Of a stretch of 64,000 bases of DNA, positions 1 through 64,000 are shown piece by piece (position 1 is the first letter of the stretch; the number at the start of each line of letters is the position of its first letter). The notes below the pieces were generated by a model. The model had not been told where the DNA came from. It searched no databases and worked only from the letters and a program-made list of their open reading frames with translations. Source of the stretch: Alphaproteobacteria bacterium (lineage in GTDB: Bacteria > Pseudomonadota > Alphaproteobacteria > MPNO01); NCBI GenBank assembly GCA_965248835.1, contig CBDFLJ010000002.1, positions 2,432,001-2,496,000 of the forward strand, given 5' to 3'. Position numbers and translations under genes: made by a program.

Positions 1-207
1 CTTCAGCCCGTGCTTCTCGTCGAACTTGTTGTTGAACAGCACCTGGTTCTGCAGGTTCGACCAGCCGCCGGCGAGCGTCGCCGTCTTCAGGGTCGTGGGC
101 CCGGCGCCGAAGGCCAGGTTGGGCGCGCAGATGATGCCCGCGCCCATTGCAAGACCGGTCGTGCCGGCGCTTTCGAGAAACCTCCTGCGCGAAACGGTCG
201 TGCTCAT
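1..207 (-). CDS. Tat-exported ABC substrate-binding protein (probably NitT/TauT type), N-terminal part; runs off the window edge
   Basis: Not in the ORF track. Manual translation from ATG 207: MSTTVSRRRFLESAGTTGLAMGAGIICAPNLAFGAGPTTLK...; twin-arginine SRRRFL motif; GGAGG ribosome-binding site (RBS) upstream; open to base 1. Confidence 0.75.
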   Translation of the reverse strand, partial: MSTTVSRRRFLESAGTTGLAMGAGIICAPNLAFGAGPTTLKTATLAGGWSNLQNQVLFNNKFDEKHGLK

Positions 208-320
208 CGCGGTCCTCCCTTCGCCGCCCGGTTCTGCGGCGGGTTTTGACATGGGATCATCTTCGACAACAATACCGACAGTGTCCACACCCGATCCCGT
301 GACCGAACCCGGCCGAATCG

Positions 321-1325
321 ATGCAGGAAGTCTGGATCCAGTACCTCAACCGCGCCGACGTGGAGGCGCTGGCGCTGACAGAGGCCGAGATCATCGCCGC
401 CGTCGAGGGGGCGCTCGCCGCTCAGGGCACCGGCCGCACCGTCATCGAGCCGCGGGTTCACCTGGTGCCGGAGTCTTCCGACAAGGGCCATTTCAATATC
501 CTCAGGGGTTATGTCGCACCGCTCGGCGTCGCCGGCGTGAAAATCGTCGGCGATTTCGTCGACAACTACCGCCGCGACCTGCCCTCGGAGATGGCGATCC
601 TCAACCTGTTCGACCCCGAGACCGGCATGCCGCTTGCGCTGATCGACGCGACCGCGATAACCGACATGCGCACCGGCGCGATGACTGCGATCGGTGCCCG
701 CCACCTTGCGCGCAGCGACTGCAAGATCCTCGGCCATATCGGCGCGCGGGGGACCGCCTATTGGAACGTCCGTCTGCTCGACCACCTGTTCGACTTCGCC
801 GAAATCCGGGTCCACTCGCGCCGCGCCGAAAGCCGGGACGCGTTCGGCGCGCGGCTGGAGCGCGACCTCGGCAAGCCGGTCCGCGTGGTCGAGGACTGGC
901 GCGCCTGTCTGGAGGGCGCCGATATCCTGGTCGAGGCCTCCCGGCTTCCTGCGCCACAGGCGCTGTTCAAGACGGAATGGGTCAAGCCGGGCGCCCTTGT
1001 CGTGCCGTACGGAACCATGAGCGCGGTCGAGATCACGCTGACCGACGTGATGGACAAGATCGTGGTCGACGATTGGGGCCAGTGCCGGCCGGGAATGCCT
1101 TTCGGCGCGCTGCGAAGGCATGTCGACGAGGGCAAGCTGACCGAGGCGACCCTGCATGCCGAGCTGGGCGAGATCGTCGCCGGCACCAAGCCCGGGCGCG
1201 AGGAAGACGGAGAGACGATCCTGTTCTGGCACCGCGGCTTGAGCCTGAGCGACATCGCGCTCGGCATGGCCATGCTGGACAAGGCCGCCACCCTGGGCGT
1301 TGGCCAGCGGCTGCGCTATGCCTAG
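321..1325 (+). CDS. Ornithine cyclodeaminase/mu-crystallin family protein
   Basis: GVKIVGDF, DATAITDMRTGA and GHIGARGTA motifs; C-terminal GLSLSDIA. Confidence 0.9.
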   Translation: MQEVWIQYLNRADVEALALTEAEIIAAVEGALAAQGTGRTVIEPRVHLVPESSDKGHFNILRGYVAPLGVAGVKIVGDFVDNYRRDLPSEMAILNLFDPETGMPLALIDATAITDMRTGAMTAIGARHLARSDCKILGHIGARGTAYWNVRLLDHLFDFAEIRVHSRRAESRDAFGARLERDLGKPVRVVEDWRACLEGADILVEASRLPAPQALFKTEWVKPGALVVPYGTMSAVEITLTDVMDKIVVDDWGQCRPGMPFGALRRHVDEGKLTEATLHAELGEIVAGTKPGREEDGETILFWHRGLSLSDIALGMAMLDKAATLGVGQRLRYA

Positions 1326-1346
1326 GACGCGGGGCCGGAGGCGCCG

Positions 1347-2156
1347 GTGAGCATCGCCTGCGCGCGCATGTACAACATCGCGCCGGAGGCCCGCGCGGCG
1401 TGGCGGACGATCTTCGCGTGGGCTTCCGGCCGCACCGGCGTGCCGCTCGAGGTGATCGAGCATGCCGCGCCCGCGCCGCTCGACGATCTCTGGGCGCGCC
1501 TGGACATGGGCTGCGTCCTGATGTGCGGCTGGCCCTATGCGATGGCCGACCCGCGGCCTCGCCTGATCGCCGTCCCGGTGCCCTCGCCGCCGCGCTATGG
1601 CGGCAAGCCGGTCTATTTCACCGACCTCGTGGTGCGGGCCGACAGCGCGTACCGCAACGTGCCGGACACGTTCGGCGGGCGCCTCGCCTGGACCCTCGGC
1701 ACCTCCCATTCCGGCTACAATGCGCTGCGCCATCACCTGTTGCGATACCGCACGAACGAACGGCCGGCGCTATACCGCAAGACGGTCGGCCCTCTGGTCT
1801 CGCCCGTCCGGGCGCTGCAGGCCGTGGTCGACGGGGCGGCGGACATCGCGCCGCTCGACAGCCTGTGCCTCGACCTCCTGAGACGCCATGCGCCCGAGCG
1901 CGCGGCCGCGGTCAGGGTCATCGAAACCACCGAGCCCGCACCGTTTCCGCCGCTGGTGGCAAGCCCGGGCGCGGATCCCGAAGAATGCGCGCGCCTGCAA
2001 CAGGCACTGCTTTGCGCCCACGCGGATGCGACCCTGCGCCCGGCGCTGGAGGACGCGCTGATAAGGGGGTTCGCCGCCGCCGCGCCCGAGGTCTACGACG
2101 TCACGGTCAGCCGCGCGGACATGGCGGTCGCCGCCGGCTACGGAAAGCCGGGCTGA
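1347..2156 (+). CDS. PhnD/SsuA-like substrate-binding-fold protein, no obvious signal peptide
   Basis: MCGWPY, VVRADS, SHSGYNAL and ADIAPLDS motifs. Confidence 0.8.
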   Translation: MSIACARMYNIAPEARAAWRTIFAWASGRTGVPLEVIEHAAPAPLDDLWARLDMGCVLMCGWPYAMADPRPRLIAVPVPSPPRYGGKPVYFTDLVVRADSAYRNVPDTFGGRLAWTLGTSHSGYNALRHHLLRYRTNERPALYRKTVGPLVSPVRALQAVVDGAADIAPLDSLCLDLLRRHAPERAAAVRVIETTEPAPFPPLVASPGADPEECARLQQALLCAHADATLRPALEDALIRGFAAAAPEVYDVTVSRADMAVAAGYGKPG

Positions 2157-2162
2157 GGCGCT

Positions 2163-3281
2163 TCACTCGAGCGGCTCGAGCCGCCAGATCGGCTCGCCAT
2201 ACGCGTCGACCAGCAGATAGATGTTGCCGTCGGGGCCGGTGCGCACGTCGCGGATCCGCTTGCCGAAATCGGTCAGCAGCCGTTCTTCCGCCACCACGCG
2301 GGTGCCTGCGAGCGTCAGACGGACGAGGATTTGGCCGCGCAGCGCGCCGACGAACAGGTTGCCGCGCCACCGTGGGAACTTGTCGCCGTCGTAGAAGGCC
2401 AGACCCGACGGCGCGATCGAGGGCACCCAATAGGTTTTGGGCTGGGCCATGCCCGGCCGCGCGGTCTCCTCGCTGATGATCGTGCCACTGTAGTTCCGGC
2501 CGTGGGTGATCACCGGCCAACCGTAGTTGGCGCCGCGCTCGATGAGGTTGACCTCGTCGCCGCCGCGCGGGCCGTGCTCGTGCGACCAGATTCGCCCGCT
2601 GGCGGAATCGATGGCGAGCCCCTGCGGGTTGCGATGCCCCCAGGACCAGATCTCCGGCAAGGCATCGGGCCTGCCGACGAACGGGTTATCGGAGGGCACG
2701 GTGCCGTCCGTGTTCAGCCGCAGCACCGAGCCGGCGTGGCGGCCGAGGTCCTGGGCGTTCGACCGCTGCCCGCGGTCGCCGATGGTGACATAGAGCTTGC
2801 CGTCGGCGCCGAAGACCATGCGCGAGCCGAAATGTTGTCCGGCGCCGGTGCCCGGGCGCGCGGTGAAGATGGTCTCGAAGCCCTCGAGCCGGCCGGCGGT
2901 CAGCCGGGCCCGGCTGACCGCGGTGTTGAGCCCCTCGCCCACCGGCCGGGCGTGGGTGAGATAGACCAGCGCGTTGGTCGCGAAATTCGGGTGCAGCGCG
3001 ATATCGAGCAATCCGCCCTGGCCGTAGGACCGGATCCTCGGCAGGCCGTGCAATGCCCGCGAGACCTTGCCGTCCAGCCCGACCGTGCGCAAATTGCCGT
3101 CCTTTTCGGTGACCAGCATCCGGCCGTCGGGCAGGAACGCGAGCCCCCAGGGCTGGTCCAGAGGCCCTGACGCCGGCACCAGGGCGAAGGCGTGCTGTTG
3201 CGAGCGGTAGTCGGCGGCCTCGACCGTCCCCGCCAGCACAAGACCGCCGAATGCAACGGCGGCGGTCAGCGCGCGCTTCAC
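2163..3281 (-). CDS. PQQ-dependent soluble aldose sugar dehydrogenase (YliI-like)
   Basis: Signal peptide; PWGLAFLPDG, GQGGLLD, HFGSR, GHRNPQG, EHGPRGGDE and RIRDV motifs. Confidence 0.92.
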   Translation of the reverse strand: MKRALTAAVAFGGLVLAGTVEAADYRSQQHAFALVPASGPLDQPWGLAFLPDGRMLVTEKDGNLRTVGLDGKVSRALHGLPRIRSYGQGGLLDIALHPNFATNALVYLTHARPVGEGLNTAVSRARLTAGRLEGFETIFTARPGTGAGQHFGSRMVFGADGKLYVTIGDRGQRSNAQDLGRHAGSVLRLNTDGTVPSDNPFVGRPDALPEIWSWGHRNPQGLAIDSASGRIWSHEHGPRGGDEVNLIERGANYGWPVITHGRNYSGTIISEETARPGMAQPKTYWVPSIAPSGLAFYDGDKFPRWRGNLFVGALRGQILVRLTLAGTRVVAEERLLTDFGKRIRDVRTGPDGNIYLLVDAYGEPIWRLEPLE

Positions 3282-3661
3282 ACCGGCCGGCCAGAGGTGT
3301 GCGAAGAGGTGATCTTGAGCCTGTATCCGTCGGGGAACGGGATGGTGAACGAGCTGTGGATCGAGCCCGAGGTGATATCGGACGGCGACAGCCCCATATC
3401 GCAGTAGCGTGCGTGGGTCGCCTCGACATCGTCGACCATCAGATCGACCGGCGCCATCTGGTCCGGCTCGATCCTGTGCTCGCCCGCCCGAACGATCAGA
3501 TGGGTCCCGCCGCGAAGCTCGAGGACCGCGAAGCTTTCCCGCCGCACGATCGGCCGCAGGCCCAGCTTCTCCAGCAAGTCGCAGGCGGAGTGAAGGTTGT
3601 TGACGTCCATTCTCACATGGCCGACCGCGACCGCGGGTCTGGCATCGCGCGCATCCTTCAT
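3278..3661 (-). CDS. VOC/glyoxalase family protein
   Basis: VGHV..., LELRGGTHL, DLMVDD and PDGY motifs; RBS; GTGA overlap with the downstream gene. Confidence 0.85.
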   Translation of the reverse strand: MKDARDARPAVAVGHVRMDVNNLHSACDLLEKLGLRPIVRRESFAVLELRGGTHLIVRAGEHRIEPDQMAPVDLMVDDVEATHARYCDMGLSPSDITSGSIHSSFTIPFPDGYRLKITSSHTSGRPV

Positions 3662-3692
3662 CGCGTCCTCTCCGGTGTCTTCATTTGTCCCT

Positions 3693-3720
3693 ATATGGGG
3701 CCGGCATCGGCGCGATCAAA
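3693..3720 (-). promoter_or_regulatory. Possible RpoH (sigma32)-type promoter for the VOC-PQQ dehydrogenase pair
   Basis: TTTG-N17-CCCATAT on the minus strand, about 30 nt upstream of ATG 3661. Confidence 0.4.
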
Positions 3721-3804
3721 CATACGCGGTCGACCGGCACGGTTGTTGCGGCGGCGATCCCGGCGCTCCGGTTGCCGGGCCGCGGGCGCGTTGCCGTGGC
3801 GCCA

Positions 3805-4761
3805 TCAGGCGGCGAGCCGCTGCTGCCACGCAGCCAAGGCGTCGGTCCGCTTGTTGTCGCCCAGATGGTTCAGCGCCTGGGCGACGAAATCCAGCCCCAC
3901 CAACTCGTTCCACGCCCGGATCAGCCGCATGGTCACCGGGCCCGGCAGCGCCTCGCCCCCGGCCACCGGGCTGCCGTTCAGGCTCCTGACCGGCAGCATC
4001 GTGCCGCTGGTGCCCGACAGGAACGCCTCATCGGCGGTATAGACGTCATAGGGCGTGAAATCGCCCTCGATCACCTCGATGCCGAGGCTCTCGGCGATCT
4101 CCAGAATGGTGGTGCGGGTGATGCCGCCCAAGACGTTGCGCGCACGCGACGTGCACAGCGCACCGCGGCTGACGAAGAAGAAGTTCGCCGTGTTCGACTC
4201 CGCGATGTTGCCGTCGAGGTCGAGGATCAGCGGCAGCGCCTCGGGGTCGGACTGCTGGGCCTCGAAGCGGGCCTGGAGCTGGTTCATCCGGTTGGTGAGC
4301 TTGGCCTTCGGATCGGCGCATTGCGGCGGCGTGCGGCGGACGCCCGGGGTGACGAGCTTGAGCCCGTCGAGATAGGCGTGCGCGAAACCCCTGAACCCTA
4401 CGTCCAGACAATACATTACGACCGTGGCCGCAGCCTTCTCGCCCTGCAACCTGTCGCCTCGGCTGATCACCTGCCACAACGCGAAGTCGCTGTCGGGCGC
4501 GCGGGTCGCCAGGTTGCGCTCGACCGTCTCGCGCGAAAGCGCGGTCATCTGCTCGACCGTTAGCGCGGGGTCGATCCTGGCATAGGCGAGCGAGCGGAAG
4601 AGCCTGGCCATGTGGAATTCCAGCCGGAACAGCTTGCCGTCATAGGTCCTGGTGACCTCGTAGACCCCGTCGCCGCCGGAAAAGCCCCAGTCGAGCACCG
4701 AGACCTTGGCCTGGCTTTCGGGCACAAAGTCGCCATTGAGATAGATCACCCGCTCGGTCAT
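3805..4761 (-). CDS. Aminotransferase class IV (branched-chain/D-amino-acid type)
   Basis: YLNG, GDGVYEVTR, AESNTANFF, LGGITR and ADEAFLSGT motifs. Confidence 0.9.
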   Translation of the reverse strand: MTERVIYLNGDFVPESQAKVSVLDWGFSGGDGVYEVTRTYDGKLFRLEFHMARLFRSLAYARIDPALTVEQMTALSRETVERNLATRAPDSDFALWQVISRGDRLQGEKAAATVVMYCLDVGFRGFAHAYLDGLKLVTPGVRRTPPQCADPKAKLTNRMNQLQARFEAQQSDPEALPLILDLDGNIAESNTANFFFVSRGALCTSRARNVLGGITRTTILEIAESLGIEVIEGDFTPYDVYTADEAFLSGTSGTMLPVRSLNGSPVAGGEALPGPVTMRLIRAWNELVGLDFVAQALNHLGDNKRTDALAAWQQRLAA

Positions 4762-4899
4762 CGTCTGTTCCTTCCCGTTCACCGTGTCCGCGCCGTCCCA
4801 ACGATCCCCGATCAGCCGCCGGCGGGCAAGGCCTTCCGACGTTGGCGCGCGCTTTGCGCCGCGCTTAGACTGGTCTGGGACTCAACCCGGAGGGACGCC

Positions 4900-5946
4900 A
4901 TGGGGGCGATCGATGCCGATGCCCACGTAATCGAGACCACCGCGACGTTCGAATACCTGGGCGAGTCGGAGAGGGAGCATCTGCCCGGCATCCTGTCGCA
5001 GACCTACGGCAACGCGGCCAGGAACAACGCCGGCGATCCGATGCGCGATTTCTGGGTGGTCGACGGGATGATCCACGGCAAGGACCGCAACATCGGCCTG
5101 GATACGCCCAGGGAGTCGCGCGAGATGTCCGATGTCCCGGCTCGGCTGCGCCACATGGACGCGCTGGGGATCGACGTCCAGGTGCTTTATCCGACGCTGT
5201 TCCTGCGCCCGATCGCCCGCTCGTTCCGCAGCGAGGCGGCGCTGGTGGGCGCCTACAACCGCTGGCTCGCCGACATCTGGGCGCAAGGCGGCGGGCGGCT
5301 GCGTTGGGCGGTGATGCCGGCGCTGCAATCGATGCACCGGATCGGCGACCAGCTCGCCTTCGGCAAGGAGAACGGCGCCTGCGGGGTGTTCATGCGCGGG
5401 CTGGAATGCGACCTGCCCGTGGCGCACCCCTATTTCTTCCCGCTGTATGAGGCGGCCCAGGCGCTCGATCTTCCGATCTGCATCCATTCGGCCAACGGCT
5501 CGATCATCCATCACGACTTCTACGTCAAGGACACCACCTTCACGATGTTCAAGCTGACCATCGTGGGCGCGCTGCATTCGCTGATCGAAAAGGCGGTCCC
5601 GGCCGCGTTTCCGCGCCTGCGCTGGGGTTTCATCGAGGCAAGCGCCCAATGGGTGCCCTATGTGCTGAACGACCTCGAGGACCGCTTCCGGCGCGAGGGC
5701 AAGCCTTTCTTCCAAGACCCGCTGGGCGAGAACAACATGTATGTCGCCTGCGAGGTGACCGACGATCTGCCTTACGTGCTCAAGCACGCCGGCGAGGACA
5801 ATCTGGTCATCGGCACCGATTACGGCCACCACGACCCTTCGGCCGAGATCGATGCCATCGGGCTCATGCGCGCCGACGCGCGCGTGCCGGCGCCGGTGCG
5901 CGAGAAGATCCTCGATGCCAACCCGCGGGCGCTTTACGGGCTGTAG
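4900..5946 (+). CDS. Amidohydrolase_2 family protein
   Basis: IDADAH, QVLYPT, AYNRWL, IHS, IEAS and GTDYGHHD motifs; GGAGG RBS before ATG 4900. Confidence 0.88.
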   Translation: MGAIDADAHVIETTATFEYLGESEREHLPGILSQTYGNAARNNAGDPMRDFWVVDGMIHGKDRNIGLDTPRESREMSDVPARLRHMDALGIDVQVLYPTLFLRPIARSFRSEAALVGAYNRWLADIWAQGGGRLRWAVMPALQSMHRIGDQLAFGKENGACGVFMRGLECDLPVAHPYFFPLYEAAQALDLPICIHSANGSIIHHDFYVKDTTFTMFKLTIVGALHSLIEKAVPAAFPRLRWGFIEASAQWVPYVLNDLEDRFRREGKPFFQDPLGENNMYVACEVTDDLPYVLKHAGEDNLVIGTDYGHHDPSAEIDAIGLMRADARVPAPVREKILDANPRALYGL

Positions 5947-6063
5947 TGCGATCGAGGCCTGGATCGACGCCCAGGGCGGAGGTCCGTCTGCCTGCCCGCC
6001 GCGCCGCACCCAAGGAGTCCGCGGCCGGGGGCGGCGATGCCCGGCGCAGGTTCCGAACAAGCT

Positions 6064-6831
6064 CTAATTGAACACGAACCCGCCATTGACCGGCAGGACC
6101 TGGCCGGTGACGAAGCCGGACGCATCGGAGAGGAAATAGAGCACCGTGCCGATGACGTCGTCGGGATATTGCTCGCGGGCGATGGCGCGCCCCTCGACCG
6201 CCTGCCGGTGGCGGTGCCGGGGCATGGTCGCGGTCGCTGGCACGATCGCCAGTCCGGGCGCGATCGCGTTGACGGTGATCGCGTCCGGTCCGAGCTCACG
6301 AGCGAGCGAGCGGGTCATGCCGATGACCGCGGCCTTGGATGTGTTGTAGTGCAGCACGCGCGGCGGGCCCCACAGCGCGGTATCGGATGCGACGTTGAGC
6401 ACCCGCCCCGCAGCGGATTTGCGCAAGTACCGGGCGCATTCCTTCACGGTAAGCCACGAGCCCCGGACGTTGACGTTCATGATCCGGTCCCATTCCTCGA
6501 CCGTGGTCTCCTCGAAGGTCTTGCCGCCGACGCCGTCGGCGAGCGCACCGTTGTTGACCAGCCCGTCGAGGCGGTCGTACATCCGACCGATCGCATCGGC
6601 CATCGCGCGCACCGATCGGGGCTCTGCCAGGTCGAGCGGGACGAAGGTCGCATCGAAGCCGCGCGCGGCCAGGCCGGCCGCCGCCTCCTTGCCCAACGCC
6701 TCACGCAGTTCAGCGATGATCACCCGCGCACCGGCCTCGCAGCAGGCTTCGGCATAGGCGTAGCCCAGACCGCGCCCGGCGCCGGTGATCAGGATGATCT
6801 TTCCTTCGAGGGAGATTACCGGCCGTGCCAT
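6064..6831 (-). CDS. Short-chain dehydrogenase/reductase
   Basis: TGAGRGLG, NNGA, YxxxK (YNTSK) and VNAIAPG motifs. Confidence 0.92.
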   Translation of the reverse strand: MARPVISLEGKIILITGAGRGLGYAYAEACCEAGARVIIAELREALGKEAAAGLAARGFDATFVPLDLAEPRSVRAMADAIGRMYDRLDGLVNNGALADGVGGKTFEETTVEEWDRIMNVNVRGSWLTVKECARYLRKSAAGRVLNVASDTALWGPPRVLHYNTSKAAVIGMTRSLARELGPDAITVNAIAPGLAIVPATATMPRHRHRQAVEGRAIAREQYPDDVIGTVLYFLSDASGFVTGQVLPVNGGFVFN

Positions 6832-6926
6832 CGACCTCACCAGAAGCGGTCAATTGATGTGCTACAAGAGCCGGCCGATCCTACTTGCCGAGGACACCGG
6901 CGCCAATCGTGCGGGAGGGCCGAGCG

Positions 6927-7223
6927 ATGCTGTTTCTGATCGTCAATATCGACAAGCCGGGCCGCAACGACCTGCGGCTGGCCAACCGGCCGGCGCAGCA
7001 CGACTACATCGAGCGCTTTCGCGAACGCATAAAGTTCGCCGGCCCGACCACCACCGAGGACGGCGGCATGTCGACCGGCAACATGTTCGTTTTCGAGGCC
7101 GACAGCTATGACGAGGTGCTCGCGTTCACCCGGGGCGACCCCTATCTCAAGGCCGGGCTGTTCGACACCACCCTGATCCGGCCGTGGAACTGGACCTTCA
7201 ACCGGCCCGGCCTGGATATCTAG
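6927..7223 (+). CDS. YciI family protein
   Basis: DKPG..LR...R, AGP and DPY..AGLF motifs; RBS. Confidence 0.85.
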   Translation: MLFLIVNIDKPGRNDLRLANRPAQHDYIERFRERIKFAGPTTTEDGGMSTGNMFVFEADSYDEVLAFTRGDPYLKAGLFDTTLIRPWNWTFNRPGLDI

Positions 7224-7241
7224 AGTGCGTCCGGAACGGCC

Positions 7242-7649
7242 CTAGCCGGCCTTGTCCGCGTCCCAGTGCATGGCCTCGATCTTGTGGCCGTCGGGATCGC
7301 GCACGAAGCAGCCGTAATAGGCCTGGTTGTAGATCGGCCGATAGCCGGGCGGACCGTCATCGACCGCGCCTGTTGCGATCGCCGCGCGGTGAAAGGCATC
7401 GACCGCATCGATCGAGGGCGCGAGGAAGCAGATATGCGCGCCGTTGGCCGTCGTCGCCTGGTTTCCGTCGATCGGCGTCTGGACCCAGAATTCCGGGAGC
7501 GTCTTGCCGTATGCGACCGCCTCGCCGTGCTCCATGATGCGCCGGCATCCGAGCGCGCTCAGCACGGTGTCGTAGAACGCGCAGGTGCGCGCGAAATCGT
7601 TGGTCCCGATCGAGACATGGGACATGATACGCGGGTTGTCCTTGCTCAT
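7242..7649 (-). CDS. VOC/glyoxalase family protein
   Basis: MSHVSIGTND, NGAHICF and YYGCFVRDPDGHKIEA motifs. Confidence 0.9.
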   Translation of the reverse strand: MSKDNPRIMSHVSIGTNDFARTCAFYDTVLSALGCRRIMEHGEAVAYGKTLPEFWVQTPIDGNQATTANGAHICFLAPSIDAVDAFHRAAIATGAVDDGPPGYRPIYNQAYYGCFVRDPDGHKIEAMHWDADKAG

Positions 7650-7719
7650 TCCTTCCCCCTGGTGACGGGCCGCGGTGTGGCAGGCGAACAATAGACCGGA
7701 ACCGTGGAGACCTGCAGCC

Positions 7720-8499
7720 ATGCCCATGATCGACGCCAACGGCGAGACCCTCCACCACATCACCGAGGGCGCGGGTCCGGCGGTTCTGTTGATCCATTCC
7801 ATGGGGGCGGACGTGCGCATGTGGCGCGATCAGATCGCGGCGCTGTCGGACCGCTACAGGTGCATCGCCTTCGACTGCCGCGGCCATGGCGGGTCGACCT
7901 ACAACGCCCGCTACACGGTCCCCGGCGTTGCCGCCGATCTGAAGGCCGGGCTCGACGGGCTGGGCGTGGAGTCCTGCCACGTCATCGGGCTCGCCATGGG
8001 CGGGCCGATCGCGGTCTCGTTCGCGGCCCAATGGCCGGGCGCGGTGCGTTCGATCGTCATCGCCGACGGGTTCGTCGACATGCGCGAGGCGGGCGGTGCG
8101 CGGATCCCCGACTGGTCGAACACCATCCGCTCCACCCCGATGGCCGAATTCGGCGAGACCTACGCCAGGATGCGGTTGCTGCCGTGTGCGTCGGACACCG
8201 CGCGGCGCGAACTCGCCGAGGCGATCGCCAAGGTGCCGCCCGAAGCCTATATCGACGTGATGAAGGCTATCTTCGACACCGCGTTTACCGACGAACTCGC
8301 CCGGGTCCGCGCCCCGGCCCTGGTGATCTGGGGCGAAGAGGACGACGTCACCCCGCTGCCCCATTCCCGGCAGATCGCCCAGGGCATCCCCGGCGCGCGG
8401 CTGGAGACGATCCCGGGCGCCGCGCACATCGCCAATCTCGACCAGCCCGAGGCGTTCAACCGTCTGCTCGCCGGCTTCCTCGACGCCCAGCCGAAATAA
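7720..8499 (+). CDS. Alpha/beta hydrolase (PcaD-like; nucleophile elbow reads GLAMGG)
   Basis: FDCRGHGGS, GLAMGG, GEED and AAHIANL motifs. Confidence 0.85.
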   Translation: MPMIDANGETLHHITEGAGPAVLLIHSMGADVRMWRDQIAALSDRYRCIAFDCRGHGGSTYNARYTVPGVAADLKAGLDGLGVESCHVIGLAMGGPIAVSFAAQWPGAVRSIVIADGFVDMREAGGARIPDWSNTIRSTPMAEFGETYARMRLLPCASDTARRELAEAIAKVPPEAYIDVMKAIFDTAFTDELARVRAPALVIWGEEDDVTPLPHSRQIAQGIPGARLETIPGAAHIANLDQPEAFNRLLAGFLDAQPK

Positions 8500-8518
8500 G
8501 CCCGCCGGCGGCCGCCCG

Positions 8519-9541
8519 CTACCCGGCCTGCTCGGCCGCGATCCGCTCTTCGAGCAGGCGGCGGCTCTGGAGCGTGGCATTGTCGACGTTGATGTCGATC
8601 AGCACGGTGTCGCCGCCCATCGACTCCAGGCTCTTGTGCTGGGCGCTGATCGCGACGACGTCCTGCATCAGCGCCTTGGTGAACATCGCGCGCAATTGTT
8701 CGGTGAACGCCGCGTCATCCAGCCTGAAGTTCCGCGCGTGGTGCCAGAAATAGTGCGTGGAGGTCGCCGATTCCGGGGTGAGCGTGTGGTTGGAGTAGAC
8801 TTCGGCGCCCCGGCTCCGGTCGCCCTCGCGCGCACCGCTGCCGGCGATCGCGCTGCCGGCATCGATCACGATGTGGCAGGGCGGGGTGTAGCTGATGTTC
8901 TGCCAGCGGTCGACATTGGCGTTGGTGCCCAGCGCGTGGGCGTAGAACGGCGACGGCGGGGTGTCCATCACCCAGCGGCTGGCATGAATCCTGTCCGCGC
9001 CGCGCCGCGCCGAGATCTCGGCATCCTGATCGCCCGCCGCGCCCAACGTGTCGGCGTGCAGGAACTGGATGTGCGACAGGTCGACGAGGTTGTCGACCAT
9101 CAGCCGGTAGTCGCCGGCGACATGGTAGACGCCGCCGTAGGCCGTCCATTCGGGATCGTCGTTCCAGTGGTAGTCGGGGATGAGGTCGGGATCGGCCCGG
9201 TCCGGCGCGCCCATCCAGATCCACACCCAGCGCCAGCGCTCGACCACCGGATAGGCCCGCACCCCGGCACCGGGCGGGATCGCGGTCTGGCCGGGCACCC
9301 GGACACAGCGGCCGTCGAAGGCGAACTCCAGCCCGTGATAGCCGCATTGCAGGCTGGTTTCGAGCAGCTTGCCCTCGGACAACGGCAGCGAGCGGTGACA
9401 ACACCGGTCCTGGAGGCCGTAGGCCCGGCCGTCGGCGGCCCGGAACAGCACCACCGGCTCGTCCAGTATGGTCCGCGCAACGAAACCGTCGGAGAGCTCG
9501 TGATCCCAGGCCGCGACATACCAGCAGTTGCGCATGAACAT
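8519..9541 (-). CDS. Rieske non-heme iron oxygenase alpha subunit, VanA-like
   Basis: CCHR and CGYHG Rieske motifs; DNLVDLSHIQFLH iron site. Confidence 0.92.
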   Translation of the reverse strand: MFMRNCWYVAAWDHELSDGFVARTILDEPVVLFRAADGRAYGLQDRCCHRSLPLSEGKLLETSLQCGYHGLEFAFDGRCVRVPGQTAIPPGAGVRAYPVVERWRWVWIWMGAPDRADPDLIPDYHWNDDPEWTAYGGVYHVAGDYRLMVDNLVDLSHIQFLHADTLGAAGDQDAEISARRGADRIHASRWVMDTPPSPFYAHALGTNANVDRWQNISYTPPCHIVIDAGSAIAGSGAREGDRSRGAEVYSNHTLTPESATSTHYFWHHARNFRLDDAAFTEQLRAMFTKALMQDVVAISAQHKSLESMGGDTVLIDINVDNATLQSRRLLEERIAAEQAG

Positions 9542-9765
9542 CGGCCTGATCCTTCCTATGTGCGGCAGAGCGGGCGGTGCTCCGGCGGTCTTCCGAATCT
9601 AAAGCCTAAACCCCGCCGGTTTTCAACCAATTCAACCAATTCAGCCGACGAACCGACCCTTGCCCGGACGGCCCACCGGGACGCCGCGCCGGCTGGCCCG
9701 CCTGCCGCCGAAATTGCTATCCTGTGCCGCGATCATACCGGAAAAGCGACAAGAGGGCGGGACAG

Positions 9766-11397
9766 ATGGCCGAGGGCTCGGTGAAATACGACTACGTGAT
9801 CGTCGGCGCCGGCTCGGCCGGCTGCGTGCTCGCCAACCGGCTGAGCGCCAGCGGCGCGAGCGTCCTGGTGCTCGAGGCCGGCGGACCCGACAAGAGCTGG
9901 CTGATCCATGTCCCGCTCGGCGTCGGCAAGGTCTGGCATTCGCCGGACTTCAACTGGTCATACACCTCCGATCCCGAGCCCAATCTCGACGGCAGGGAGA
10001 TATTCCATCCGCGCGGCAAGGTCCTCGGCGGATCGTCCTCGATCAACATGATGGCCTATGTCCGCGGTCACCGCGGCGACTTCGATCGCTGGCGCCAGAA
10101 GGGGCTTGACGGCTGGTCCTACGCGGACGTGCTGCCCTATTTCCGCCGCGCGGAGAGCTTCGAGGACCCGACCAACCCGTTCCACGGCACCGACGGACCG
10201 CTAAGCATCGAGACCAGCAGGATCGACGACCCGCTGATCGACGCCTTTCTCGAAGCGGCGGTCACGGCGGGCTACGAGACGACCCCGGACTATAACGGCG
10301 CCAGGCAGGAGGGCTTTGCCAGGCTGCAGAGCAACATCAGGAACGGCAAGCGCTGCAGCGCCGCGGTGGCCTACCTCCATCCCGCGGTCGCCGGCGGCCG
10401 GGTGCGGGTGGAGACCGGCGCGCTGGCGACCGGTGTGGTGCTCGAGGGCGGCCGGGCCACCGGCGTGCGCTACATCAAGAACGGACGCGGCCAGACGGCA
10501 AGCGCGGGGACGGAAGTGATCCTCTCCGGCGGGGCGATCAACTCGCCCCAGATCCTGATGCTCTCGGGCATCGGGCCGGCCGGGCATCTGGCCGAGCACG
10601 GCATCGAGACCACGCTCGACCGCCAGGGCGTCGGCGGCAACCTGCAGGATCACCCGGCGATCGGAGCCGAGTACGGCTATGCCGTCCCCTCGCGCTTCCA
10701 CCGCACGCTGCGGCTCGACCGGCTGGCGTTCAACATGATCCGCGCCCATCTGTTCGGCACCGGCCCGGCGGCGGTCGCACCGTCAGCGGCGACCGCCTTC
10801 GTGCGCAGCCGGCCGGAGATCGAACTGCCCGACATCCAGCTCTTCTTCCGGCCGGCCTCCTACAATGCGCGGGAATGGTTCCCCGTCCTCATGCCGCCGA
10901 CACCGGAGATCTTCGCCTTCCGCGCCTGCCACCTGCGCCCCGAAAGCCGCGGGACGATCCGGCTCCGCTCGGCCGACCCGACGGCCAAGGTGCGCATCCG
11001 CAACGATTTCCTGTCGACCGAGACCGACCGGCGCGCGCTCAGGGACGCCGTCCGCCTGATTCGGACGCTCGCCTTCCAGCCGGCATTGGAGCCCTACCGA
11101 GGCCCGGAGTGCCTCCCCGGCGCCGCGGTCGAGACCGACGATCAGATCGATGAATTCGTGCGCCAGAACCTCAGCACGGTCTACCACCCGATCGGCACCT
11201 GCCGGATGGGGAACGACGAGGACTCGATCGTCGATCCGGAACTCCGGGTCCGAGGCATCGACAATTTGCGGGTGGTCGATGCCTCGGTGATGCCCGATCT
11301 CGTCGGCGGCAATATCAACGCGGTGGTGATCATGATCGCCGAGAAGGCCGCCGACGCCATCCTCGGCAACCCGCCGCTGCCCCGGGCCGAGGTCTGA
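9766..11397 (+). CDS. GMC family oxidoreductase (choline dehydrogenase-like)
   Basis: [33 protein letters not shown] and VVDAS motifs. Confidence 0.93.
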
Positions 11398-11434
11398 GGC
11401 GGGCCGGACCGACCCGATCCGGTCGGAACTAACT

Positions 11435-12484
11435 CTATTCTATCGCCTTCATCTTCTCTGCGGCGGCTGCGCGGGTCTCCACCGCCGCTTTCTTGATGAG
11501 CTCGTACATCTCGCGGATCTCGGGGTCGCTGCCCAGGACCTTGTCGCCCAGCGGCCGGGCGCGGCGGAAGAACTCCTTGCGGTCGGCCTCGGACAGCTCG
11601 ATGACCGTTCCGCCCTCCTTGGTCCACTGCTTCTCCCAATGCCGGGTGATCTCGATCGCCACCTCGACGGTCCGATCGGTCAGATTCCGGCTTTCCTCCA
11701 ACACCGCGGCGCGCAGGTCCGCGGGCAGCTTCTGCAGGAATTTCAGATTGGTGAACGCGCCGACCGGGACGTAGCCGCCCTTGGTCTTGGTGAGATACTT
11801 GGCGACGGTGAAGAACTTGGAGGGCCCCATGACGATCACCGCGCTGCGCGCGCCATCGACAATCCGTTGCTGGATCGACGGGATGACCTGGGAATAGGGG
11901 ATCGGCACGCCTGCGGCGCCGAAGACCTTCATCAGCTCGACCTCGATGTTGGTGGCCAGCACCCGGAGCTTCTTGCCTTCCAAGTCCTTGAGCGTGCGGA
12001 TCGGATCGCGCGATGCGATCGCGCTCTCGCCGGCGGCCCAGATATAGGTCGCAACGAACCCGGCCTGCTCGCCGAGCCTGCTGAACTTGTCGCGCACCGT
12101 GGGGTGGTTCATCGTCAGATGCTGGTGCCAGTGCGATTCGAACATTCCCGGCGCGTCCGGTGCGGCAAAGGCCCGGTTCACGCCCTGGAAGAACCCGGGC
12201 GGGGTGTAGAACATCTCCTGGGTGCCGAGCTGCAGACCCTCGAGCTGACGCGGGATGGTGCCGAGCTGGGCGGCGGGAAAGATGCTGACCTTGATGCGGC
12301 CGTTGGTGCGCTTCTCCAAGGCTTCCTTGAGCCATTTCGAGGAAACGTGGTTGGAGTCGTTGATCGTCACGAAGCCGATCTTCAACGCGTAGGTCTTCTC
12401 CGATGCGGCCGCACCGGCGGCACAGGCCATCACGCACGCAGCGGCAAGCGAAGCACCGATACCAAGGCGTTTATCCTTCATCAT
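11435..12484 (-). CDS. dctP: TRAP transporter substrate-binding protein (orphan)
   Basis: Signal peptide; FPAAQLG, DLEGKKLRV and GAAGVPIP motifs; GGAGG RBS. Confidence 0.88.
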   Translation of the reverse strand: MMKDKRLGIGASLAAACVMACAAGAAASEKTYALKIGFVTINDSNHVSSKWLKEALEKRTNGRIKVSIFPAAQLGTIPRQLEGLQLGTQEMFYTPPGFFQGVNRAFAAPDAPGMFESHWHQHLTMNHPTVRDKFSRLGEQAGFVATYIWAAGESAIASRDPIRTLKDLEGKKLRVLATNIEVELMKVFGAAGVPIPYSQVIPSIQQRIVDGARSAVIVMGPSKFFTVAKYLTKTKGGYVPVGAFTNLKFLQKLPADLRAAVLEESRNLTDRTVEVAIEITRHWEKQWTKEGGTVIELSEADRKEFFRRARPLGDKVLGSDPEIREMYELIKKAAVETRAAAAEKMKAIE

Positions 12485-12513
12485 CGAACTGCCTCCTGAT
12501 TTGCCGATCCCGA

Positions 12514-12880
12514 TCATCGGCCACCCGCAGAGCCTAATGATGATCCCGGCCTCGAATCAATAGGCTGACCGCGCGCCTGCACAACCACCGAGACCGACAT
12601 ATCGGTCGAGCAGGTGCCGGCGACGTTGAGGTGAATGTCCGGGAGGTCGGCGGGTAGGTGTGCGAGGCGTTCCTTGATCTCGTCCTGTTCCGCTTCCAGC
12701 TCGCGGAGCCGGTCCATCATGCCTCGGACTTAGCGGCCGTCACGATCGCCGCGATGATCCCTTGATCTTCTTCTCGACGCAGGCAAGCTCCCTGCGATCC
12801 GTTTCCCCGGAGGAACGCCACTCGCGGTTGAGCCGGTGGATCTCCTCCGCATAGCCGCGTATCACCTCGGCGGCGGCCTC
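12514..12880 (-). pseudogene. Large serine recombinase C-terminal remnant (frameshifted, internally deleted)
   Basis: EAAAEVIRGYAEEIHRLNREWRSSGETDRRELACVEKKI / GIIAAI / MMDRLRELEAEQDEIKERLAHLPADLPDIHLNVAG..MSVSVV across frame changes; resembles the coiled-coil tail of alphaproteobacterial recombinases. Confidence 0.75.
12582..12600 (+). repeat. Direct repeat, left copy (att-like arm)
   Basis: CAACCACCGAGACCGACAT; 18/19 identical to 15180-15198. Confidence 0.85.
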
Positions 12881-12925
12881 GCTCCTGGATAGTTGCGACG
12901 CCATGTGACGCGGCGAAAATTCCTG

Positions 12926-13333
12926 CTATGCGCCCCCATGCAGCGTGATCGCCAAAGGATGATCGACAAGCCGGCGGTCGGCGGTGAGAAGTTTGAGACC
13001 TTCTTCCTGAGCCTGAACGAGGAGGAGTTCGTCGAACGGATCCTTGTGATCCAGTGGCATCTCGAGCGCCCGCGCGGCGTGACCTGCGGTCATCGGCAGG
13101 AAAGTCACGTCCTGCCCTTCCAGGACGGCGATCACGTCATTCGGATCGAAGGGGCTCTTTCGCTTGCCCGAAGGACGGCGGGCGCGATGTTTCAGCCGCA
13201 TCTCCCAGATCGACACGGCGCTTACATGGAGCCGCGCCTCGCGCCCGGCGAAGAACCGGCGCTCGGCATCGAAGAGTTTTCCCGGCGCCTCCATAAGGTC
13301 GTAGAGATAGGACGTATCGAGTAGAACACGCAC
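12926..13333 (-). CDS. vapC: PIN-domain toxin (VapC family)
   Basis: VLLDT, VSAVSIWE, HKDPFD and LLTAD motifs. Confidence 0.9.
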   Translation of the reverse strand: MRVLLDTSYLYDLMEAPGKLFDAERRFFAGREARLHVSAVSIWEMRLKHRARRPSGKRKSPFDPNDVIAVLEGQDVTFLPMTAGHAARALEMPLDHKDPFDELLLVQAQEEGLKLLTADRRLVDHPLAITLHGGA

Positions 13334-13344
13334 CACATGCCCGC

Positions 13345-13605
13345 CTATTCGTCGTCGAGCCCGAGCACATGCCGGCTGAAGGCGGGATCGTCGAATTCCT
13401 CCGGCCACCTCTCCCTGTCCCCTTCGATGCCGAGGCGCCGACGCGTCGCTTCCAGCTTGTCGAAGTCGATCCCGCCGCGCCTGTCGCAGCGCACGAGTTC
13501 GACGGCCGGTTGGCCGTGTTTCGTGATGATAACGCGCTCGCCATTCCGCGCGGCGGCGACGAGTTCGGAGAGGCGCGCTTTCGCCTCGCGCAAGGCAAGT
13601 TCCAT
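13345..13605 (-). CDS. Phd/YefM family antitoxin
   Basis: EAKARLSELV...GERVIITKHGQP; directly upstream of the PIN toxin; GGAG RBS. Confidence 0.9.
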   Translation of the reverse strand: MELALREAKARLSELVAAARNGERVIITKHGQPAVELVRCDRRGGIDFDKLEATRRRLGIEGDRERWPEEFDDPAFSRHVLGLDDE

Positions 13606-13647
13606 GACGGACCGCTCCTGAAGGACGTTTCGTTTGCGCACTATGCG

Positions 13648-14109
13648 TCAATGCACATCCCAATTCAAGACCACATCGTGACCACAATATTCGACCGCCG
13701 TTTGTCGGCCCTGGCGGACGCGTGTCGCCAATTGACGGTGCTTGCGCATGGCCTTAGGTGATGAACAAGGCTGTCTTATCCGTAGTTCGGCACGGTTGGG
13801 GGCCGGGTTCTCTATTTTGCCCTGCTCTTCCGCCCAGGCCTGATAGGCGAGGTAGAACAAGTCTTCATAGTTGGCCTGCCTCTCGGTTTTTGTCGAATGA
13901 TATCGTTCCGCTTCCACATGAATGCGTCGTGCCATGCGATTGACGAGCAGAGATTCCTCGCCCGACGGTTCGGCGCCGTCAACGATGTAACTCGAATCGG
14001 TATGTCTCCGGACTCCATCGCCGGACAAAACCAAGTCGGTCAGACATCGGGTCGACGGAAATCCGGCCGGCAACGACGAACCGGCCCCCAACAAGATCGC
14101 GGTTTTCAT
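13648..14109 (-). pseudogene. Truncated SIR2-like domain protein
   Basis: N-terminal AILLGAGSSLPAGFP and NYEDL motifs; only about 100 plausible residues; no downstream TxNYD/HG motifs. Confidence 0.6.
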
Positions 14110-14131
14110 GCGCGGGATCTGTTGCTGCCGC

Positions 14132-14506
14132 TCAGCCGGCAACCGCTCCTGGATCGACCTTGATAAGCGATTCCGCCGGGATGCCCAGCCCCCGGTGCAA
14201 CCGCCAGATCATCTTCAGGCTCAGCGGGCGCCTCCGGTTGAGTATTTCATAAACACGGCTGCGGCTGCCGATATAGGGCACCAGATCCTTAGGCGCCAGC
14301 GCGTTCTGCTCCATGTGGTAGCGGATCGCGGCGACCGGGTCCGGCAGGTCGAGCGGATAGTGTCTGGCCTCCCAGGCCTCGACGAGCGTGACCAGGACAT
14401 CGAGACGGTCGCCCTCCGGCGTGTTGCGCTTTGCCGTCATCAGGTCCTCGATCTCCTTCAACGCGCGTTGATGATCCCGTTTGGTCTTGATCGGTGCAAT
14501 GTCCAT
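14132..14506 (-). CDS. higA: HigA antitoxin (HTH)
   Basis: MDIAPIKT..., DRLDVLVTLVEAWE..HYP and GSRSRVYEILNRRRPLSL motifs. Confidence 0.92.
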   Translation of the reverse strand: MDIAPIKTKRDHQRALKEIEDLMTAKRNTPEGDRLDVLVTLVEAWEARHYPLDLPDPVAAIRYHMEQNALAPKDLVPYIGSRSRVYEILNRRRPLSLKMIWRLHRGLGIPAESLIKVDPGAVAG

Positions 14507-14516
14507 GGCTCGTTCC

Positions 14517-14819
14517 TCAAATCGTCTGGGCATCGATGGCGTCGTACATAAGGTGGCTGCCGATGAACCGGATGTAGACGACGCGGTAGGGATAGTTGAT
14601 CCACACCACGATGCGGTACTTGTTGCCGGCGATGTTGAACACCGCCCGGCCGTCCTTGAGGATGCCGGCGCTGCGGATGTCCCGTTTGACATCGGCCGGG
14701 CTTGTCCAGTCGGCCGCCTTGACCTGCCGATACCATGACATCACCGGCTCGCTGGCATCCGCGTGAGCGGGCTCGGCGTCGATGAACCGCTTCAGCGTCG
14801 CCAGAGCGATGATCCTCAT
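14517..14819 (-). CDS. higB: HigB toxin
   Basis: MRIIA, W..PADVK, VFNIAGNKYR and YIRFIGSH..YD motifs; toxin precedes antitoxin. Confidence 0.92.
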   Translation of the reverse strand: MRIIALATLKRFIDAEPAHADASEPVMSWYRQVKAADWTSPADVKRDIRSAGILKDGRAVFNIAGNKYRIVVWINYPYRVVYIRFIGSHLMYDAIDAQTI

Positions 14820-14836
14820 GGCGAAAACAATAATAT

Positions 14837-14879
14837 GGTCCCATATCGGGATCAAGATCGAATCTCCCGATTTGGGACC
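14837..14879. promoter_or_regulatory. Paired inverted operator sites upstream of higBA
   Basis: GGTCCCATATCGGGA (14837-14851) and TCCCGATTTGGGACC (14865-14879), 14/15 inverted match; each is itself TCCC-N5-GGGA. Confidence 0.65.
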
Positions 14880-14974
14880 TAAGGCACCATGCGTGGGACT
14901 GGCAAACAACCCTATTGCTTGATCGGACACGATCACCGTCGCCTCCGGGCAGTGGTCAAGCGCAAGTCCTCCAT

Positions 14975-15118
14975 AGAAACGGCGAGCCCCCCGGCGCCCT
15001 TGCCCACCGAGGCGCTCGCGGCCATATGCGCGGGGTCGTTCCTGGCGTCGTAGCCGTCCCGCTCGAAATAGCTGACGCCCCGGGCCGGCGAGGCGATCTT
15101 GCCGATCGAGGCGGCCAG
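14975..15118 (-). pseudogene. MOBF (TrwC-type) relaxase N-terminal remnant
   Basis: Manual translation LAASIGKIASPARGVSYFERDGYDARNDPAHMAASASVGKGAGGLAVS; matches the pattern M-x-x-S...Y...DGYY...W-x-G-K-G-A with the start, second Tyr and Trp mutated. Confidence 0.75.
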
Positions 15119-15130
15119 CGTCGCGCCTAA

Positions 15131-15199
15131 TCAGATCGCGGTTACAAGCAAATGTCGGTCGCGGCCATTACGAGCCCCGCAACCATCGAGACCGACATT
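15131..15199 (-). other. attP-like imperfect palindrome overlapping a recombinase C-terminal tail
   Basis: AATGTCGGTC (15151-15160) ... GACCGACATT (15190-15199), 16/22 symmetric; reads MSVSMVAG/ARNGRDRHLLVTAI* with a 1-nt frameshift. Confidence 0.6.
15180..15198 (+). repeat. Direct repeat, right copy
   Basis: CAACCATCGAGACCGACAT. Confidence 0.85.
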
Positions 15200-15301
15200 C
15201 CGGACGAGGGCGCGCGACCCGCCGTTCGCGCGCGGTTCGCCAAAATGCCGTCGCTGCGCTAGAGATAGGTCCTGGCATTGCCCCATGGATGGGACCGGAT
15301 C

Positions 15302-16345
15302 ATGAAAGTCGGGCTTTTCGATCACCTGGAGCGGTCGGGCGACCGGCCCCTGGCGACCCAGTTCGACGAGCGGCTGGAGTTCGCTGCCGCCGCCGACCAG
15401 GCGGGGCTCTATTGCCTGCACGTAGCCGAGCATCACTCCTCGCCGCTCAACATGGTGCCGGCGCCGGGCGTCTACCTGGCCGCGGTCGCGCGCGCGACCC
15501 GGCGGATCCGGCTGGGGCCGCTGGTCTATCTGCTGACGCTGTATACCCCGCTCAAGCTGGCCGAGGAGGTCTGCATGCTCGACCACCTGAGCCGAGGCCG
15601 GCTCGAGATCGGCGTCGGGCGCGGCGTCTCGCCGTTCGAGCTCAATTACCACCACGTCGATCATGCCGAGTCGCGGGAGATCTTCTTCGATGCCTATGAC
15701 TGCCTGAAGGCCGCGCTCGGCGAGGACCGGTTCAGCTATCACGGCACGCATTTCGACTACGACGACGTACCGATGCCGTTGCGCCCGCTGCAGACGCCCC
15801 ATCCGCCGTTCTGGTACGGCTCGTCGAACACCATCGGGGCGACCTGGGCGGGCGAGCAGGGGATGCACTTCGTCGCCAACGGCCCGGTCTCGCTCGCCAA
15901 GCCCAACATCGAAGCGTTCCGCGAGGCGTTGGCGGCGCGTGGCGGCGCGGCCCAGCCCAAGGCGGCCTTCCAGGGCGGCACCGCGATCGGCATGCTGCGC
16001 CACGTCGTGGTGGCGGAGACCGACGCCGACGCCCGCCGGATCGCCAAACCGGCGATGGACCATCACGCCGGAAGCCTGCACTGGCTGCGCAGGATGCATG
16101 GCGCGGATGCCTTGGCCGGCCGCCTCAACATGCCGCACGGCGAGACTTTCGAGCAATGGGAGGAGGCCAGGATGGTCATCGCGGGCTCGCCGGAGACCGT
16201 CCGCGCCGAACTCGAAGCCCAGATCGCCGAGACCGGCATCAACTACCTGGTCACCTACCTCTTCTTCGGCACCATGGCGCTGTCCGATGCCATGCGCTCT
16301 CTCGACCTGTTCTCCGAAGAAGTCATGCCGAAGCTCGGCGCGTGA
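15302..16345 (+). CDS. LLM-class flavin-dependent oxidoreductase
   Basis: AEHH, IRLG, LAEE..MLDHLSRGRLEIGVGRG and PLQTPHPP motifs. Confidence 0.92.
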   Translation: MKVGLFDHLERSGDRPLATQFDERLEFAAAADQAGLYCLHVAEHHSSPLNMVPAPGVYLAAVARATRRIRLGPLVYLLTLYTPLKLAEEVCMLDHLSRGRLEIGVGRGVSPFELNYHHVDHAESREIFFDAYDCLKAALGEDRFSYHGTHFDYDDVPMPLRPLQTPHPPFWYGSSNTIGATWAGEQGMHFVANGPVSLAKPNIEAFREALAARGGAAQPKAAFQGGTAIGMLRHVVVAETDADARRIAKPAMDHHAGSLHWLRRMHGADALAGRLNMPHGETFEQWEEARMVIAGSPETVRAELEAQIAETGINYLVTYLFFGTMALSDAMRSLDLFSEEVMPKLGA

Positions 16346-16455
16346 GAGGCCGGGTGCTGCAGACGGGCCTTGCCCCGCCCGCCCGGGGCGGACATGGTTG
16401 CGGGGTCAGGGACAAGGGGCGGCTGGTCGTGCAGCGCGCCCAAGGGAGGAATGCG

Positions 16456-17457
16456 ATGAGACGGATCGGAATCGGGATTGCCGCCGCGATGCTGGCGGCC
16501 GTAGGAGTCCAGGCAACCGGGGTTGCCGCAAAGGAGCTCAAGTTCGCGAGCTTCGTGCCGCCGCAATACATCCTGCACAAGCCGATCTTCCTGAAGCTCG
16601 GTGCGGATCTGGCCAAGGCGACCAACGGGAAGGTGACCATCAAGGTCTACGCCGCCGGTGCCCTGGGCAAGGGGCCGGTCGAGCAGTACCAACGTGCGGT
16701 CCGGCGGATCGCCGACATCGCATACGGGCTGCCGGGCTACACGTCCTCGCTGTTTCCCAAGACGCTTCTGATCGAGTTGCCCGGCGTGACCCGTGGCCAC
16801 CAGGATGCGACGCGGAAAATCTGGAAGGTGATGGATCGGCACTTGCGCGCCGAGTTCAAGCGGACGGTGCCGCTGGCCGTCTTCGTCACCCCGCCGGCCA
16901 TCTTCATGATGCGTGACAAGCCGGTGCGCGGACTGGCCGACCTCAAGGGGCTCAAGATCCGCGTCGCCTCGAGGTCCGCGGCCGCGGTGATCTCGGCCTA
17001 CGGCGCGACCCCGGTTCAGATGCCGGCGACCAAGGTCTACACCTCGATGAGCACGGGTGTCGTCGACGGCGCGCTGATGGGATCGGATTCGCTGCTGATC
17101 TTCAAGCTGATCGAGCCCACGAAATACATCACCACCGGGCTGCCGGAGATGCCGACGACGATCTTCATGGTGATGAACGAAGCGGCCTACAACGAGCTCG
17201 CGCCCGATGAGCGCAAGGCGCTCGACGGCCTGACCGGGCTCGACATCAGCCTGCGCTCGGCGCAGGGGCTTGCGAAGTTCGGCCAGATTGCGCTGTCGAA
17301 GTTCGCAAAGATCCCCGGCAAGACCACCGTCGCGCTGACCCCGGAGGCGCGCGCCGCGTTCGGCGCCCGCGCCCAGGCTGCGGTCGCCGGTCTGCTCAAG
17401 GAGCTCGACGGGCGCGGGCTGCCGGCAAGCCGGGTCGTCGATGCGATGAAGAACTGA
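16456..17457 (+). CDS. dctP: TRAP substrate-binding protein
   Basis: Signal peptide; DLKGLKIRV and GATPVQMP motifs; GGAGG RBS. Confidence 0.9.
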   Translation: MRRIGIGIAAAMLAAVGVQATGVAAKELKFASFVPPQYILHKPIFLKLGADLAKATNGKVTIKVYAAGALGKGPVEQYQRAVRRIADIAYGLPGYTSSLFPKTLLIELPGVTRGHQDATRKIWKVMDRHLRAEFKRTVPLAVFVTPPAIFMMRDKPVRGLADLKGLKIRVASRSAAAVISAYGATPVQMPATKVYTSMSTGVVDGALMGSDSLLIFKLIEPTKYITTGLPEMPTTIFMVMNEAAYNELAPDERKALDGLTGLDISLRSAQGLAKFGQIALSKFAKIPGKTTVALTPEARAAFGARAQAAVAGLLKELDGRGLPASRVVDAMKN

Positions 17458-17479
17458 CCGGCCGAGCGGGGCGGCGCGG

Positions 17480-17986
17480 ATGAAGCCGCTCGATGGGCTC
17501 TGCGCCGCCCTTGCCGTCCTGTCCGGCGCGATCCTGCTCTGCCTGATCGGGCTTACCTTCGTCGACGTGGTGATGCGCTATGTCTTCTCGGCCCCGATCC
17601 TCGGCGCCAAGGACCTGCTGCAGATGGGCATGGTCCTGGTCTTCGCCTTCGCCCTGCCGCTCACCTGGCGGATGGGAGGGCACATCGTGGTCGACCTGAT
17701 CCCGGACTATCCGCTCCGCGGCCTGACGGTCGGCCGTGACGTCGCCGTCCGGCTGATCGGGCTGTTCATCTTCGCGGTGCTCGCTTCGCAGGCGTGGCTG
17801 CGCGCCGATGACGCCGCGCTGTTCAACGAAGCCACCAACATGATCGAGGTGCCGTTCCGGCCCTTCTTCCAGGCGCTCGCCGTCGCGGCCGCGATCCAGG
17901 TGCTGGTCCTGTGCGTCGAGACGGCGTGGCTGATCGCCGGCCGGCCGGTGGCGCTGACGATCGCCTGGCTGCGCCCCGCCGACTAG
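17480..17986 (+). CDS. dctQ: TRAP small permease
   Basis: Four hydrophobic segments; DVVMRY and HIVVDL motifs. Confidence 0.88.
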   Translation: MKPLDGLCAALAVLSGAILLCLIGLTFVDVVMRYVFSAPILGAKDLLQMGMVLVFAFALPLTWRMGGHIVVDLIPDYPLRGLTVGRDVAVRLIGLFIFAVLASQAWLRADDAALFNEATNMIEVPFRPFFQALAVAAAIQVLVLCVETAWLIAGRPVALTIAWLRPAD

Positions 17987-17988
17987 GG

Positions 17989-19329
17989 ATGGATCCGACT
18001 TTTCTCGGCATCCTGGGTTTCGTTCTGATTCTCGCCCTGATGAGCCAGCGCGTGCCCGTCGCGCTGGCAATGATCATCGTCGGCTTCGCCGGCCTGGTCG
18101 TAATCAACAGTTGGGCGGCGGCGCTGGCGACGCTGGTGACCGAGACCTGGAGCACGGCGATCTTCTACGAGCTCACCGTGATCCCGTTCTTCGTCCTGAT
18201 GGGCAATGTCGCCTCGATGTGCGGCATGAGCCGGGACCTCTACAACGCCGCCAACGCCTGGGTTGGCTGGATGCGGGGCGGCCTTGCGCACTCGACCGTG
18301 CTTGGCTGCACCGGCTTCGCGGCGCTGTCGGGCTCCTCGGTCGCCTCGGCGCTGACCATCGGCCGGGTCGCGATGCCCGAGATGAGCCGCTTCGGCTACG
18401 ACCGCAGGCTGGCGGCCGGCGCGGTCGCGGCCGGCGGCACGCTCGGCATCCTCATACCGCCTTCGACCGGGTTCGTGATCTACGCCATCCTGACCGAGGA
18501 ATCGATCGGCCGGCTGTTCCTGGCCGGCGTCATCCCCGGCATCATCCTGGCCGGCTTTTTTCTTTTCACCATCTTCATCCAGACCACGATCCGGCCGCAG
18601 CTCGGCCCCGCGGCGCGGCGCTACGACTGGCGCGAAAAGCGCGCTGCGCTGCTGCGCGGCTTCTCGATCATCTTCATCATCGTCGTCTCGATCGGCGGCA
18701 TCTATGGCGGCGTGTTCACCCCGGTGGAGGCGGCCGCGGTGGGCGCGGTGCTGGCGATGGCCTTCGCGGCCGCCCGGCGCCGGTTCACGCCGAGGCTGGT
18801 CGCCGATGCGCTGCTGAACACCGTCTCGACGACGGTGATGATCTATTTCATCATCATCGGGGCCGCGATCTTCTCGCCGTTCCTGGCGCTCACCCAGATC
18901 CCGGAGAACCTCGCCGGCGCGCTCAAGGGGCTCGACCTCGGCCCGGTGACCCTGCTGGTGATCGTGCTCGCGACCTTCATCGCGCTGGGAACGTTCCTCG
19001 ACGGGTTCGCGATGATGGTGCTGATCCTGCCGATCGTGCTGCCGATCATCGAGCAGTCACAGATCCCGGCCTTCCTCGCGCTGGACCCCGAGTCCAGCGA
19101 CCTGCGGATCTGGTTCGGCGTGGTCATGGTGGTGATCCTGGAGATGGCGCTGATCAGCCCACCGGTCGGCATGAACGTCTTCGTCGTCAAGAGTGTGGCC
19201 CGCGACGTCTCGATGCGCGACATCTATGTCGGGATCCTGCCGTTCTGGGCGGCGATGATGGCCTGCCTTGTGATCCTGGTCGCCTTCCCCGAGCTGTCGC
19301 TGATCCTACCCAACACCATGCTCAACTGA
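17989..19329 (+). CDS. dctM: TRAP large permease
   Basis: IPFFVLMG, SGSSVA, GGTLGILIPPS and ISPPVGMN motifs. Confidence 0.93.
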   Translation: MDPTFLGILGFVLILALMSQRVPVALAMIIVGFAGLVVINSWAAALATLVTETWSTAIFYELTVIPFFVLMGNVASMCGMSRDLYNAANAWVGWMRGGLAHSTVLGCTGFAALSGSSVASALTIGRVAMPEMSRFGYDRRLAAGAVAAGGTLGILIPPSTGFVIYAILTEESIGRLFLAGVIPGIILAGFFLFTIFIQTTIRPQLGPAARRYDWREKRAALLRGFSIIFIIVVSIGGIYGGVFTPVEAAAVGAVLAMAFAAARRRFTPRLVADALLNTVSTTVMIYFIIIGAAIFSPFLALTQIPENLAGALKGLDLGPVTLLVIVLATFIALGTFLDGFAMMVLILPIVLPIIEQSQIPAFLALDPESSDLRIWFGVVMVVILEMALISPPVGMNVFVVKSVARDVSMRDIYVGILPFWAAMMACLVILVAFPELSLILPNTMLN

Positions 19330-21705
19330 TCCGCCCGCCGCGATCGCCCGCCAGATGCGCTCCGCCGTCAGCGGCATGGCGATGTCGGTGACGCCGTGCT
19401 CAGACAGCGCATCGAGCGTGGCCGCAACCAGGGCGGCCGGCGCCCCGATGGTGCCCGATTCGCCGCAGCCCTTGGCACCGAGCGGGTTGTGGGTGCAGGG
19501 CTGGGACTCCTCGACCTCCGAATGGAAGGACGGCAGGTCGTCCGCCCGCGGGATCGCATAGTCCATCAAGGAGCCCGAAAGAAGCTGGCCGCTGGCGGGA
19601 TCGTAGACCACATGCTCAAGCATCGCCTGGCCGAGGCCCTGGGCGAGCCCGCCATGGATCTGGCCCTCGACGATCATCGGATTGACCACCGTGCCGACGT
19701 CATCGACCACCCAGTAGGCGGCGATCGCAAGGGCGCCGGTGTCCGGGTCGATCTCGACCTCGGCAACATGGGCGCCGTTGGAAAAAGCGAAATTCTTGGG
19801 GTCGTAGAACGCGGTCTCGGTGAGGCCCGGCTCCAGGGTTTCGTGCGGGTAGTCGTGGGGGACATGCGCCCGCTCGGCAACCGCGGCGAACGGCACCGAG
19901 CGGTCGGTGCCGGCAATGGTGAATTCGCCGTCGGCAAAGGCGATATCGTCCTCGGAGGCCTCCAGCATGTGGGCGGCGATGCGCCTGCCCTTCTCGATCA
20001 CCTTGTCGGCGGCGTGGCACAGCGCCGAGCCGCCGACCGCGAGCGAACGCGAGCCGAAGGTGCCGGTGCCGAACTGGACCAGAGCCGTATCCCCTTCGAC
20101 GATCTCGATCTTGTCCAGCCCGATTCCGAAACGTTCCGACAGAACCTGGGCAAAGGTCGTCGCGTGGCCCTGGCCGTGGTTGTGGGTGCCGAGCAACGCC
20201 CGCAGGCTTCCCTGGCGGTCGACGCGGAGCTCGGCGGATTCGAACATCGCCAGCCGTCCGCCGAAGGCGCCGAGCAGCCGCGAGGGCGCAACGCCCGAGG
20301 ACTCGACATAGTTGGCGATGCCGATGCCGCGCAGCCGGCCGCGTGCCTTCGCCTCGGCCCGGCGCCGGGCGAAACCGTCATAATCGGACGCCGCGAGGAC
20401 ACGGCCCATGACGCGTGGAAAATCGCCGCAATCATAAGTCGGCCCGATCGGGGTCGCATAGGGCATGGCGGAAGCGGGGATAAGGTTGCGGCGGCGGATC
20501 TCGGCACGGTCGAGCCCGGTGGCCGAAGCGGCTTTGTCGGCCAGCCGCTCCAGCACGTAGCAGGCCTCGGGCCGCCCGGCCCCGCGATAGGCATCCGTCG
20601 GCGTGGTGTTGGTGAAGACCCCGGTGACCTGGACGTGGATCGCCGGCGTCTTGTAGACGCCGGCCAGCAGCGCCGTATAGATCGCGCTCGGGATGCCCGC
20701 ACCGACGGTCGAGTTGTAGGCACCGAGATCGGCGTGGGTCGCGACCCGCAGGCCGAGGAAAATCCCCTGACGGTCGATCGCGAGGCGGGCCGTCGTGCGG
20801 TGGTCGCGCGCCTGCAAATCGCAGGCGAACGCCTCGCTGCGGTCGGCGGTCCAGCGGACCGCACGGCCGAGGCGCCGTGCCACCCAGGCGAGGATGGTCT
20901 CCTCGGGGTAGTGCTTGCCCTTGTAGCCGAACCCGCCGCCGACATCGGGCGCGACCACCCGGACCCGCGCCTCGTCGATCCCGAGCTGGCCGGCGACCGA
21001 GCGCCGGATCATGTGCACCACCTGGGTGCTGTCATACAGCGTAATCGCGTCCTCGATCGGGTCGTAGAGGGCCGCTATCGCGCGCGGCTCGATCGCCGTT
21101 CCGATCAGCCGGTTGTTGTAGATCTCGACCTCGAGCACATGGGCGGCCGCGGCGATCGCGGCATCGACCGCGTCCGGATCGCCGCGTTCCCAGATGAAGC
21201 AGATATTGCCCGGCGCCTCGTCGTGGAGGATCGGCGCGCCTTCGGCCGCGGCGGCGCGCGAGCCGATAGCGGCCGGCAGCGGGGCATAATCGACCGCCAC
21301 GGCCTCGGCGCCGTCGGCGGCGGCTTCCCGGGTCTCGGCCACGACGACAGCGATCGCCTCGCCGACATGGCGCACCCGGTCGCGGGCCAGCGCCCAGCGC
21401 GGCGGCTCGGCCATCGGCTTGCCGTCTTTGCTGGGGACCGCCCAGAGCGGCGCCATGGGGCCGAGCCCGTCGGCAGCCATGTCGGCCCCGCTGAGGACCG
21501 TCACCACACCGGGCACGGCCAGCGCCGCGCCAGCGTCTACGCCGCGCAGCGCGGCATGGGCATGGACCGAGCGAACAATCCGGCAATGGAGCGCGCCCGG
21601 CACCGCCATATCCGCGACGTAGCGGCCCTGTCCGGTCAGGAACTTGCGGTCTTCCTTGCGCAGGACCGATGCGCCGATCCCCTGATGCTCGCTGGTCATC
21701 GTCAT
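19306..21705 (-). CDS. Xanthine dehydrogenase family molybdopterin-binding subunit (form II CoxL-like)
   Basis: RKED..LTG.G.Y, DVGGGFG, AYRGAGR, GQGH.T and GAKGCGE motifs. Confidence 0.92.
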   Translation of the reverse strand: MTMTSEHQGIGASVLRKEDRKFLTGQGRYVADMAVPGALHCRIVRSVHAHAALRGVDAGAALAVPGVVTVLSGADMAADGLGPMAPLWAVPSKDGKPMAEPPRWALARDRVRHVGEAIAVVVAETREAAADGAEAVAVDYAPLPAAIGSRAAAAEGAPILHDEAPGNICFIWERGDPDAVDAAIAAAAHVLEVEIYNNRLIGTAIEPRAIAALYDPIEDAITLYDSTQVVHMIRRSVAGQLGIDEARVRVVAPDVGGGFGYKGKHYPEETILAWVARRLGRAVRWTADRSEAFACDLQARDHRTTARLAIDRQGIFLGLRVATHADLGAYNSTVGAGIPSAIYTALLAGVYKTPAIHVQVTGVFTNTTPTDAYRGAGRPEACYVLERLADKAASATGLDRAEIRRRNLIPASAMPYATPIGPTYDCGDFPRVMGRVLAASDYDGFARRRAEAKARGRLRGIGIANYVESSGVAPSRLLGAFGGRLAMFESAELRVDRQGSLRALLGTHNHGQGHATTFAQVLSERFGIGLDKIEIVEGDTALVQFGTGTFGSRSLAVGGSALCHAADKVIEKGRRIAAHMLEASEDDIAFADGEFTIAGTDRSVPFAAVAERAHVPHDYPHETLEPGLTETAFYDPKNFAFSNGAHVAEVEIDPDTGALAIAAYWVVDDVGTVVNPMIVEGQIHGGLAQGLGQAMLEHVVYDPASGQLLSGSLMDYAIPRADDLPSFHSEVEESQPCTHNPLGAKGCGESGTIGAPAALVAATLDALSEHGVTDIAMPLTAERIWRAIAAGGSVEHGVG

Positions 21706-21798
21706 CACACCTCGGGAGGCTGGTTTGCGGCCAACAGTGCGCGGATCGGCGCGCGGTGTCGAGCGGGCCGGCCCGACTCCTGTCAAGCGGGCAATGCG

Positions 21799-22185
21799 TT
21801 AGTCGCCGCCGACCAGCGGCGGGAGGCCGCCTTCGAGCATGGGGCCCAGCGCACGGCCGCCGAAGATGTGGAAGTGGAGGTGCGGGACGTCCTGGTGCGA
21901 CCGCCTGCCGTGATTGGTGAGCACCCGGTAGCCGTCGGCGACCAGGTCGAGCGCCTCGGCGACCTTGCCGATCGCGCGCACCAGCCCGGCCTGCTCGGCC
22001 TCGGACGCCTTGGCCGAGAAATCGGCCATCGAGGCATATTGCCCTTTGGGAACCACCAGGGCATGGACCGGCGCCTGAGGCGCGATGTCGTGGAAGGCCA
22101 GCGCGTGGTCGTCTTCGTAGATCTTCCTGCACGGCACCTCGCCGCGCAGGATCTTCGCGAACACGTTCGAGTCGTCGTAGGTCAT
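21799..22185 (-). CDS. hinT: Histidine triad nucleotide-binding protein
   Basis: NVFAKILRGE and VPHLHFH triad. Confidence 0.92.
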   Translation of the reverse strand: MTYDDSNVFAKILRGEVPCRKIYEDDHALAFHDIAPQAPVHALVVPKGQYASMADFSAKASEAEQAGLVRAIGKVAEALDLVADGYRVLTNHGRRSHQDVPHLHFHIFGGRALGPMLEGGLPPLVGGD

Positions 22186-22187
22186 CG

Positions 22188-22523
22188 TCAGTCCCCGCTG
22201 CGCCGGCGCTTCTCGTCGTGGCCGGAAATACCCTCGCGCCGGGCAAGCTCGGCCCAGACGTCCTGCGGCCTTACCCCGGCCGCGGCCCAGCTCACCAGGA
22301 GATGATAGAGCAGGTCGGCGCTTTCGGAGATCAGCCGCCGGTTGACGCCAGTGGTCGCGGCGATCACCGTCTCGACCGCCTCTTCGCCGAGCTTCTGGGC
22401 GATCGCCTCGTTGCCCTTGGCGAGCAGGCTTGCGGTATAGGACGCGTCGGGATCGCCGCCGCGGCGGCTTTCGATCACGCGATAGAGCCGTTCCAGGACG
22501 GCGCTGTCCTCACCCTCTTCCAT
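22188..22523 (-). CDS. hisE: Phosphoribosyl-ATP diphosphatase
   Basis: SYTA.LL, KLGEEAVE and ESADLLYH motifs. Confidence 0.95.
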   Translation of the reverse strand: MEEGEDSAVLERLYRVIESRRGGDPDASYTASLLAKGNEAIAQKLGEEAVETVIAATTGVNRRLISESADLLYHLLVSWAAAGVRPQDVWAELARREGISGHDEKRRRSGD

Positions 22524-22557
22524 GGCATTGCCGCCTTAGCAGATACGCCGGGCGCTG

Positions 22558-23316
22558 TCACGGCCGGACCGCGACGCCGCCGGCCCGCATATGCGCCTTC
22601 GCGGCGGCGATGGTGAACTCCCCGAAATGGAAGATCGAGGCGGCCAGAACCGCACTCGCACGGCCCTCGCGGATGCCTTCGACGAGGTGGTCGAGCGTGC
22701 CCACCCCGCCCGAGGCAATCACCGGAACCGTGACCGCATCGGCAATCCGCCGGGTCAGCGCGATATCGAAGCCCCGGCGCGTGCCGTCGCGGTTCATCGA
22801 GGTGAGCAGGATCTCGCCCGCTCCGTGCTCGGTCATGCGCCGGGCCCAATCGACGGCGTCGATCCCGGTCGGCCGACGACCGCCATGGGTGAAGATCTCG
22901 AACCGGTCGCCGGCGACCGCCTTGGCATCGATCGCAACGACGATGCATTGAGTGCCGAATTTCTGCGCGGCCTCGCGGACGAACGCGGGCCGGTCGACCG
23001 CGGCGGTGTTGATGGAGACTTTGTCGGCGCCGGCGACGAGAAGCTTCCGGATGTCCTCGATCGTCCGGACGCCGCCGCCGACGGTCAGCGGCATGAAGCA
23101 CTGCTCGGCGGTGCGGCCGACGACATCGAGAAGGGTCGCGCGGTTCTCATGCGAGGCGGTGATGTCGAGGAAGCACAGCTCGTCCGCGCCCTGGCCGTCA
23201 TAGACCTTGGCCTGCTCGACCGGATCGCCGGCATCGACAAGGTCGACGAAGTTGATGCCTTTGACGGTCCGTCCGTCCTTGACGTCCAGGCAGGGGATCA
23301 CGCGGGCCTTGAGCAT
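22558..23316 (-). CDS. hisF: Imidazole glycerol phosphate synthase cyclase subunit
   Basis: [21 protein letters not shown] and VLAASIFH motifs. Confidence 0.97.
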
Positions 23317-23318
23317 GC

Positions 23319-24044
23319 TCAGCCGGCCAGGACCGACAGCGCCTCGGCCGGGTCGATCCGACCGTCATAGAGCGCCCGGCCGCAGATCACGCCGGTGATC
23401 CCGGCCCGCTCGTTGGCCTTGAGCTCCAGCAGGTCCTGGGTCGAGGACACCCCGCCGGAGGCGATCACCGGTGTGGTCAGGGCGAATGCGATGTCGACGG
23501 TCGCTTCGACATTCAGCCCGCCCAGCGCGCCGTCACGGTTGATGTCGGTATAGATGATCGCGGCAAGTCCCGCGTCTTCGAAGCGCAGCGCGAGGTCGAG
23601 CGCGCGCACCTGCGTGGTCTTCGCCCAGCCGTCGGTCGCGACTCGGCCGTTGCGGACATCGATCCCGACCGCAACGCGCCCGGGGTAGCGGGCGCAGGCG
23701 TCCAGGACAAAGTCGGGATCGGCGAGCGCCGAGGTGCCGAGCACCGCCCGTGTCACCCCCGCGCCCAGCCAGTGATCCAGCGTCGGCATGTCGCGGATAC
23801 CGCCGCCGAGCTGAACCGGGATGTCCACCGCCGCGAGGATGCCGGCAACCGCGTCGGTGTTGACCGGCTGGCCTTCGAACGCTCCGTTCAGATCGACCAC
23901 ATGCAGCCATTCGAAGCCCAGGGACCGGAAAACCCGGGCCTGATCGGCGGGGTCGTTGTTGAACACCGTGGCCTCGGTCATCTCGCCGCGCAGCAGGCGG
24001 ACGCACAGACCGTCCTTGATGTCGATCGCCGGGAACAGGATCAC
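23319..24044 (-). CDS. hisA: ProFAR isomerase
   Basis: [21 protein letters not shown] and QLGGGIR motifs; GTG start. Confidence 0.96.
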
Positions 24045-24262
24045 GGCGCGTCCGGTCCGTCGGCGGGGGTGGGAGCGACGAAATTCGTCGTGATCGATGC
24101 CGCGAAGCCCTGGGCCGCGTTGTGGCGCGGCGGCGGGCCGAGCCAGCCGAAGCCGTCGCCCTCGAGGACGGCGGATTCCGAGGCGTCGCACAGATCCGCC
24201 AGGTCGCGCTCGGAGAACGACCCGGCCGTCTCGACGGTGATCTCCGGTGCGGCGAGCATCAT
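24041..24262 (-). pseudogene. Collapsed GNAT acetyltransferase remnant (73 aa)
   Basis: DLADLCDA...GFGW..PPPR joined directly to HNAAQGFAASITTNFVAP; ATGA overlap with hisH and GTGA overlap with hisA. Confidence 0.7.
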
Positions 24263-24903
24263 GGCTGCCATTCGAGGAAGTCTCTTATGAACCCGAGGCC
24301 GGTCTGCTGGCTCTTCTCCGGATGGAATTGGGTCCCCAGCATATTCTCACGGCCGACGATGGCGGAAATGTGACCGCCATAGTCGGTTTCGGCCAGGACG
24401 ATGTCGGCCTCCTCGGCGAAGAAGGCGAAGCTGTGGACGAAATAGGCGTGCGCGCCGGCGGCGATCCGGCCTGCCACGGGGTGGTCTTTGCGCCGGACCT
24501 CGAGCTCGTTCCAGCCCATGTGCGGCACCTTGAGCCCGTTCGCCCGCGGCGTGATCGCCGCCACCCGTCCGGGCAGCCAGCCGAGCCCGGCATGACTGCC
24601 GTGCTCCTCGCCGGTACTCGCCATGAGTTGCATGCCGACGCAGATGCCGAGGAACGGCACGCCGGCGCCGCGGACCCGGGCTTCGAGCGCCTCGATCATG
24701 CCGCCGAGTGCCGCGAGCCCGGCCATGCAGTCGGCGAAGGCGCCGACCCCGGGCAGCACGATATGGCTCGCGCGGGCAAGGTCTGCCGGATCGGCGGTCA
24801 CCTCGACCCGCACCGGACCCGGCAGGTCGGACGCCGCGCGCTCGAACGCCTTCGCCGCCGAGCGCAGATTGCCCGAGCCGTAATCGATGATCGCAACCCT
24901 CAC
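24259..24903 (-). CDS. hisH: Imidazole glycerol phosphate synthase glutaminase subunit
   Basis: IDYGSGNLRS, LPGVGAF, GICVGMQ and QFHPEKS motifs. Confidence 0.96.
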   Translation of the reverse strand: MRVAIIDYGSGNLRSAAKAFERAASDLPGPVRVEVTADPADLARASHIVLPGVGAFADCMAGLAALGGMIEALEARVRGAGVPFLGICVGMQLMASTGEEHGSHAGLGWLPGRVAAITPRANGLKVPHMGWNELEVRRKDHPVAGRIAAGAHAYFVHSFAFFAEEADIVLAETDYGGHISAIVGRENMLGTQFHPEKSQQTGLGFIRDFLEWQP

Positions 24904-25292
24904 GGCGCACCTGGCCGGTCGTGCTCGAACCATCGCTGGACCGCCCGTTCGGCATCCGGTGCGGCCACGATCGCGGCCAGGTCCATGCCGCGGCGCTCCA
25001 GCGCCCGGCCGCGCCAGTCGTTGGCCGACAGCCCGATATGGGCGGCCAGGCCCAGCACGGCGATGCCGGACGTGACCGCGTCCGCGCCCAAGGCCATGAG
25101 CGCGACATCGAGCCCGGCGATCGCCAGCAGCAGGACCGCCGCCGTCCCCCACAGCCGGTGCCGCAGCGCCCACAGCACAGAGAAAAAGAAGGCCGGCCAG
25201 CACATGCCCTGCCTGACCATAGCGACCGCGCGGTCGCGCTCCACAGAGGACGGATCGACATAGGCGGCATAAAGGCGGATCCGCGCGAACAC
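24900..25292 (-). CDS. DUF2628-like membrane protein
   Basis: G..WPAFFF..LWAL.HRLW motif; position between hisB and hisH. Confidence 0.8.
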   Translation of the reverse strand: MFARIRLYAAYVDPSSVERDRAVAMVRQGMCWPAFFFSVLWALRHRLWGTAAVLLLAIAGLDVALMALGADAVTSGIAVLGLAAHIGLSANDWRGRALERRGMDLAAIVAAPDAERAVQRWFEHDRPGAP

Positions 25293-25310
25293 GGCCGGTC
25301 TCCGGGCGGT

Positions 25311-25919
25311 TCAGGACGCAGCGTCGGCGCCGCCGATCGTTCCCTTGGTCGACGGGATGTCGGCGGCCGCCCTGGCATCGATCGTGGTCGCCGCCCGCAA
25401 GGCGCGCGCCAGCCCCTTGAAGCAGGATTCCACGATGTGATGGTTGTTCTCGCCATAGAGCGTCTCGACGTGGAGAGTCGCGCCGCTCGACTGGGCGAAG
25501 GCCTGGAACCACTCCTTGAACAGCTCGGTGTCCATCTCGCCCAGCTTGGGACGCGAGAACGCGACCCGCCAGATCAGATAGGGCCGCCCGGAGATGTCCA
25601 GCGCGACGCGAGAGAGCGTCTCGTCCATCGGGATCATCGCCGAGCCGTAGCGGGTGATGCCGCGTCGATCGCCCAGCGCCTGGGCAACGGCCGCGCCGAT
25701 CGCGAGCCCGGTGTCCTCGGTGGTGTGGTGAAAGTCGATATGCAGGTCGCCCAGCGCACGAACGCGCAGGTCGATCAGGCTGTGCCGGGAGAGCTGCTCC
25801 AGCATGTGATCGAGGAACCCGATGCCGGTGGAAACGTCATAGCTGCCACTCCCGTCGAGATCGAGGCCCACCTCGATACGGGTTTCGCGCGTGTGGCGCG
25901 TGATGGTCGCGCTGCGCAT
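25311..25919 (-). CDS. hisB: Imidazoleglycerol-phosphate dehydratase
   Basis: [17 protein letters not shown] and NNHHIVES motifs. Confidence 0.97.
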
Positions 25920-26009
25920 TGGGGTCGCTCCTGCAGGAATCGGCGGTCTTTTAGCAGAGCGCGCATGCGAACGCCATATGCGCCGCGGCGGGCACCGGCA
26001 GCGCCTGCA

Positions 26010-26037
26010 CTTGACGCGCGGTCCGCAAAACCCACAT
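26010..26037 (+). promoter_or_regulatory. RpoH (sigma32) promoter of hslVU
   Basis: CTTG-N17-CCCACAT upstream of heat-shock protease genes. Confidence 0.6.
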
Positions 26038-26091
26038 TTTCAATCTGGAAGTCAAGGTTCGTATTCGGGAGAGCGGCGTCGGCCGCGGGCG

Positions 26092-26640
26092 ATGTCGTCA
26101 TCGGATTCCCACGCATTCCACGGCACGACGATCTTGTCCGTCCGCAAGGACGGCAAGGTGATCGTCGCCGGGGACGGGCAGGTGAGCTTCGGCAACACGG
26201 TCATGAAGGCCAATGCCCGCAAGGTGCGCCGCCTCGGCGACGGTTCGGTGATCGGCGGGTTCGCCGGCGCGACGGCCGACGCGTTCACCCTGTTCGAACG
26301 GCTCGAGACCAAGCTTGAGCAGCATCCGGGCCAGCTCATGCGGGCCTGCGTGGAGCTCGCCAAGGACTGGCGGACCGACCGGTATCTGCGCCGGCTCGAG
26401 GCGATGATGGCGGTGGCCGACCGCGACATCTCGCTGATCCTGTCAGGGACCGGCGACGTGCTCGAGCCCGAGGACGGGCTGATCGGCATCGGCTCCGGCG
26501 GCGTTTACGCGCTGGCCGCAGCGCGTGCTTTGGCCGACGTCGCGGACATGGACGCCGAGGCAATCGCACGCAAGGCCATGGGGGTCGCCGCCGATATCTG
26601 CATCTACACCAATCACAATGTCATCATTGAAGGCATCTGA
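26092..26640 (+). CDS. hslV: ATP-dependent protease peptidase subunit
   Basis: [27 protein letters not shown] and GSGG motifs. Confidence 0.97.
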
Positions 26641-26646
26641 GCGGCT

Positions 26647-27954
26647 TTGACCAATTTCAGTCCCAGAGAGATCGTCTCCGAACTCGACCGCTACATCGTC
26701 GGCCAGGACGCCGCCAAGCGGGCAGTCGCCATTGCGCTTCGCAACCGCTGGCGGCGCCAGAAACTGTCCGGTGACCTGCGCGAGGAGGTCCTGCCCAAGA
26801 ACATCCTGATGATCGGGCCGACCGGCGTCGGCAAGACCGAGATCGCCCGGCGACTCGCCCGCCTCGCCCAGGCGCCCTTCCTGAAGGTCGAGGCGACCAA
26901 GTTTACCGAGGTCGGCTATGTCGGGCGCGACGTCGAGCAGATCGTCCGCGACCTGGTCGAGATCGCCATCCTGATGGTCCGCACCCGGCTGCGCAAGGAG
27001 GTCAAAGCCAAGGCCGAGGTCGCCGCGGAGGAGCGCGTGCTCGACGCCCTGGTCGGCGAAAGCGCCAGCGCGGATACGCGCCAGAAATTCCGCCGGATGT
27101 TGCGCGAGGGCCAGCTCGACGACAAGGAGATCGAGGTCGAGGTCAGCGACGGCGGCTCATCGCTGCCGACCTTCGACATCCCCGGCATGCCGGGCGCGCA
27201 GATGGGCATGGTCAATCTGGGCGACATGCTAGGCAAGGCCTTCGGCGGCCGCACCAAGTCGCGCCGGATGACGGTGGGCGAATCCCACACCATCCTGGTC
27301 GAGGAAGAGGCCGACAAGCTGCTCGACGAAGACGCCGTTGTGCGCGAGGCGATCGACTCGGTCGAGCAGAACGGGATCGTCTTCCTCGATGAGATCGACA
27401 AGATCTGCGCCCGCTCGGACCGCTACGGCGCCGACGTCAGCCGCGAAGGCGTGCAGCGCGACCTGCTGCCGCTGATCGAGGGCACGACGGTCGCGACCAA
27501 GCACGGCGCGGTGAAGACCGACCACGTGCTGTTCATCGCCTCGGGCGCCTTCCATCTCGCCAAGCCCTCGGACCTGCTGCCCGAGCTCCAGGGCCGCCTG
27601 CCGATCCGGGTCGAGCTCAAGGCGCTTACCGAGGACGACTTCCGCCGCATCCTGACCGAGCCAGAGACCAGCCTGATCCGCCAATATATCGCGCTGATGG
27701 GGACCGAGGACGTCTCGCTCGAGTTCAACGACGAGGCGATCACCGAGATCGCCCATGTCGCGGCCGAGGTAAACCGCTCGGTCGAGAATATCGGTGCCCG
27801 CCGGCTACAGACCGTCATGGAGCGGCTGCTGGACGATATCAGCTTCACTGCCACCGACCGGGCCGGCGACACGGTGACGATCGATGCCGAGTATGTGCGC
27901 GTCAACGTCGCCGACCTCGCCAAGGACGCGGATCTGTCGAAGTACATCCTGTAG
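26647..27954 (+). CDS. hslU: ATP-dependent protease ATPase subunit
   Basis: [20 protein letters not shown] and ENIGARRL motifs; TTG start. Confidence 0.97.
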
Positions 27955-28000
27955 TCCACGTTCGACGGCTTGGCGCGCCGAAGACGTTCTCGGCCTCGGT

Positions 28001-28546
28001 TCAGAGGAAGACGGTCAGGTTCTTGGCGAGCAGGACCGACTGGTCGAGGATGATTTTTCGCCGGGCGATCATCAGCGCGCCGCCGATCCGGCGCAATTCG
28101 TCCGCGCGGCGGCCGACAAGGTAATCGGTCTCGGTCTCGAGGCGGTTGCGGTGGACCAGGAAACGGCAGGTCACCGTGGCCGCTTCACCCTCGGGCAGGG
28201 CGTCGACGGGCTCGACAAGGCGGATGTTGGTGATCAGGTGCGAGACCCGCGAGGGCGGCTCCTCGGCCCAATGGATGCCGGTCATGATCTGGCGGACACG
28301 CTTTTCGAGCGTCGTCTTGTCGTCATGGAACCAGGCGACATCGTCCTCGCCGGTGATGTCGTGTTCGCGCTCGGACCAGGGGAGGTTCTTGCGCAGCGGC
28401 GCCCAGTAGACGATGTCCTCGGTGAACAGATCGAGCCATTCCACGTAGCGGCGCTGGTCCAGCAGGTCGGCCTCGCGGTAGAGCAGGTCCTCGATCTCGC
28501 GCATCAGGCTCAGATAGGAAAGCCGCGCAGGGCCGGGGTCAGCCAT
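28001..28546 (-). CDS. Aromatic ring-hydroxylating dioxygenase beta subunit
   Basis: LYREADLLD, WAEEPPSR, GRR.D and LLAKNL motifs. Confidence 0.92.
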   Translation of the reverse strand: MADPGPARLSYLSLMREIEDLLYREADLLDQRRYVEWLDLFTEDIVYWAPLRKNLPWSEREHDITGEDDVAWFHDDKTTLEKRVRQIMTGIHWAEEPPSRVSHLITNIRLVEPVDALPEGEAATVTCRFLVHRNRLETETDYLVGRRADELRRIGGALMIARRKIILDQSVLLAKNLTVFL

Positions 28547-29867
28547 CGCCGGCACGCGCGACGTGCAGGTCCGCCGAGCTCTGTGCGTCCATGTACTCGG
28601 CCCAGCGCTTGTAGAGCTGCCGCGGATTCTGTTCGGTGGTCACCGGCGCCTCGGTGACGACGCCCGGGATCAAGGCGCTCGGCCCGCCGGCCCCGAGCCC
28701 CGCCTTGTAGTGATACGGGAACCGCCGTGCGATCGTGCCTTGGCTCGCCGCCGAGGCGTAGTTCCAGTTCTCCATGTCGTCCTGCTCGGTCATCCCGGCC
28801 GGGCCGGAATAGCGCAGGTAATAGCGTCTCAGGAACCGCTTGACCTCCTCGGGCGCGTCCTTGTCGACGAAATAGACCCGCCAGAGCTCGGTGCGGTCGG
28901 CAGCGCGCGGATGGCCGACGATGATCGTGCGCGGCTGCTGGCCGTGCAGCGACATGTTGGGAAAGACAGTGCCGACGATCACGTTGATGCCGGCCTTCTC
29001 GCCCAGCCGCGCGACGCGCTGCCGCCATCGGTCTTTGTAGTAGGCCGCCGTAGCCGCCGAATCGGCATAGTCGGTCCTCTCCGCATCGATCGGTCCGACA
29101 CCGTAGGTGAAGCCGTGCCCCTCGTGGTGGCCGGCCAGAATCAGCCGTCCGGGGTCGTCCCGCCTGCCCTCGCCTTCGGTCGGGCCGATGCCGACCATGT
29201 CGACCGAGCGGTGGCTGACGACGTGCAGCGCATCGCCGGCGAAGTTCTCCGCCACGAACTTCCAGTTCGACGGGATGATCCATTTCTGGACCGCGCCGAG
29301 CAGTTCGGTCTCGCCGTCGCCGCCGTCCCAGGGCGCGAGTGCGAGGTCGAGCGCGAACCGCGCCTCGCCCAGATAGTCCTCGAAGGAGGGCGCGGCCGCA
29401 TCCCAGGTCGCCCAGATCGTGCCGCGGCAGGTCGCGAGCCCGGCCACCTCGACCAACCCCCAGTCCGCCTTGTCGAACGGCGGCCGGTAGGCGTTCTCGT
29501 AGTCCTGGACGCCGACCAGCGCGCCGTCGGTGCCGTAGCTCCATCCGTGGTAGGGGCAGACGAAGGTCCGCGTGTTGCCCTCGTCGTAGCGGCACACCCG
29601 CATGCCGCGGTGCCGGCAGGTGTTGAGGAAGACGTGCAGGGAGCCCGCGCGGTCGCGGGTGAGGATCACCGATTCCTCGCCCATCCGCGAGACGAAGAAA
29701 TCGCCCGGCGCGGCGACCTGGCTTTCGTGGCCGACATAGAGCCAGGCGCGCGCGAACAGGCGCTCCTGCTCCTGGCGGTAGATGTCCTGGTTGACGAAGA
29801 TCTCGCGGCTGATCTCGCCGCCGTCGAGGTCGATCAGGGCGCGGGCGGAGCCGCCGAGGCCGGTCAC
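28539..29867 (-). CDS. Aromatic ring-hydroxylating dioxygenase alpha subunit (HcaE/BphA-like)
   Basis: CRHRG, CPYHGW, NWK..AENF.GD..H...H and EQDD.ENW motifs. Confidence 0.93.
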   Translation of the reverse strand: MTGLGGSARALIDLDGGEISREIFVNQDIYRQEQERLFARAWLYVGHESQVAAPGDFFVSRMGEESVILTRDRAGSLHVFLNTCRHRGMRVCRYDEGNTRTFVCPYHGWSYGTDGALVGVQDYENAYRPPFDKADWGLVEVAGLATCRGTIWATWDAAAPSFEDYLGEARFALDLALAPWDGGDGETELLGAVQKWIIPSNWKFVAENFAGDALHVVSHRSVDMVGIGPTEGEGRRDDPGRLILAGHHEGHGFTYGVGPIDAERTDYADSAATAAYYKDRWRQRVARLGEKAGINVIVGTVFPNMSLHGQQPRTIIVGHPRAADRTELWRVYFVDKDAPEEVKRFLRRYYLRYSGPAGMTEQDDMENWNYASAASQGTIARRFPYHYKAGLGAGGPSALIPGVVTEAPVTTEQNPRQLYKRWAEYMDAQSSADLHVARAGDG

Positions 29868-30775
29868 GGCAGGATCTCGTCGAGGAGCTGTTGCGCGAGC
29901 GCCGCGCCCGGCGCCGGCAGGCCAAGCTCATGGGCGAGCTTGAGGCAGAGCCGGAGGTCCTTGTAGAACACCTCGCTCGCCTGCGGTGCCATCTTGAGCT
30001 TGGACCAACGCTCGGCGACCGCGCTTTGCGCCATCCCATCGCCGATGATTTTCTCCAGCATTTCGGCCGACAGCCCGGCCGCGCGCCCGAGGCGCATCCC
30101 TTCATGGGCGGCCATCAGATTGACGCTGATGATGAGCTGGTGGGCGAGCTTGGCGCGGATGCCGGTGCCGAGCCCGCCGGTATGGGTGATCTTGGGACCC
30201 GAAGTCTCGAAGATCGGCCTGCAGATCTCGAATGCGCGGTCGCTGCCGCCGACCATGTAGGACATCGTCCTGGTCCTGGCTCCTCGCTCGCTGCCGCTGA
30301 CCGGCGCATCGATCAGCTCGACCTCGCGCTCAGCCGCGGCCGCGGCCAGCCGTTCGATCGTCGCCGGCTCGACGGTGCTGTGGACGGCGATGATGGTGCC
30401 GGGCTTGGCGCCGGCAAGCACCCCGTCGGCAGCCAGCACGACGTCTTCGACCTGGGCGTCGTCCAGCACGCAGATCTCGACGACCTCGCCATGCGCGCCG
30501 ACCTCGCGGTTGGAGCGGGCGATCCGCGCGCCCGCCTTCGCCAGCGCATCCAGCGGTTCGGACCGGCACTGCCCAAGGACGTCGTAGACCATCAGGTCGT
30601 GATCCGACTGGGCGAGGTTGACGGCCAGGTACTTGCCCTGAGTCCCCAACCCGACGTGCCCCGCTTCGAGGTGCTGCCAAAGCGTTGGATTGTAATCAGC
30701 CGCAACAGGCGCCTCGCTCGCGACTTCCGTCACCTTCACTTTCTGAGTCCCCAACCCGATAAACCCGGCCTTCAT
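29864..30775 (-). CDS. 3-hydroxyisobutyrate dehydrogenase family oxidoreductase with a 35-aa in-frame insertion
   Basis: MKAGFIGLGTQ...GLGTQG, HST, DAPVSG and AKL motifs. Confidence 0.85.
   Translation of the reverse strand: MKAGFIGLGTQKVKVTEVASEAPVAADYNPTLWQHLEAGHVGLGTQGKYLAVNLAQSDHDLMVYDVLGQCRSEPLDALAKAGARIARSNREVGAHGEVVEICVLDDAQVEDVVLAADGVLAGAKPGTIIAVHSTVEPATIERLAAAAAEREVELIDAPVSGSERGARTRTMSYMVGGSDRAFEICRPIFETSGPKITHTGGLGTGIRAKLAHQLIISVNLMAAHEGMRLGRAAGLSAEMLEKIIGDGMAQSAVAERWSKLKMAPQASEVFYKDLRLCLKLAHELGLPAPGAALAQQLLDEILP
30638..30759. repeat. 17-bp perfect direct repeat, 105-bp period
   Basis: CTGAGTCCCCAACCCGA at 30638-30654 and 30743-30759. Confidence 0.92.
30655..30742 (+). mobile_element. 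IS5-family transposase fossil
   Basis: Plus strand reads VPRFEVLPKRWIV|ISRNRRLARDF, i.e. the IS5 motif F.VLPKRWIVERTFAW..R.RRLARD with ERTFAW deleted. Confidence 0.8.
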
Positions 30776-30794
30776 CGGTACCGTCCTTTCCAGC

Positions 30795-33170
30795 TCATCC
30801 CGCCGGCCGAGCCGGCGCGCGTGCGTGTTCCACCGCCTCGACGATCCATGCAGGCGAGACCGGCGTGTGGTTGACCTTGATCCCGAACGGCGACAGCGCG
30901 TCAGTGAGCGCGTTGGCGATTGCGGCCGGCGGGTTGACGGCGCCGCCCTCGCCCATGCCCTTGAAGCCACCGAGGCTGTCGGGCGAGGGGCTCTGGAGGT
31001 GGTGTACCTCGATCCGCGGGACGTTGCAGGCCAGCGGCGCCAGGTAGTCGGCGAAGGTCACCGCAACCGGGTGCCCGTCCTCGTCATAGGCGGCATGCTC
31101 GAGCAGCGCCTGGCCGATACCCTGGGCGATGCCGCCGTGCAACTGGCCTTCGACGATCATCGGGTTGACCACCGTCCCGCAGTCTTCGATCACCACGTAG
31201 CGCAGGATGGCGACCGCGCCGGTGCGGATGTCGACCTCGACGACGACGGCGTGAAGCGAATTGGAGAAGCTGCCCGGATCGGGCGCGCGGTAGCGTCTGG
31301 TCGCCTCCAGCCCGGGGTCGATGTGTGCGGGCAGCTGGTTCGCCCGGTGATTGGCGATGCGGGCGATTTCTTCAAGCGTCATGGCGTGCGCGGGATTGTC
31401 GGCGACGACGATGCCGTCGCGGTAGCTCAGCCCGGCCGGATCGACCTGCAGCTTGTGCGCAGCGATCGCGATCGCCTTGTCGATGATGTCGCGGCTGGCG
31501 AGGATCGCCGCGCCGCCGCCGTAGACCAGGCTCCGGCTCGCCCATGTTCCCAGCCCGTAAGGCGCGACCGCGGTGTCGCCGAACCGCACCTTGACCCGGT
31601 CAAACGGCACGCCGAACTCATCGGCGACGACCTGGGCGAAGGTGGTCTCATGCCCCTGGCCCTGGCTGTGGGTGCCGAGGATCGCGGTGATCGCGCCGTC
31701 GGGCTCGAGCCGCACGCAGGCCGTCTCGAGCCCGAGCACCATTTCGATGCCCTTGCGCGAGACCTCATCCGGCCCGAGCGCCGAATGCTCGACGATCGCG
31801 GCGAACCCGACTCCGCGATAGGTGCCGCCGGCACGCAGCGCGGCATGTTCCCGCCGCAGGTCGGACAGGCCCAGGATCCTTTCCATCTCGTCCAGCGCTT
31901 CGGCCGAGCTGCCGCTCTCGAAGCGCAGGCCGGCCGGCGTCTGGTGAGGGTAGCTGCGCACCACGTTGCGCCGGCGCACCTCCAGCGGGTCGAGCCCCAG
32001 CCGGTCGGCGATTTCATCGATCGTCCGCTCGATCGCGAAGCAGGCTGCGACCCGGCCGACGCCGCGATAGGGGCCCATCGGCGCTTTGTTGGTCGCCACT
32101 GCGTAGACGTCGCGCTCGTAGTTGCCGATGTCGTAGGGGCCGGTGACGTTCTCCGAGGCCTGGCCGGAATCGAGGCCGGCTGACATCGGCCAGATCGGGA
32201 AGGCGCCGTTGCTCGCCTTGATGCGCACGCGCACGGCCTGGATGCGCCCGGCATCATCGACAGCGGCCTGGATGCGGTGGACCTGTTCGCGGCCTTGCAT
32301 CGATGCCAGGAGATCCTCGCGCCGGTCGCAAGTCCACATCACCGGACGGCCGACAAGGCGCGAAGCGGCGCAGGTCGCGAGATCCTCCGGGTAGACGGTC
32401 AGCTTGCTGCCGAACCCGCCGCCGACATCGGGAGAGATCACCCGGATGCACGATTCGGCGATGCCGAGGAATTCCGCAACACCGGTGCGGAACAGGTGCG
32501 GCGCCTGGTGCGAGGCCCACACCACGAGTTCGCCGTAGAGCGAGTCCCATTCGGCCAGGATCACCCGCGTCTCCAGCGGCACCTGAGCGCAACGGCTGTT
32601 GCGGATCTCCAGTGCGATGACGTCGTCGGCGTGTGCGAACGCGCCCTCGACATCGCCGGCGACAAGATGGAAATGATTGAACAGGTTGTCGGGCACCGAG
32701 GCGTGGATCGTAGGCGTGCCGGGATCCGAGGCGCGGTCGACATCGAGCACCGGCGGCAGACGCTCGTAGTCGGCGGCGATCGCATCGACCCCGTCCTCGG
32801 CATCGTAGCGCGTCGCGGCGACCACCGCGGCGACGGGCTGTCCGACGAAGCACACCTTCTCACGCGCGAGGATCGGGTGATCGCAGCCCTGATAACCGGG
32901 TAACGTGACCTCGACCCTGATGGGCCGGACGATATCCTGCAGGTCGTCTGCGGTCAGCACGGCAATGACGCCGGGGACCGCGCGCGCCGCCTCGGTCCGG
33001 AGCGCGCGGATGTTCGCATGCGGCACGTCGCTGCGGAAGAACGCGACATGCAGCATGCCTTTCCGGTCGACGTCGCCGACATACTGGCCCCTGCCGCGCA
33101 GGAACTTGGGGTCTTCGCGCCGGCGGATCCGGGCGCCGACCAGCCTGTTGGTCCCGCTTGGGGTGCTCAC
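30795..33170 (-). CDS. Xanthine dehydrogenase family molybdopterin-binding subunit
   Basis: RRED..LRG.G.Y, DVGGGFGSK, PYRGVGR, GQGHET and GFKGMGE motifs. Confidence 0.92.
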   Translation of the reverse strand: MSTPSGTNRLVGARIRRREDPKFLRGRGQYVGDVDRKGMLHVAFFRSDVPHANIRALRTEAARAVPGVIAVLTADDLQDIVRPIRVEVTLPGYQGCDHPILAREKVCFVGQPVAAVVAATRYDAEDGVDAIAADYERLPPVLDVDRASDPGTPTIHASVPDNLFNHFHLVAGDVEGAFAHADDVIALEIRNSRCAQVPLETRVILAEWDSLYGELVVWASHQAPHLFRTGVAEFLGIAESCIRVISPDVGGGFGSKLTVYPEDLATCAASRLVGRPVMWTCDRREDLLASMQGREQVHRIQAAVDDAGRIQAVRVRIKASNGAFPIWPMSAGLDSGQASENVTGPYDIGNYERDVYAVATNKAPMGPYRGVGRVAACFAIERTIDEIADRLGLDPLEVRRRNVVRSYPHQTPAGLRFESGSSAEALDEMERILGLSDLRREHAALRAGGTYRGVGFAAIVEHSALGPDEVSRKGIEMVLGLETACVRLEPDGAITAILGTHSQGQGHETTFAQVVADEFGVPFDRVKVRFGDTAVAPYGLGTWASRSLVYGGGAAILASRDIIDKAIAIAAHKLQVDPAGLSYRDGIVVADNPAHAMTLEEIARIANHRANQLPAHIDPGLEATRRYRAPDPGSFSNSLHAVVVEVDIRTGAVAILRYVVIEDCGTVVNPMIVEGQLHGGIAQGIGQALLEHAAYDEDGHPVAVTFADYLAPLACNVPRIEVHHLQSPSPDSLGGFKGMGEGGAVNPPAAIANALTDALSPFGIKVNHTPVSPAWIVEAVEHARAPARPAG

Positions 33171-33292
33171 GACGGCTCCGCCGGCGCGGTATCGACGATG
33201 AACCGACAGCCGGCGCGGGCATCGCGCCGTCCGTTGACGACGACGCCAATGCTCGGCGATCGACGGCCTTCGAGGTCCATATCGGGCTGCAC
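33167..33292 (-). pseudogene. Collapsed CoxS-like (2Fe-2S) small subunit remnant (41 aa)
   Basis: VQPDMDLEGRRSPSIGVVVNGRRDARAGCRFIVDTAPAEPS*; N-terminal xVNG and C-terminal G..(F)IVD pieces; GGAGG RBS; GTGA overlap with the large subunit. Confidence 0.55.
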
Positions 33293-33306
33293 CAAAACCG
33301 CCCCTC

Positions 33307-34224
33307 CTAGCTTGCCGATCCGGCGGCGCCGAGATTGCGCCCCAGCGCCCGCGGCATCTTCGCTAAGCGCGCGCCGGCGATCAACATGATCAACACCACA
33401 AGCCAGGGAATCATGGCGAGGATCTGGATCGGAAAATCGACCTGCCCGCCGAGCCGCAGCCGCAGCGCATCCGATAGGCCGATCGCGGCGGCTGCAAGCA
33501 CGGTCCAGCCGACGCTCCAGCGCCCCAGGATGACGATGGCGATCGCGACGAACCCCCGTCCGCCGGTCACGCCGGGGCTGAACGAGCCGAGAGCGCCGAC
33601 CGTCAGCGCCGCACCGCCCAGGCCCGCCAGCGCACCGCTCGCCACCGTCGCCCAGGTCCGCACCCAATCGACGGCGATGCCCTTCGACAGGGCGACTTCG
33701 GGGTCGTGTCCGCAGGCGGTGACCGAGAGCCCGAACCGCGTCTTGTGCATCCATACCCATACCAGGAAGCACAACAGCGCTGCGGCGTAGTAGAAGCCGT
33801 TCTGGGCGAACAGAGCGCCGCCGATGACCGGTATGTCGCTCAGGCCGGGGATCGCCAGCCGGTCGAGCGCGGGGGTGACGACGAGGGTGGTGGTGTGCTG
33901 CTGGTAGAGAAAGGCCACCAGCCCCGGTACCGTGATGAACAGGGCGAACCCGACCAGGATCTGGTTGACCCGTCCCCAGATCGCGACGCCGGCCATGACG
34001 CCGGAGACCGCCATGCCCGCGGCCATCGCGGCGAGCGCGGCAAGCCAGGGATCGCCGATACCGGCCATCGCCACGAACCCGGCATATGCGCCGGCGGCCA
34101 TCTTGCCTTCGAGCCCGATGTTGATCACCCCGGCACGCTCGGCGATCAATTCACCCAGCGCCACCAGCAGCAGCGGAACGGTGAGCCGGATGCCGGCTTC
34201 CAGCATGGAGTCCAGGAACATCAT
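33307..34224 (-). CDS. ABC permease (nucleoside/BMP-type)
   Basis: ERAGVINIGLEG and GRGFVAIA motifs. Confidence 0.9.
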   Translation of the reverse strand: MMFLDSMLEAGIRLTVPLLLVALGELIAERAGVINIGLEGKMAAGAYAGFVAMAGIGDPWLAALAAMAAGMAVSGVMAGVAIWGRVNQILVGFALFITVPGLVAFLYQQHTTTLVVTPALDRLAIPGLSDIPVIGGALFAQNGFYYAAALLCFLVWVWMHKTRFGLSVTACGHDPEVALSKGIAVDWVRTWATVASGALAGLGGAALTVGALGSFSPGVTGGRGFVAIAIVILGRWSVGWTVLAAAAIGLSDALRLRLGGQVDFPIQILAMIPWLVVLIMLIAGARLAKMPRALGRNLGAAGSAS

Positions 34225-35267
34225 CTCTGGCGGCTCGCCCTGGTGAACCGTCCGGTGCGCGCGGCCAGCAAAAGCAGGATCAGCCCGACCAGCGCGCTGA
34301 TGATCTCCGGTGAGATGTCGGCACCGATCTGCAGCGAATCACCGCCGCGCAGCAGCGCCGCGAACACCAGGCCCGCGAGGAAGATGCCCAAGGGATGGAG
34401 CGCGCCGAGCAGCGCGGTGAACAGGCCCATGTATCCGATCGGATCGGCGACGGTGTCGTAGAGCCGATAGTCCACCCCCGCAACCTGCATCCAGCCGGCG
34501 AGCCCGGCCGCGACACCGGCCGCGCCCATGGTCCAGACGATCAGCCGGGGGCCCCGGATGCCGGCCTGGCGGGCGAGGCTGGGGCCGGCGCCAAACAGCC
34601 GCAACCGGTAACCGAGCGGGCTGCGCTGCACCAGCCATAAGCCGATCAGGGCGAGCAGGACGACATACAGACCGCCATGGGCACGGGTGCCCTCGATCAG
34701 GATCGGCAGCAGCGCCTCCTTCGGCAGCGGGTCGGATTGGGCAATGTTGGAACGGTAGCCGTGCAGCGGCCCGGTCAACAGGTATTGCAGGAGGTAGAGG
34801 GCGAAGAAATTGAAGACCAGGGTCGAAAGGATCTCGTTGACCTGCAGGTAGGCGCGCAGCAGCCCGGGGCCGAGCGACCAGAGAGCGCCGCCGATGGCCG
34901 CCGCAAGGAAGGCCGCGGGAATGATGACGGCCGGCGATGCGCCGGCGAGCGCGAAGCCGGTCAGCGTCGCGAACAGCGCCCCGATGCCGATCTGGCCCGG
35001 CGCGCCGATATTGAACAACCCGATCCGCAACGACGGAACCAGCCCGACCGCGATCAGGGTCACCGGCGCGAACCGGATCAAGGTCTCGCCGAAGCTGACC
35101 CAGCTCCCGAACGCGCCCCGATACATCGCCCGGAAGGCGACCAGCGGGTCTGCGTTGCCGATCGCGAACAGCCCGGCGGCGGCCAGGACGATCGCGGCCG
35201 CCGCCACGGCCAGACCCAGTGCCGGGCGCAGCATCGGGGATGAGGTCGACAATCCGGGCGCGGTCAT
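34221..35267 (-). CDS. ABC permease (nucleoside/BMP-type)
   Basis: GLFNIG..GQ, NEILST and ALLG..HPLG motifs. Confidence 0.9.
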   Translation of the reverse strand: MTAPGLSTSSPMLRPALGLAVAAAAIVLAAAGLFAIGNADPLVAFRAMYRGAFGSWVSFGETLIRFAPVTLIAVGLVPSLRIGLFNIGAPGQIGIGALFATLTGFALAGASPAVIIPAAFLAAAIGGALWSLGPGLLRAYLQVNEILSTLVFNFFALYLLQYLLTGPLHGYRSNIAQSDPLPKEALLPILIEGTRAHGGLYVVLLALIGLWLVQRSPLGYRLRLFGAGPSLARQAGIRGPRLIVWTMGAAGVAAGLAGWMQVAGVDYRLYDTVADPIGYMGLFTALLGALHPLGIFLAGLVFAALLRGGDSLQIGADISPEIISALVGLILLLLAARTGRFTRASRQR

Positions 35268-35269
35268 CC

Positions 35270-36766
35270 TCAGGCGCCTCCGAGCAGCGCCCCGATCTCA
35301 CGCGCCGTTGCCGTCCGCGGATCGACGCTGCCGACAAAAGCGCCATCGGACAGGACCAGAATACGGTCCGCGATGTCGAACAGATCCTCCAGGTCCGGGC
35401 TGATCAGGACAATGGCGGTGCCCCGATCACGTGCCTCCAGCAGCCGGCGGCGGACATCGCTGGATGCGCTGACATCCAGCCCGCGATAGGGGTTGTGCGC
35501 CACGACCAGCGCCGGGGCACGCGCGATCTCGCGGGCAAGCACGAGCTTCTGCTGGTTGCCGCCCGAAAGCGCCGAGACGGGGGTTTCGAAGGCGGGCGTC
35601 TGGACCGAGCCGGCAGCGACGATCTCGGAGACGAAATGATCGACTTCAGCGGCGCGCAGCCGGCCGCCGCGCCGAAGCTCCGGCGCACGATGGCGATGGA
35701 CGATCGCGTTGTCGGACAGGCTCAGCGTCATCGCCAGCGCATCGCGGGCCCGGTCCTCCGGGATGTAGGCGACTACGTCGGGGCGCAAATCGACCGCTCC
35801 GGCGGTCGGCTCGGCCAGTCCGCACAGCAGTTCCGCCAACGCCTCCTGACCGTTGCCGGTGACGCCGGCAACGCCGACGATCTCATGGGCGTGTACCGCG
35901 AGATCGATGTCGCGCAGTCCGCAGCGCGTGCCCGCGGACGGGGTCGAGATGCCGCGCGCCGACAGCACGACCGCCCCGGGAGGCCGGCGCGAGACCGCGA
36001 CGCTCTCCGGCAGGTCTCCGACCATCGCCTCGGTAAGAACATCGGTTTCGATCTCGGTGCGCTCGAATTCGGCGACCACCCGGCCCCGGCGCATGACCGT
36101 CACCCGATCGGCGAATGCCATGACCTCGGCCAGCTTGTGGGTGATGTAGACGACGGATTTGCCGCGGCCGGAAAGCGTACGGAGCAGCCCTTCGAGCACC
36201 GCGACATCGTCGCTGCCGAGCGCGGCGGTCGGTTCGTCGAGGATCAGCACGTCGGCCCCGGTGACCAGCGCGATCAGGATCTCCAGGCGCTGGCGCCCGC
36301 CCATCGTCAAGGCCGCGGCCGGTCGGTCGACATCGACCGCGAGCGCGAATGCCTCCGCGGCGCGTGTCAGCTCCGCACGGGCGCGGGCGCGCGGCAGCCA
36401 GGCGCGCAGCGCAGGATGACCCAGCAGATAGTTTTCGGTCCCGGTGAGCTCTCCGACCAGGCCGAAATGCTGCTGCACGAGCCCGACGCCATGGCGGGCG
36501 CCGTCCATCCGCCCGCGCAGCGCGACCACCTCGCCGCCGATCTCGATAGTCCCGGCATCGGGCCGCAGGATCCCCGCGAGGATCCGCATCAAGGTCGTCT
36601 TGCCGGCCCCGTTTTCTCCGAGCAGCGCCTGGATCTCGCCCGCGCGAAGCGTGAGATCGGCCCCGCGGACGGCGCGCGTGGCAGCGAAGGATTTGTCGAT
36701 GCCGCGCAGACGCGCACGGACGAGGCCGCCTGCGCCGCCGCTCGTCCGAAGGGGGCCTCGCCCCAT
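35270..36766 (-). CDS. ABC ATP-binding protein, two ATPase domains
   Basis: GENGAGKT, LILDEPT and LSGGNQQK motifs; start uncertain. Confidence 0.9.
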   Translation of the reverse strand: MGRGPLRTSGGAGGLVRARLRGIDKSFAATRAVRGADLTLRAGEIQALLGENGAGKTTLMRILAGILRPDAGTIEIGGEVVALRGRMDGARHGVGLVQQHFGLVGELTGTENYLLGHPALRAWLPRARARAELTRAAEAFALAVDVDRPAAALTMGGRQRLEILIALVTGADVLILDEPTAALGSDDVAVLEGLLRTLSGRGKSVVYITHKLAEVMAFADRVTVMRRGRVVAEFERTEIETDVLTEAMVGDLPESVAVSRRPPGAVVLSARGISTPSAGTRCGLRDIDLAVHAHEIVGVAGVTGNGQEALAELLCGLAEPTAGAVDLRPDVVAYIPEDRARDALAMTLSLSDNAIVHRHRAPELRRGGRLRAAEVDHFVSEIVAAGSVQTPAFETPVSALSGGNQQKLVLAREIARAPALVVAHNPYRGLDVSASSDVRRRLLEARDRGTAIVLISPDLEDLFDIADRILVLSDGAFVGSVDPRTATAREIGALLGGA

Positions 36767-36790
36767 GTCCCCGACGCTCCGGACTCTATT

Positions 36791-37801
36791 TCAGGGGCAG
36801 CAGGGATGCGCCTTGCTCTTGGGCAAGAAGATCTTGCCTTGCTTGAGATCGGCGACGACCTGCAGGTAGCCCGCCTGCAGATCGGCCGGCACGATCCTGG
36901 CCGACGGTCCTTCGAACGGCTGCGGGACCAGCCCGCCGTTCTGGAAGGTGGCATTGAAGGTGGTCGCCGACAGCTTGCCCGTCCGCGCCTGGCCGACGAA
37001 GGCCTTGAGCATCACCGTCCAGTCGACCACGGCCGATGCCGCAGCATGGTTGGGTGAATAGCGGCGCGCGTCGCTGGCCCATCCGGCGCAGGGGATGCCG
37101 GCCTGCTCGCAAAGCTGGAAGCCGCCCAGCGAGTCCTGGGTCGCCGAGGCGGGGAACAGGACATCGGCGCCGCGGTCGACGACGCCCTGAGCCTGCTCGC
37201 GGGTCGCCTGCTGGTCGACGAAGCTGTTGCTGTAGGCCGCCAGCACCTGGGCATCGCCGCGGGCGGCCTTGGCACCGAGCGCGCAGCCGATTTGGAGCTC
37301 GGTCGCGTAGGGGATGGGCATCGCGCCGACAAAGCCGATCTTTCCGGACTTCGACAGCTTGGCCAGCAGCCAGCAGTTGGAATAGCCGATCTGCAGATAG
37401 CTCGCGGTCGCGATCGTGAGGTTCGGCTGGACCGGCGGATCGAAGCTGCTCACCGACATCGGCACCGATTTGAACGCGCCGGCGAGCTTGTGGGCGAGAT
37501 CGTTCAGGGCGAAGCTGTGCATCACCAGGACCGTGTGGCCGTCGGCGAGCAACTGGCGGGCGATCGGTTCCGCCGAGGTCGGATCGAAAGCCTTGAAGGA
37601 CTGCGAGAACGAGACCGCCTTGTCCTGTTGCTTGAGCTTGGCCGCGGAATCGAAGATCGCAGCGCTCCAGGGCTGCTCGGCCGGGCGCGCCTCCATGATC
37701 AGCCCGATCTTGACCGGTTGCGCACTTGCCGCGTGCGCCAACCCGATGCCGACAATCGCCAGCGCGATCGTCAAGCCCTTCAACCGGCTTGCATTCATCA
37801 T
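36791..37801 (-). CDS. BMP family ABC substrate-binding protein
   Basis: Signal peptide; SKSGKIGFVGAMPIP and GADV motifs; GAGG RBS; operon context. Confidence 0.85.
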   Translation of the reverse strand: MMNASRLKGLTIALAIVGIGLAHAASAQPVKIGLIMEARPAEQPWSAAIFDSAAKLKQQDKAVSFSQSFKAFDPTSAEPIARQLLADGHTVLVMHSFALNDLAHKLAGAFKSVPMSVSSFDPPVQPNLTIATASYLQIGYSNCWLLAKLSKSGKIGFVGAMPIPYATELQIGCALGAKAARGDAQVLAAYSNSFVDQQATREQAQGVVDRGADVLFPASATQDSLGGFQLCEQAGIPCAGWASDARRYSPNHAAASAVVDWTVMLKAFVGQARTGKLSATTFNATFQNGGLVPQPFEGPSARIVPADLQAGYLQVVADLKQGKIFLPKSKAHPCCP

Positions 37802-37950
37802 GTCTTCCTCCCTGATCGGCGGCTGCGGCGCGGCGCGCCGTCGTCCGCCCGTGGGCTCGTTCGAGCCTGTCTCGCGTCGATTATGTGAACTGGGTTTTCG
37901 GCACACAAGAGTCCATCCCGCTGCGCGCGACGCAGCGGCTGCGGCGGCGA

Positions 37951-38751
37951 TCACTGTGCGTCGAGGAAGGCGCCGACCACGCCATTGAACCGTTGCGGGG
38001 CCTCGACATGGGGCAGATGGCCGAGGCCTGCCATCTTCTCATAACGGGCGTTTGCGAGGGTGTCGGCGATCCGCCGATTGGACTCCTCGGGCGTGATCCT
38101 GTCCTCGGTTCCGCAGACCACGAGCGTCGGCGCATCGCAGCCGGCGAGCTCGTCGAGGATGTCGGCGTGCGCCAGCATCAGCGTCGCCTGGCGATAGCCC
38201 TCGGGACGGATCGCCGCCATTCCGTCTCGAACCTCGGCGATGATCGCCGGCTCGGTGCCGGGCGCGACAAGCCGGACGGCCCGTTCGGCGGCGACGCCCG
38301 CGGGGCCAAGCGCCTTCAGTGGATCGAGGCGGCCGCGGATCGACCGCTCCTGCATCGCCCGGTCAGCCCTGCCGTAGCCGGTCGCCGCATCGGACAGAAC
38401 CAGGGTCCGAACCTGTCGGGGGTGGCGCCGCCAGAACGCGGCGGCCATCAGGGCGCCCAGTGAATTGCCGACAAGGTGCGCCCGCTCGATATCGAGCGCG
38501 GTCAGCAGCGATGCCAGCACATCGGCGTAATCCCCGGCAACCGGCGTTTGCGCGGCGAGGTCGCCCGAGCCGCCGTAACCCGGAGCGTCCCAGGCGACGG
38601 CCCGGTAGCGGCCGCCGAAATGCACGAGCTGCGCCTGCCAGCCCTGCGACAGGGCGCCGATGCCGTGCAGGAAAACCACTGGGTCGCCGGCGCCGGTCTC
38701 GCGCCAGGCAAGCCGCATCCCGCCGGCATCGGTGTGGTTCAGGTCCGTCAT
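37951..38751 (-). CDS. Alpha/beta hydrolase
   Basis: LHGIG, WDAPGYG, GNSLG, ED and GH catalytic elements. Confidence 0.9.
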   Translation of the reverse strand: MTDLNHTDAGGMRLAWRETGAGDPVVFLHGIGALSQGWQAQLVHFGGRYRAVAWDAPGYGGSGDLAAQTPVAGDYADVLASLLTALDIERAHLVGNSLGALMAAAFWRRHPRQVRTLVLSDAATGYGRADRAMQERSIRGRLDPLKALGPAGVAAERAVRLVAPGTEPAIIAEVRDGMAAIRPEGYRQATLMLAHADILDELAGCDAPTLVVCGTEDRITPEESNRRIADTLANARYEKMAGLGHLPHVEAPQRFNGVVGAFLDAQ

Positions 38752-38839
38752 GTCGACTCCCCTTGTTTCCCGGATCAGGCGGCCGGACTTGACCGCGGGC
38801 GCGCTTTGCAGCGAGCATCAGTTTAACGGAGGGCGAGCG

Positions 38840-40546
38840 ATGGACTACGACATCAAAATCCAGGGCGGCATGCTGGTTGACGGCTCGGGCGCGCGTGCCC
38901 GTGCCGGCGACCTGGGCATCCGCGACGGCCGCATCGTCGCGGTGGGTGAAGCGCCGGGACGCGCGCGGGAGACCATCGAGGCCAAGGACCGCGCCGTCGC
39001 GCCGGGCTTCATCGACATCCATACCCATTACGACGCCCAGGTGATCTGGGACCCGATGCTTTCGATCTCGCCCTGGCACGGGGTGACCAGCGTGGTTGCG
39101 GGCAATTGCGGGTTCGGCATCGCGCCGACCCGGCCCGAACACCGCGAACTGATGATCGCCACGCTGGAGAAGGTCGAGGGCATGAGCGCGGATGCGCTTG
39201 CCGCCGGGCTCGGCGACTGGCCGTTCGAGACCTTCCCCGAATACCTCCGGGCCATCGACCGCAAGGGCGTCGCCATCAATGTCGGCGTCCTGCTCGGCCA
39301 CACCCCGCTGAGGCTCTACGTCATGGGCCGGGAGGCGGTCGAGCGGGAGGCCACCGGCGAGGAGGTCGCGCGCATGCGGGCGATCGCCGCAGACGCGATG
39401 GCCGCAGGCGCCATCGGCTTCTCCTCGTCCACCTCGCCGCTCCATCTCGGCTTCGAGGGCAGGCCGGTGCCGAGCCGACTGGCCGCGTTCGAGGAGGTGC
39501 GCACCCTGGCCGGCGTGCTGCGCGATGCCGGGACCGGTGTGTTCCAGACCGCTGTCAGCGACGAGCCCGACCATGCCGGGTTCGCGCAAATCGCCGCGGA
39601 GACCGGCCGTCCCCTCACCTGGACCGCGCTGCTCACCCGGGCCGGCGAAGGGCCCCAATACATCCACCGCCACCTGGCCGAGACCGAGACGCTGCGGGCC
39701 CGCGGCCTGCCGATCTATCCGCAGGTCTCCTGCCGGCCGCTGACCACCGAGATGCGCTTCCTGGCGCCGTTCTCGCTCGAGCGCATGGCGATGTTCGCGC
39801 CGGTCTCCAAGGCCGACGCCGCCGGCAAGAAGCGGATCTATGCTGATCCCGATTTCCGCGCCGCGCTCAAATACGAGCTCGACCCCGAGGGCGGCCGCGA
39901 GCGTGACGGCTACCGGGTGCGCTTCGCCTGGGAGAAATCGGTGATCTCCTTCTGCGAGCAGGCGCCGGAACTCGAGGACAGGAAGCTGGTCGAGGCCGCT
40001 GCCGAGCGCGGCGTCCACACGGTCGACCTCGCGCTCGATCTGGCGCTGGGCTCCGACCTGATGGCACGGTTCCGCATGCCGGTGGCGAACGCCGAGGAAG
40101 ATCAAGTGGCCGATCTGCTGCGCGATCCCAACACCATCCTCGGCCTGTCCGATGCGGGCGCCCATGCCAGCCAGCTCTGCGATGCCTGCTATGCCACCCA
40201 TCTCCTGGGCTACTGGGTGCGCCAGAAGGGTGTGTTGAGCCTGGAGGAGGCGGTCCGTATGCTGACCTCGGCGACGGCAGAGGTGTTCGGCATCGCCGAA
40301 CGCGGCCGGCTCGCCCGCGGCTACGCCGCCGACGTGGTGGTGTTCGACCCCGACACGGTGGGCGCCGCGCCGCTTGAGCGCGTCAACGACTTCCCCGCCG
40401 GCGCCGACCGGCTGATCTCCAGGGCGGAAGGGATCGAGGCGGTGCTGGTCAACGGCACGCTGCTGCGCCGGGACGGCATCGACATGATCGAGGACCCTGC
40501 CCGCCTGCCCGGCCGGACACTGCGCAACGGCCGCGCCGCGTCCTGA
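38840..40546 (+). CDS. N-acyl-D-amino-acid deacylase family amidohydrolase
   Basis: PGFIDIHTHYD, GNCG and SDAGAH motifs. Confidence 0.9.
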   Translation: MDYDIKIQGGMLVDGSGARARAGDLGIRDGRIVAVGEAPGRARETIEAKDRAVAPGFIDIHTHYDAQVIWDPMLSISPWHGVTSVVAGNCGFGIAPTRPEHRELMIATLEKVEGMSADALAAGLGDWPFETFPEYLRAIDRKGVAINVGVLLGHTPLRLYVMGREAVEREATGEEVARMRAIAADAMAAGAIGFSSSTSPLHLGFEGRPVPSRLAAFEEVRTLAGVLRDAGTGVFQTAVSDEPDHAGFAQIAAETGRPLTWTALLTRAGEGPQYIHRHLAETETLRARGLPIYPQVSCRPLTTEMRFLAPFSLERMAMFAPVSKADAAGKKRIYADPDFRAALKYELDPEGGRERDGYRVRFAWEKSVISFCEQAPELEDRKLVEAAAERGVHTVDLALDLALGSDLMARFRMPVANAEEDQVADLLRDPNTILGLSDAGAHASQLCDACYATHLLGYWVRQKGVLSLEEAVRMLTSATAEVFGIAERGRLARGYAADVVVFDPDTVGAAPLERVNDFPAGADRLISRAEGIEAVLVNGTLLRRDGIDMIEDPARLPGRTLRNGRAAS

Positions 40547-40569
40547 CCGAGTCCCCCGCGAGGCCCGTC

Positions 40570-41472
40570 ATGGACTACGATTTCGTTCCGCTTCCCGAGC
40601 GCAAGGCGTTGCGCTGGCCCAACGGTGCCAGGCTCGCGGTCATCCTGACCATCAATCTCGAATATTGGGAGCTCACCCGCGAGCAGACCGAACCGCTCTA
40701 CCCCGGCGGCCCGGCAAGCATCCCCCACCCCCTGCCCGGCAACGTGCCGGACTACGTCAACTGGACCTGGCGGGAGTACGGCCACCGCATCGGGGTGTGG
40801 CGCATCATCGAGACGCTGGATGCGGCGGGCGTGCCGGCCTCATGCACGATGAACGCGCGCATGGCAACCGACCGCAGGCAGGTGATCGATGCGGTCGAGG
40901 AGCGCGGCTGGGAGCTGGTGCCGCACAACTGGGCGCAGAACGACATCCTGACCGACTACGCCGACGACCCCGACGCCGAGCGCGCGGTCATCCGCCGGAC
41001 GCTCGATATCTACGAGCAGGTGCTCGGCCGGCCGGCCAAGGGCTGGCTGTCCTCGTCATTGCGGCCGACCCGGCGCACGCCGGAGACCCTGACCGAGTTC
41101 GGCTGCCGCTTCTTCTGCGATTTCATCAACGACGACCAGCCCTATCTGCTGCGCACCGGGAACGGTCCGCTGGTATGCGTGCCCTACTCCAACGACGTCA
41201 ACGATTTCAACATGTTCGCCCGTGGCGGCATGACGTTGGACCAGGGTCTGACGACCCTGCGCGAGCAGTTCGACCAGCTCTATGCCGAGGGCGCGCACAG
41301 CATGCGGATCATGAATTTCGGCATGCACCCGCATGTCATGGGCCAGGCCTACCGGATCCGCGCGCTGCGCGACTTCCTCGCCTATATCGCCGATTTCGAG
41401 GACGTCTGGTTCCCCAAGCGCGAGGAAATCGCCGCGTGGTATCTGGACCACCACCACGAGCACATCGGCTGA
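40570..41472 (+). CDS. Polysaccharide deacetylase family protein (PuuE-like)
   Basis: WPNGARLAV, REYG.RIG.WR, DDQPY and HPH..GQ motifs. Confidence 0.9.
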   Translation: MDYDFVPLPERKALRWPNGARLAVILTINLEYWELTREQTEPLYPGGPASIPHPLPGNVPDYVNWTWREYGHRIGVWRIIETLDAAGVPASCTMNARMATDRRQVIDAVEERGWELVPHNWAQNDILTDYADDPDAERAVIRRTLDIYEQVLGRPAKGWLSSSLRPTRRTPETLTEFGCRFFCDFINDDQPYLLRTGNGPLVCVPYSNDVNDFNMFARGGMTLDQGLTTLREQFDQLYAEGAHSMRIMNFGMHPHVMGQAYRIRALRDFLAYIADFEDVWFPKREEIAAWYLDHHHEHIG

Positions 41473-41491
41473 GCGCCCCGCGCCGGACGGG

Positions 41492-41827
41492 TCAGCCCCG
41501 CGCCCCGCCGGTTGCGGCCGCCATCGCGCTCAGCGCGTCCTCCCAGTCGCCCCGGCTGAAGGTCATGATCCGCAGCGGCTCGCCCGGCCGCCAGCAGAGA
41601 TCCAAGGCGATCAGCGGCGGTGCGACGACCAGCCGGTAGAGTCCCCGCCATTTGGGGTCTTTGGGAATATCGGCCGGGGACACCGTATGGCTGGGCACCG
41701 AGTCGGGCAGGTCGGGTCCGGTGCAGCGGATCTCGCAGGCCATGCCATGGGCCATCGTCGTCTGAAACCGCCAGGTCGACTCGCCGGGCTCCCCGTCCCG
41801 GGTCCGCGCACCCTCGCGCGCGAGCAC
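41492..41827 (-). CDS. Hypothetical protein, possibly 5'-truncated
   Basis: GC3-biased open frame that extends upstream past 41910 without an ATG. Confidence 0.5.
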   Translation of the reverse strand: MLAREGARTRDGEPGESTWRFQTTMAHGMACEIRCTGPDLPDSVPSHTVSPADIPKDPKWRGLYRLVVAPPLIALDLCWRPGEPLRIMTFSRGDWEDALSAMAAATGGARG

Positions 41828-41915
41828 GGCCAGCGCCGCCTCGGCCAGTTCCTTCAGTTCGGGCGCGGTCTCGCTCGACCGGCCCTCGGTCTCGATCGTG
41901 CGGTAGGATCGGCTG

Positions 41916-42842
41916 CTAGCGCTCTCCTTTGGGGGTCTTATAGCCTTCCTCCTTGCGGATCCTCATGTACCGGCGAAAGATGTCGCGTTTCTCGGCGTCG
42001 CCGTTCTCCTTGTAGATATACGGGCAGACGTCGACGCAGATGTGGCAATAGGACTCGCGGAACCGCGAGATCGGGTAGCATTTGTCGATATCCGTCAGCC
42101 AGCGCTTGACGCCGTTGGTGGTGATGTAGTCGTCGGGGATGGCATCGCCCGGGCAGTTATTGCGGCAGAGATTGCAGGTCATGCAATAGTCCTGAACCCC
42201 GAACTCGTAAGGCTTGTCGTGGGCCAGCGGCAGGTCGGTGGTCACGAAGCCGGGTCTGAAGTTGGCCCCGAGCTCGGGATGGATCAGGCTGCCGTGGCGG
42301 CCGAGCTCGCCGAACCCGACCTCGTAGAACACCGGGATCGCCTGGATCTGGAAGGAGCCGTTGTGGTGGGCGACGGCGGGATAGCCGAGCTCCTCGCGGA
42401 TCTGACGGGCAAGCTCGGTCGCGATGTCGGCGCAGCGCGCATAGGTGCTCATCGCCTCCAGATCGACTGCGGCCGGGCTCTCGATCGACTTCGCATAGTC
42501 CTCGTAGCAGATCACCGCGATCACGTTCTCGTGGGGCAGATCGACCCCGAGCTCGATGAATTCGGGCTTCAGCGCGGTCATCCCCGTGTCCGCGGCACCG
42601 AGCGCGGCCGCGCGGGCCTTGATATCCGCGCTCATCGCCGCAGGGTCGGTGACCGGCACCGTTTGGGGATTCACCGGGCCATCGCGCAGCGGGGTCAGGT
42701 CGTTCCAGTGCTGCATCGCTGCATCGCGTTCGGGGAAGCGGTGCTGCCACAACGGAACGTCATCCATGCCCCGGTCACGCAGGGACGCGCACAGCAGGGC
42801 ATCCTGCATGCCCTGTTCGCGTATCCAGCTCGAGCCGATCAT
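41916..42842 (-). CDS. Reductive dehalogenase-like (RdhA/QueG superfamily) 2x[4Fe-4S] protein
   Basis: GFGELGRHG, VTTDLPL..DKP, CxxCxxCxxxCP and C-x10-CxxCxxxCP motifs; no Tat signal. Confidence 0.82.
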   Translation of the reverse strand: MIGSSWIREQGMQDALLCASLRDRGMDDVPLWQHRFPERDAAMQHWNDLTPLRDGPVNPQTVPVTDPAAMSADIKARAAALGAADTGMTALKPEFIELGVDLPHENVIAVICYEDYAKSIESPAAVDLEAMSTYARCADIATELARQIREELGYPAVAHHNGSFQIQAIPVFYEVGFGELGRHGSLIHPELGANFRPGFVTTDLPLAHDKPYEFGVQDYCMTCNLCRNNCPGDAIPDDYITTNGVKRWLTDIDKCYPISRFRESYCHICVDVCPYIYKENGDAEKRDIFRRYMRIRKEEGYKTPKGER

Positions 42843-42930
42843 CGTCGAATTCCCCGCTTTGCCGTCATTTACGATGCAATCCTGGCATGGAGCCGGGTTG
42901 CGGACCAGGGTCCATTCGCGCTGCAGCGAG

Positions 42931-43917
42931 TCAGCCGCCCATCCGCAGCACCACCTTGCCGCGGACCTGGCGGTCGCGGATGACGTCGAAGGCCTTGACA
43001 TAGTCCTCCATCGCGAAACACGCCTGGACCGGCACGGTGATCTTGCCGTCGAGATAGAGCTGGAAGATCTCGGCCTGCACGCGGTGGACCCAATCGGGAT
43101 CGCGGTCGCGGTAGGTCGACCAGTTGACCCCGGTCACGGCGATGTTCTTGAGCAGGACATAGTTGGTCTTGAGTGACGGGATCCGGCCGCCGGTGAAGCC
43201 GACCACCACGATCCTGCCGCGGAAATCGAGCGCCCGGACGGCGCCGTCGAAGACATCGCCGCCGACCATCTCGATGACCACATCCACGGCCCCGCTGGCC
43301 GCCTTGACCTGGTCGCGCACCGTGTCTCTGAGCGCGCCGCCGGACAGATCGATGACGTGATCGGCGCCGGCCTCGCGTGCGATGCCGGCCTTGGACATGG
43401 TGGTCAGGCCGGCGATCACGGTGCAGCCGAAGGCCTTGGCGAGCTGGACTGCCGCGATCCCGACGCTGCCGGTGGCCGCGCTGACCAGGACCCGCTCGCC
43501 GGGCTTCACGGCGGCGCGGTCGACGAGTGCGAAATGCGCGGTCTGGTAAGCGACGCCGATCGCCGCGGCGGCATCGAAGTCCATCGCATCGGGGATCGGG
43601 AAGCACAACGAGGCGGGCACGACCATGCGCTCGCAAAACGTCCCCCATTCGGCCTGGACCATCACCCGATCGCCGACGGACAGGCCTTGCACCCCCTCGC
43701 CCAGCGCCGCGACGACGCCCGCGCCTTCCTTTCCGGGGCTGAACGGATGGGGCGGAATGACCTGGTATTTCCCCTCGATCACCAGGAGATCGGGGAAGTT
43801 GACCGCGGCCGCTTTGATATCGACCGCCACCGCGCCCGGCCCGGGGACGGGGTCCGGCAGGTCTTCGATCACCAGATCCTCCGGCGTGCCGACCGATTTG
43901 GCGAGAATTGCGCGCAT
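42931..43917 (-). CDS. NADPH:quinone oxidoreductase family (MDR)
   Basis: VNFPDLL..GKYQ, PG.E and GKVVL motifs. Confidence 0.92.
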   Translation of the reverse strand: MRAILAKSVGTPEDLVIEDLPDPVPGPGAVAVDIKAAAVNFPDLLVIEGKYQVIPPHPFSPGKEGAGVVAALGEGVQGLSVGDRVMVQAEWGTFCERMVVPASLCFPIPDAMDFDAAAAIGVAYQTAHFALVDRAAVKPGERVLVSAATGSVGIAAVQLAKAFGCTVIAGLTTMSKAGIAREAGADHVIDLSGGALRDTVRDQVKAASGAVDVVIEMVGGDVFDGAVRALDFRGRIVVVGFTGGRIPSLKTNYVLLKNIAVTGVNWSTYRDRDPDWVHRVQAEIFQLYLDGKITVPVQACFAMEDYVKAFDVIRDRQVRGKVVLRMGG

Positions 43918-44040
43918 CAAAAGCTCCTGGTTGACACATTCCGGAAAAACCATTTGCTGGCGTTTCCCGCCTCGACCTTCCAGGGCGCAGCGGGCAGGGT
44001 GCCCATGGACGCCCCGGCGGCTGCCGGGAATGGAGGGGCC

Positions 44041-45159
44041 ATGTTAATCGGTGTACCGAAGGAGATTAAGACCGAAGAGCACAGGGTCGGGATGACTCCG
44101 GGCTCGGTCAACGAGCTCACCCGGCGCGGCCATGAGGTGGTCGTCCAGACCGGGGCTGCCCACCGCATCGGCATCGACGACGCCGACTACGTCGCCGCCG
44201 GGGCTCGGATCGCCGCCGACGAGGCCGAGGTCTTCGCCGAGGCCGACATGATCGTCAAGGTCAAGGAGCCGCAGCCGGTCGAGCTTGCGATGCTGCGCGA
44301 GGGTCAGGTGCTGTTCACCTATCTCCACCTGGCACCCGATCCCGACCAGACCAGCGGCCTGATCGAGTCCGGCTGCATCGCGATCGCCTACGAGACCGTC
44401 ACCGATGTCCATGGCGGGCTGCCGCTGCTCACCCCGATGAGCGAGGTCGCCGGCCGCTTGGCGGTCCAGGCCGGCGCCAACTGTCTGGAGATCGCCAAGG
44501 GCGGCTGCGGCATGCTGCTGGGCGGCGTGCCCGGCGTCCACCCCGGCAAGGTGGTGGTGATCGGCGGCGGGGTCGTCGGCACCAATTCGGTCTTCGTCGC
44601 CAAGGGGCTAGGCGCCAGCGTGACGGTCATCGACACCGCGCTGCGCCGGCTCGCCCAGCTCGATTTTCAATTCCAGTCCGCGATCACCACCTTGTATTCG
44701 ACCACCGACACGATCGAGCGCGAATTGACCGACGCCGACCTCGTGATCGGCGCGGTGCTGCTGCCGGGTGCCGAGACGCCCAAGCTGGTCACTGCCGACA
44801 TGGTGCGGCGGATGAAGCGCGGCTCGGTCATCGTCGACGTCGCGATCGATCAGGGTGGCTGCTGCGAGACCAGCCGGCCGACGACTCACAGCGCGCCGAC
44901 CTTCGTGGTCGACGAGGTGGTGCATTACTGCGTGGCCAACATCCCGGGCGCGGTCGCGCGCACCTCGACGTTTGCGCTCAACAACGCCACCCTGCCCTTC
45001 ATCATCCGGCTCGCCCAGCGCGGCTACCGTGAAGCGATGGCACTCGACCCGCATCTGCTGGCTGGGCTCAACGTCCACCGGGGCCGGCTGACTTACGACG
45101 CCGTCGCCGAGGCGCAGAACCGCGACTTCGTGCCGGCCGAAGAGGCGCTGGCCGCCTAA
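44041..45159 (+). CDS. ald: Alanine dehydrogenase
   Basis: [28 protein letters not shown] and DVAIDQGG motifs. Confidence 0.97.
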
Positions 45160-45281
45160 CCGCCCGTTCCGGACAGGCTGGACCGGCGGGTTCGGCGGCC
45201 GCGCGCGCCCGGCCGCGTTCCCACGCCCGGCCCGAGCCGATAGGATGAGCGGCATCGTCGAAGGGCAAGGGGGCGGAACAA

Positions 45282-46187
45282 ATGGCCGGGATGACCGCGG
45301 GCATGATCGGCCTCGGCATGATGGGCGCGCCGATGGCGGCGCGCATCGTCGGGGCGGGCCATGCGGTCCGCCTATACGACTCCGCCGCGGCCCGGCTGGA
45401 TGAAGTGGCGGAAGCAACCGGCGGCACCGCCGCCTCCGGACCGGCCGATGCGGCCGCGGGCGCCGATCTGGTGATCACCATGCTGCCGACCGGCGCCGAT
45501 GTGGCGTGCACCGCTCTCGGCCAAGGAGGGATCGCGGACGGCTTCGGCGGCAGCGGCGTTCTGGTCGACATGAGCTCGTCGGAGCCCACGGGCACGGTGG
45601 CGCTGGCCGCCGAGCTCGCCCGGCACGGCATCGACATGATCGACGCGCCGGTCTCTGGCGGCCGCGCCGGGGCGGTCGACGGCACGCTGACCATCATGGC
45701 CGGCGGTGATCCGGGCGTCATCGAACGCTGCCGCCCGGTGCTCGAGGCGATGGGCAGGCGCATCGTCCACACCGGCGCGCTCGGCAGCGGCCACGCGCTC
45801 AAATCGCTCAACAACACGATCAGCGCGGCCGGGCTGTTGATCGCAACCGAGGCCTTCCTGGTCGGCCGGCGCTTCGGGCTCGAGCCCGCGGTGATGGCCG
45901 AGGTGGTCAACAGCTCGACCGGCATGAACCACGCCACGCTCAACAAGATGGGGCGGTTCGTCTTTTCGCGCGAATTCGATTCCGGGTTTTCGCTCGACCT
46001 GATGGTCAAGGACCTCGAGATCGCGCTGGGGCTCGCCCGCGATACCGGGACCGCAACACCGTTCGCCGCGCTGAGCCGAGAGATCTGGGCCCAGGCCAAG
46101 AACAACCTGGAGCCCGGGCGCGATCACACCGAGATCGTCCGCTGGCTGGAGCGCAGCGCGGGCGCAGAGCTCGCAAACTCTTCGTGA
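45282..46187 (+). CDS. 3-hydroxyisobutyrate dehydrogenase family oxidoreductase
   Basis: IGLGMMG, DAPVSGG, K..NN and KDL motifs. Confidence 0.92.
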   Translation: MAGMTAGMIGLGMMGAPMAARIVGAGHAVRLYDSAAARLDEVAEATGGTAASGPADAAAGADLVITMLPTGADVACTALGQGGIADGFGGSGVLVDMSSSEPTGTVALAAELARHGIDMIDAPVSGGRAGAVDGTLTIMAGGDPGVIERCRPVLEAMGRRIVHTGALGSGHALKSLNNTISAAGLLIATEAFLVGRRFGLEPAVMAEVVNSSTGMNHATLNKMGRFVFSREFDSGFSLDLMVKDLEIALGLARDTGTATPFAALSREIWAQAKNNLEPGRDHTEIVRWLERSAGAELANSS

Positions 46188-47068
46188 CCTCCGGGGCCGA
46201 AGACCCGCCCGCAAGCTACCGTCCCGAGCCGAACAACCTGCGCGGGATATTGTGGATGCTGCTCGCGGTGACTGCGCTGACGGGGATGTTCGCCATCATC
46301 AAGCAGATGGCGAGCGAGCTCCCGTTTCTCGTCATCGCCCTGATCCGCACGCTGGTCGCGCTGATCGTTCTGTCGCCGTGGCTGATCCGCCGCGGCTGGG
46401 CGGGAATCGCGACCCGTCGTCTGAAAACCCATATGCTGCGGTCCTTCTTCGGGATCGCCTCGTTCGCCTGCATCACCTATGCGGTCGGCGCGCTGCTGCT
46501 GTCCGATACGATGGTGCTCTCGTTCACCTCGCCGTTATGGTCGATCGTGATTTCCGCGCTGGTCCTGGGCGAGGCGATCCGCCGCGACCGCACCCTTGCG
46601 ACGATCGGCGGGTTCATCGGCGTCGTGCTGATCGTCAAGCCGCAAGCCGGGCTCGACCCGGCGATGCTGATCGCGCTGGCGAGTGCGCTGCTGACCAGCG
46701 GCGCGATGATCACGATGAAGAGCCTGTCGGCGACCGAGCCGCCCGACCGCAACGTGTTCTATTTCTTCTTCTTCGGCTCGCTATTCCTGTTGGGCCCAGC
46801 GATCGCGACATGGCAGACCCCGACCTGGCCGCAGTGGGGCTGGCTGTTGGCCGCCGGGCTGCTCGGCAGCTTCGGGCAGAGCTTCCTGGCCCGGGCCTAT
46901 GACGCCGCCGAGGTGACCGCGATCGCCCCGCTCGACTTCCTGCGGATGCCGCTCGCCGCGGTATTCGGGTTCGTGATCTTCGACGAGGTGCCCGATGCCT
47001 GGTCGGCGGCCGGCACCATCGTGATTTTCGCAGCCCTGTTGTTCATCACCCGACGGGCCGCGCGGTGA
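46184..47068 (+). CDS. DMT/EamA family transporter
   Basis: About ten hydrophobic segments; FTSPLW and LGE motifs; GTGA overlap. Confidence 0.9.
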   Translation: MTSGAEDPPASYRPEPNNLRGILWMLLAVTALTGMFAIIKQMASELPFLVIALIRTLVALIVLSPWLIRRGWAGIATRRLKTHMLRSFFGIASFACITYAVGALLLSDTMVLSFTSPLWSIVISALVLGEAIRRDRTLATIGGFIGVVLIVKPQAGLDPAMLIALASALLTSGAMITMKSLSATEPPDRNVFYFFFFGSLFLLGPAIATWQTPTWPQWGWLLAAGLLGSFGQSFLARAYDAAEVTAIAPLDFLRMPLAAVFGFVIFDEVPDAWSAAGTIVIFAALLFITRRAAR

Positions 47069-47111
47069 CCGCGATCTTGCATCGGCCGTCCCGGTGCTCA
47101 AGAATTGCCCC

Positions 47112-48227
47112 ATGACCCCGACCGGATCGTCCTCGGAACAGCTTTCCGCGCTCGCATCGTTCCCGATCCGCGATGACCTCACGGCCGCCTATGAGCGCGC
47201 GTGGCAGCACTTGGCGCGACCGGGAACATGGTGGGACGCGGAGCGAAGGCTGGCGATCGCCGCGGAGACCCGCAACGCGCTTGCCTGCCGGTTGTGCCGC
47301 GATCGGGCAGATGCGGTCTCGCCCTTTGCCGTCGACGGCGTCCATGACGAACGCGGCGCGCTGCCCGCGCCGGTGGTCGAGGTCGTCCATCGGATCCGCA
47401 CCGATTCCGGGCGGTTGAGCGAGGCGTGGTGCCGGCAAACCCTGGCGAACGGCCTTTCCGAGATGGAATATGTCGAGACCGTCGCCGTCATATCGATCAC
47501 CACCGCACTGGACACCCTGGCGAAGGGCCTGGGCATTCCGCCGCGCACCCTGCCGGGTCCCGAAGCCGGCGATCCGACCCGCCACCGCCCCGCGAAGGCA
47601 CGCAAGGCGCTCGCCTGGGTGGCAACGCTGGAGCCCGAGGACGTGGCCGAGGACGACCCGGACCCCTATCCCGGCAAGACGCTCGATCTCATTGCCAACA
47701 TCCACCGCGCGATGAGCCTGGTGCCGGCAGAGGTCGCCGCGTTCTTCGCGCTCGATGACGTCATCTATGTGCCGCAATTCGCGATGAAGGATTTTTCACG
47801 CGAGTACCGCGCGATCAGCCACGCCCAGATGGAGCTGCTGGCCGCCCGGGTCTCGCTGATCAACCGATGTACCTATTGAACGGCCGGCCACGCGATGCTG
47901 CTCCGTGAGAGCGGCCGAATAGCCGGGCGGGATTACACGATGGACGGCGTCAAGGGGACCGAAGGCGAAGACGGCGGCATCCCGCACGGCGGTCGCTTGC
48001 TCGCCTTCGCCGAAGCCGTCATCGGCGGCGGCACCGCGCTCGACCGGGCCCGGACCGACCTCATCGAGGCGGTGGGCATCGAAGGATTCGTCGATGCCGC
48101 CGGTGTCGTGGCCTCGTTCAATTCGGTCGTCCGTATCGCGGATGCGACCGGCATCCCGCTGGAGAAGTTCAAGCGCGACCAGACCACCGATTTGCGCGCG
48201 GAACTCGGCATCGACGACTGGCACTAA
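47112..48227 (+). CDS. AhpD/alkylhydroperoxidase-related selenoprotein (UGA 47877-47879 read as Sec), 371 aa
   Basis: Two track ORFs in the same frame separated only by TGA plus 5 codons; joined sequence ELLAARVSLINRCTY-U-TAGH matches the AhpD CxxCxxxH motif; downstream hairpin; C-terminal FN.VVRIADATG. Confidence 0.85.
47897..47915 (+). promoter_or_regulatory. Bacterial SECIS-like hairpin
   Basis: GCUGCUC-CGUGA-GAGCGGC: 7-bp stem starting 18 nt after the UGA, with GU at the 5' side of the loop. Confidence 0.7.
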
Positions 48228-48258
48228 GCTGCATTGCACAAACCAAGGGAGGCTCTGC

Positions 48259-48984
48259 ATGGCCGAAATCGCGGTTCCTTACGAGCACGGAGGCAGGACG
48301 TTCGAGGGGATGCTGGTCTATGACGAAACCGTCACGGCAAAGCGTCCGACGATTTTGATGCAGCCCGACTGGCTCGGCGTCTGCCGCAATTCGATCGACA
48401 TGGCCCACGACGTTGCGGCCAAGGACTATGTCGTGATGATCGCCGACATGTTCGGCACCGGGTACGGCGCGCGCGAGAAGACCTTCGATGAACTGCTGAA
48501 GATCTCGCGCGAGGTCCGCGGCGACCTGCCGTTTCTGCTCGGCTGCGGCCCGGCCGCGGATGAGGCCCTGACCGCAGAAGCCAACCGTCTGGGCGTGATC
48601 GGTCCGGACAGGAAGGGCGCCATCGGCTATTGCATCGGCGGCGGCATCGTCCTGGAGCAGGCGCGCGCGGGCGCAGGCTTCGGGGGCACGGTGGTCTTCC
48701 ACGTCACCTTGCCCAACCCGGTCGAGCCGGACAGGGGGGCGGCCTTCAAGGGCCGCGTGCTGGTCTTCCACGGCTCGGCCGATCCGGTGACGCCGCCGGA
48801 GCAGATCGACGCGCTGGAAGCCGAGCTGACCGAGGCCAATGTCGACTGGCAGCTCATGATGTACGGCCACGCCAGCCACTCGTTCTGCGACAAGGGCGTG
48901 AACAACGAACTGCAGCGCTACGACGAGAAGCTGTGCAACCAGTCCTATCGGATGATGCGCGACTTCTTCTCGGAGATCTTTTGA
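48259..48984 (+). CDS. Dienelactone hydrolase family protein
   Basis: GYCIGG nucleophile, HG.ADP and HSF motifs; GGAGG RBS. Confidence 0.9.
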   Translation: MAEIAVPYEHGGRTFEGMLVYDETVTAKRPTILMQPDWLGVCRNSIDMAHDVAAKDYVVMIADMFGTGYGAREKTFDELLKISREVRGDLPFLLGCGPAADEALTAEANRLGVIGPDRKGAIGYCIGGGIVLEQARAGAGFGGTVVFHVTLPNPVEPDRGAAFKGRVLVFHGSADPVTPPEQIDALEAELTEANVDWQLMMYGHASHSFCDKGVNNELQRYDEKLCNQSYRMMRDFFSEIF

Positions 48985-49036
48985 TCCCGGCCGGGCCTGA
49001 CCAAGGCACCGCCCGGGATCCTCGAGGGTGTCCGCC

Positions 49037-50164
49037 CTAACGGGCGGCCATCGGCACCACCGCGCGCTGGTCGGCGCCGTCATAGGCGCTAAGCGGGCGG
49101 ATCAGCTTGTTCGCCGCGTTCTGCTCCAGGTAATGGGCGGCCCAGCCGGTGATCCGGCTCATCACGAAGATCGGCGTGAACATGTCGATGTCGAAGCCCA
49201 TCAGATAGTAGGCCGGGCCGGCCGGAAAATCGAGGTTGGGGTGGATGCCCTTCTCCTCGATCATCACCTTCGCCAGCCCATCCGCCATACGGGTCCAGGT
49301 ATCGTCACCCTTCCAGGCTGCGAGGTCTTCGAGGCACTTGCGCATCGTCGGCACGCGGGAATCGCCCGACTTGTAGACCCGGTGGCCGAAACCCATCACC
49401 AGCCGTTTGCCGGCGATCGCATCGCGCATCCACTGCTCGGCGGTCTCCGGATCGCCGATCTCCAGCATCATGTGCATCACCGCCTCGTTTGCCCCGCCAT
49501 GCAGCGGGCCCTTGAGCGAGCCGATGCCGCCGGTGATGGCCGAATAGATGTCCGACCGCGACGAGGCGATCACCCGCACGGTGAACGTTGAGGCGTTGAA
49601 GCTGTGCTCGGCATAGAGGATCAGCGAGGTGTCGAAGGCCTTGACCGCCTCGGGCGGCGGCACCGCGCCGAAGCACATGTTGAAGAAGTTCTCGGCCATG
49701 CTCAGTTCGGCGCGCGGGGCGATGCGTTCGAGCCCTTTGCGGAACCGGTAGTCGGTGGCGATCATCGTGGGGATCTTCGCGAGCATGTCCATCGCCCGGG
49801 AAAGGTCGGAATCGGCCGGCTCGCCGCCCCAGGCGGTCTCGGTTGTGCCGAGGTAGCTCACCGCGGTGCGGATCGTATCCATCGGGTGCGCATCCCGGGG
49901 GAAGCGCCCGATCACCGCGACATGGTCCTCGGAGATCTCCCGCCGGCCCGCCTCGTCGCGTTTGAAGGACGCGAGCTGTTCCGCATTCGGCAGCGCGCCG
50001 TGCCACAACAGGTAGGCCACCTCCTCGAACGAGCACGCCGCGCACAAATCCTGGACCGCATAGCCGCGATAGGCGAGCGAATTGGTCTCCGGCATCACCT
50101 TGGAGACGGCGGTGGTGTCGACGACCACGCCGTCGAGGCCCTTCTGGATCTCCGGTTGAGACAT
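49037..50164 (-). CDS. prpC: 2-methylcitrate synthase
   Basis: YAEHSFNASTF, GPLHGGANE, MGFGHRVY and PNLDF motifs; operon context. Confidence 0.93.
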   Translation of the reverse strand: MSQPEIQKGLDGVVVDTTAVSKVMPETNSLAYRGYAVQDLCAACSFEEVAYLLWHGALPNAEQLASFKRDEAGRREISEDHVAVIGRFPRDAHPMDTIRTAVSYLGTTETAWGGEPADSDLSRAMDMLAKIPTMIATDYRFRKGLERIAPRAELSMAENFFNMCFGAVPPPEAVKAFDTSLILYAEHSFNASTFTVRVIASSRSDIYSAITGGIGSLKGPLHGGANEAVMHMMLEIGDPETAEQWMRDAIAGKRLVMGFGHRVYKSGDSRVPTMRKCLEDLAAWKGDDTWTRMADGLAKVMIEEKGIHPNLDFPAGPAYYLMGFDIDMFTPIFVMSRITGWAAHYLEQNAANKLIRPLSAYDGADQRAVVPMAAR

Positions 50165-50167
50165 GCG

Positions 50168-51061
50168 CTAGACCTTGAAGTTGTAGAGGCTTTGGTCGAA
50201 GTGATTGTAATCCTCGTAGCGGACTACGCCATAAAGCTCCTTGCGGGTCTGCATGCGCTCCAGCAGCGAGGCCTGGGTCCCTTCGGCCGCCAGCGTCGCA
50301 AGCCCCTGCGCGACCCCGAACATCGCCAGCCTCAGCGTGGTGACGGGGTAGATCGCGATGTTGTAGCCGAGCGAGACCAGCTCGTCCCTGGTGAGCAGCG
50401 GCGTCTTGCCGAACTCGGTCAGGTTCGCCAGCAGCGGCACGTCGAATTCCTTGCGGAAGGCCTCGTATTCGACGTGCGTTGTCAGCGCTTCGGGAAAGAT
50501 CGCGTCCGCACCGGCATCGACATAGGCCTTGGACCGCTCGATCGCCGCCGACAGGCCTTCGGAAGCCTTCGAATCGGTTCGCGCCATCAGCAGGAAGTTG
50601 GGGTCGCGCCTGGCGTCGGCGGCGGCGCGGATCTTCCGGACCATCTCCTCGGTCGGGATGAGCGCCTTGTTGTCGAGATGACCGCAGCGCTTGGGGCTGA
50701 GCTGGTCCTCGATATGGCAGCCGGCGAGGCCGGCGGCCTCGATCTCCTGGACCGTGCGGGCGGCGTTCATCGCCTCGCCGAAGCCGGTATCGATGTCGAT
50801 GATCGCCGGCAGGTCGCTGACCCGGGCGATCTGCCGGCCCCGGAGAGCGACCTCGGGCAGCGTCGTCAGCCCGATGTCGGGCAGACCCAGATCGGCCGAC
50901 AGCGCCGCACCGGAGATATAGATGCCGTCGAAGCCATGCTCCTGGACCATCAGCGCGACCAGCGGCGAGAATGCGCCGGGCATCTGGAGCAGGCGGCCCG
51001 AGGCGAGCGCGGCGCGGAACGCGGCGCGTTTGTCCTCCGGTGTCTTCTTGGCAAACAGCAT
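50168..51061 (-). CDS. prpB: Methylisocitrate lyase
   Basis: YISGA, DIDTGFG, IEDQ..PKRCGH and ARTD motifs. Confidence 0.94.
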   Translation of the reverse strand: MLFAKKTPEDKRAAFRAALASGRLLQMPGAFSPLVALMVQEHGFDGIYISGAALSADLGLPDIGLTTLPEVALRGRQIARVSDLPAIIDIDTGFGEAMNAARTVQEIEAAGLAGCHIEDQLSPKRCGHLDNKALIPTEEMVRKIRAAADARRDPNFLLMARTDSKASEGLSAAIERSKAYVDAGADAIFPEALTTHVEYEAFRKEFDVPLLANLTEFGKTPLLTRDELVSLGYNIAIYPVTTLRLAMFGVAQGLATLAAEGTQASLLERMQTRKELYGVVRYEDYNHFDQSLYNFKV

Positions 51062-52569
51062 CAGAAGATCCCCCTGTCGTCGCGCTCCGCGTTGGCGAGC
51101 CCGGCCGGATCGACGGCGACGTTGAGTCCGCCCAGCGAAGCGGCGTCGAGATCGGGCAGTTGCTGGACCAGGTCGAGGAAGCGGCGCTGCTCGGCTTGCG
51201 TGACGATCCCGTCGGCCAGGGTCTCGAACTTGCCGACATAGTCGGCGCGCGCGAACGGCCGGGCACCGGCGGAATGGGCGTTCGCCCGGGCAAGCTCGTC
51301 GGTGATCGTCTCGCCGGTCGCCAGAAGGATCTCGATCCGGCCGCCGAAGGCCCGCCGATTCGGGTCGGGCTCGTGATAGCGCTGCGTCCAGGCGGGATCT
51401 TCGACGGTTTCGATCTTGTGCCACAGACGGACCGTATCCGCGCGCGCCGCGCGCTCGGGCGCGTAGGAACGGAGGTGATGCCATTCCCCGTCCTGGAGCG
51501 CGACCGCCAGGATGTACATGATGCTGTGGTCCAGCGTCTCGCGGCTTGCAGCCGGGTCCATCTTCTGCGGATCGCCCGCGCCGGTCCCGATCACGTAATG
51601 GGTGTGGTGGCTGGTGTGGAGCGTGATGCGCTCGACCGAATCGAAGTCGGCGATGCGCGCGCGCATCCGGAAGGCGAGGTCGACGATCGCCTGGCTCTGG
51701 TATTCGGCCGAATGCTCCTTGGTATAGGACTCCAGGATTGCCCGCTTGGGCTCGCCCGGGGCCGGCAGCGGCACCGTGTAATCGGCGTCCGGCCCGTCGA
51801 GCACCCTGGCGATCACGCTGTCCTCGCCCTCGTAGATCGGCGACGGCGCGCCCTCGCCCCGCATCGCGCGGTCGACCGCCTCGATGGCGAGCTTGCCGGC
51901 GTGCGCTGGTGCGAACGCCTTCCAGCTCGAGATCTCGCCCTTGCGCGACTGGCGGGTGGAGACCGTCACGTGCAGCGCCTGCTGGACGGCCTGGTAAACC
52001 CGCTCGGCCGGCAGGCCGAGCAGCGTGCCGATCCCCGCCGCCGCCGAAGGGCCGAGATGGGCGATGTGGTCGATTTTGTGGGCGTGCAGGCAGATGCCCT
52101 TGACCAGATCGATCTGGATCTCGTAGCCGGTCGCGATCCCGCGCACCAGGTCGCGCCCGCCACGACCGGTCTGCTGGGCGACCGCCAGGATCGGCGGGAT
52201 GTTGTCGCCGGGATGGGAATAGTCCGCGGCCAGGAAGGTGTCGTGGTAGTCGAGCTCGCGCACGGCGGTGCCGTTGGCCCAGGCCGCCCATTCGGCGGCG
52301 AACCGGCGCTCGCCAGCGATGCCGAAGACCGTCGCCCCGCCGTCCCGCGGATGGGCCACGGCCTGGGCGCGGGCCGCGGCGACCGGCGCGCGGTCGAGCG
52401 CGGCGACGGCGACCGCGGCGTTGTCGATGATCCGGTTGACGATCATCTCCTCGACCGCGGGCTCGACGTCGACCGGATCGGCCGCAACCGCGGCGATCTT
52501 CCAGGCGAGCTGATCCTCTCGTTCTAATGCATGTTTGGAAGGATAAACTCTAACCTTATGATTAATCAT
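51061..52569 (-). CDS. prpD: 2-methylcitrate dehydratase
   Basis: [21 protein letters not shown] and ISSWK motifs. Confidence 0.93.
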
Positions 52570-52683
52570 AAATTATTCCAATTGGGCAAGCGCCGTTTTG
52601 CGGGCACATCATAGCGCTTAGACCAGCCAACTCAAACGCCGGGCGACGTTGTGGCGCCCGGTGGAGTGTGATTAGGTGGCCCG

Positions 52684-53328
52684 ATGACGCCGAGCCATGT
52701 TCTTCGCCTGACGATCGACCGCCTGGCTCCGGGCGCGGCGATGACGGCGCCGCTGCCGGCGGCAATCCGGGCGTGCCATGTCGCCGAGGGCATGGCCTGG
52801 TTGCGCACCGGCGATGTTGCGGGCGCGCTGTCCGCCAACGCCGCCCTGTTCTCGACCGGCGGCCTCGAGGTGGAAGCCGGCAAGGACGGGGCGGTGATCC
52901 TGCGTTACGAGCTCCATCGCGCGGATGCCGCCGGCGCCGGCGCGCCGGTCCTGGAGGCCGGGCTCACGCTCGAGGATCCGGACGGCTATCTGTTGCGCTG
53001 CGACATGGTCGCTCTGCCGCCGGGCGGCATCGCCTATACCCACACCCATCAGGGCGGCGGGATCAGGTGCCTGCTGGAGGGCGGCTTCAACGTCGAGGTT
53101 GCCGGCAAGACCACCGCCATCGGCCCGCTGGAGGCCTGGTTCGAGGCCGGCCCCGACCCGGTCTACGCCCATGCACCCGAAGACAGGCCCGGCCGGTTCA
53201 GCCGGGTGATGATCCTGCCCCGCCGGCTCAAGGGCAAGAGCTCGATCCGCTATGTGAACCCCGAGGATGCGGACAAGCCGAAGCTTCAGACATACACGGT
53301 CTTTCTGGACGAGTTTATCGAGACATGA
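52684..53328 (+). CDS. Cupin-fold hypothetical protein
   Basis: HTHQG.GIR.LLEG and AWFE.GP.PV motifs; ATGA overlap with the next gene. Confidence 0.7.
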   Translation: MTPSHVLRLTIDRLAPGAAMTAPLPAAIRACHVAEGMAWLRTGDVAGALSANAALFSTGGLEVEAGKDGAVILRYELHRADAAGAGAPVLEAGLTLEDPDGYLLRCDMVALPPGGIAYTHTHQGGGIRCLLEGGFNVEVAGKTTAIGPLEAWFEAGPDPVYAHAPEDRPGRFSRVMILPRRLKGKSSIRYVNPEDADKPKLQTYTVFLDEFIET

Positions 53329-54995
53329 GCACCAATCTCAGGACCGGCGGCCAGATCCTGGTCGATGCGCTGCGCACCCACGATGTCGATACGATCTATT
53401 GCGTGCCGGGCGAGAGCTATATCGCCACGCTCGACGCCCTGTTCGATGCCCGCGATGCGATCCGCGTCGTGACCTGCCGCCAGGAGGGCGGGGCAGCGAA
53501 CATGGCCGATGCCTACGGCAAGATGACCGGCCGGCCCGGCGTCTGTTTCGTCACGCGCGGGCCGGGTGCGACGAACGCCAGCGTCGGCATCCATACCGCC
53601 CGCCAGGACTCCACGCCGCTGGTGCTGTTCATCGGCCAGGTCGCGCGGCCGATGGCAGAGCGCGAGGCGTTCCAGGAGATCGACTTCCGCCGCATGTTCG
53701 GCGAGATGACCAAGTGGACCGCCCAGATCGACGACCCGGGACGGATCCCCGAATACGTCAACCGCGCCTTCCGTACCGCGGTCTCCGGCCGGCCGGGCCC
53801 GGTCGCGCTCGCTCTGCCCGAGGACATGCAGACCGAGCGCGCCCAGGCCGAAGACGGGGCACGCTATCAGGAGGTCCAGGCCCATCCCGATCCCGCGGAT
53901 GTCGCCCGCTTGGCCGTGATGCTGGGCGAGGCCCGGCGCCCGCTGGTGCTGGTCGGCGGCGCCGGCTGGACCCAGGCCGCCTATGACGACCTGCATGCGT
54001 TTGCCGAGGCCAACGACCTGCCGGTGGCTGCGGCGTTCCGGCGCCAGGACCATTTCGACAACCGGCACCGGTGCTATGTCGGCATGGTCGGGCTCGGTCT
54101 CAACCCGCATCTCGCCGAACTGATCAAGGGCGCCGACCTGTTGATCGTCCTCGGCGCGCAGTTGGGCGAGATCATCACCCAGGGCTACACGCTGTTCGCC
54201 ATGCCCCGGCCGCGCCAGCGCCTGGTCCACGTCAGCGCCGGCGTCGCCGAGCTCGGCAAGGTCTATCAGCCCGAGCTTGCGATCAATTCCGGGATGCCGG
54301 CGATTGCCGCCGCCCTGCGCGCGCTTCCGGTCGTGGCCGAGCGGCCCTGGGCCGGGCTCAGAGCCGAAGCACGGGCCGCCTATGAAGATTTCAGCGCGCC
54401 CACGGATTCACCGGGCTCGCTCAACCTCGCCGCGGTGGTGCGCATGCTGGAAGGGCTGCTGCCCGAAGACGCGATCATCGCCAACGGCGCGGGAAACTTT
54501 TCGGTCTGGCTGCACCGGTTTCACCGCTACCGCGGCTTCCGCACCCAGCTCGCCCCACAGTCCGGGGCGATGGGCTACGGCGTGCCCGCCGGCGTCGCGG
54601 CGGCGATCCGCCACCCCGACCGCCAGGTGGTCTCCTGGTCGGGCGACGGCTGCTTCCTGATGAACGGCCAGGAGGTCTCGACCGCGGCCGCGAACCAGTG
54701 TCGAAATCTCGTCTTCCTGGTAGTCAACAACGGGACCTACGGCACCATCCGCATGCACCAGGAACGCCATTATCCGGAACGGGTGATCGCCACCGACCTC
54801 GCCAACCCCGACTTCGCGGCGCTCGCGCGCGCCTACGGCCTGCATGGCGAGACGGTCACCCGTACGGAAGAGTTCGAGGCGGCCTACGCGCGTGCGCGCG
54901 CGGCCGGAACCGCCTCCCTGATCGACCTTGTCGTCGATCCCGACGTGATCCTGCCGACGACAACGATTAGCGAGATTCGCCAGGCCGCGCGCTAA
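53325..54995 (+). CDS. Thiamine pyrophosphate-binding protein (acetolactate synthase-like)
   Basis: VPGESY, RQEGGA, TRGPG, GAMGYG and GDG...NN motifs. Confidence 0.92.
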   Translation: MSTNLRTGGQILVDALRTHDVDTIYCVPGESYIATLDALFDARDAIRVVTCRQEGGAANMADAYGKMTGRPGVCFVTRGPGATNASVGIHTARQDSTPLVLFIGQVARPMAEREAFQEIDFRRMFGEMTKWTAQIDDPGRIPEYVNRAFRTAVSGRPGPVALALPEDMQTERAQAEDGARYQEVQAHPDPADVARLAVMLGEARRPLVLVGGAGWTQAAYDDLHAFAEANDLPVAAAFRRQDHFDNRHRCYVGMVGLGLNPHLAELIKGADLLIVLGAQLGEIITQGYTLFAMPRPRQRLVHVSAGVAELGKVYQPELAINSGMPAIAAALRALPVVAERPWAGLRAEARAAYEDFSAPTDSPGSLNLAAVVRMLEGLLPEDAIIANGAGNFSVWLHRFHRYRGFRTQLAPQSGAMGYGVPAGVAAAIRHPDRQVVSWSGDGCFLMNGQEVSTAAANQCRNLVFLVVNNGTYGTIRMHQERHYPERVIATDLANPDFAALARAYGLHGETVTRTEEFEAAYARARAAGTASLIDLVVDPDVILPTTTISEIRQAAR

Positions 54996-55053
54996 CGCGG
55001 CGACCGACGGCGGCGGTGCCGGCGTGGGCCGGCGCCGATATTCGGTCAACGGA

Positions 55054-55887
55054 TCACTTTGAGAGCAGCGCGTTCATCTCCGGATGGAGGACCACACCCT
55101 CGGTGAAACCATAGGTCCCGGTATCCTTGAGCTCGCCGGCGATCCGGCGGGCAAGGGTGGCGAAGGCGAGCGACATCAGGCCGCCGATGCTCACCCGGGC
55201 GACCCCGAGCCCGGCCAGCACCGGGATCGGCGGCGAGACGCCGCTCGCCAGGACGTTGAGCGGTCCGTCGATCTCCTCGCACAGGGTGGAGATCGTCTCT
55301 GCATCCCGCGCGAAGGGCACGAACAGGCAATCCGCGCCGGCCGCGCGGTAGGCGTTGGCGCGCTCGATCGCCTCCGTGACGGCCTCGGGCCCCGTGCCGC
55401 CCTTGAGTAAGACATCGGTGCGCGCGTTGATCACCACGGGCACGCGCGCGGAATCGGCCGCTTCCCGGCCGGCGGCAATGCGCTCCGCCGCGAGCGTGCG
55501 GTCGATCAGCTTGGCTTCGCCCTCGAAGGCGCCGTCCTCGATGTTGAGCCCGACGGCGCCCGCCTCGATGGTCTCCCACACGGTCTGGGCGACCGCTTCG
55601 GGTGCGGTGCCGTAGCCCGCCTCCATATCGGCGGTGACCGGGACGTCGAGCGCACCGGCAATCCGGCGGACCATGGACAGCATTTCCTCACGCGAGATCA
55701 TCTGGCCGTCCGGATAACCCAGCAACCAGGCGACGCCGGCGCTGGACGTCGCGACCGCCCGGAAGCCGGCCTCGACGACAATCTTGGCCGAGCCGACGTC
55801 CGAAGCATTGGCAAGGACGAGGATCTCGCGGCCGTCATGCATGGCCTTGAAGGCAAGGGCCTTGTCGATCTGGTCCTGATTGGCCAT
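55054..55887 (-). CDS. Isocitrate lyase/PEP mutase family protein
   Basis: ATSSAG, D.EAGYG, NIEDG, NARTD and AGAD motifs; lacks the KxCGH loop. Confidence 0.9.
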   Translation of the reverse strand: MANQDQIDKALAFKAMHDGREILVLANASDVGSAKIVVEAGFRAVATSSAGVAWLLGYPDGQMISREEMLSMVRRIAGALDVPVTADMEAGYGTAPEAVAQTVWETIEAGAVGLNIEDGAFEGEAKLIDRTLAAERIAAGREAADSARVPVVINARTDVLLKGGTGPEAVTEAIERANAYRAAGADCLFVPFARDAETISTLCEEIDGPLNVLASGVSPPIPVLAGLGVARVSIGGLMSLAFATLARRIAGELKDTGTYGFTEGVVLHPEMNALLSK

Positions 55888-55895
55888 CGGTCCCC

Positions 55896-57224
55896 CTAAA
55901 ACCCGATCTCGGGCACCGGCCCGCCGGCGGCCATGCCCAGCACGCCGTCGATGACGGGTTGCGGATCGGCGAGGCCGCCGAAGCGCAGCAGATCGCGGGC
56001 CTTTTCCGCCATTTCGGCCGCATCGAGGGCCGCTTCGGGATCACCCTTGCATTCCGGTTTCCTGGCGGCGACCCGCCTGCCGTCGGCAAGCCTCACCGAG
56101 ACCTCGCCGCCCCAGGACGCGGGGTAGGCCGACTGGTAGGGCTCGCCCGCACCGACCCGAACCTTTGCGCGCAGGCCGGCCAGGCGCGCACGCGCCGCCA
56201 CCTCGAAGGACTCGAAGGTGACCTTGCCGTCGGCCAGCGCTGCGGCAACGCAGTGCTGCAGCGAGAACTTCCCCTCATAGGGCGAGGTCGGCGCGGCCCG
56301 GTCGCACACATCGACCGCGGCCTGGTAGGTGAGCGCTTCGATGTCGGCGACCGCGCCCGCTTCGACCTTGCCCGACAGATCGAGCGCGGCATCGATCACC
56401 GGATGGGTGTGGCGGCAGGCCGGCCAGGGCTTGATCGAGACCGCATGGACCTGCCAGGGCGCGTCCGGGTGGCGCAGCACCGCGCCCGGGTCCGGGTCCG
56501 GGCAGGCGCCGGCATAGAGGCCTTGCGGACCCTCGAGGATCGCCGGCGGGCCGGTGAACCCCGCCTGGGCGAGCTCGGCCGCGACCAGCCCCGCCTCGGC
56601 GGCCCGGCCGGCATGGAGATGCTTGCTCATCGCGCCGGTGTTGAGGAACTCCCACAGCCCGGCGGACTGGGTGCCTGCGTTGCCCAGCGCATGGACGGTC
56701 GCCTCATCGTCGAGACCGAGGACGGTCGCTGCGCCCATCGCCGCGCCGAACGGCCCGCAGGTCGCGGTGTTGTGCCAGACCTTGTAATGGGCCTTGCCGA
56801 CCGACATGCCGACCCGGCAGACCGCCTCGAAGCCGAACAGCACCGCGCGCAGGAATTCTTCGCCCGTCACCCCGGTCCGTTGCGCCAGGGCAAGGACGGC
56901 CGGGATCACCACGCAGCCCGGATGGCTGACCGAACCGCGGTGCAGGTCGTCGACCTCCAGCACGTGCATGCAGCCGCCCATCACCAGCGCCCGGCGGCCG
57001 GCATCGCTCTGGCGGTGCGCGCCCCACGCCTGCAGGATCCGGCCCGGCTCGGTCTGCCGGCCGGCCAGCATGTTGGCGACGCCGTCGAGCGTCACCAGCG
57101 CCATCGCCTCGAGATCGGCCGCGGCGACCGGCTTGGCGCGGATCAGATCGACCAGCCCGGCGGTGAGCGAGCGCGCTCGGGGTGAGATCTCTTCGACGAA
57201 TCGCGCGCCGGAGGCGCTGGTCAT
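55896..57224 (-). CDS. MmgE/PrpD family protein
   Basis: H.LE.DD.H, HPG, HNTATCG, K.LHAG and KPWPACRHTH motifs. Confidence 0.9.
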   Translation of the reverse strand: MTSASGARFVEEISPRARSLTAGLVDLIRAKPVAAADLEAMALVTLDGVANMLAGRQTEPGRILQAWGAHRQSDAGRRALVMGGCMHVLEVDDLHRGSVSHPGCVVIPAVLALAQRTGVTGEEFLRAVLFGFEAVCRVGMSVGKAHYKVWHNTATCGPFGAAMGAATVLGLDDEATVHALGNAGTQSAGLWEFLNTGAMSKHLHAGRAAEAGLVAAELAQAGFTGPPAILEGPQGLYAGACPDPDPGAVLRHPDAPWQVHAVSIKPWPACRHTHPVIDAALDLSGKVEAGAVADIEALTYQAAVDVCDRAAPTSPYEGKFSLQHCVAAALADGKVTFESFEVAARARLAGLRAKVRVGAGEPYQSAYPASWGGEVSVRLADGRRVAARKPECKGDPEAALDAAEMAEKARDLLRFGGLADPQPVIDGVLGMAAGGPVPEIGF

Positions 57225-57236
57225 TGCCGATTCCTG

Positions 57237-58478
57237 TCAGGCCGCGCGGCTGGGCGGCGCGTAATCGGGGAAACGGTCCGAGACGTCCATGTTGAAGAAC
57301 TTGCGCGCGTTCTCGCCCAGGATGTTGCGCTTGGCGGTCTCGTCCAGGAACGGCAGGTCCCAGATCACCGAGGGCAGATCCATGTCCCAATGCGGGTAAT
57401 CCGAGCACCAGCAGAGCTGGGTCTCGGCCTTGATCATCTTGAAGGTCATCTCGAGGATATCGAGATCGTTGGGGACCTCCATCGGCTGGGAGGAATAGTA
57501 CATGTCCTGCATGTACTCGCTCGGCAGCTTCTTGAGCGACGGCGCTTCGGAGGAACGCATCCGGTAGTCGTTGTCCAGCCGCTGCATCAGCCACGGGACC
57601 CAGGCCAGGCCGGATTCGATCCACATCACCTTGAGCTTGGGGAAGCGCTCGGGCAGACCGTTGATCACCCAGTTCGCGCAATGCATGGCGTTGTAGATCG
57701 TAAAGCCCATCGCATGGGTGACCAGGAACCGGTTCGACGCCCCCAACAGCGGGTCGTTCCAGTTGTAGGAGGCGTGGAAGGCGAGCGGCTGGCCCATCTC
57801 CTCCATCAGGCGGTAGGTCTTCATGTAGGCGTTGTCGTAGACCGGCTTATAGCGGGTCGAGACGACGGAAAATCCGATCACGCCGTCCTTGTCGCCGAAG
57901 TCCTGGACCATCTTGTAGCTGGCATCGGGATCGTTGAACGGCAGATAGAGCATCGAGCGGATGCGCTTGTTCTGCGGCAGGATGTTCTCGACCAGCCAGC
58001 GGTTATAGGCCCGCGACATCTGGGCCTCGATCTCGGGCTGGGGGTGCAGGCCCAGGAGCAGCATCGGCGTGGGGAACATCGAGACGTAGTCCACGCCCAT
58101 CGACTCCATCCACTTGAGCGAGAGGTGGACATCGCGGTGGGTGCCATCGGCCGGCGTCTTCTCCAGCTTGCGCAAGGGATAGCGCATCACCCGGCCGGAG
58201 ACGTCCTGGTATCCCACCACGCCGGGGAGCAGCGGCGTCTGCGCGCCGGTCCCGGCGCCGCCGGTATAGGCGAGCCCGGTCTGCTTGATCACCGGGTCCT
58301 CGATATACTGGATGATGTCGCGCAGCGACTCGTTCTCGTAGTGGTGGCAGTCGACATCGATGATCAGCACGTCCTCCAGCCCGCGCTTGTCGCGCTGGCG
58401 GGCGGCGTTGATCAGCAGCTTCTCCGTATCGAAGCTCTCCACGGACATCTTGTGAATATCGCTTGTCGGAATATCCAT
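57237..58478 (-). CDS. Amidohydrolase_2-fold protein (candidate dinuclear oxygenase)
   Basis: IDVDCHHYE, FPT, AYNRW, FHA, IESG and SDYPHWD motifs. Confidence 0.88.
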   Translation of the reverse strand: MDIPTSDIHKMSVESFDTEKLLINAARQRDKRGLEDVLIIDVDCHHYENESLRDIIQYIEDPVIKQTGLAYTGGAGTGAQTPLLPGVVGYQDVSGRVMRYPLRKLEKTPADGTHRDVHLSLKWMESMGVDYVSMFPTPMLLLGLHPQPEIEAQMSRAYNRWLVENILPQNKRIRSMLYLPFNDPDASYKMVQDFGDKDGVIGFSVVSTRYKPVYDNAYMKTYRLMEEMGQPLAFHASYNWNDPLLGASNRFLVTHAMGFTIYNAMHCANWVINGLPERFPKLKVMWIESGLAWVPWLMQRLDNDYRMRSSEAPSLKKLPSEYMQDMYYSSQPMEVPNDLDILEMTFKMIKAETQLCWCSDYPHWDMDLPSVIWDLPFLDETAKRNILGENARKFFNMDVSDRFPDYAPPSRAA

Positions 58479-58491
58479 CGCTTGCTTCCCT

Positions 58492-58821
58492 TCAGGCGCC
58501 CGACCAGGCCTGCCACATGCCGAGCTCGAACAGCTCGACATTGACCGCCCGGAGCATTGCAGTGCACATGATCATGACCGCGGTTGCCGGCATCGCGCGG
58601 TCGTCGGTGAAGGGCGACCACCGCTCGCCGATCTGGAACTTGACGGTATAGAGCTTGGTCAGCGCGGTGAGGCCCTCCCGGATCAGCTCGTCCGGCGGCT
58701 CGGCCCCGTCATCGAGCGCCAGCAACTTCCGCGCGATTTCCTTCAGCGCCGCCGTCTCCTCGCCGACATCGGCCAGAAGATCGCCGACCTCTTCGGCATC
58801 CGGATCCTCAGGCGAGGACAT
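58492..58821 (-). CDS. Small hypothetical protein coupled to the Rieske gene
   Basis: 109 aa, GC3-rich, overlaps the Rieske stop; C-terminal MLRAVNVELFELGMWQ. Confidence 0.8.
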   Translation of the reverse strand: MSSPEDPDAEEVGDLLADVGEETAALKEIARKLLALDDGAEPPDELIREGLTALTKLYTVKFQIGERWSPFTDDRAMPATAVMIMCTAMLRAVNVELFELGMWQAWSGA

Positions 58822-59176
58822 AGATGCCGTCCTCTTTCTCGACGACGTCGTATTTCCTGAGCTTGAACGTCCTGTCCGCGACCATCACACCGGTCTCGAG
58901 ATCGTACTCCCACCCGTGCCACGGGCAGACGATATGCATCTCGTCGTGGTTGAACCGCATGCCCTGATAGGTCCGGTCATCGGCGATGACCTCCTCGACC
59001 TTGGCCATCAGCAGCCCCTCGCAGGCCGGCCCGCCCTGGTGCGCGCACAGGTTCTGGTAGGCATAGAGCTTGCCCTTGACGCGGTAGACGCCGATCTCGC
59101 TGCTGCCGTTGGGGACGATCTTGCGCTCCCCGTCGCCAATCTCCTCTGACTTGGCGATGAAGACTTCCTTTGCCAT
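58808..59176 (-). CDS. Rieske (2Fe-2S) ferredoxin
   Basis: CAHQGGP and CPWHGWEY motifs. Confidence 0.92.
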   Translation of the reverse strand: MAKEVFIAKSEEIGDGERKIVPNGSSEIGVYRVKGKLYAYQNLCAHQGGPACEGLLMAKVEEVIADDRTYQGMRFNHDEMHIVCPWHGWEYDLETGVMVADRTFKLRKYDVVEKEDGIYVLA

Positions 59177-59209
59177 GTACTCACTCTCCTGCGGGCCGGT
59201 TGTCGTTCC

Positions 59210-60052
59210 TCAATTGGTCGCCACCGACAGCGTCCGCGCCGCGGCGCCGCCCTGGTGCCGGTTCGCGCGGCTCTGCAGCCGGGTCATGCCGACATTGGCC
59301 AGCGCGGCCAGGGCGAAGATGATCAGGATGATCGCGTACATCTCCGCGATCCTGAACTGTTCGTAGTAGTTGCCCAGCCGGTATCCGAGCCCGCCGTCGG
59401 CGAACTTGAGCTCGGCGACGAGCACGCCGATCACGGTGATGGCCATACCGAGCCTGAGCCCGGTGATCACCGGGTTGACCATCGCCGGGATGTAGATCTT
59501 GGCCGCCATCTGCCAGCCGCTGAGATTGAAGCTCTTGCCCACGCGCAGCAGCACCGGGTTGATCAGGATCATGCCCAGCGCAGTCGAGAACACCACCGGG
59601 AAGAAGGCCGAAAGCGCCCCCTTGGCCATCTTGGAATCGATCCCGGTGCCGAAGATCAGGAACAGGATCGGCAGGAAGATGATCTTGGGCGTCGAGCCAA
59701 TCGCGTTCAGATAGGGCTCCAGCGCCTTGCGGAGCAGCGGGTTGACGCCCATCGAGATGCCGAGCGCGATGGCGATCGACGAGCCGACGATGAAGCCGAC
59801 GATATGCTCGGCGAAGGTGATGCCGAGGTCGCGGTAGAAGTCCGCAGCCGTCACCTCGTTCCACACCGCCAAGCCGATCTCCCACGACGATGGGATCACG
59901 TCGCCGTAGAGGACCTCCAAATTGCCGAGAAGCGCCAGCCCCTCCCAGGCGACCAGCAAGCCGACCACCGTGACGAGGCGGATGCGCCCGACCGACAGTT
60001 CGCGATCGGCTCCGGCCGCGGCGGTGCCGCGGATTACACCGGCCTGAGCCAT
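59210..60052 (-). CDS. ABC permease (NitT/TauT family)
   Basis: PKIIFLP, FFP and AE...GGLGY motifs. Confidence 0.9.
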   Translation of the reverse strand: MAQAGVIRGTAAAGADRELSVGRIRLVTVVGLLVAWEGLALLGNLEVLYGDVIPSSWEIGLAVWNEVTAADFYRDLGITFAEHIVGFIVGSSIAIALGISMGVNPLLRKALEPYLNAIGSTPKIIFLPILFLIFGTGIDSKMAKGALSAFFPVVFSTALGMILINPVLLRVGKSFNLSGWQMAAKIYIPAMVNPVITGLRLGMAITVIGVLVAELKFADGGLGYRLGNYYEQFRIAEMYAIILIIFALAALANVGMTRLQSRANRHQGGAAARTLSVATN

Positions 60053-60786
60053 TTCTCGATCCTCCCGAACCCCCAGTAGAAGATGACGCTCACCAGGATG
60101 ACGGCGATGATGCTGGCATAGGTGCCGGGCGTGTCGAAGCGGAAATACATCTCCGAGACGACCCGTCCCAGCCCGCCGAAGTCAATCAAATACTCGATCG
60201 CGACAATGTTGACGAGGGTGTACATCACCCCGATCCGGATGCCCGTGAAGATCGTCGGCACCGCCGCCGGCAACTGGATCTTCCAGAACATCTCGCGTTC
60301 GGAGACGTTGAAGCTGCGCCCGACATTGACCAGTGTGTCGGAGACCCCCAGCAATCCCTGCCGGGTCTGGATGATGATCGGGATGGAGCCCGGGATGAAC
60401 CCCATCATGATCAGCGTCAGGTGGGTGCGCCCGAAGATCACCAGGAACAGCGGATAGAGCAGCACCGTCGGCGCGGCGAAGGCGGCGGCGAGCCAGCCTT
60501 CGTAGGCGATGCCGAAGCGACGGTTGCGGTAGAGGAAGTAGCCGAACGGAATGCCGATCGCCAGGGCGATCGCCGTCGAGGCTGCGGTCATCCCGAGGGT
60601 CACCAGGAAGTTCCCGAACAGGTCCATCTCCTCCTGGACCGGCGGGAAGGCGAGGATCGCGTCGGACGGCCGCGGGACGACCAGCTCCATCACCCACCCG
60701 GCCGAGACGACCAGCTCCAGGGCCGCCACAAACGCGGCGACCCCGAGCAGGCCGACCAGGGCCGGCGATCGGGCAAGCGAGGTCAT
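60034..60786 (-). CDS. ABC permease (NitT/TauT family)
   Basis: LYPL, LPAAVPTIFTG.R and GGLG motifs. Confidence 0.9.
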   Translation of the reverse strand: MTSLARSPALVGLLGVAAFVAALELVVSAGWVMELVVPRPSDAILAFPPVQEEMDLFGNFLVTLGMTAASTAIALAIGIPFGYFLYRNRRFGIAYEGWLAAAFAAPTVLLYPLFLVIFGRTHLTLIMMGFIPGSIPIIIQTRQGLLGVSDTLVNVGRSFNVSEREMFWKIQLPAAVPTIFTGIRIGVMYTLVNIVAIEYLIDFGGLGRVVSEMYFRFDTPGTYASIIAVILVSVIFYWGFGRIEKWLRPV

Positions 60787-60812
60787 GGCCGGCCGGTCAC
60801 CGGCTCAGCGCC

Positions 60813-61778
60813 CTAGCTGGGCTTGTTGCCCATCGGATGGACCAGCTCGTGGAGCTGGGCCGGCGTCAGGAGCTTGTTGATGCGCTTGAACTTGAGCGCC
60901 ATTTCGTTGAGCTGCTGCATCTTGCCGAGCGGCAGGAAGGTCGCTTCGGTAAGAGGAATGAACTTGGGCGATTCCTTCACGTCCTCGTAATCGAGCTTCC
61001 AGCGCTTGGCGTAGGCACGTTGCTGCTTCTCGCTGGTATAGGTGATCTGCTGGCCTTCGACCATCGCCGCCATCATGCGCTGGGCGGTACCGCGGTTCTT
61101 GTCCAGCCAGTTGGAATTGGCCGCGATCACGCGGATCGTCACGCCGTTGAGCCCGGCCGCCAGGGTGCCGGTGCCGATCACCCGGATTTTCTTCTCACGC
61201 AGCAGGTTGCCGTTGAGCGGGAAGACCGACCAGCCGGACGCGACCTGGCCCGACATGACCTGGGTGCGCGAGCCCGACGGCCCGCCGACCGAGACCAGCT
61301 TGGCCGACAGATTGAGCGCATCCTTGAGGAACAGCGCCGTCAAATGGGTGGTCGAACCGGGACGGGAGTAGACCAGCTCCTTGCCGCCGTTGAGGTCCTG
61401 GAAGCTCTTGATCGGGCTGTCGGACTTGACATACCAGTAGAGGTCGCCGGTGCCCCGCTTGGTCGAGCCCAGGATGCGCACCGGCGCGCCCTTGGCGTAG
61501 GCCGCAATCACCGACAGCACGCCGACGCCGAAGCCCATGTCCTGGCTCGCGGTCATGATGGTCTGCAAGGTCGCCGCGCCGCCCGAGCCGAAGATGACAT
61601 CGACATCGAGGCCCATGCGGTCGAAGACGCCGTTTTCCTTGGCCGAAAAGACGTGCTCCATCTCGAAGACGACCTTGGTGCTGTTGATGAACCGCACCTT
61701 GTCGGCCGCAGCGGCCGGTCCGGCCGCCAGCACGGAAACGGCACCGGCAACCAGCAGCGATTTCATTGCCCTTGACAT
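60813..61778 (-). CDS. ABC substrate-binding protein (NitT/TauT family)
   Basis: Signal peptide; G.F...GLDV, SPIKS..DL and SRPGSTT motifs; GGAGG RBS. Confidence 0.88.
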   Translation of the reverse strand: MSRAMKSLLVAGAVSVLAAGPAAAADKVRFINSTKVVFEMEHVFSAKENGVFDRMGLDVDVIFGSGGAATLQTIMTASQDMGFGVGVLSVIAAYAKGAPVRILGSTKRGTGDLYWYVKSDSPIKSFQDLNGGKELVYSRPGSTTHLTALFLKDALNLSAKLVSVGGPSGSRTQVMSGQVASGWSVFPLNGNLLREKKIRVIGTGTLAAGLNGVTIRVIAANSNWLDKNRGTAQRMMAAMVEGQQITYTSEKQQRAYAKRWKLDYEDVKESPKFIPLTEATFLPLGKMQQLNEMALKFKRINKLLTPAQLHELVHPMGNKPS

Positions 61779-61855
61779 CCTTGCCTCCAATTTCGTTGGC
61801 TCTGTCGGTTCTCGATCGATGGTACGCGTGATTTCGGTCGCCGTCGATGCCCCGC

Positions 61856-62662
61856 TCAGCGGGCCGCCAGCGCCGCCTCGGCCTCGATCATGCCGCGCGA
61901 GGCCTCCTCGCGCAGCAGCGACCAGAGCTGGCCGACATAATGGCCGAACTCCGGCGTCGAGATCACTTCCGAGGAGCGCGGCCGCGGCAGGTCGATGGTG
62001 ATCTGCTCCTTGATGCGGCCCGGCCTGAAGGACATCACCACCACGCGGTCGGAGAGCTGGACCGCCTCGGTGATGTTGTGAGTGATCAGCAGCATGGTCT
62101 GGTTGAGCGCCGCCCATATCTCCAGCATCTTGTCGCCCAGGAGCATCCGGGTCTGCTCATCGAGCGCGCCGAACGGCTCGTCCATCAGCATGATCCGCGG
62201 CTCGTAGGCCAGCGTGCGCGCCACCGCGGTGCGCTGCTTCATGCCGCCCGAGAGCTGCGCCGGATAGTGGTTCTCGAAGCCCTCCAGCCCGACCAGCCGG
62301 ACGAAATTCCGGGCGCGTTCCTCGCGCTCGGGCTTGGCCATGCCCTGGACCTCCAGCGAGAACGCGACGTTGTCGAGCGTGGTCCGCCACGGGAAGGTCG
62401 ATTCCTCCTGGAAGACCACGCCGACGTCGCGGTGCGCGCCATCGACCGGATGGCCGTCGATAAGGACCGAGCCCTCGTGGCCGGCGATCAGCCCGCCGAC
62501 GATGTTGAACAACGTCGACTTGCCGCACCCGCTGGGCCCGATCACCGAGACGAACGCGCCCTCGGCAACGTTGAGCGTCACGCCGTCCAGCGCCTTGACC
62601 GGGTTCTCCCCGTCCGGGTCATAGGTCTTCGAGACCCCGGCGATTTCCAGGATATCGCCCAT
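61856..62662 (-). CDS. ABC ATP-binding protein (NitT/TauT family)
   Basis: GPSGCGKST, LSGGMKQR and MDEPFGALD motifs. Confidence 0.94.
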   Translation of the reverse strand: MGDILEIAGVSKTYDPDGENPVKALDGVTLNVAEGAFVSVIGPSGCGKSTLFNIVGGLIAGHEGSVLIDGHPVDGAHRDVGVVFQEESTFPWRTTLDNVAFSLEVQGMAKPEREERARNFVRLVGLEGFENHYPAQLSGGMKQRTAVARTLAYEPRIMLMDEPFGALDEQTRMLLGDKMLEIWAALNQTMLLITHNITEAVQLSDRVVVMSFRPGRIKEQITIDLPRPRSSEVISTPEFGHYVGQLWSLLREEASRGMIEAEAALAAR

Positions 62663-62815
62663 CCGTCTCCATCCGTGCTCGTTGCCGCGCCTTGGGTGCC
62701 GGGCCTTCCTCGCGCCGGCGGGCACTGCGTGGGATCATAGTCCCGCGCGGCGCCCGCCGGTGTCAACCGAGACGGCTCTTGCGCGCGGCGCAACAGCATG
62801 CCGAGAGGGACCGCG

Positions 62816-63892
62816 ATGGCCGAAAATTTCCTGACCACCCACGAGATCGTGCAGGCTGCACGGAGCCGCGCCAGCCAGCCGGTGTGGAACTACATCACCG
62901 GCGCGGCGGAGACCGAGACCACCATGCGGCGGAACCGCCATGGGCTCGACCGCATCGCGTTCCGGCCGCGGGTGCTGCGCGACGTCTCCACGATCGATCC
63001 CTCGGCGACGCTGCTGGGCCACCGGCTGCGCATCCCGGTGCTGCTGGCGCCGATCGGCTCTCTCCAGTCGATCACCGAGGACGGCGGTGTCGCCGTCGCC
63101 AAGGCCGCTGCCGCGTTCGGCACCATCAACATGGTCAGCACCGTCACCCAACCCAGCCTCGAAGAGATCGCGGCGGCGACCACAACCCCGAAGATCTTTC
63201 AGATCTATATCCGCGGCGATGACGGGTGGATCCGCGATCTGATCGACCGCGCGAAGGCGGCCGGCTATGCCGCGCTCGCACTGACCGTGGACTCCGCCTA
63301 TTACGGCCGGCGCGAGCGCCAGCTCCTCTCCCGCTGGCTGCCGCCGTCGGTGCGCACCCAGACCGGCCGGGAATGGCAGACCATGATCACCTGGGAGACG
63401 ATGGCGATGATGAAGGAGCACGGCGGCCTGCCCTTCATCCTCAAGGGCATCCAGACGGCCGAGGACGCGGTGCTCGCGCTCGAGCACGGGGTGGACATGA
63501 TCTACGTCTCCAACCACGGCGGCCGCCAGCTCGACCACGGTCAGGGCGCCATCGACATCCTGCGCGAGGTGGCCGACGCCGTCGAAGGCCGCGTCCCGGT
63601 GCTGGTCGATTCCGGCTTCATGCGCGGCACCGACATCCTCAAGGCGCTGGCGATGGGCGCAAGCGCGGTCGCCATCGGCCGCCTCCAGGCCTGGGCGCTG
63701 GCGGCCGGCGGCGCGCCGGCGCTGGTCCGCGCGCTGGAGATCCTCGAAGCCGAGATGACCAACGCCATGGGCCTGATCGGCGTGACAGCCCTCGACCAGC
63801 TCGGTCCGACCTATCTTGCCCAGGCGCCCTCGGTCACCGCCGCCCACGAACTCGGCGCGCTGCCCTTCCTGGACGACGCGTTCCGCCTGTAG
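62816..63892 (+). CDS. FMN-dependent alpha-hydroxy acid oxidase
   Basis: RPRVLRDV, LTVD, LKGI and SNHGGRQLD motifs. Confidence 0.94.
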   Translation: MAENFLTTHEIVQAARSRASQPVWNYITGAAETETTMRRNRHGLDRIAFRPRVLRDVSTIDPSATLLGHRLRIPVLLAPIGSLQSITEDGGVAVAKAAAAFGTINMVSTVTQPSLEEIAAATTTPKIFQIYIRGDDGWIRDLIDRAKAAGYAALALTVDSAYYGRRERQLLSRWLPPSVRTQTGREWQTMITWETMAMMKEHGGLPFILKGIQTAEDAVLALEHGVDMIYVSNHGGRQLDHGQGAIDILREVADAVEGRVPVLVDSGFMRGTDILKALAMGASAVAIGRLQAWALAAGGAPALVRALEILEAEMTNAMGLIGVTALDQLGPTYLAQAPSVTAAHELGALPFLDDAFRL

Positions 63893-63925
63893 GCAAACGG
63901 GACGGCGGCCGCTGCCCTTGCCGGC

Positions 63926-64000
63926 TCAGCTCGCGGTGCCGGTCGAAGCCTCGCCGCTGGCGCGGGTGACCATCGGCGCGCTGTAACCCGGCTGGACCAC
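63926..64000 (-). CDS. Probable 3' end of a gene entering from beyond the window
   Basis: 25 GC3-rich codons, VVQPGYSAPMVTRASGEASTGTAS*. Confidence 0.35.
   Translation of the reverse strand: MVQPGYSAPMVTRASGEASTGTAS

Follow-up and report, generated by a model that had tools for sequence, protein, structure and literature searches.

In the window, by which we mean the whole 64,000-nt stretch of alphaproteobacterial DNA analyzed here, two ORFs lie in the same frame with a gap of 15 nt between them: the first (47094–47879, 261 aa) ends at a TGA and the second (47895–48227) comprises 110 aa. Coordinates and frame, as given in an earlier note on this DNA, were re-derived with the same result. With U in place of the TGA, the reading frame runs uninterrupted from the ATG at 47112 to the TAA at 48227 and encodes 371 aa with a single internal TGA, around which the residues read ELLAARVSLINRCTY-U-TAGHAMLLR. 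Residues are numbered from this ATG, at which the truncated 255-aa database record P0002 also begins. The second ORF had been described as lacking a ribosome-binding site of its own, and inspection by eye of the 20 nt before the ATG at 47895 indeed revealed no AGGA/GGAG-type site. A promoter and terminator scan of positions 43900–49200 returned none of either. The features of the locus are compiled in Table 1.

Table 1. Features of the AhpD-related selenoprotein gene in the window.
Feature	Position	Strand	Basis
AhpD-related selenoprotein gene, NF041238, predicted tandem AhpD fold	47112..48227	+	read-through ORF, family profile, predicted structures
Conserved C59-x-x-C62, H78 and H93 in degenerate AhpD-like repeat	47286..47390	+	homologue conservation, N-half fold matches
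AhpD-type relay E241, C253, Y255, U256, H260	47832..47891	+	register equal to PA0269 E36, C48, Y50, C51, H55
In-frame TGA, inferred Sec256, second position of C253-T-Y-U256	47877..47879	+	translation, TGA/Cys alignment
SECIS-like hairpin, 7-bp stem, CGUGA loop	47897..47915	+	stem pairing, codon freezing, genome hairpin scan

The read-through protein matches the NCBIfam model NF041238 (AhpD_rel_CFYUT) with 448.4 bits at a cut-off of 175, over positions 1–355 of the 357 in the profile. This single model spans both halves colinearly (profile positions 1–238 and 240–355), indicating that their arrangement is not due to chance. The C-x-Y-(U/C)-T motif of the family is present as C253-T-Y-U256-T257, i.e., as CTYUT and not CFYUT; otherwise the protein shows nothing different in kind from NF041238, with which it shares the full-length match, the CxxU motif, the interchange of TGA and Cys, and the SECIS-like hairpin. 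Scores for TIGR00778 (AhpD core domain) and Pfam CMD are just above their cut-offs, and two further models stay below theirs: TIGR01926 (peroxidase-related enzyme) with 40.1 of 81.8 bits and TIGR00777 (AhpD proper) with 13.4 of 191.95 bits.

In a 2026 review (PMC13188914), NF041238 appears among the Sargasso Sea selenoproteins as “hypothetical protein 1”, and it is on the table in this review that we equate the two. The available text of the 2005 Sargasso Sea paper reports four Sec sequences and seven Cys homologues for hypothetical protein 1 and presents no functional evidence for it (PMC1088965). The window gene is a member of a selenoprotein family that has been catalogued since 2005 and is not new; the family model whose existence had been thought possible in the note is a curated one, and the family has been in print for as long. 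That no function has been characterized also agrees with the literature covered here, which contained no functional study of the family (most subscription journals were outside its scope).

Comparison with homologous genes showed that the aligned codon is a TGA in 44 of 44 genes of the aligned DNA and in 3/3 metagenome genes, and in none of these 47 is the stop a TAA or TAG. In the genome carrying the window gene (G000), five full-length members of the family are encoded, and all have a single TGA, at the Sec codon. Among 41 genomes of the same order, the family was found above the cut-off in 32, and all 100 of the over-cut-off matches listed contain one TGA. One member in another genome (G012 C1:2147504–2148538, minus strand) carries a TAG besides the TGA and is probably a pseudogene or affected by a sequence error. 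Both halves are conserved in 29 aligned genes, i.e., on either side of the TGA.

At the protein level, 208 of the 212 close homologues listed end exactly at C-x-Y/F and four run through with a Cys. A more diverse set of 154 proteins comprises 96 that end at C-x-Y, 33 that read through (31 with Cys, two with Gly) and 25 other fragments; all counts of truncated and Cys homologues were read from protein records and not from codons. The two read-through homologues with Gly at the Sec position are P0226 and P0246, the former of which has also lost the first Cys and may be catalytically dead. A metagenome scan for the DNA of the Cys homologue P0122 returned four other loci, three with TGA and one partial. 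Aligning homologues across the TGA had been proposed as a check, and the alignment indeed displays Cys/TGA interchange with both halves in frame.

In a quick tree of 117 rows (25 Cys forms, 76 truncated proteins and 16 TGA genes out of the 29 aligned, with sequences cut at C-x-Y), the Cys/stop label changes at least eight times on well-supported branches and 19 times by parsimony. The supported clade of 12 that holds the window protein includes five Cys forms, and the five G000 paralogues fall into separate, deeply separated clades. The family was not found at E 1e-25 in any of 400 further genomes drawn from across the phylum, in a sample where at most four candidates were scored per genome and which recovered four of the five copies in G000. 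The family is distributed patchily and has expanded in this order.

A hairpin is located 18–36 nt downstream of the UGA, with a loop G 26 nt after it. Bacterial SECIS elements are stem-loops that follow the UGA closely on its 3′ side and carry a G in their small apical loop (PMC1088965), and this is the arrangement found here. The sequence CTC-CGT-G starts 22 nt after the TGA in 47/47 TGA genes. Of 33 invariant residue columns in the 29 aligned genes, only Trp169, the TGA, Leu264 (CTC) and Arg265 (CGT) use a single codon, whereas codons vary in the remaining 29 degenerate columns; CGT accounts for 10% of the Arg codons in the family genes. The codons of Leu264 and Arg265 are thus frozen, yet Arg265 itself is kept in only 11 of the 33 read-through proteins, which argues for a constraint on the RNA. 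Over 41 distinct rows, pairing in the 7-bp stem reaches 92% compared to 25–53% for slid controls, and seven compensatory cells were found, all at one stem pair (C-G, A-U, G-C). None of 500 shuffles scored as high in pairing and compensation, figures which are inflated by the kinship of the rows. The folding energy of the hairpin region does not differ from that of shuffles (z −0.17, no more stable), and Rfam gave no match in this locus (L008).

A strict genome scan with the core 20–32 nt after a stop triplet returned five TGA, zero TAA and zero TAG matches, the five corresponding to four family paralogues and a Rdx/SelW-like gene. The loose hairpin scan (188 TGA, 62 TAG and 18 TAA matches) is mostly noise and roughly tracks the stop-triplet counts. 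A CGUGC hairpin loop is common to the AhpD-related family and two genes of G000 unrelated to it, the Rdx/SelW-like gene and a DsbA-like gene.

The machinery for Sec insertion, for which a search of the genome had been suggested, is complete with respect to selA, selB, selD and tRNA-Sec. The selA and selB genes adjoin at C1:1178871–1182127 and each exceeds its cut-off, as does selD, and the tRNA-Sec gene lies 2 kb beyond selA/selB with 74.7 bits at a threshold of 47. A selA match is present in all 41 related genomes (40 over the cut-off), so that co-occurrence does not discriminate in this set, which has no selA-negative genome. The cases named in advance as speaking against the claim (no Sec machinery, halves out of frame, or separation by TAA/TAG) were not encountered in the 41 related genomes, again a set with no selA-negative control. 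Four further genes of G000 carry an in-frame TGA at a redox motif (loci set L053–L056): a Rdx/SelW-like gene (C1:1326363, plus strand), a DsbA-like gene (C1:1141961, minus), an AhpC-TSA peroxiredoxin-like gene (C1:455054, plus) and a deiodinase-like gene (C1:1772552, plus). Additional candidates with TGA and hairpin, of UxxC or UGSC-like type, were found at C1:758609 (minus), C1:1303460 (plus), C2:858062 (minus), C2:859633 (minus), C2:871676 (minus) and C2:932162 (plus). The selenoproteome of G000 seems to be large.

Could the TGA instead be a true stop, so that the locus encodes two polypeptides in a conserved arrangement or is a pseudogene, or could Trp or Cys be inserted at it in place of Sec? 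Gene callers do stop there, and most database homologues end at C-x-Y/F. Against this stand the uniform use of TGA in the 47 genes and the location of the catalytic His260, which precedes the next ATG; in addition, 11 of the 29 genes offer no in-frame start in the first 15 codons downstream of the TGA. The position of His260, a residue of the relay, and these missing starts also led us to reject two independent genes. Other window genes end in TGA under table 11, which rules out a genome-wide reassignment of TGA. A sequencing or assembly error is, as far as can be judged, ruled out by the conservation of the TGA and by contigs which cross it without another letter or gap; these contigs stem from three runs of one sample that may be the source sample and are not independent. 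The SECIS-like constraint and the Cys orthologues fit Sec specifically. Taking these lines together, we consider a true stop very improbable and the two ORFs almost certainly one gene in which the UGA is decoded as Sec.

The AlphaFold2 model of the protein is all-helical (pLDDT 93, pTM 0.93). Its C-terminal half (165–360) aligns with D. radiodurans AhpD (6k40) with a Z score of 13.9 and an rmsd of 2.9 over 178 residues, and matches to 6k40, 2oyo and 2prr at Z 13–14 place the predicted structure in the AhpD/CMD fold. Over the whole chain, human Sestrin2 aligns best (Z 17.1 and rmsd 3.3 for 236 aligned residues, spanning 8–349 of the model). The all-helical fold is shared with the AhpD-like peroxidases, i.e., 6k40, R. 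eutropha YP_296737 (2prr), PA0269 and M. tuberculosis AhpD, as is the register of the Glu-Cys-Tyr/His-Cys-His relay. The relay residues of PA0269 (see Table 1) correspond to E118, C130, H132, C133 and H137 in M. tuberculosis AhpD (PMC3141380); the window protein has the same spacing as both, with Sec in place of the second Cys, and all five relay residues are invariant in 29/29 aligned genes. In line with the prediction that the TGA falls on the second Cys with the His in register, C253, U256 and H260 match C48, C51 and H55 of PA0269. In contrast to these peroxidases, the window protein is about twice as long, with two repeats in one chain. Either C253 or U256 may be the nucleophile; Sestrin2 keeps only the first Cys of the pair (PMC4674687).

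The N-terminal half carries the second CxxC (CRLC) that the note had pointed out, at residues 59–62. When this half was folded alone, the top eight of 48,161 chains were AhpD/CMD/sestrin folds with Z scores from 7.6 down to 4.5, values that helical bundles may also attain by chance. Foldseek ranks the same families first with weak E-values, and BLASTP detected no sequence-level repeat between the halves (best E 0.21). The C59-x-x-C62 pair sits at the matching helix start, and Leu47 and Ala66 occupy the positions of the relay Glu and His; since both relay residues are absent, the N-terminal CxxC is unlikely to be another catalytic site of the AhpD type. C59, C62, H78, H93 and E122 are nevertheless invariant in 212/212 close homologues and in 90–95 of the 96 distant truncated ones, and we infer that C59/C62/H78/H93 form a metal site or a second, electron-relay disulfide. 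The most divergent paralogue (L010, G000 C2:1305984–1307018, minus strand) has lost these four residues and keeps the C-x-Y-U relay as well as the SECIS core; it lies with an ABC/FtsX transporter pair on one side and a DNA polymerase III alpha gene on the other.

The predicted structures of the whole chain and of the N-terminal half alone support a fold of two AhpD-like repeats, and the full Glu-Cys-Tyr-Sec-His relay is found only in the C-terminal half. Of the 371-aa tandem AhpD-fold Sec enzyme that had been proposed, the predicted tandem fold and the Sec residue are supported, and the N-terminal CxxC, which lacks the relay Glu and His, probably does not qualify as an equivalent site. A similar architecture is known from Sestrin2, which corresponds to a duplicated YP_296737-like monomer and overlaps with the bacterial dimer (PMC4674687). 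Both Sestrin2 and, according to its predicted model, the window protein combine two AhpD-like repeats in one chain, one of them with the catalytic relay; however, the relay repeat is N-terminal in Sestrin2 and C-terminal in the window protein, and the two share about 11% identity. None of 29 family members matched the sestrin Pfam family at E values up to 1, in a search whose HMMER filters drop weak matches, and no paper linking the NF041238 family to sestrins was found in the literature covered here. Independent duplication and common descent are equally likely origins of the sestrin-like architecture.

In 8/8 orthologous loci, the gene follows genes for an alanine dehydrogenase, a hydroxyisobutyrate-dehydrogenase-like protein and an EamA transporter, and faces prpD-prpB-prpC. 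A dienelactone hydrolase gene lies directly downstream in the window and is kept in one of the eight loci. There is no redox partner among the conserved neighbors of the window paralogue, and these neighbors point to no substrate. The prpD-prpB-prpC methylcitrate genes are located at window positions 49037–52569 (minus strand), and PrpD gives its highest score with NF042438, a model for high-GC Gram-positives (868 bits at a cut-off of 950), an unusual result for an alphaproteobacterium. A reductive-dehalogenase-like protein with a 4Fe-4S dicluster domain is encoded at 41916–42839 (minus strand; TIGR02486, 110 bits, cut-off 160).

Neighbors of other family members were surveyed in 29 loci with 1.5-kb flanks, which represent related genomes and other paralogues, and vary widely. 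A peroxiredoxin-like gene is located just downstream in 4/29 loci, in three of them with a TGA in its UxxC motif, and the family gene follows selB in four. A deiodinase-like TGA gene adjoins it in one locus (L039), and 11 of the 29 loci, all from one genus, place it near Lrp and a thioredoxin-reductase-like gene. Clusters of selB, the AhpD-related gene and a peroxiredoxin-like TGA gene, in this order, were noted at L037, L041, L042 and L047 and at L040 and L046, with two AhpD-related genes in tandem at L037. Paralogue L009 (G000 C1:744713–748768) is flanked on the same strand by tgt (queuine tRNA-ribosyltransferase) and queG (epoxyqueuosine reductase).

Judging from sequence and predicted structure, we lean towards a selenoprotein gene whose product would act as a selenol peroxidase or as a peroxiredoxin reductase; with the Sec gene taken as given, such a role appears slightly more probable still. 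SelB binds the SECIS loop, and selenolates are stronger nucleophiles than thiolates. By analogy to established SelB biology, SelB-GTP-Sec-tRNA would bind the hairpin past the UGA and insert Sec256. As in AhpD, a relay of Glu241, His260 and water, together with Tyr255, could activate C253-x-x-U256, and the target of attack by the selenolate would be an alkyl hydroperoxide or the oxidized site of a peroxiredoxin partner. The reaction would yield a Cys253-Sec256 selenenylsulfide, to be re-reduced by a cellular thiol system. The N-terminal repeat probably takes the place that a second subunit has in the usual AhpD dimer, an arrangement known from Sestrin2, and C59/C62/H78/H93 would serve there as the metal site or electron-relay disulfide. 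PA0269 is a weak peroxidase (PMC3141380), and the nearest solved relative, DR_1765, protects against H2O2 according to a mutant study cited in a review (PMC8945050). That there are five old paralogues points to a range of substrates more than to a single generic peroxidase.

The protein could instead have another thiol-redox job, reducing oxidized small-molecule thiols or selenium/sulfur metabolites, or acting, as sestrins do, as a sensor of redox state or of a ligand, with only weak peroxidase activity. Several observations are compatible with this: the predicted sestrin-like architecture, the deep separation of the five paralogues, the widely varying neighbors with selB upstream in some relatives, and an N-terminal site that is retained in every close homologue and absent from the divergent paralogue L010. 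However, the invariance of the five-residue relay is what would be expected for catalysis, and there is neither a sestrin Pfam match in the 29 members nor evidence of a regulator or ligand; we regard such a job as unlikely, though not far-fetched.

Reductive dehalogenation is more doubtful. Here Sec256 would abstract bromine or iodine from haloaromatics, as AhpD-fold Bmp8 does with cysteines, and the protein would be a sestrin-shaped, AhpD-fold bacterial counterpart of thyroid deiodinase, its N-terminal CxxC serving as an electron relay; the paralogues, at least five per genome in one alphaproteobacterial order, would cover different substrates. The tetrabromopyrrole debrominase Bmp8 (6ohi) shares the AhpD fold and uses cysteine-disulfide redox chemistry, debromination being proposed to proceed via formation of a Cys disulfide (PMC5577590). 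It aligns with the C-terminal half about as well as AhpD does (Z 12.8, rmsd 3.1, 178 aligned) and with the N-terminal half at Z 6.3. Unlike the window protein, Bmp8, which was compared by fold, is a Cys-only single-domain protein from a biosynthetic cluster; it ranked below peroxidase-related chains and gave no sequence match at E values up to 10, whereas 6k40-type proteins match at 5e-13. The reductive-dehalogenase-like gene lies 4.3 kb upstream, but it stays below its cut-off, is encoded on the other strand and falls beyond the flanks compared in the orthologous loci. The dienelactone hydrolase gene is adjacent, but only one of the eight orthologous loci keeps it, and the deiodinase-like Sec gene adjoins a single relative (L039). 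We consider a dehalogenase improbable, and the peroxidase or peroxiredoxin-reductase role remains our preferred reading.

For annotation, our analysis means that 208 of 212 database homologues stop just short of the active-site Sec and are in need of correction. The predicted two-repeat sestrin architecture is a useful pointer for the biochemistry of the family, the natural Cys forms in Microbulbifer (WP_444884422.1) and Microbacterium are expressible without Sec machinery, and the relatives beside selB and a Sec peroxiredoxin-like gene name a candidate partner. If dehalogenase or peroxiredoxin-reductase activity were shown, this would provide a function for a family known since 2005.

Follow-up and report, generated by a model that had tools for sequence, protein, structure and literature searches.

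An operon of an alphaproteobacterium brings together an ABC importer, a Rieske ferredoxin, a 109-aa protein and an amidohydrolase-related dinuclear oxygenase (ARO), and it is probable that these form one system, in which the ARO would hydroxylate an imported organic anion with O2 and the small protein would likely be the third component. By motifs and predicted fold, the enzyme is a further member of the already published ARO superfamily, and its class is not new. AROs (Liu et al., JACS 2024 and 2026; PMC10811679, PMC13154177) were discovered through their Rieske neighbours, and homomeric one-subunit members, e.g., SfbO, have been published (PMC10811679, PMC13154177). The novelty that a sequence-only reading of this DNA had implied for the enzyme class therefore falls away, and the enzyme adds one member to a known kind. 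The small protein appears to be a widespread, undescribed companion and is likely a partner of both the Rieske protein and the ARO.

Operon layout and conserved linkage

The window (the whole 64,000-nucleotide stretch of DNA that was analysed) carries nine tightly packed minus-strand genes at 55054-62662, and gene calls together with Pfam matches recovered every gene listed in the sequence-only reading. The importer comprises a NitT/TauT-type ABC transporter ATP-binding subunit (61856..62662; PF00005, E 3.9e-30), a periplasmic NMT1/SsuA-like substrate-binding protein (60813..61778; PF09084 NMT1, E 1.7e-16), ABC permease 1 (60034..60786; PF00528, BPD_transp_1, E 2.1e-23) and ABC permease 2 (59210..60052; PF00528, BPD_transp_1, E 1.4e-20), all on the minus strand. 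The ATPase starts at the ATG of MGDILEIAG, matching the end coordinate first given, and the start of the binding protein was moved from 62117 to MSRAMKSLLVAGAVSVLAAGPAAAA, position 61778, where it carries a signal peptide. Downstream on the same strand lie the 122-aa Rieske [2Fe-2S] ferredoxin (58808..59176; PF00355, E 5.3e-14), with an AGGAGAG ribosome-binding site ahead of its ATG, the 109-aa conserved protein of no known family (58492..58821), recognised by its coding signature, its large family and its Rieske and ARO neighbours, and the 413-aa ARO-superfamily dinuclear oxygenase (57237..58478; fold annotation Amidohydro_2, PF04909, E 2.2e-18). For the last of these the most likely start is 58478 (MDIPTS..., behind GAAGGGAAG) and not 58541 as proposed before, and the N-terminus so defined is conserved in relatives. 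Gaps of 12 and 8 nt separate it from an MmgE/PrpD-family gene (55896..57224, minus strand; PF03972 + PF19305) and a PEP-mutase/isocitrate-lyase-superfamily gene (55054..55887, minus strand; PF13714, E 1e-78).

The operon holds a single PF04909 gene, and the closest paralogue lies about 24 kb off, in agreement with the earlier claim of only one amidohydrolase-fold subunit. An FNR-type ferredoxin reductase gene was found neither in the operon nor in the window, and the three FNR-type matches of the genome are all distant. In the Rieske protein itself, C44-x-H46, C84-x-x-H87 and W86 are invariant in 28 orthologues.

We surveyed the gene neighbourhood in 80 loci retained from 182 genomes encoding the small protein. 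A Rieske gene stands directly upstream of the small gene in 78 of the 80, both misses being contig ends, and an ARO is present in all 80, so that the ARO is tied to the Rieske and small genes in 78/80 related loci; these gene calls show a conserved order of Rieske, small gene and ARO. A lack of such linkage was among the findings that the sequence-only reading had named as speaking against it, and none of those within reach of this analysis was encountered.

The amidohydrolase-fold enzyme among known oxygenases

PF04909 is the sole family match of the enzyme and databases label its relatives amidohydrolases, which would suit an ordinary non-redox hydrolase or decarboxylase with the Rieske gene as an unrelated neighbour; the motifs, the searches and the linkage all argue against this. 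Numbered from the corrected start, the motifs quoted in the earlier reading were all found: DCH at 43-45, H235, E288 and SDYPHWD at 359-365. D43-C44-H45 sits inside the predicted first beta strand (40-45) and aligns to DVH of 8SM7 and SfbO; across 28 orthologues H45 never varies, and D43 is conserved in at least 90%. In the C-terminal motif D360-Y361-P362-H363-W364-D365 all six residues are invariant in the same set, the motif has the D-x-P-H-x-D/E form with at least about 200 residues ahead of it, and this form recurs in 84 of 86 AROs downstream of a Rieske-small gene pair. Aligned with 8SM7 and SfbO, H235 (invariant) matches the His of ...vH.ga, and E288 (at least 90% conserved in the 28 orthologues) matches the Glu of ..E.G.; by this alignment they are putative further ligands of site 1, as mid-barrel His and bridging Glu. 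Fold, D-x-H, D-x-P-H-x-D and the His and Glu are the elements by which the ARO superfamily has been defined at the sequence level (PMC13154177), and all are present here. D-x-H together with D-x-P-H-x-D is absent from characterised hydrolases and decarboxylases of the fold (PMC13154177).

A sequence search of the PDB returned 8SM7 (1.2e-38), SfbO (5.5e-29), AibH2 (5.8e-25) and PtmU3 (1e-14), with decarboxylases at about 4e-8 (ACMSD) or weaker. The predicted model (pTM 0.83) has the PF04909 TIM-barrel fold, and in Foldseek the 15 best-ranked PDB matches listed (ranks 1-17) are all AROs, at a target-normalised TM of 0.73-0.80. With both defining motifs present and AROs matched far better than decarboxylases, the O2-dependent dimetal oxygenase first proposed is supported as far as sequence reaches, and an ordinary hydrolase, which would also have to sit beside a Rieske gene in 78 of 80 loci by accident, is most improbable. 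The ARO is predicted to insert oxygen with electrons of the neighbouring Rieske protein; a reductase encoded elsewhere would reduce the Rieske ferredoxin, which would then supply the ARO.

The residues that predict the metal type give a mixed picture. Gamma1, the x of D-x-H, is Cys44 in the window ARO, and in the 86 AROs downstream of a Rieske-small gene pair it is Cys in 60, Ser in 13 and Ala in 10 (3 unread); we take Cys to be borderline hydrophobic by the scale of the 2026 ARO paper. At gamma2, the position that closes strand 2, all 28 orthologues share Phe135, which ends the predicted strand 131-135; its aligned counterparts are T108 in SfbO and T86 in 8SM7, and it is not the hydrophilic residue expected of Mn-dependent AROs. 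Gamma4, the x of P-H-x-D, is Trp364, invariant and of the Mn type, and a Rieske gene lies two genes upstream. Mn-dependent low-potential AROs have a hydrophobic gamma1, a hydrophilic gamma2, an aromatic gamma4 and a Rieske neighbour (Table 1, PMC13154177), and Phe or Tyr at gamma2 is the diiron-type pattern (PMC13154177). Read on this scheme, the signature is mixed, with Cys borderline, Phe135 of the diiron type and Trp364 of the Mn type, and it singles out neither metal pair. A two-metal site of either kind (Mn/Fe or Fe2), reduced by the Rieske protein, could hydroxylate the imported organic anion with O2.

The nearest solved relative is D3EI84 ('Geobacillus' sp. Y412MC10, PDB 8SM7; E 1.2e-38 over residues 35-398), which comes from a different phylum, shares about 26% identity in the structural alignment and has Val at gamma1 and Thr at gamma2. 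It is a Rieske-associated, low-potential orphan ARO with no known substrate (Liu et al., JACS 2024, 2026). SfbO of Litorilinea aerophila (PDB 8SM6/8SMA), reported with its Rieske ferredoxin SfbR (Liu et al., JACS 2024, 2026; PMC10811679, PMC13154177), resembles the window ARO in being built of a single type of subunit, in its D-x-H and D-x-P-H-W-D motifs and in fold (TM 0.79, target-normalised), and the adjoining small Rieske ferredoxin has the conserved Trp in CPWHGW as here. The window ARO differs in carrying Cys/Phe instead of Val/Thr at gamma1/gamma2 and in being about 60 residues longer, mostly at 62-115, and the searched literature on SfbO makes no mention of a small third gene.

PtmU3 and AibH1H2 were the only known examples given in the sequence-only reading. 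The 2-aminoisobutyrate hydroxylase AibH1H2-AibG-AibF (Rhodococcus wratislaviensis; PDB 6M1W, 8FUL) is likewise an amidohydrolase-fold hydroxylase, of the Mn/Fe kind, fed by a Rieske ferredoxin, but it combines two different ARO-fold subunits, its cluster includes an FNR-type reductase gene and it has no small protein, whereas here a single ARO is encoded together with the small gene and without a reductase. An AibH1H2-type heteromer was accordingly rejected for the window ARO, which lacks the two side-by-side ARO-fold subunits and the FNR-type reductase. PtmU3 (PDB 6OMP), a diiron high-potential ARO, shares fold and motif class with the window ARO but is much more distant (E 1e-14, rank 33 in the fold search). 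High-potential AROs such as PtmU3 are largely without Rieske neighbours, and the last residue of the PtmU3 motif is Glu (PMC13154177).

The 109-aa companion protein

The small ORF is a real gene, beyond chance, because of an excess of third-position differences and a family of 887 clusters. Third-position codon differences exceed those at each other position in 13/13 comparisons with relatives (against L003, 11, 7 and 32 at codon positions 1, 2 and 3), and a profile search at E<=0.001 returned the 887 representative clusters, with 162 matches at E<=0.01 in a word-indexed search. Sequence searches gave no Pfam, NCBIfam or PDB match, and the model, helical with a pLDDT of 73.8, found no fold match among solved proteins. 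The last ~30 residues are nearly invariant up to the final one, and relatives share no conserved Cys or His set fit for a cofactor.

Several features point to the ferredoxin side for the small protein. The first 14 nt of its gene, from the ATG on, lie within the end of the Rieske gene, through which translation would be coupled, and the identical overlap is found in 57 of 73 loci by automatic gene models. The source genome encodes eight ARO paralogues and only two Rieske genes and two small genes, both as triads, while some relatives have two AROs around a single Rieske-small gene pair; small-gene number follows Rieske genes, not ARO genes. All this, along with an operon that has no reductase gene, would fit a dedicated Rieske helper outside the working oxygenase, one that never touches the ARO and serves ferredoxin maturation or reduction (cluster insertion, O2 stabilisation, or docking to a housekeeping reductase). 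We nevertheless consider such a helper rather unlikely. In a class sample, the small ORF accompanies 15 of 15 close Rieske orthologues but none of 11 distant Rieske ferredoxins beside AibH-like AROs, and these 11 loci show that Rieske proteins linked to AROs do not in general require the small protein. The missing Cys/His set also speaks against a helper, and so, weakly, does a mirror-tree partial correlation that is somewhat higher with the ARO (r 0.54) than with the Rieske protein (r 0.23); both values are confounded by shared descent, and the comparison singles out neither as the partner.

MmoB, DmpM and T4moD are small cofactor-less effectors in multicomponent monooxygenase operons, and T4MO also uses a Rieske ferredoxin. 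In some operons of this kind the effector gene lies between the ferredoxin and hydroxylase genes, as the small gene does here. By analogy, the small protein might bind the ARO as an effector or coupling subunit and gate O2 activation or electron entry, a possibility that we hold with considerable doubt. It belongs to the same size class, the nearly invariant C-terminal 30 residues suggest a docking surface, and the partial correlation with the ARO points the same way. Yet the likeness is one of analogy only, since the protein has no sequence or fold similarity to these effectors or to any solved protein, the hydroxylase is a TIM barrel here and a four-helix bundle there, and six of the eight ARO paralogues of the source genome have no adjoining small gene.

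Most likely, the small protein would dock where electrons are delivered and would either link the Rieske protein to several AROs, as adaptor or effector, or assist the Rieske protein. Our tentative proposal is that it serves a large clade of Rieske-fed AROs as an obligatory third subunit: an adaptor or effector that carries no cofactor, is produced in step with the ferredoxin and might gate electrons from one Rieske protein to several AROs (eight in the source genome). If true, amidohydrolase-fold oxygenases would have their first known effector-type component, one that arose independently of effectors like MmoB.

Importer, pathway neighbours and substrate

The TauABC/SsuABC type of the importer, the TauD-family genes beside the module in marine relatives, a TauE sulfite-exporter gene flanking it in L074 and the action of SfbO on aminoethanesulfonates together raise a sulfonate (taurine-like, tauropine-like or an N-alkyl-aminoethanesulfonate) as the substrate in place of a carboxylate, with the ARO performing oxidative N- or C-dealkylation like SfbO. 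We regard this as unlikely. The best NCBIfam matches of the ATPase are taurine/nitrate/sulfonate-type ATPases, but every score of the importer falls far under its family cut-off (binding protein against TIGR01728 SsuA_fam, 51 bits, cut-off 163), and a PDB comparison found no close solved relative of the binding protein. The sulfonate-holding arginines of SfbO, R232 and R235, are absent from the window ARO, where A256 and F259 align to them. The partner enzymes (IDS-epimerase/CAD-like, ICL/PEPM-like and 2-hydroxyacid dehydrogenase) all come from carboxylate-acting families. The importer is also not fixed: of the orthologous loci with enough flank (55 to 61, depending on the gene), only 33 to 37 have its genes, and others have TRAP/TAXI or TTT systems instead.

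The two downstream genes, suggested earlier as processing the product, accompany the ARO closely. Counted at orthologous ARO loci with enough flank, the PrpD-like gene is present in 50/50 and the PEPM-like (lyase-like) gene in 43/48, and a relative of the thiamine-diphosphate enzyme in 34/47. The PrpD-like protein belongs to the IDS-epimerase/cis-aconitate-decarboxylase branch, its nearest solved relatives being IDS-epimerase (E 6e-42) and B. subtilis IRG1 (E 1e-36), with true PrpD at only 2e-6; as 2-methylcitrate dehydratase PrpD it was rejected (NF042438, 35 bits against a cut-off of 950), and the true prpD lies at 51061-52569. The PEPM-like protein, a likely C-C lyase, is closest to function-unknown solved members (2ZE3, E 1e-48), with methylisocitrate lyases at about 2e-17; as methylisocitrate lyase PrpB it was likewise rejected (TIGR02317, 92 bits against 354), the true prpB being the C-terminal part of ORF 50168-52291 (420 bits).

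In the pathway that we infer, the ARO would hydroxylate a small substrate, either carboxylate-rich or a sulfonate, at a C-H bond; the IDS-epimerase/CAD-like protein could then rearrange the resulting hydroxy acid before the ICL/PEP-mutase-type lyase cleaves it. A divergent FMN-dependent 2-hydroxyacid oxidase/dehydrogenase (62798..63892, plus strand; PF01070, E 1.2e-107) and a convergent thiamine-diphosphate enzyme (region matched 53328..54995, plus strand, true start slightly upstream; NF006052 PRK08199, 839 bits, cut-off 539) may take the 2-hydroxy and 2-oxo acid products. These would enter central metabolism, perhaps as propionate, because prpDBC genes adjoin.

A 370-aa minus-strand ORF upstream of the operon (62735-63847) was discarded as a shadow of the plus-strand FMN gene. 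That gene encodes a member of the L-lactate/glycolate oxidase family, and the FMN 2-hydroxyacid dehydrogenase family stands divergently upstream also in relatives L016, L017 and L041.

A minus-strand operon built around a predicted dinuclear oxygenase

Nine tightly packed genes occupy the minus strand at 55054-62662, which bears out the operon described in the sequence-only reading. The leading four encode an importer: an ABC ATPase (61856-62662), a binding protein of the NMT1/SsuA type with a signal peptide (60813-61778) and two permeases (60034-60786 and 59210-60052). Behind them lie genes for a 122-aa Rieske ferredoxin (58808-59176), a 109-aa small protein without a family match (58492-58821), a 413-aa Amidohydro_2 (PF04909) protein counted from its conserved MDIPTS start (57237-58478), an MmgE/PrpD-family protein (55896-57224) and a PEP-mutase/ICL-family protein (55054-55887). 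The ATG of the small ORF overlaps the Rieske stop codon, with an overlap of 14 nt, and the intergenic gaps 3' of the amidohydrolase gene measure 12 nt and then 8 nt. No reductase gene was found in the operon, and the genome's three FNR-type genes all lie elsewhere. A promoter and terminator scan of 54800-63000 gave counts no higher than in shuffles. Among sequencing runs, the stretch is contained in four DNA-type runs from a single study and in no listed RNA run. We rejected the names SaoA/SaoP/SaoX for the importer, because they belong to a transporter linked to a selenoprotein and the importer genes score far under the cut-offs.

The closest PDB sequence matches of the amidohydrolase-fold protein were 8SM7 (E 1.2e-38), SfbO (8SM6, 5.5e-29) and AibH2 (5.8e-25), then 8SM9 and 8SM8, entries from the study that defined the 'amidohydrolase-related dinuclear oxygenases' (AROs) and located them via PF04909 genes adjoining small Rieske genes (Liu et al., JACS 2024, PMC10811679). 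PtmU3 (1e-14) and decarboxylases with the amidohydrolase fold (~4e-8 or weaker) matched less well. The same paper presents 8SM7 (D3EI84) as an orphan enzyme with no substrate known. A later paper (Liu et al., JACS 2026, PMC13154177) enlarges this young superfamily, in which the reaction is known for only a handful of members, to ~17,000 sequences; two motifs define an ARO there, D-x-H (N-terminal) and D-x-P-H-x-D/E (C-terminal), and the characterised hydrolases and decarboxylases of the PF04909 fold are described as being without them. The window protein carries D43-C-H45 and D360-Y-P-H363-W-D365, and H235 and E288 align to the remaining ARO ligands; across 28 orthologues each motif and ligand residue is either invariant or conserved to at least 90%. 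We predicted its structure using AlphaFold2 (pLDDT 76.5, pTM 0.83), and a Foldseek search with the model returned AROs in all 15 of the best rows listed (ranks 1-17; target-normalised TM 0.73-0.80), with decarboxylases after them.

The predicted fold and the motifs thus favour the O2-dependent dinuclear monooxygenase that had been proposed from sequence over a decarboxylase. The further proposal of an oxygenase with only one amidohydrolase-fold subunit holds insofar as the operon has a single PF04909-fold gene; its novelty does not, since SfbO is already a homotetramer of a single subunit type (PMC13154177) and the enzyme class itself is published. Elsewhere in the window, a region at 5104-5700 on the plus strand resembles the ARO weakly and distantly as a match of the PF04909 type (E 1e-9, 25% identity over residues 108-309) (G000:C2:2437104-2437700 in the window's own genome).

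According to PMC13154177, Mn use is predicted by a hydrophobic gamma1 (the x of D-x-H), a hydrophilic gamma2 (the end of strand 2) and an aromatic gamma4 (the x of P-H-x-D), and diiron use with the opposite pattern. In the window ARO, gamma1 is Cys44, gamma4 is Trp364 and gamma5 is Met366, and gamma2 is Phe135, at the end of strand 2, which is invariant in the orthologues and aligns to T108 of SfbO (the only Thr of that strand) and T86 of 8SM7. With such a mixed signature, the clade is left unclassified by the published rule. The Rieske neighbour and the closeness to low-potential AROs would tentatively favour Mn/Fe. By combining a gamma2 Phe with a gamma4 Trp, the clade falls outside the Mn-versus-Fe rule and makes a useful test case for it.

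A conserved small gene between the ferredoxin and ARO genes

To one side of the published three-component picture of hydroxylase, Rieske ferredoxin and reductase stands the small gene, a conserved third gene absent from it. A word-indexed search yielded 162 relatives of the small protein (90-134 aa, E<=0.01, from 179 candidates), and a profile run over 1.84 billion representatives yielded 887 clusters at E<=0.001, 466 of them at E<=1e-10; the distant clusters are named 'hypothetical protein' only. Nucleotide differences against 13 relatives are in excess at the third codon position (e.g., 32 there, against 11 at position 1 and 7 at position 2). On this comparative sequence evidence, the small gene is judged real and part of the module. 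No family member contains a Pfam domain, and longer forms add only Lys/Ala/Pro-rich tails. The C-terminal 30 residues are near-invariant up to the last residue (...T.VM....ML.AVN.ELFELGMWQ(A/S)WSG), and disorder is predicted for the variable N-terminus. Among the relatives, P0300, P0324, P0344, P0347 and P0357 have N-terminal extensions of 80-120 residues, Lys/Ala/Pro-rich and of histone-H1-like low complexity, that precede a conserved core of ~70 residues; in P0323 the middle helix region is duplicated.

The predicted structure of the small protein is small and helical (pLDDT 73.8). Foldseek against the PDB gave no convincing structural relative (best E 0.6), and VIA-align wide reached at best Z 6.0 on generic helical hairpins, under the stated noise level for helical models. 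Sequence and profile searches of the PDB, and searches of Pfam, NCBIfam and the ESM Atlas, returned no match, and the small-protein profile revealed no likeness to the ARO itself. Modelling the ARO and Rieske as a complex with the small protein as partner gave a score of 0.00, a value obtained without controls that has no bearing on binding either way. Mirror-tree correlation, which is confounded by shared descent, picked no partner.

The main text of PMC13154177 mentions no small or accessory protein, hypothetical protein or PrpD, and the word 'hypothetical' is absent from the supporting information of PMC10811679; the neighbourhood diagrams and sequence logos in the supplements of the two papers may show the small ORF. 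No gene of this kind appears in the table of the Aib cluster. Within the literature covered, a full-text search on AROs found no paper on the family beyond those named. Relative to the published AROs, what is new is the conserved small gene, with its predicted translational coupling, together with a conserved downstream pathway, both read from sequence comparison. Should activity depend on the small protein, in-vitro experiments on this clade with ARO and Rieske alone may fail or mislead.

The small gene follows the ferredoxin

Scanning one genome per species with two peptide patterns turned up the small protein in 182 genomes, an undercount because FELGMWQS variants lie outside both patterns. 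By record title nearly all belong to the Alphaproteobacteria, and a few are given no closer than Pseudomonadota or proteobacterium. Represented are Defluviicoccus and further Rhodospirillales MAGs, the marine lineages UBA830/UBA2964, and, from the Hyphomicrobiales, Pseudolabrys and others. In 78 of the 80 loci kept, the Rieske gene is directly upstream of the small gene on the same strand, both misses being contig ends. Every one of the 80 has an ARO, which is downstream except in L026, where the sole ARO is upstream. The linkage that the sequence-only reading wanted checked by a neighbourhood survey is conserved across these loci. Of 73 automatic gene models, 57 have the Rieske stop and the start of the small gene overlapping by the same 14 nt, and 68 show some overlap; through this conserved arrangement, translation of the small protein would be coupled to translation of the ferredoxin.

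Searching a Rieske profile against 401 genomes sampled independently from the class (the window's own included) gave 26 loci in 16 genomes. Close Rieske orthologues (E<=1e-31; two of them from the window's genome) have the small ORF right behind them at 15/15 loci and a close ARO beside them at 14/15. At the 11 distant-Rieske loci of this sample no small ORF was found; these adjoin distant AROs, several with two ARO-profile matches side by side. In a phylum sample, 1 of 400 other genomes has the small protein. Together, the two samples indicate a clade-specific, patchy gene; it marks a well-defined ARO clade with at least 887 small-protein sequence clusters.

The window's genome (G000; contigs C1 and C2) holds eight close ARO paralogues (47-100% identity) but only two Rieske and two small genes of this type, and both sets form triads, one in the window operon and one at C2:560040-561944. 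In number, the small gene keeps step with the ferredoxin gene and not with the AROs. The second triad (L093 8035-9954; identity to the window's proteins 52% for the ARO and 48% for the Rieske) sits behind a PLP-dependent (PALP) gene, with genes for an enolase-superfamily protein and a xanthine-dehydrogenase-type molybdenum enzyme nearby. The six remaining paralogues (47-64% identity) have no Rieske or small gene of their own and map to C2:2514316-2515533, C1:1908459-1909601, C1:838493-839650, C2:2165667-2166854, C1:177569-178759 and C2:438959-440128; the window operon is only ~24 kb away from one of the six. Each lies in a different catabolic setting, among them TRAP/TTT transporters, LeuCD-like aconitase with PhyH, UbiD with cupin, ThDP and PrpD-like genes, P450 with molybdopterin oxidoreductase, and SDR with UbiD.

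A single Rieske-small pair can also be flanked by two AROs. In the marine Rhodospirillales L017, L041 and L047 the order is TauD-like, ARO2, Rieske, small gene, ARO1 (~6100-10600); PrpD-like and PEPM-like genes follow ARO1 in L041, and upstream L017 and L041 have a gene for a xanthine-DH-type enzyme along with two FMN_dh genes in divergent orientation. The UBA830-like loci L023, L030, L031, L033, L034 and L042 have a tandem ARO duplicate after ARO1. In a 90-row FastTree phylogeny, from which rows under 340 aa and two thirds of the closely related downstream AROs of loci L001-L064 were dropped, 22 of 24 upstream AROs formed one clade (local support 100), sister to the clade with the window ARO; the C-terminal metal motif is kept in 23 of the 24. 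These patterns suggest that one electron-delivery pair serves several hydroxylases.

Downstream pathway and candidate substrate

We counted the flanking genes in loci L001-L064, whose ARO is orthologous to the window's, wherever enough flank was present. A PrpD-like gene is found in 50/50 loci, a PEPM-like gene in 43/48 and a ThDP enzyme in 34/47; for the four ABC importer genes the counts are 33 to 37 of 55 to 61. All of these pathway and importer genes are absent from the more distant Hyphomicrobiales clade (PrpD-like in 0/10), which instead has MarR, TctC, NMT1 and, once, TauE genes. Around the window operon, the ThDP gene, of the PRK08199 type, converges on it from its far side, and an FMN-dependent 2-hydroxyacid dehydrogenase (62798-63892, +; a 364-aa ORF with a clear FMN_dh) diverges from it upstream. 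Beyond the ThDP gene lies a genuine, canonical methylcitrate-cycle set at 49037-52569 (-): prpD (51061-52569), prpB (the C-terminal part of ORF 50168-52291; TIGR02317, 420 bits) and prpC (49037-50164; NF010636, 597 bits).

A 370-aa ORF at 62735-63847 (-) was discarded as a gene: it has no family match, FMN_dh is encoded on the opposite strand, and it is a shadow ORF. At this spot in the 66-70% GC DNA, the longest of the ORFs sits on the wrong strand (62735-63847 - against 62798-63892 +), and as a tblastn query the shadow ORF nonetheless gave 'conserved' matches in relatives.

The operon's PrpD-like protein is closest to iminodisuccinate epimerase (IDS epimerase; 6e-42) and the B. subtilis cis-aconitate-decarboxylase (CAD) homologue (1e-36), and matches PrpD at only 2e-6. 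The closest members to the PEPM-like protein have no assigned function, and methylisocitrate lyases match at 2e-17. The substrates of both families are substituted succinates or malates, which makes a carboxylate-rich anion the best guess for the ARO substrate. In the route we favour, the ARO would hydroxylate a small anion of this kind, the product would undergo epimerisation or isomerisation before being split into a 2-oxo acid and a shorter acid, and the 2-hydroxyacid dehydrogenase and the ThDP enzyme may act on side products; the adjacent prpDBC genes hint at propionate among the products. The main rival substrate is a sulfonate, as the Tau/Ssu type of the importer and the TauD and TauE neighbours of relatives would suggest; SfbO's sulfonate-binding arginines, however, are not conserved in the window ARO. 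For the more distant module clade there are hints of action on sulfonates, from a Pseudolabrys relative (L074) in which the Rieske gene has, as its immediate upstream neighbour in divergent orientation, a TauE/SafE sulfite-exporter-family gene (7726-8589, -).

For the window operon, with a carboxylate-rich substrate preferred, the conserved pathway (IDS-epimerase/CAD-like protein, ICL/PEP-mutase-type lyase, 2-hydroxyacid dehydrogenase and ThDP enzyme) and the dedicated importer narrow the substrate search to small, carboxylate-rich anions, and the binding protein offers a direct handle on the ligand. Near the module of L041, a 44%-GC marine relative, lies a 503-aa PrpD-family gene, and a 502-aa ORF, a candidate for the same family, sits at the equivalent position in L047.
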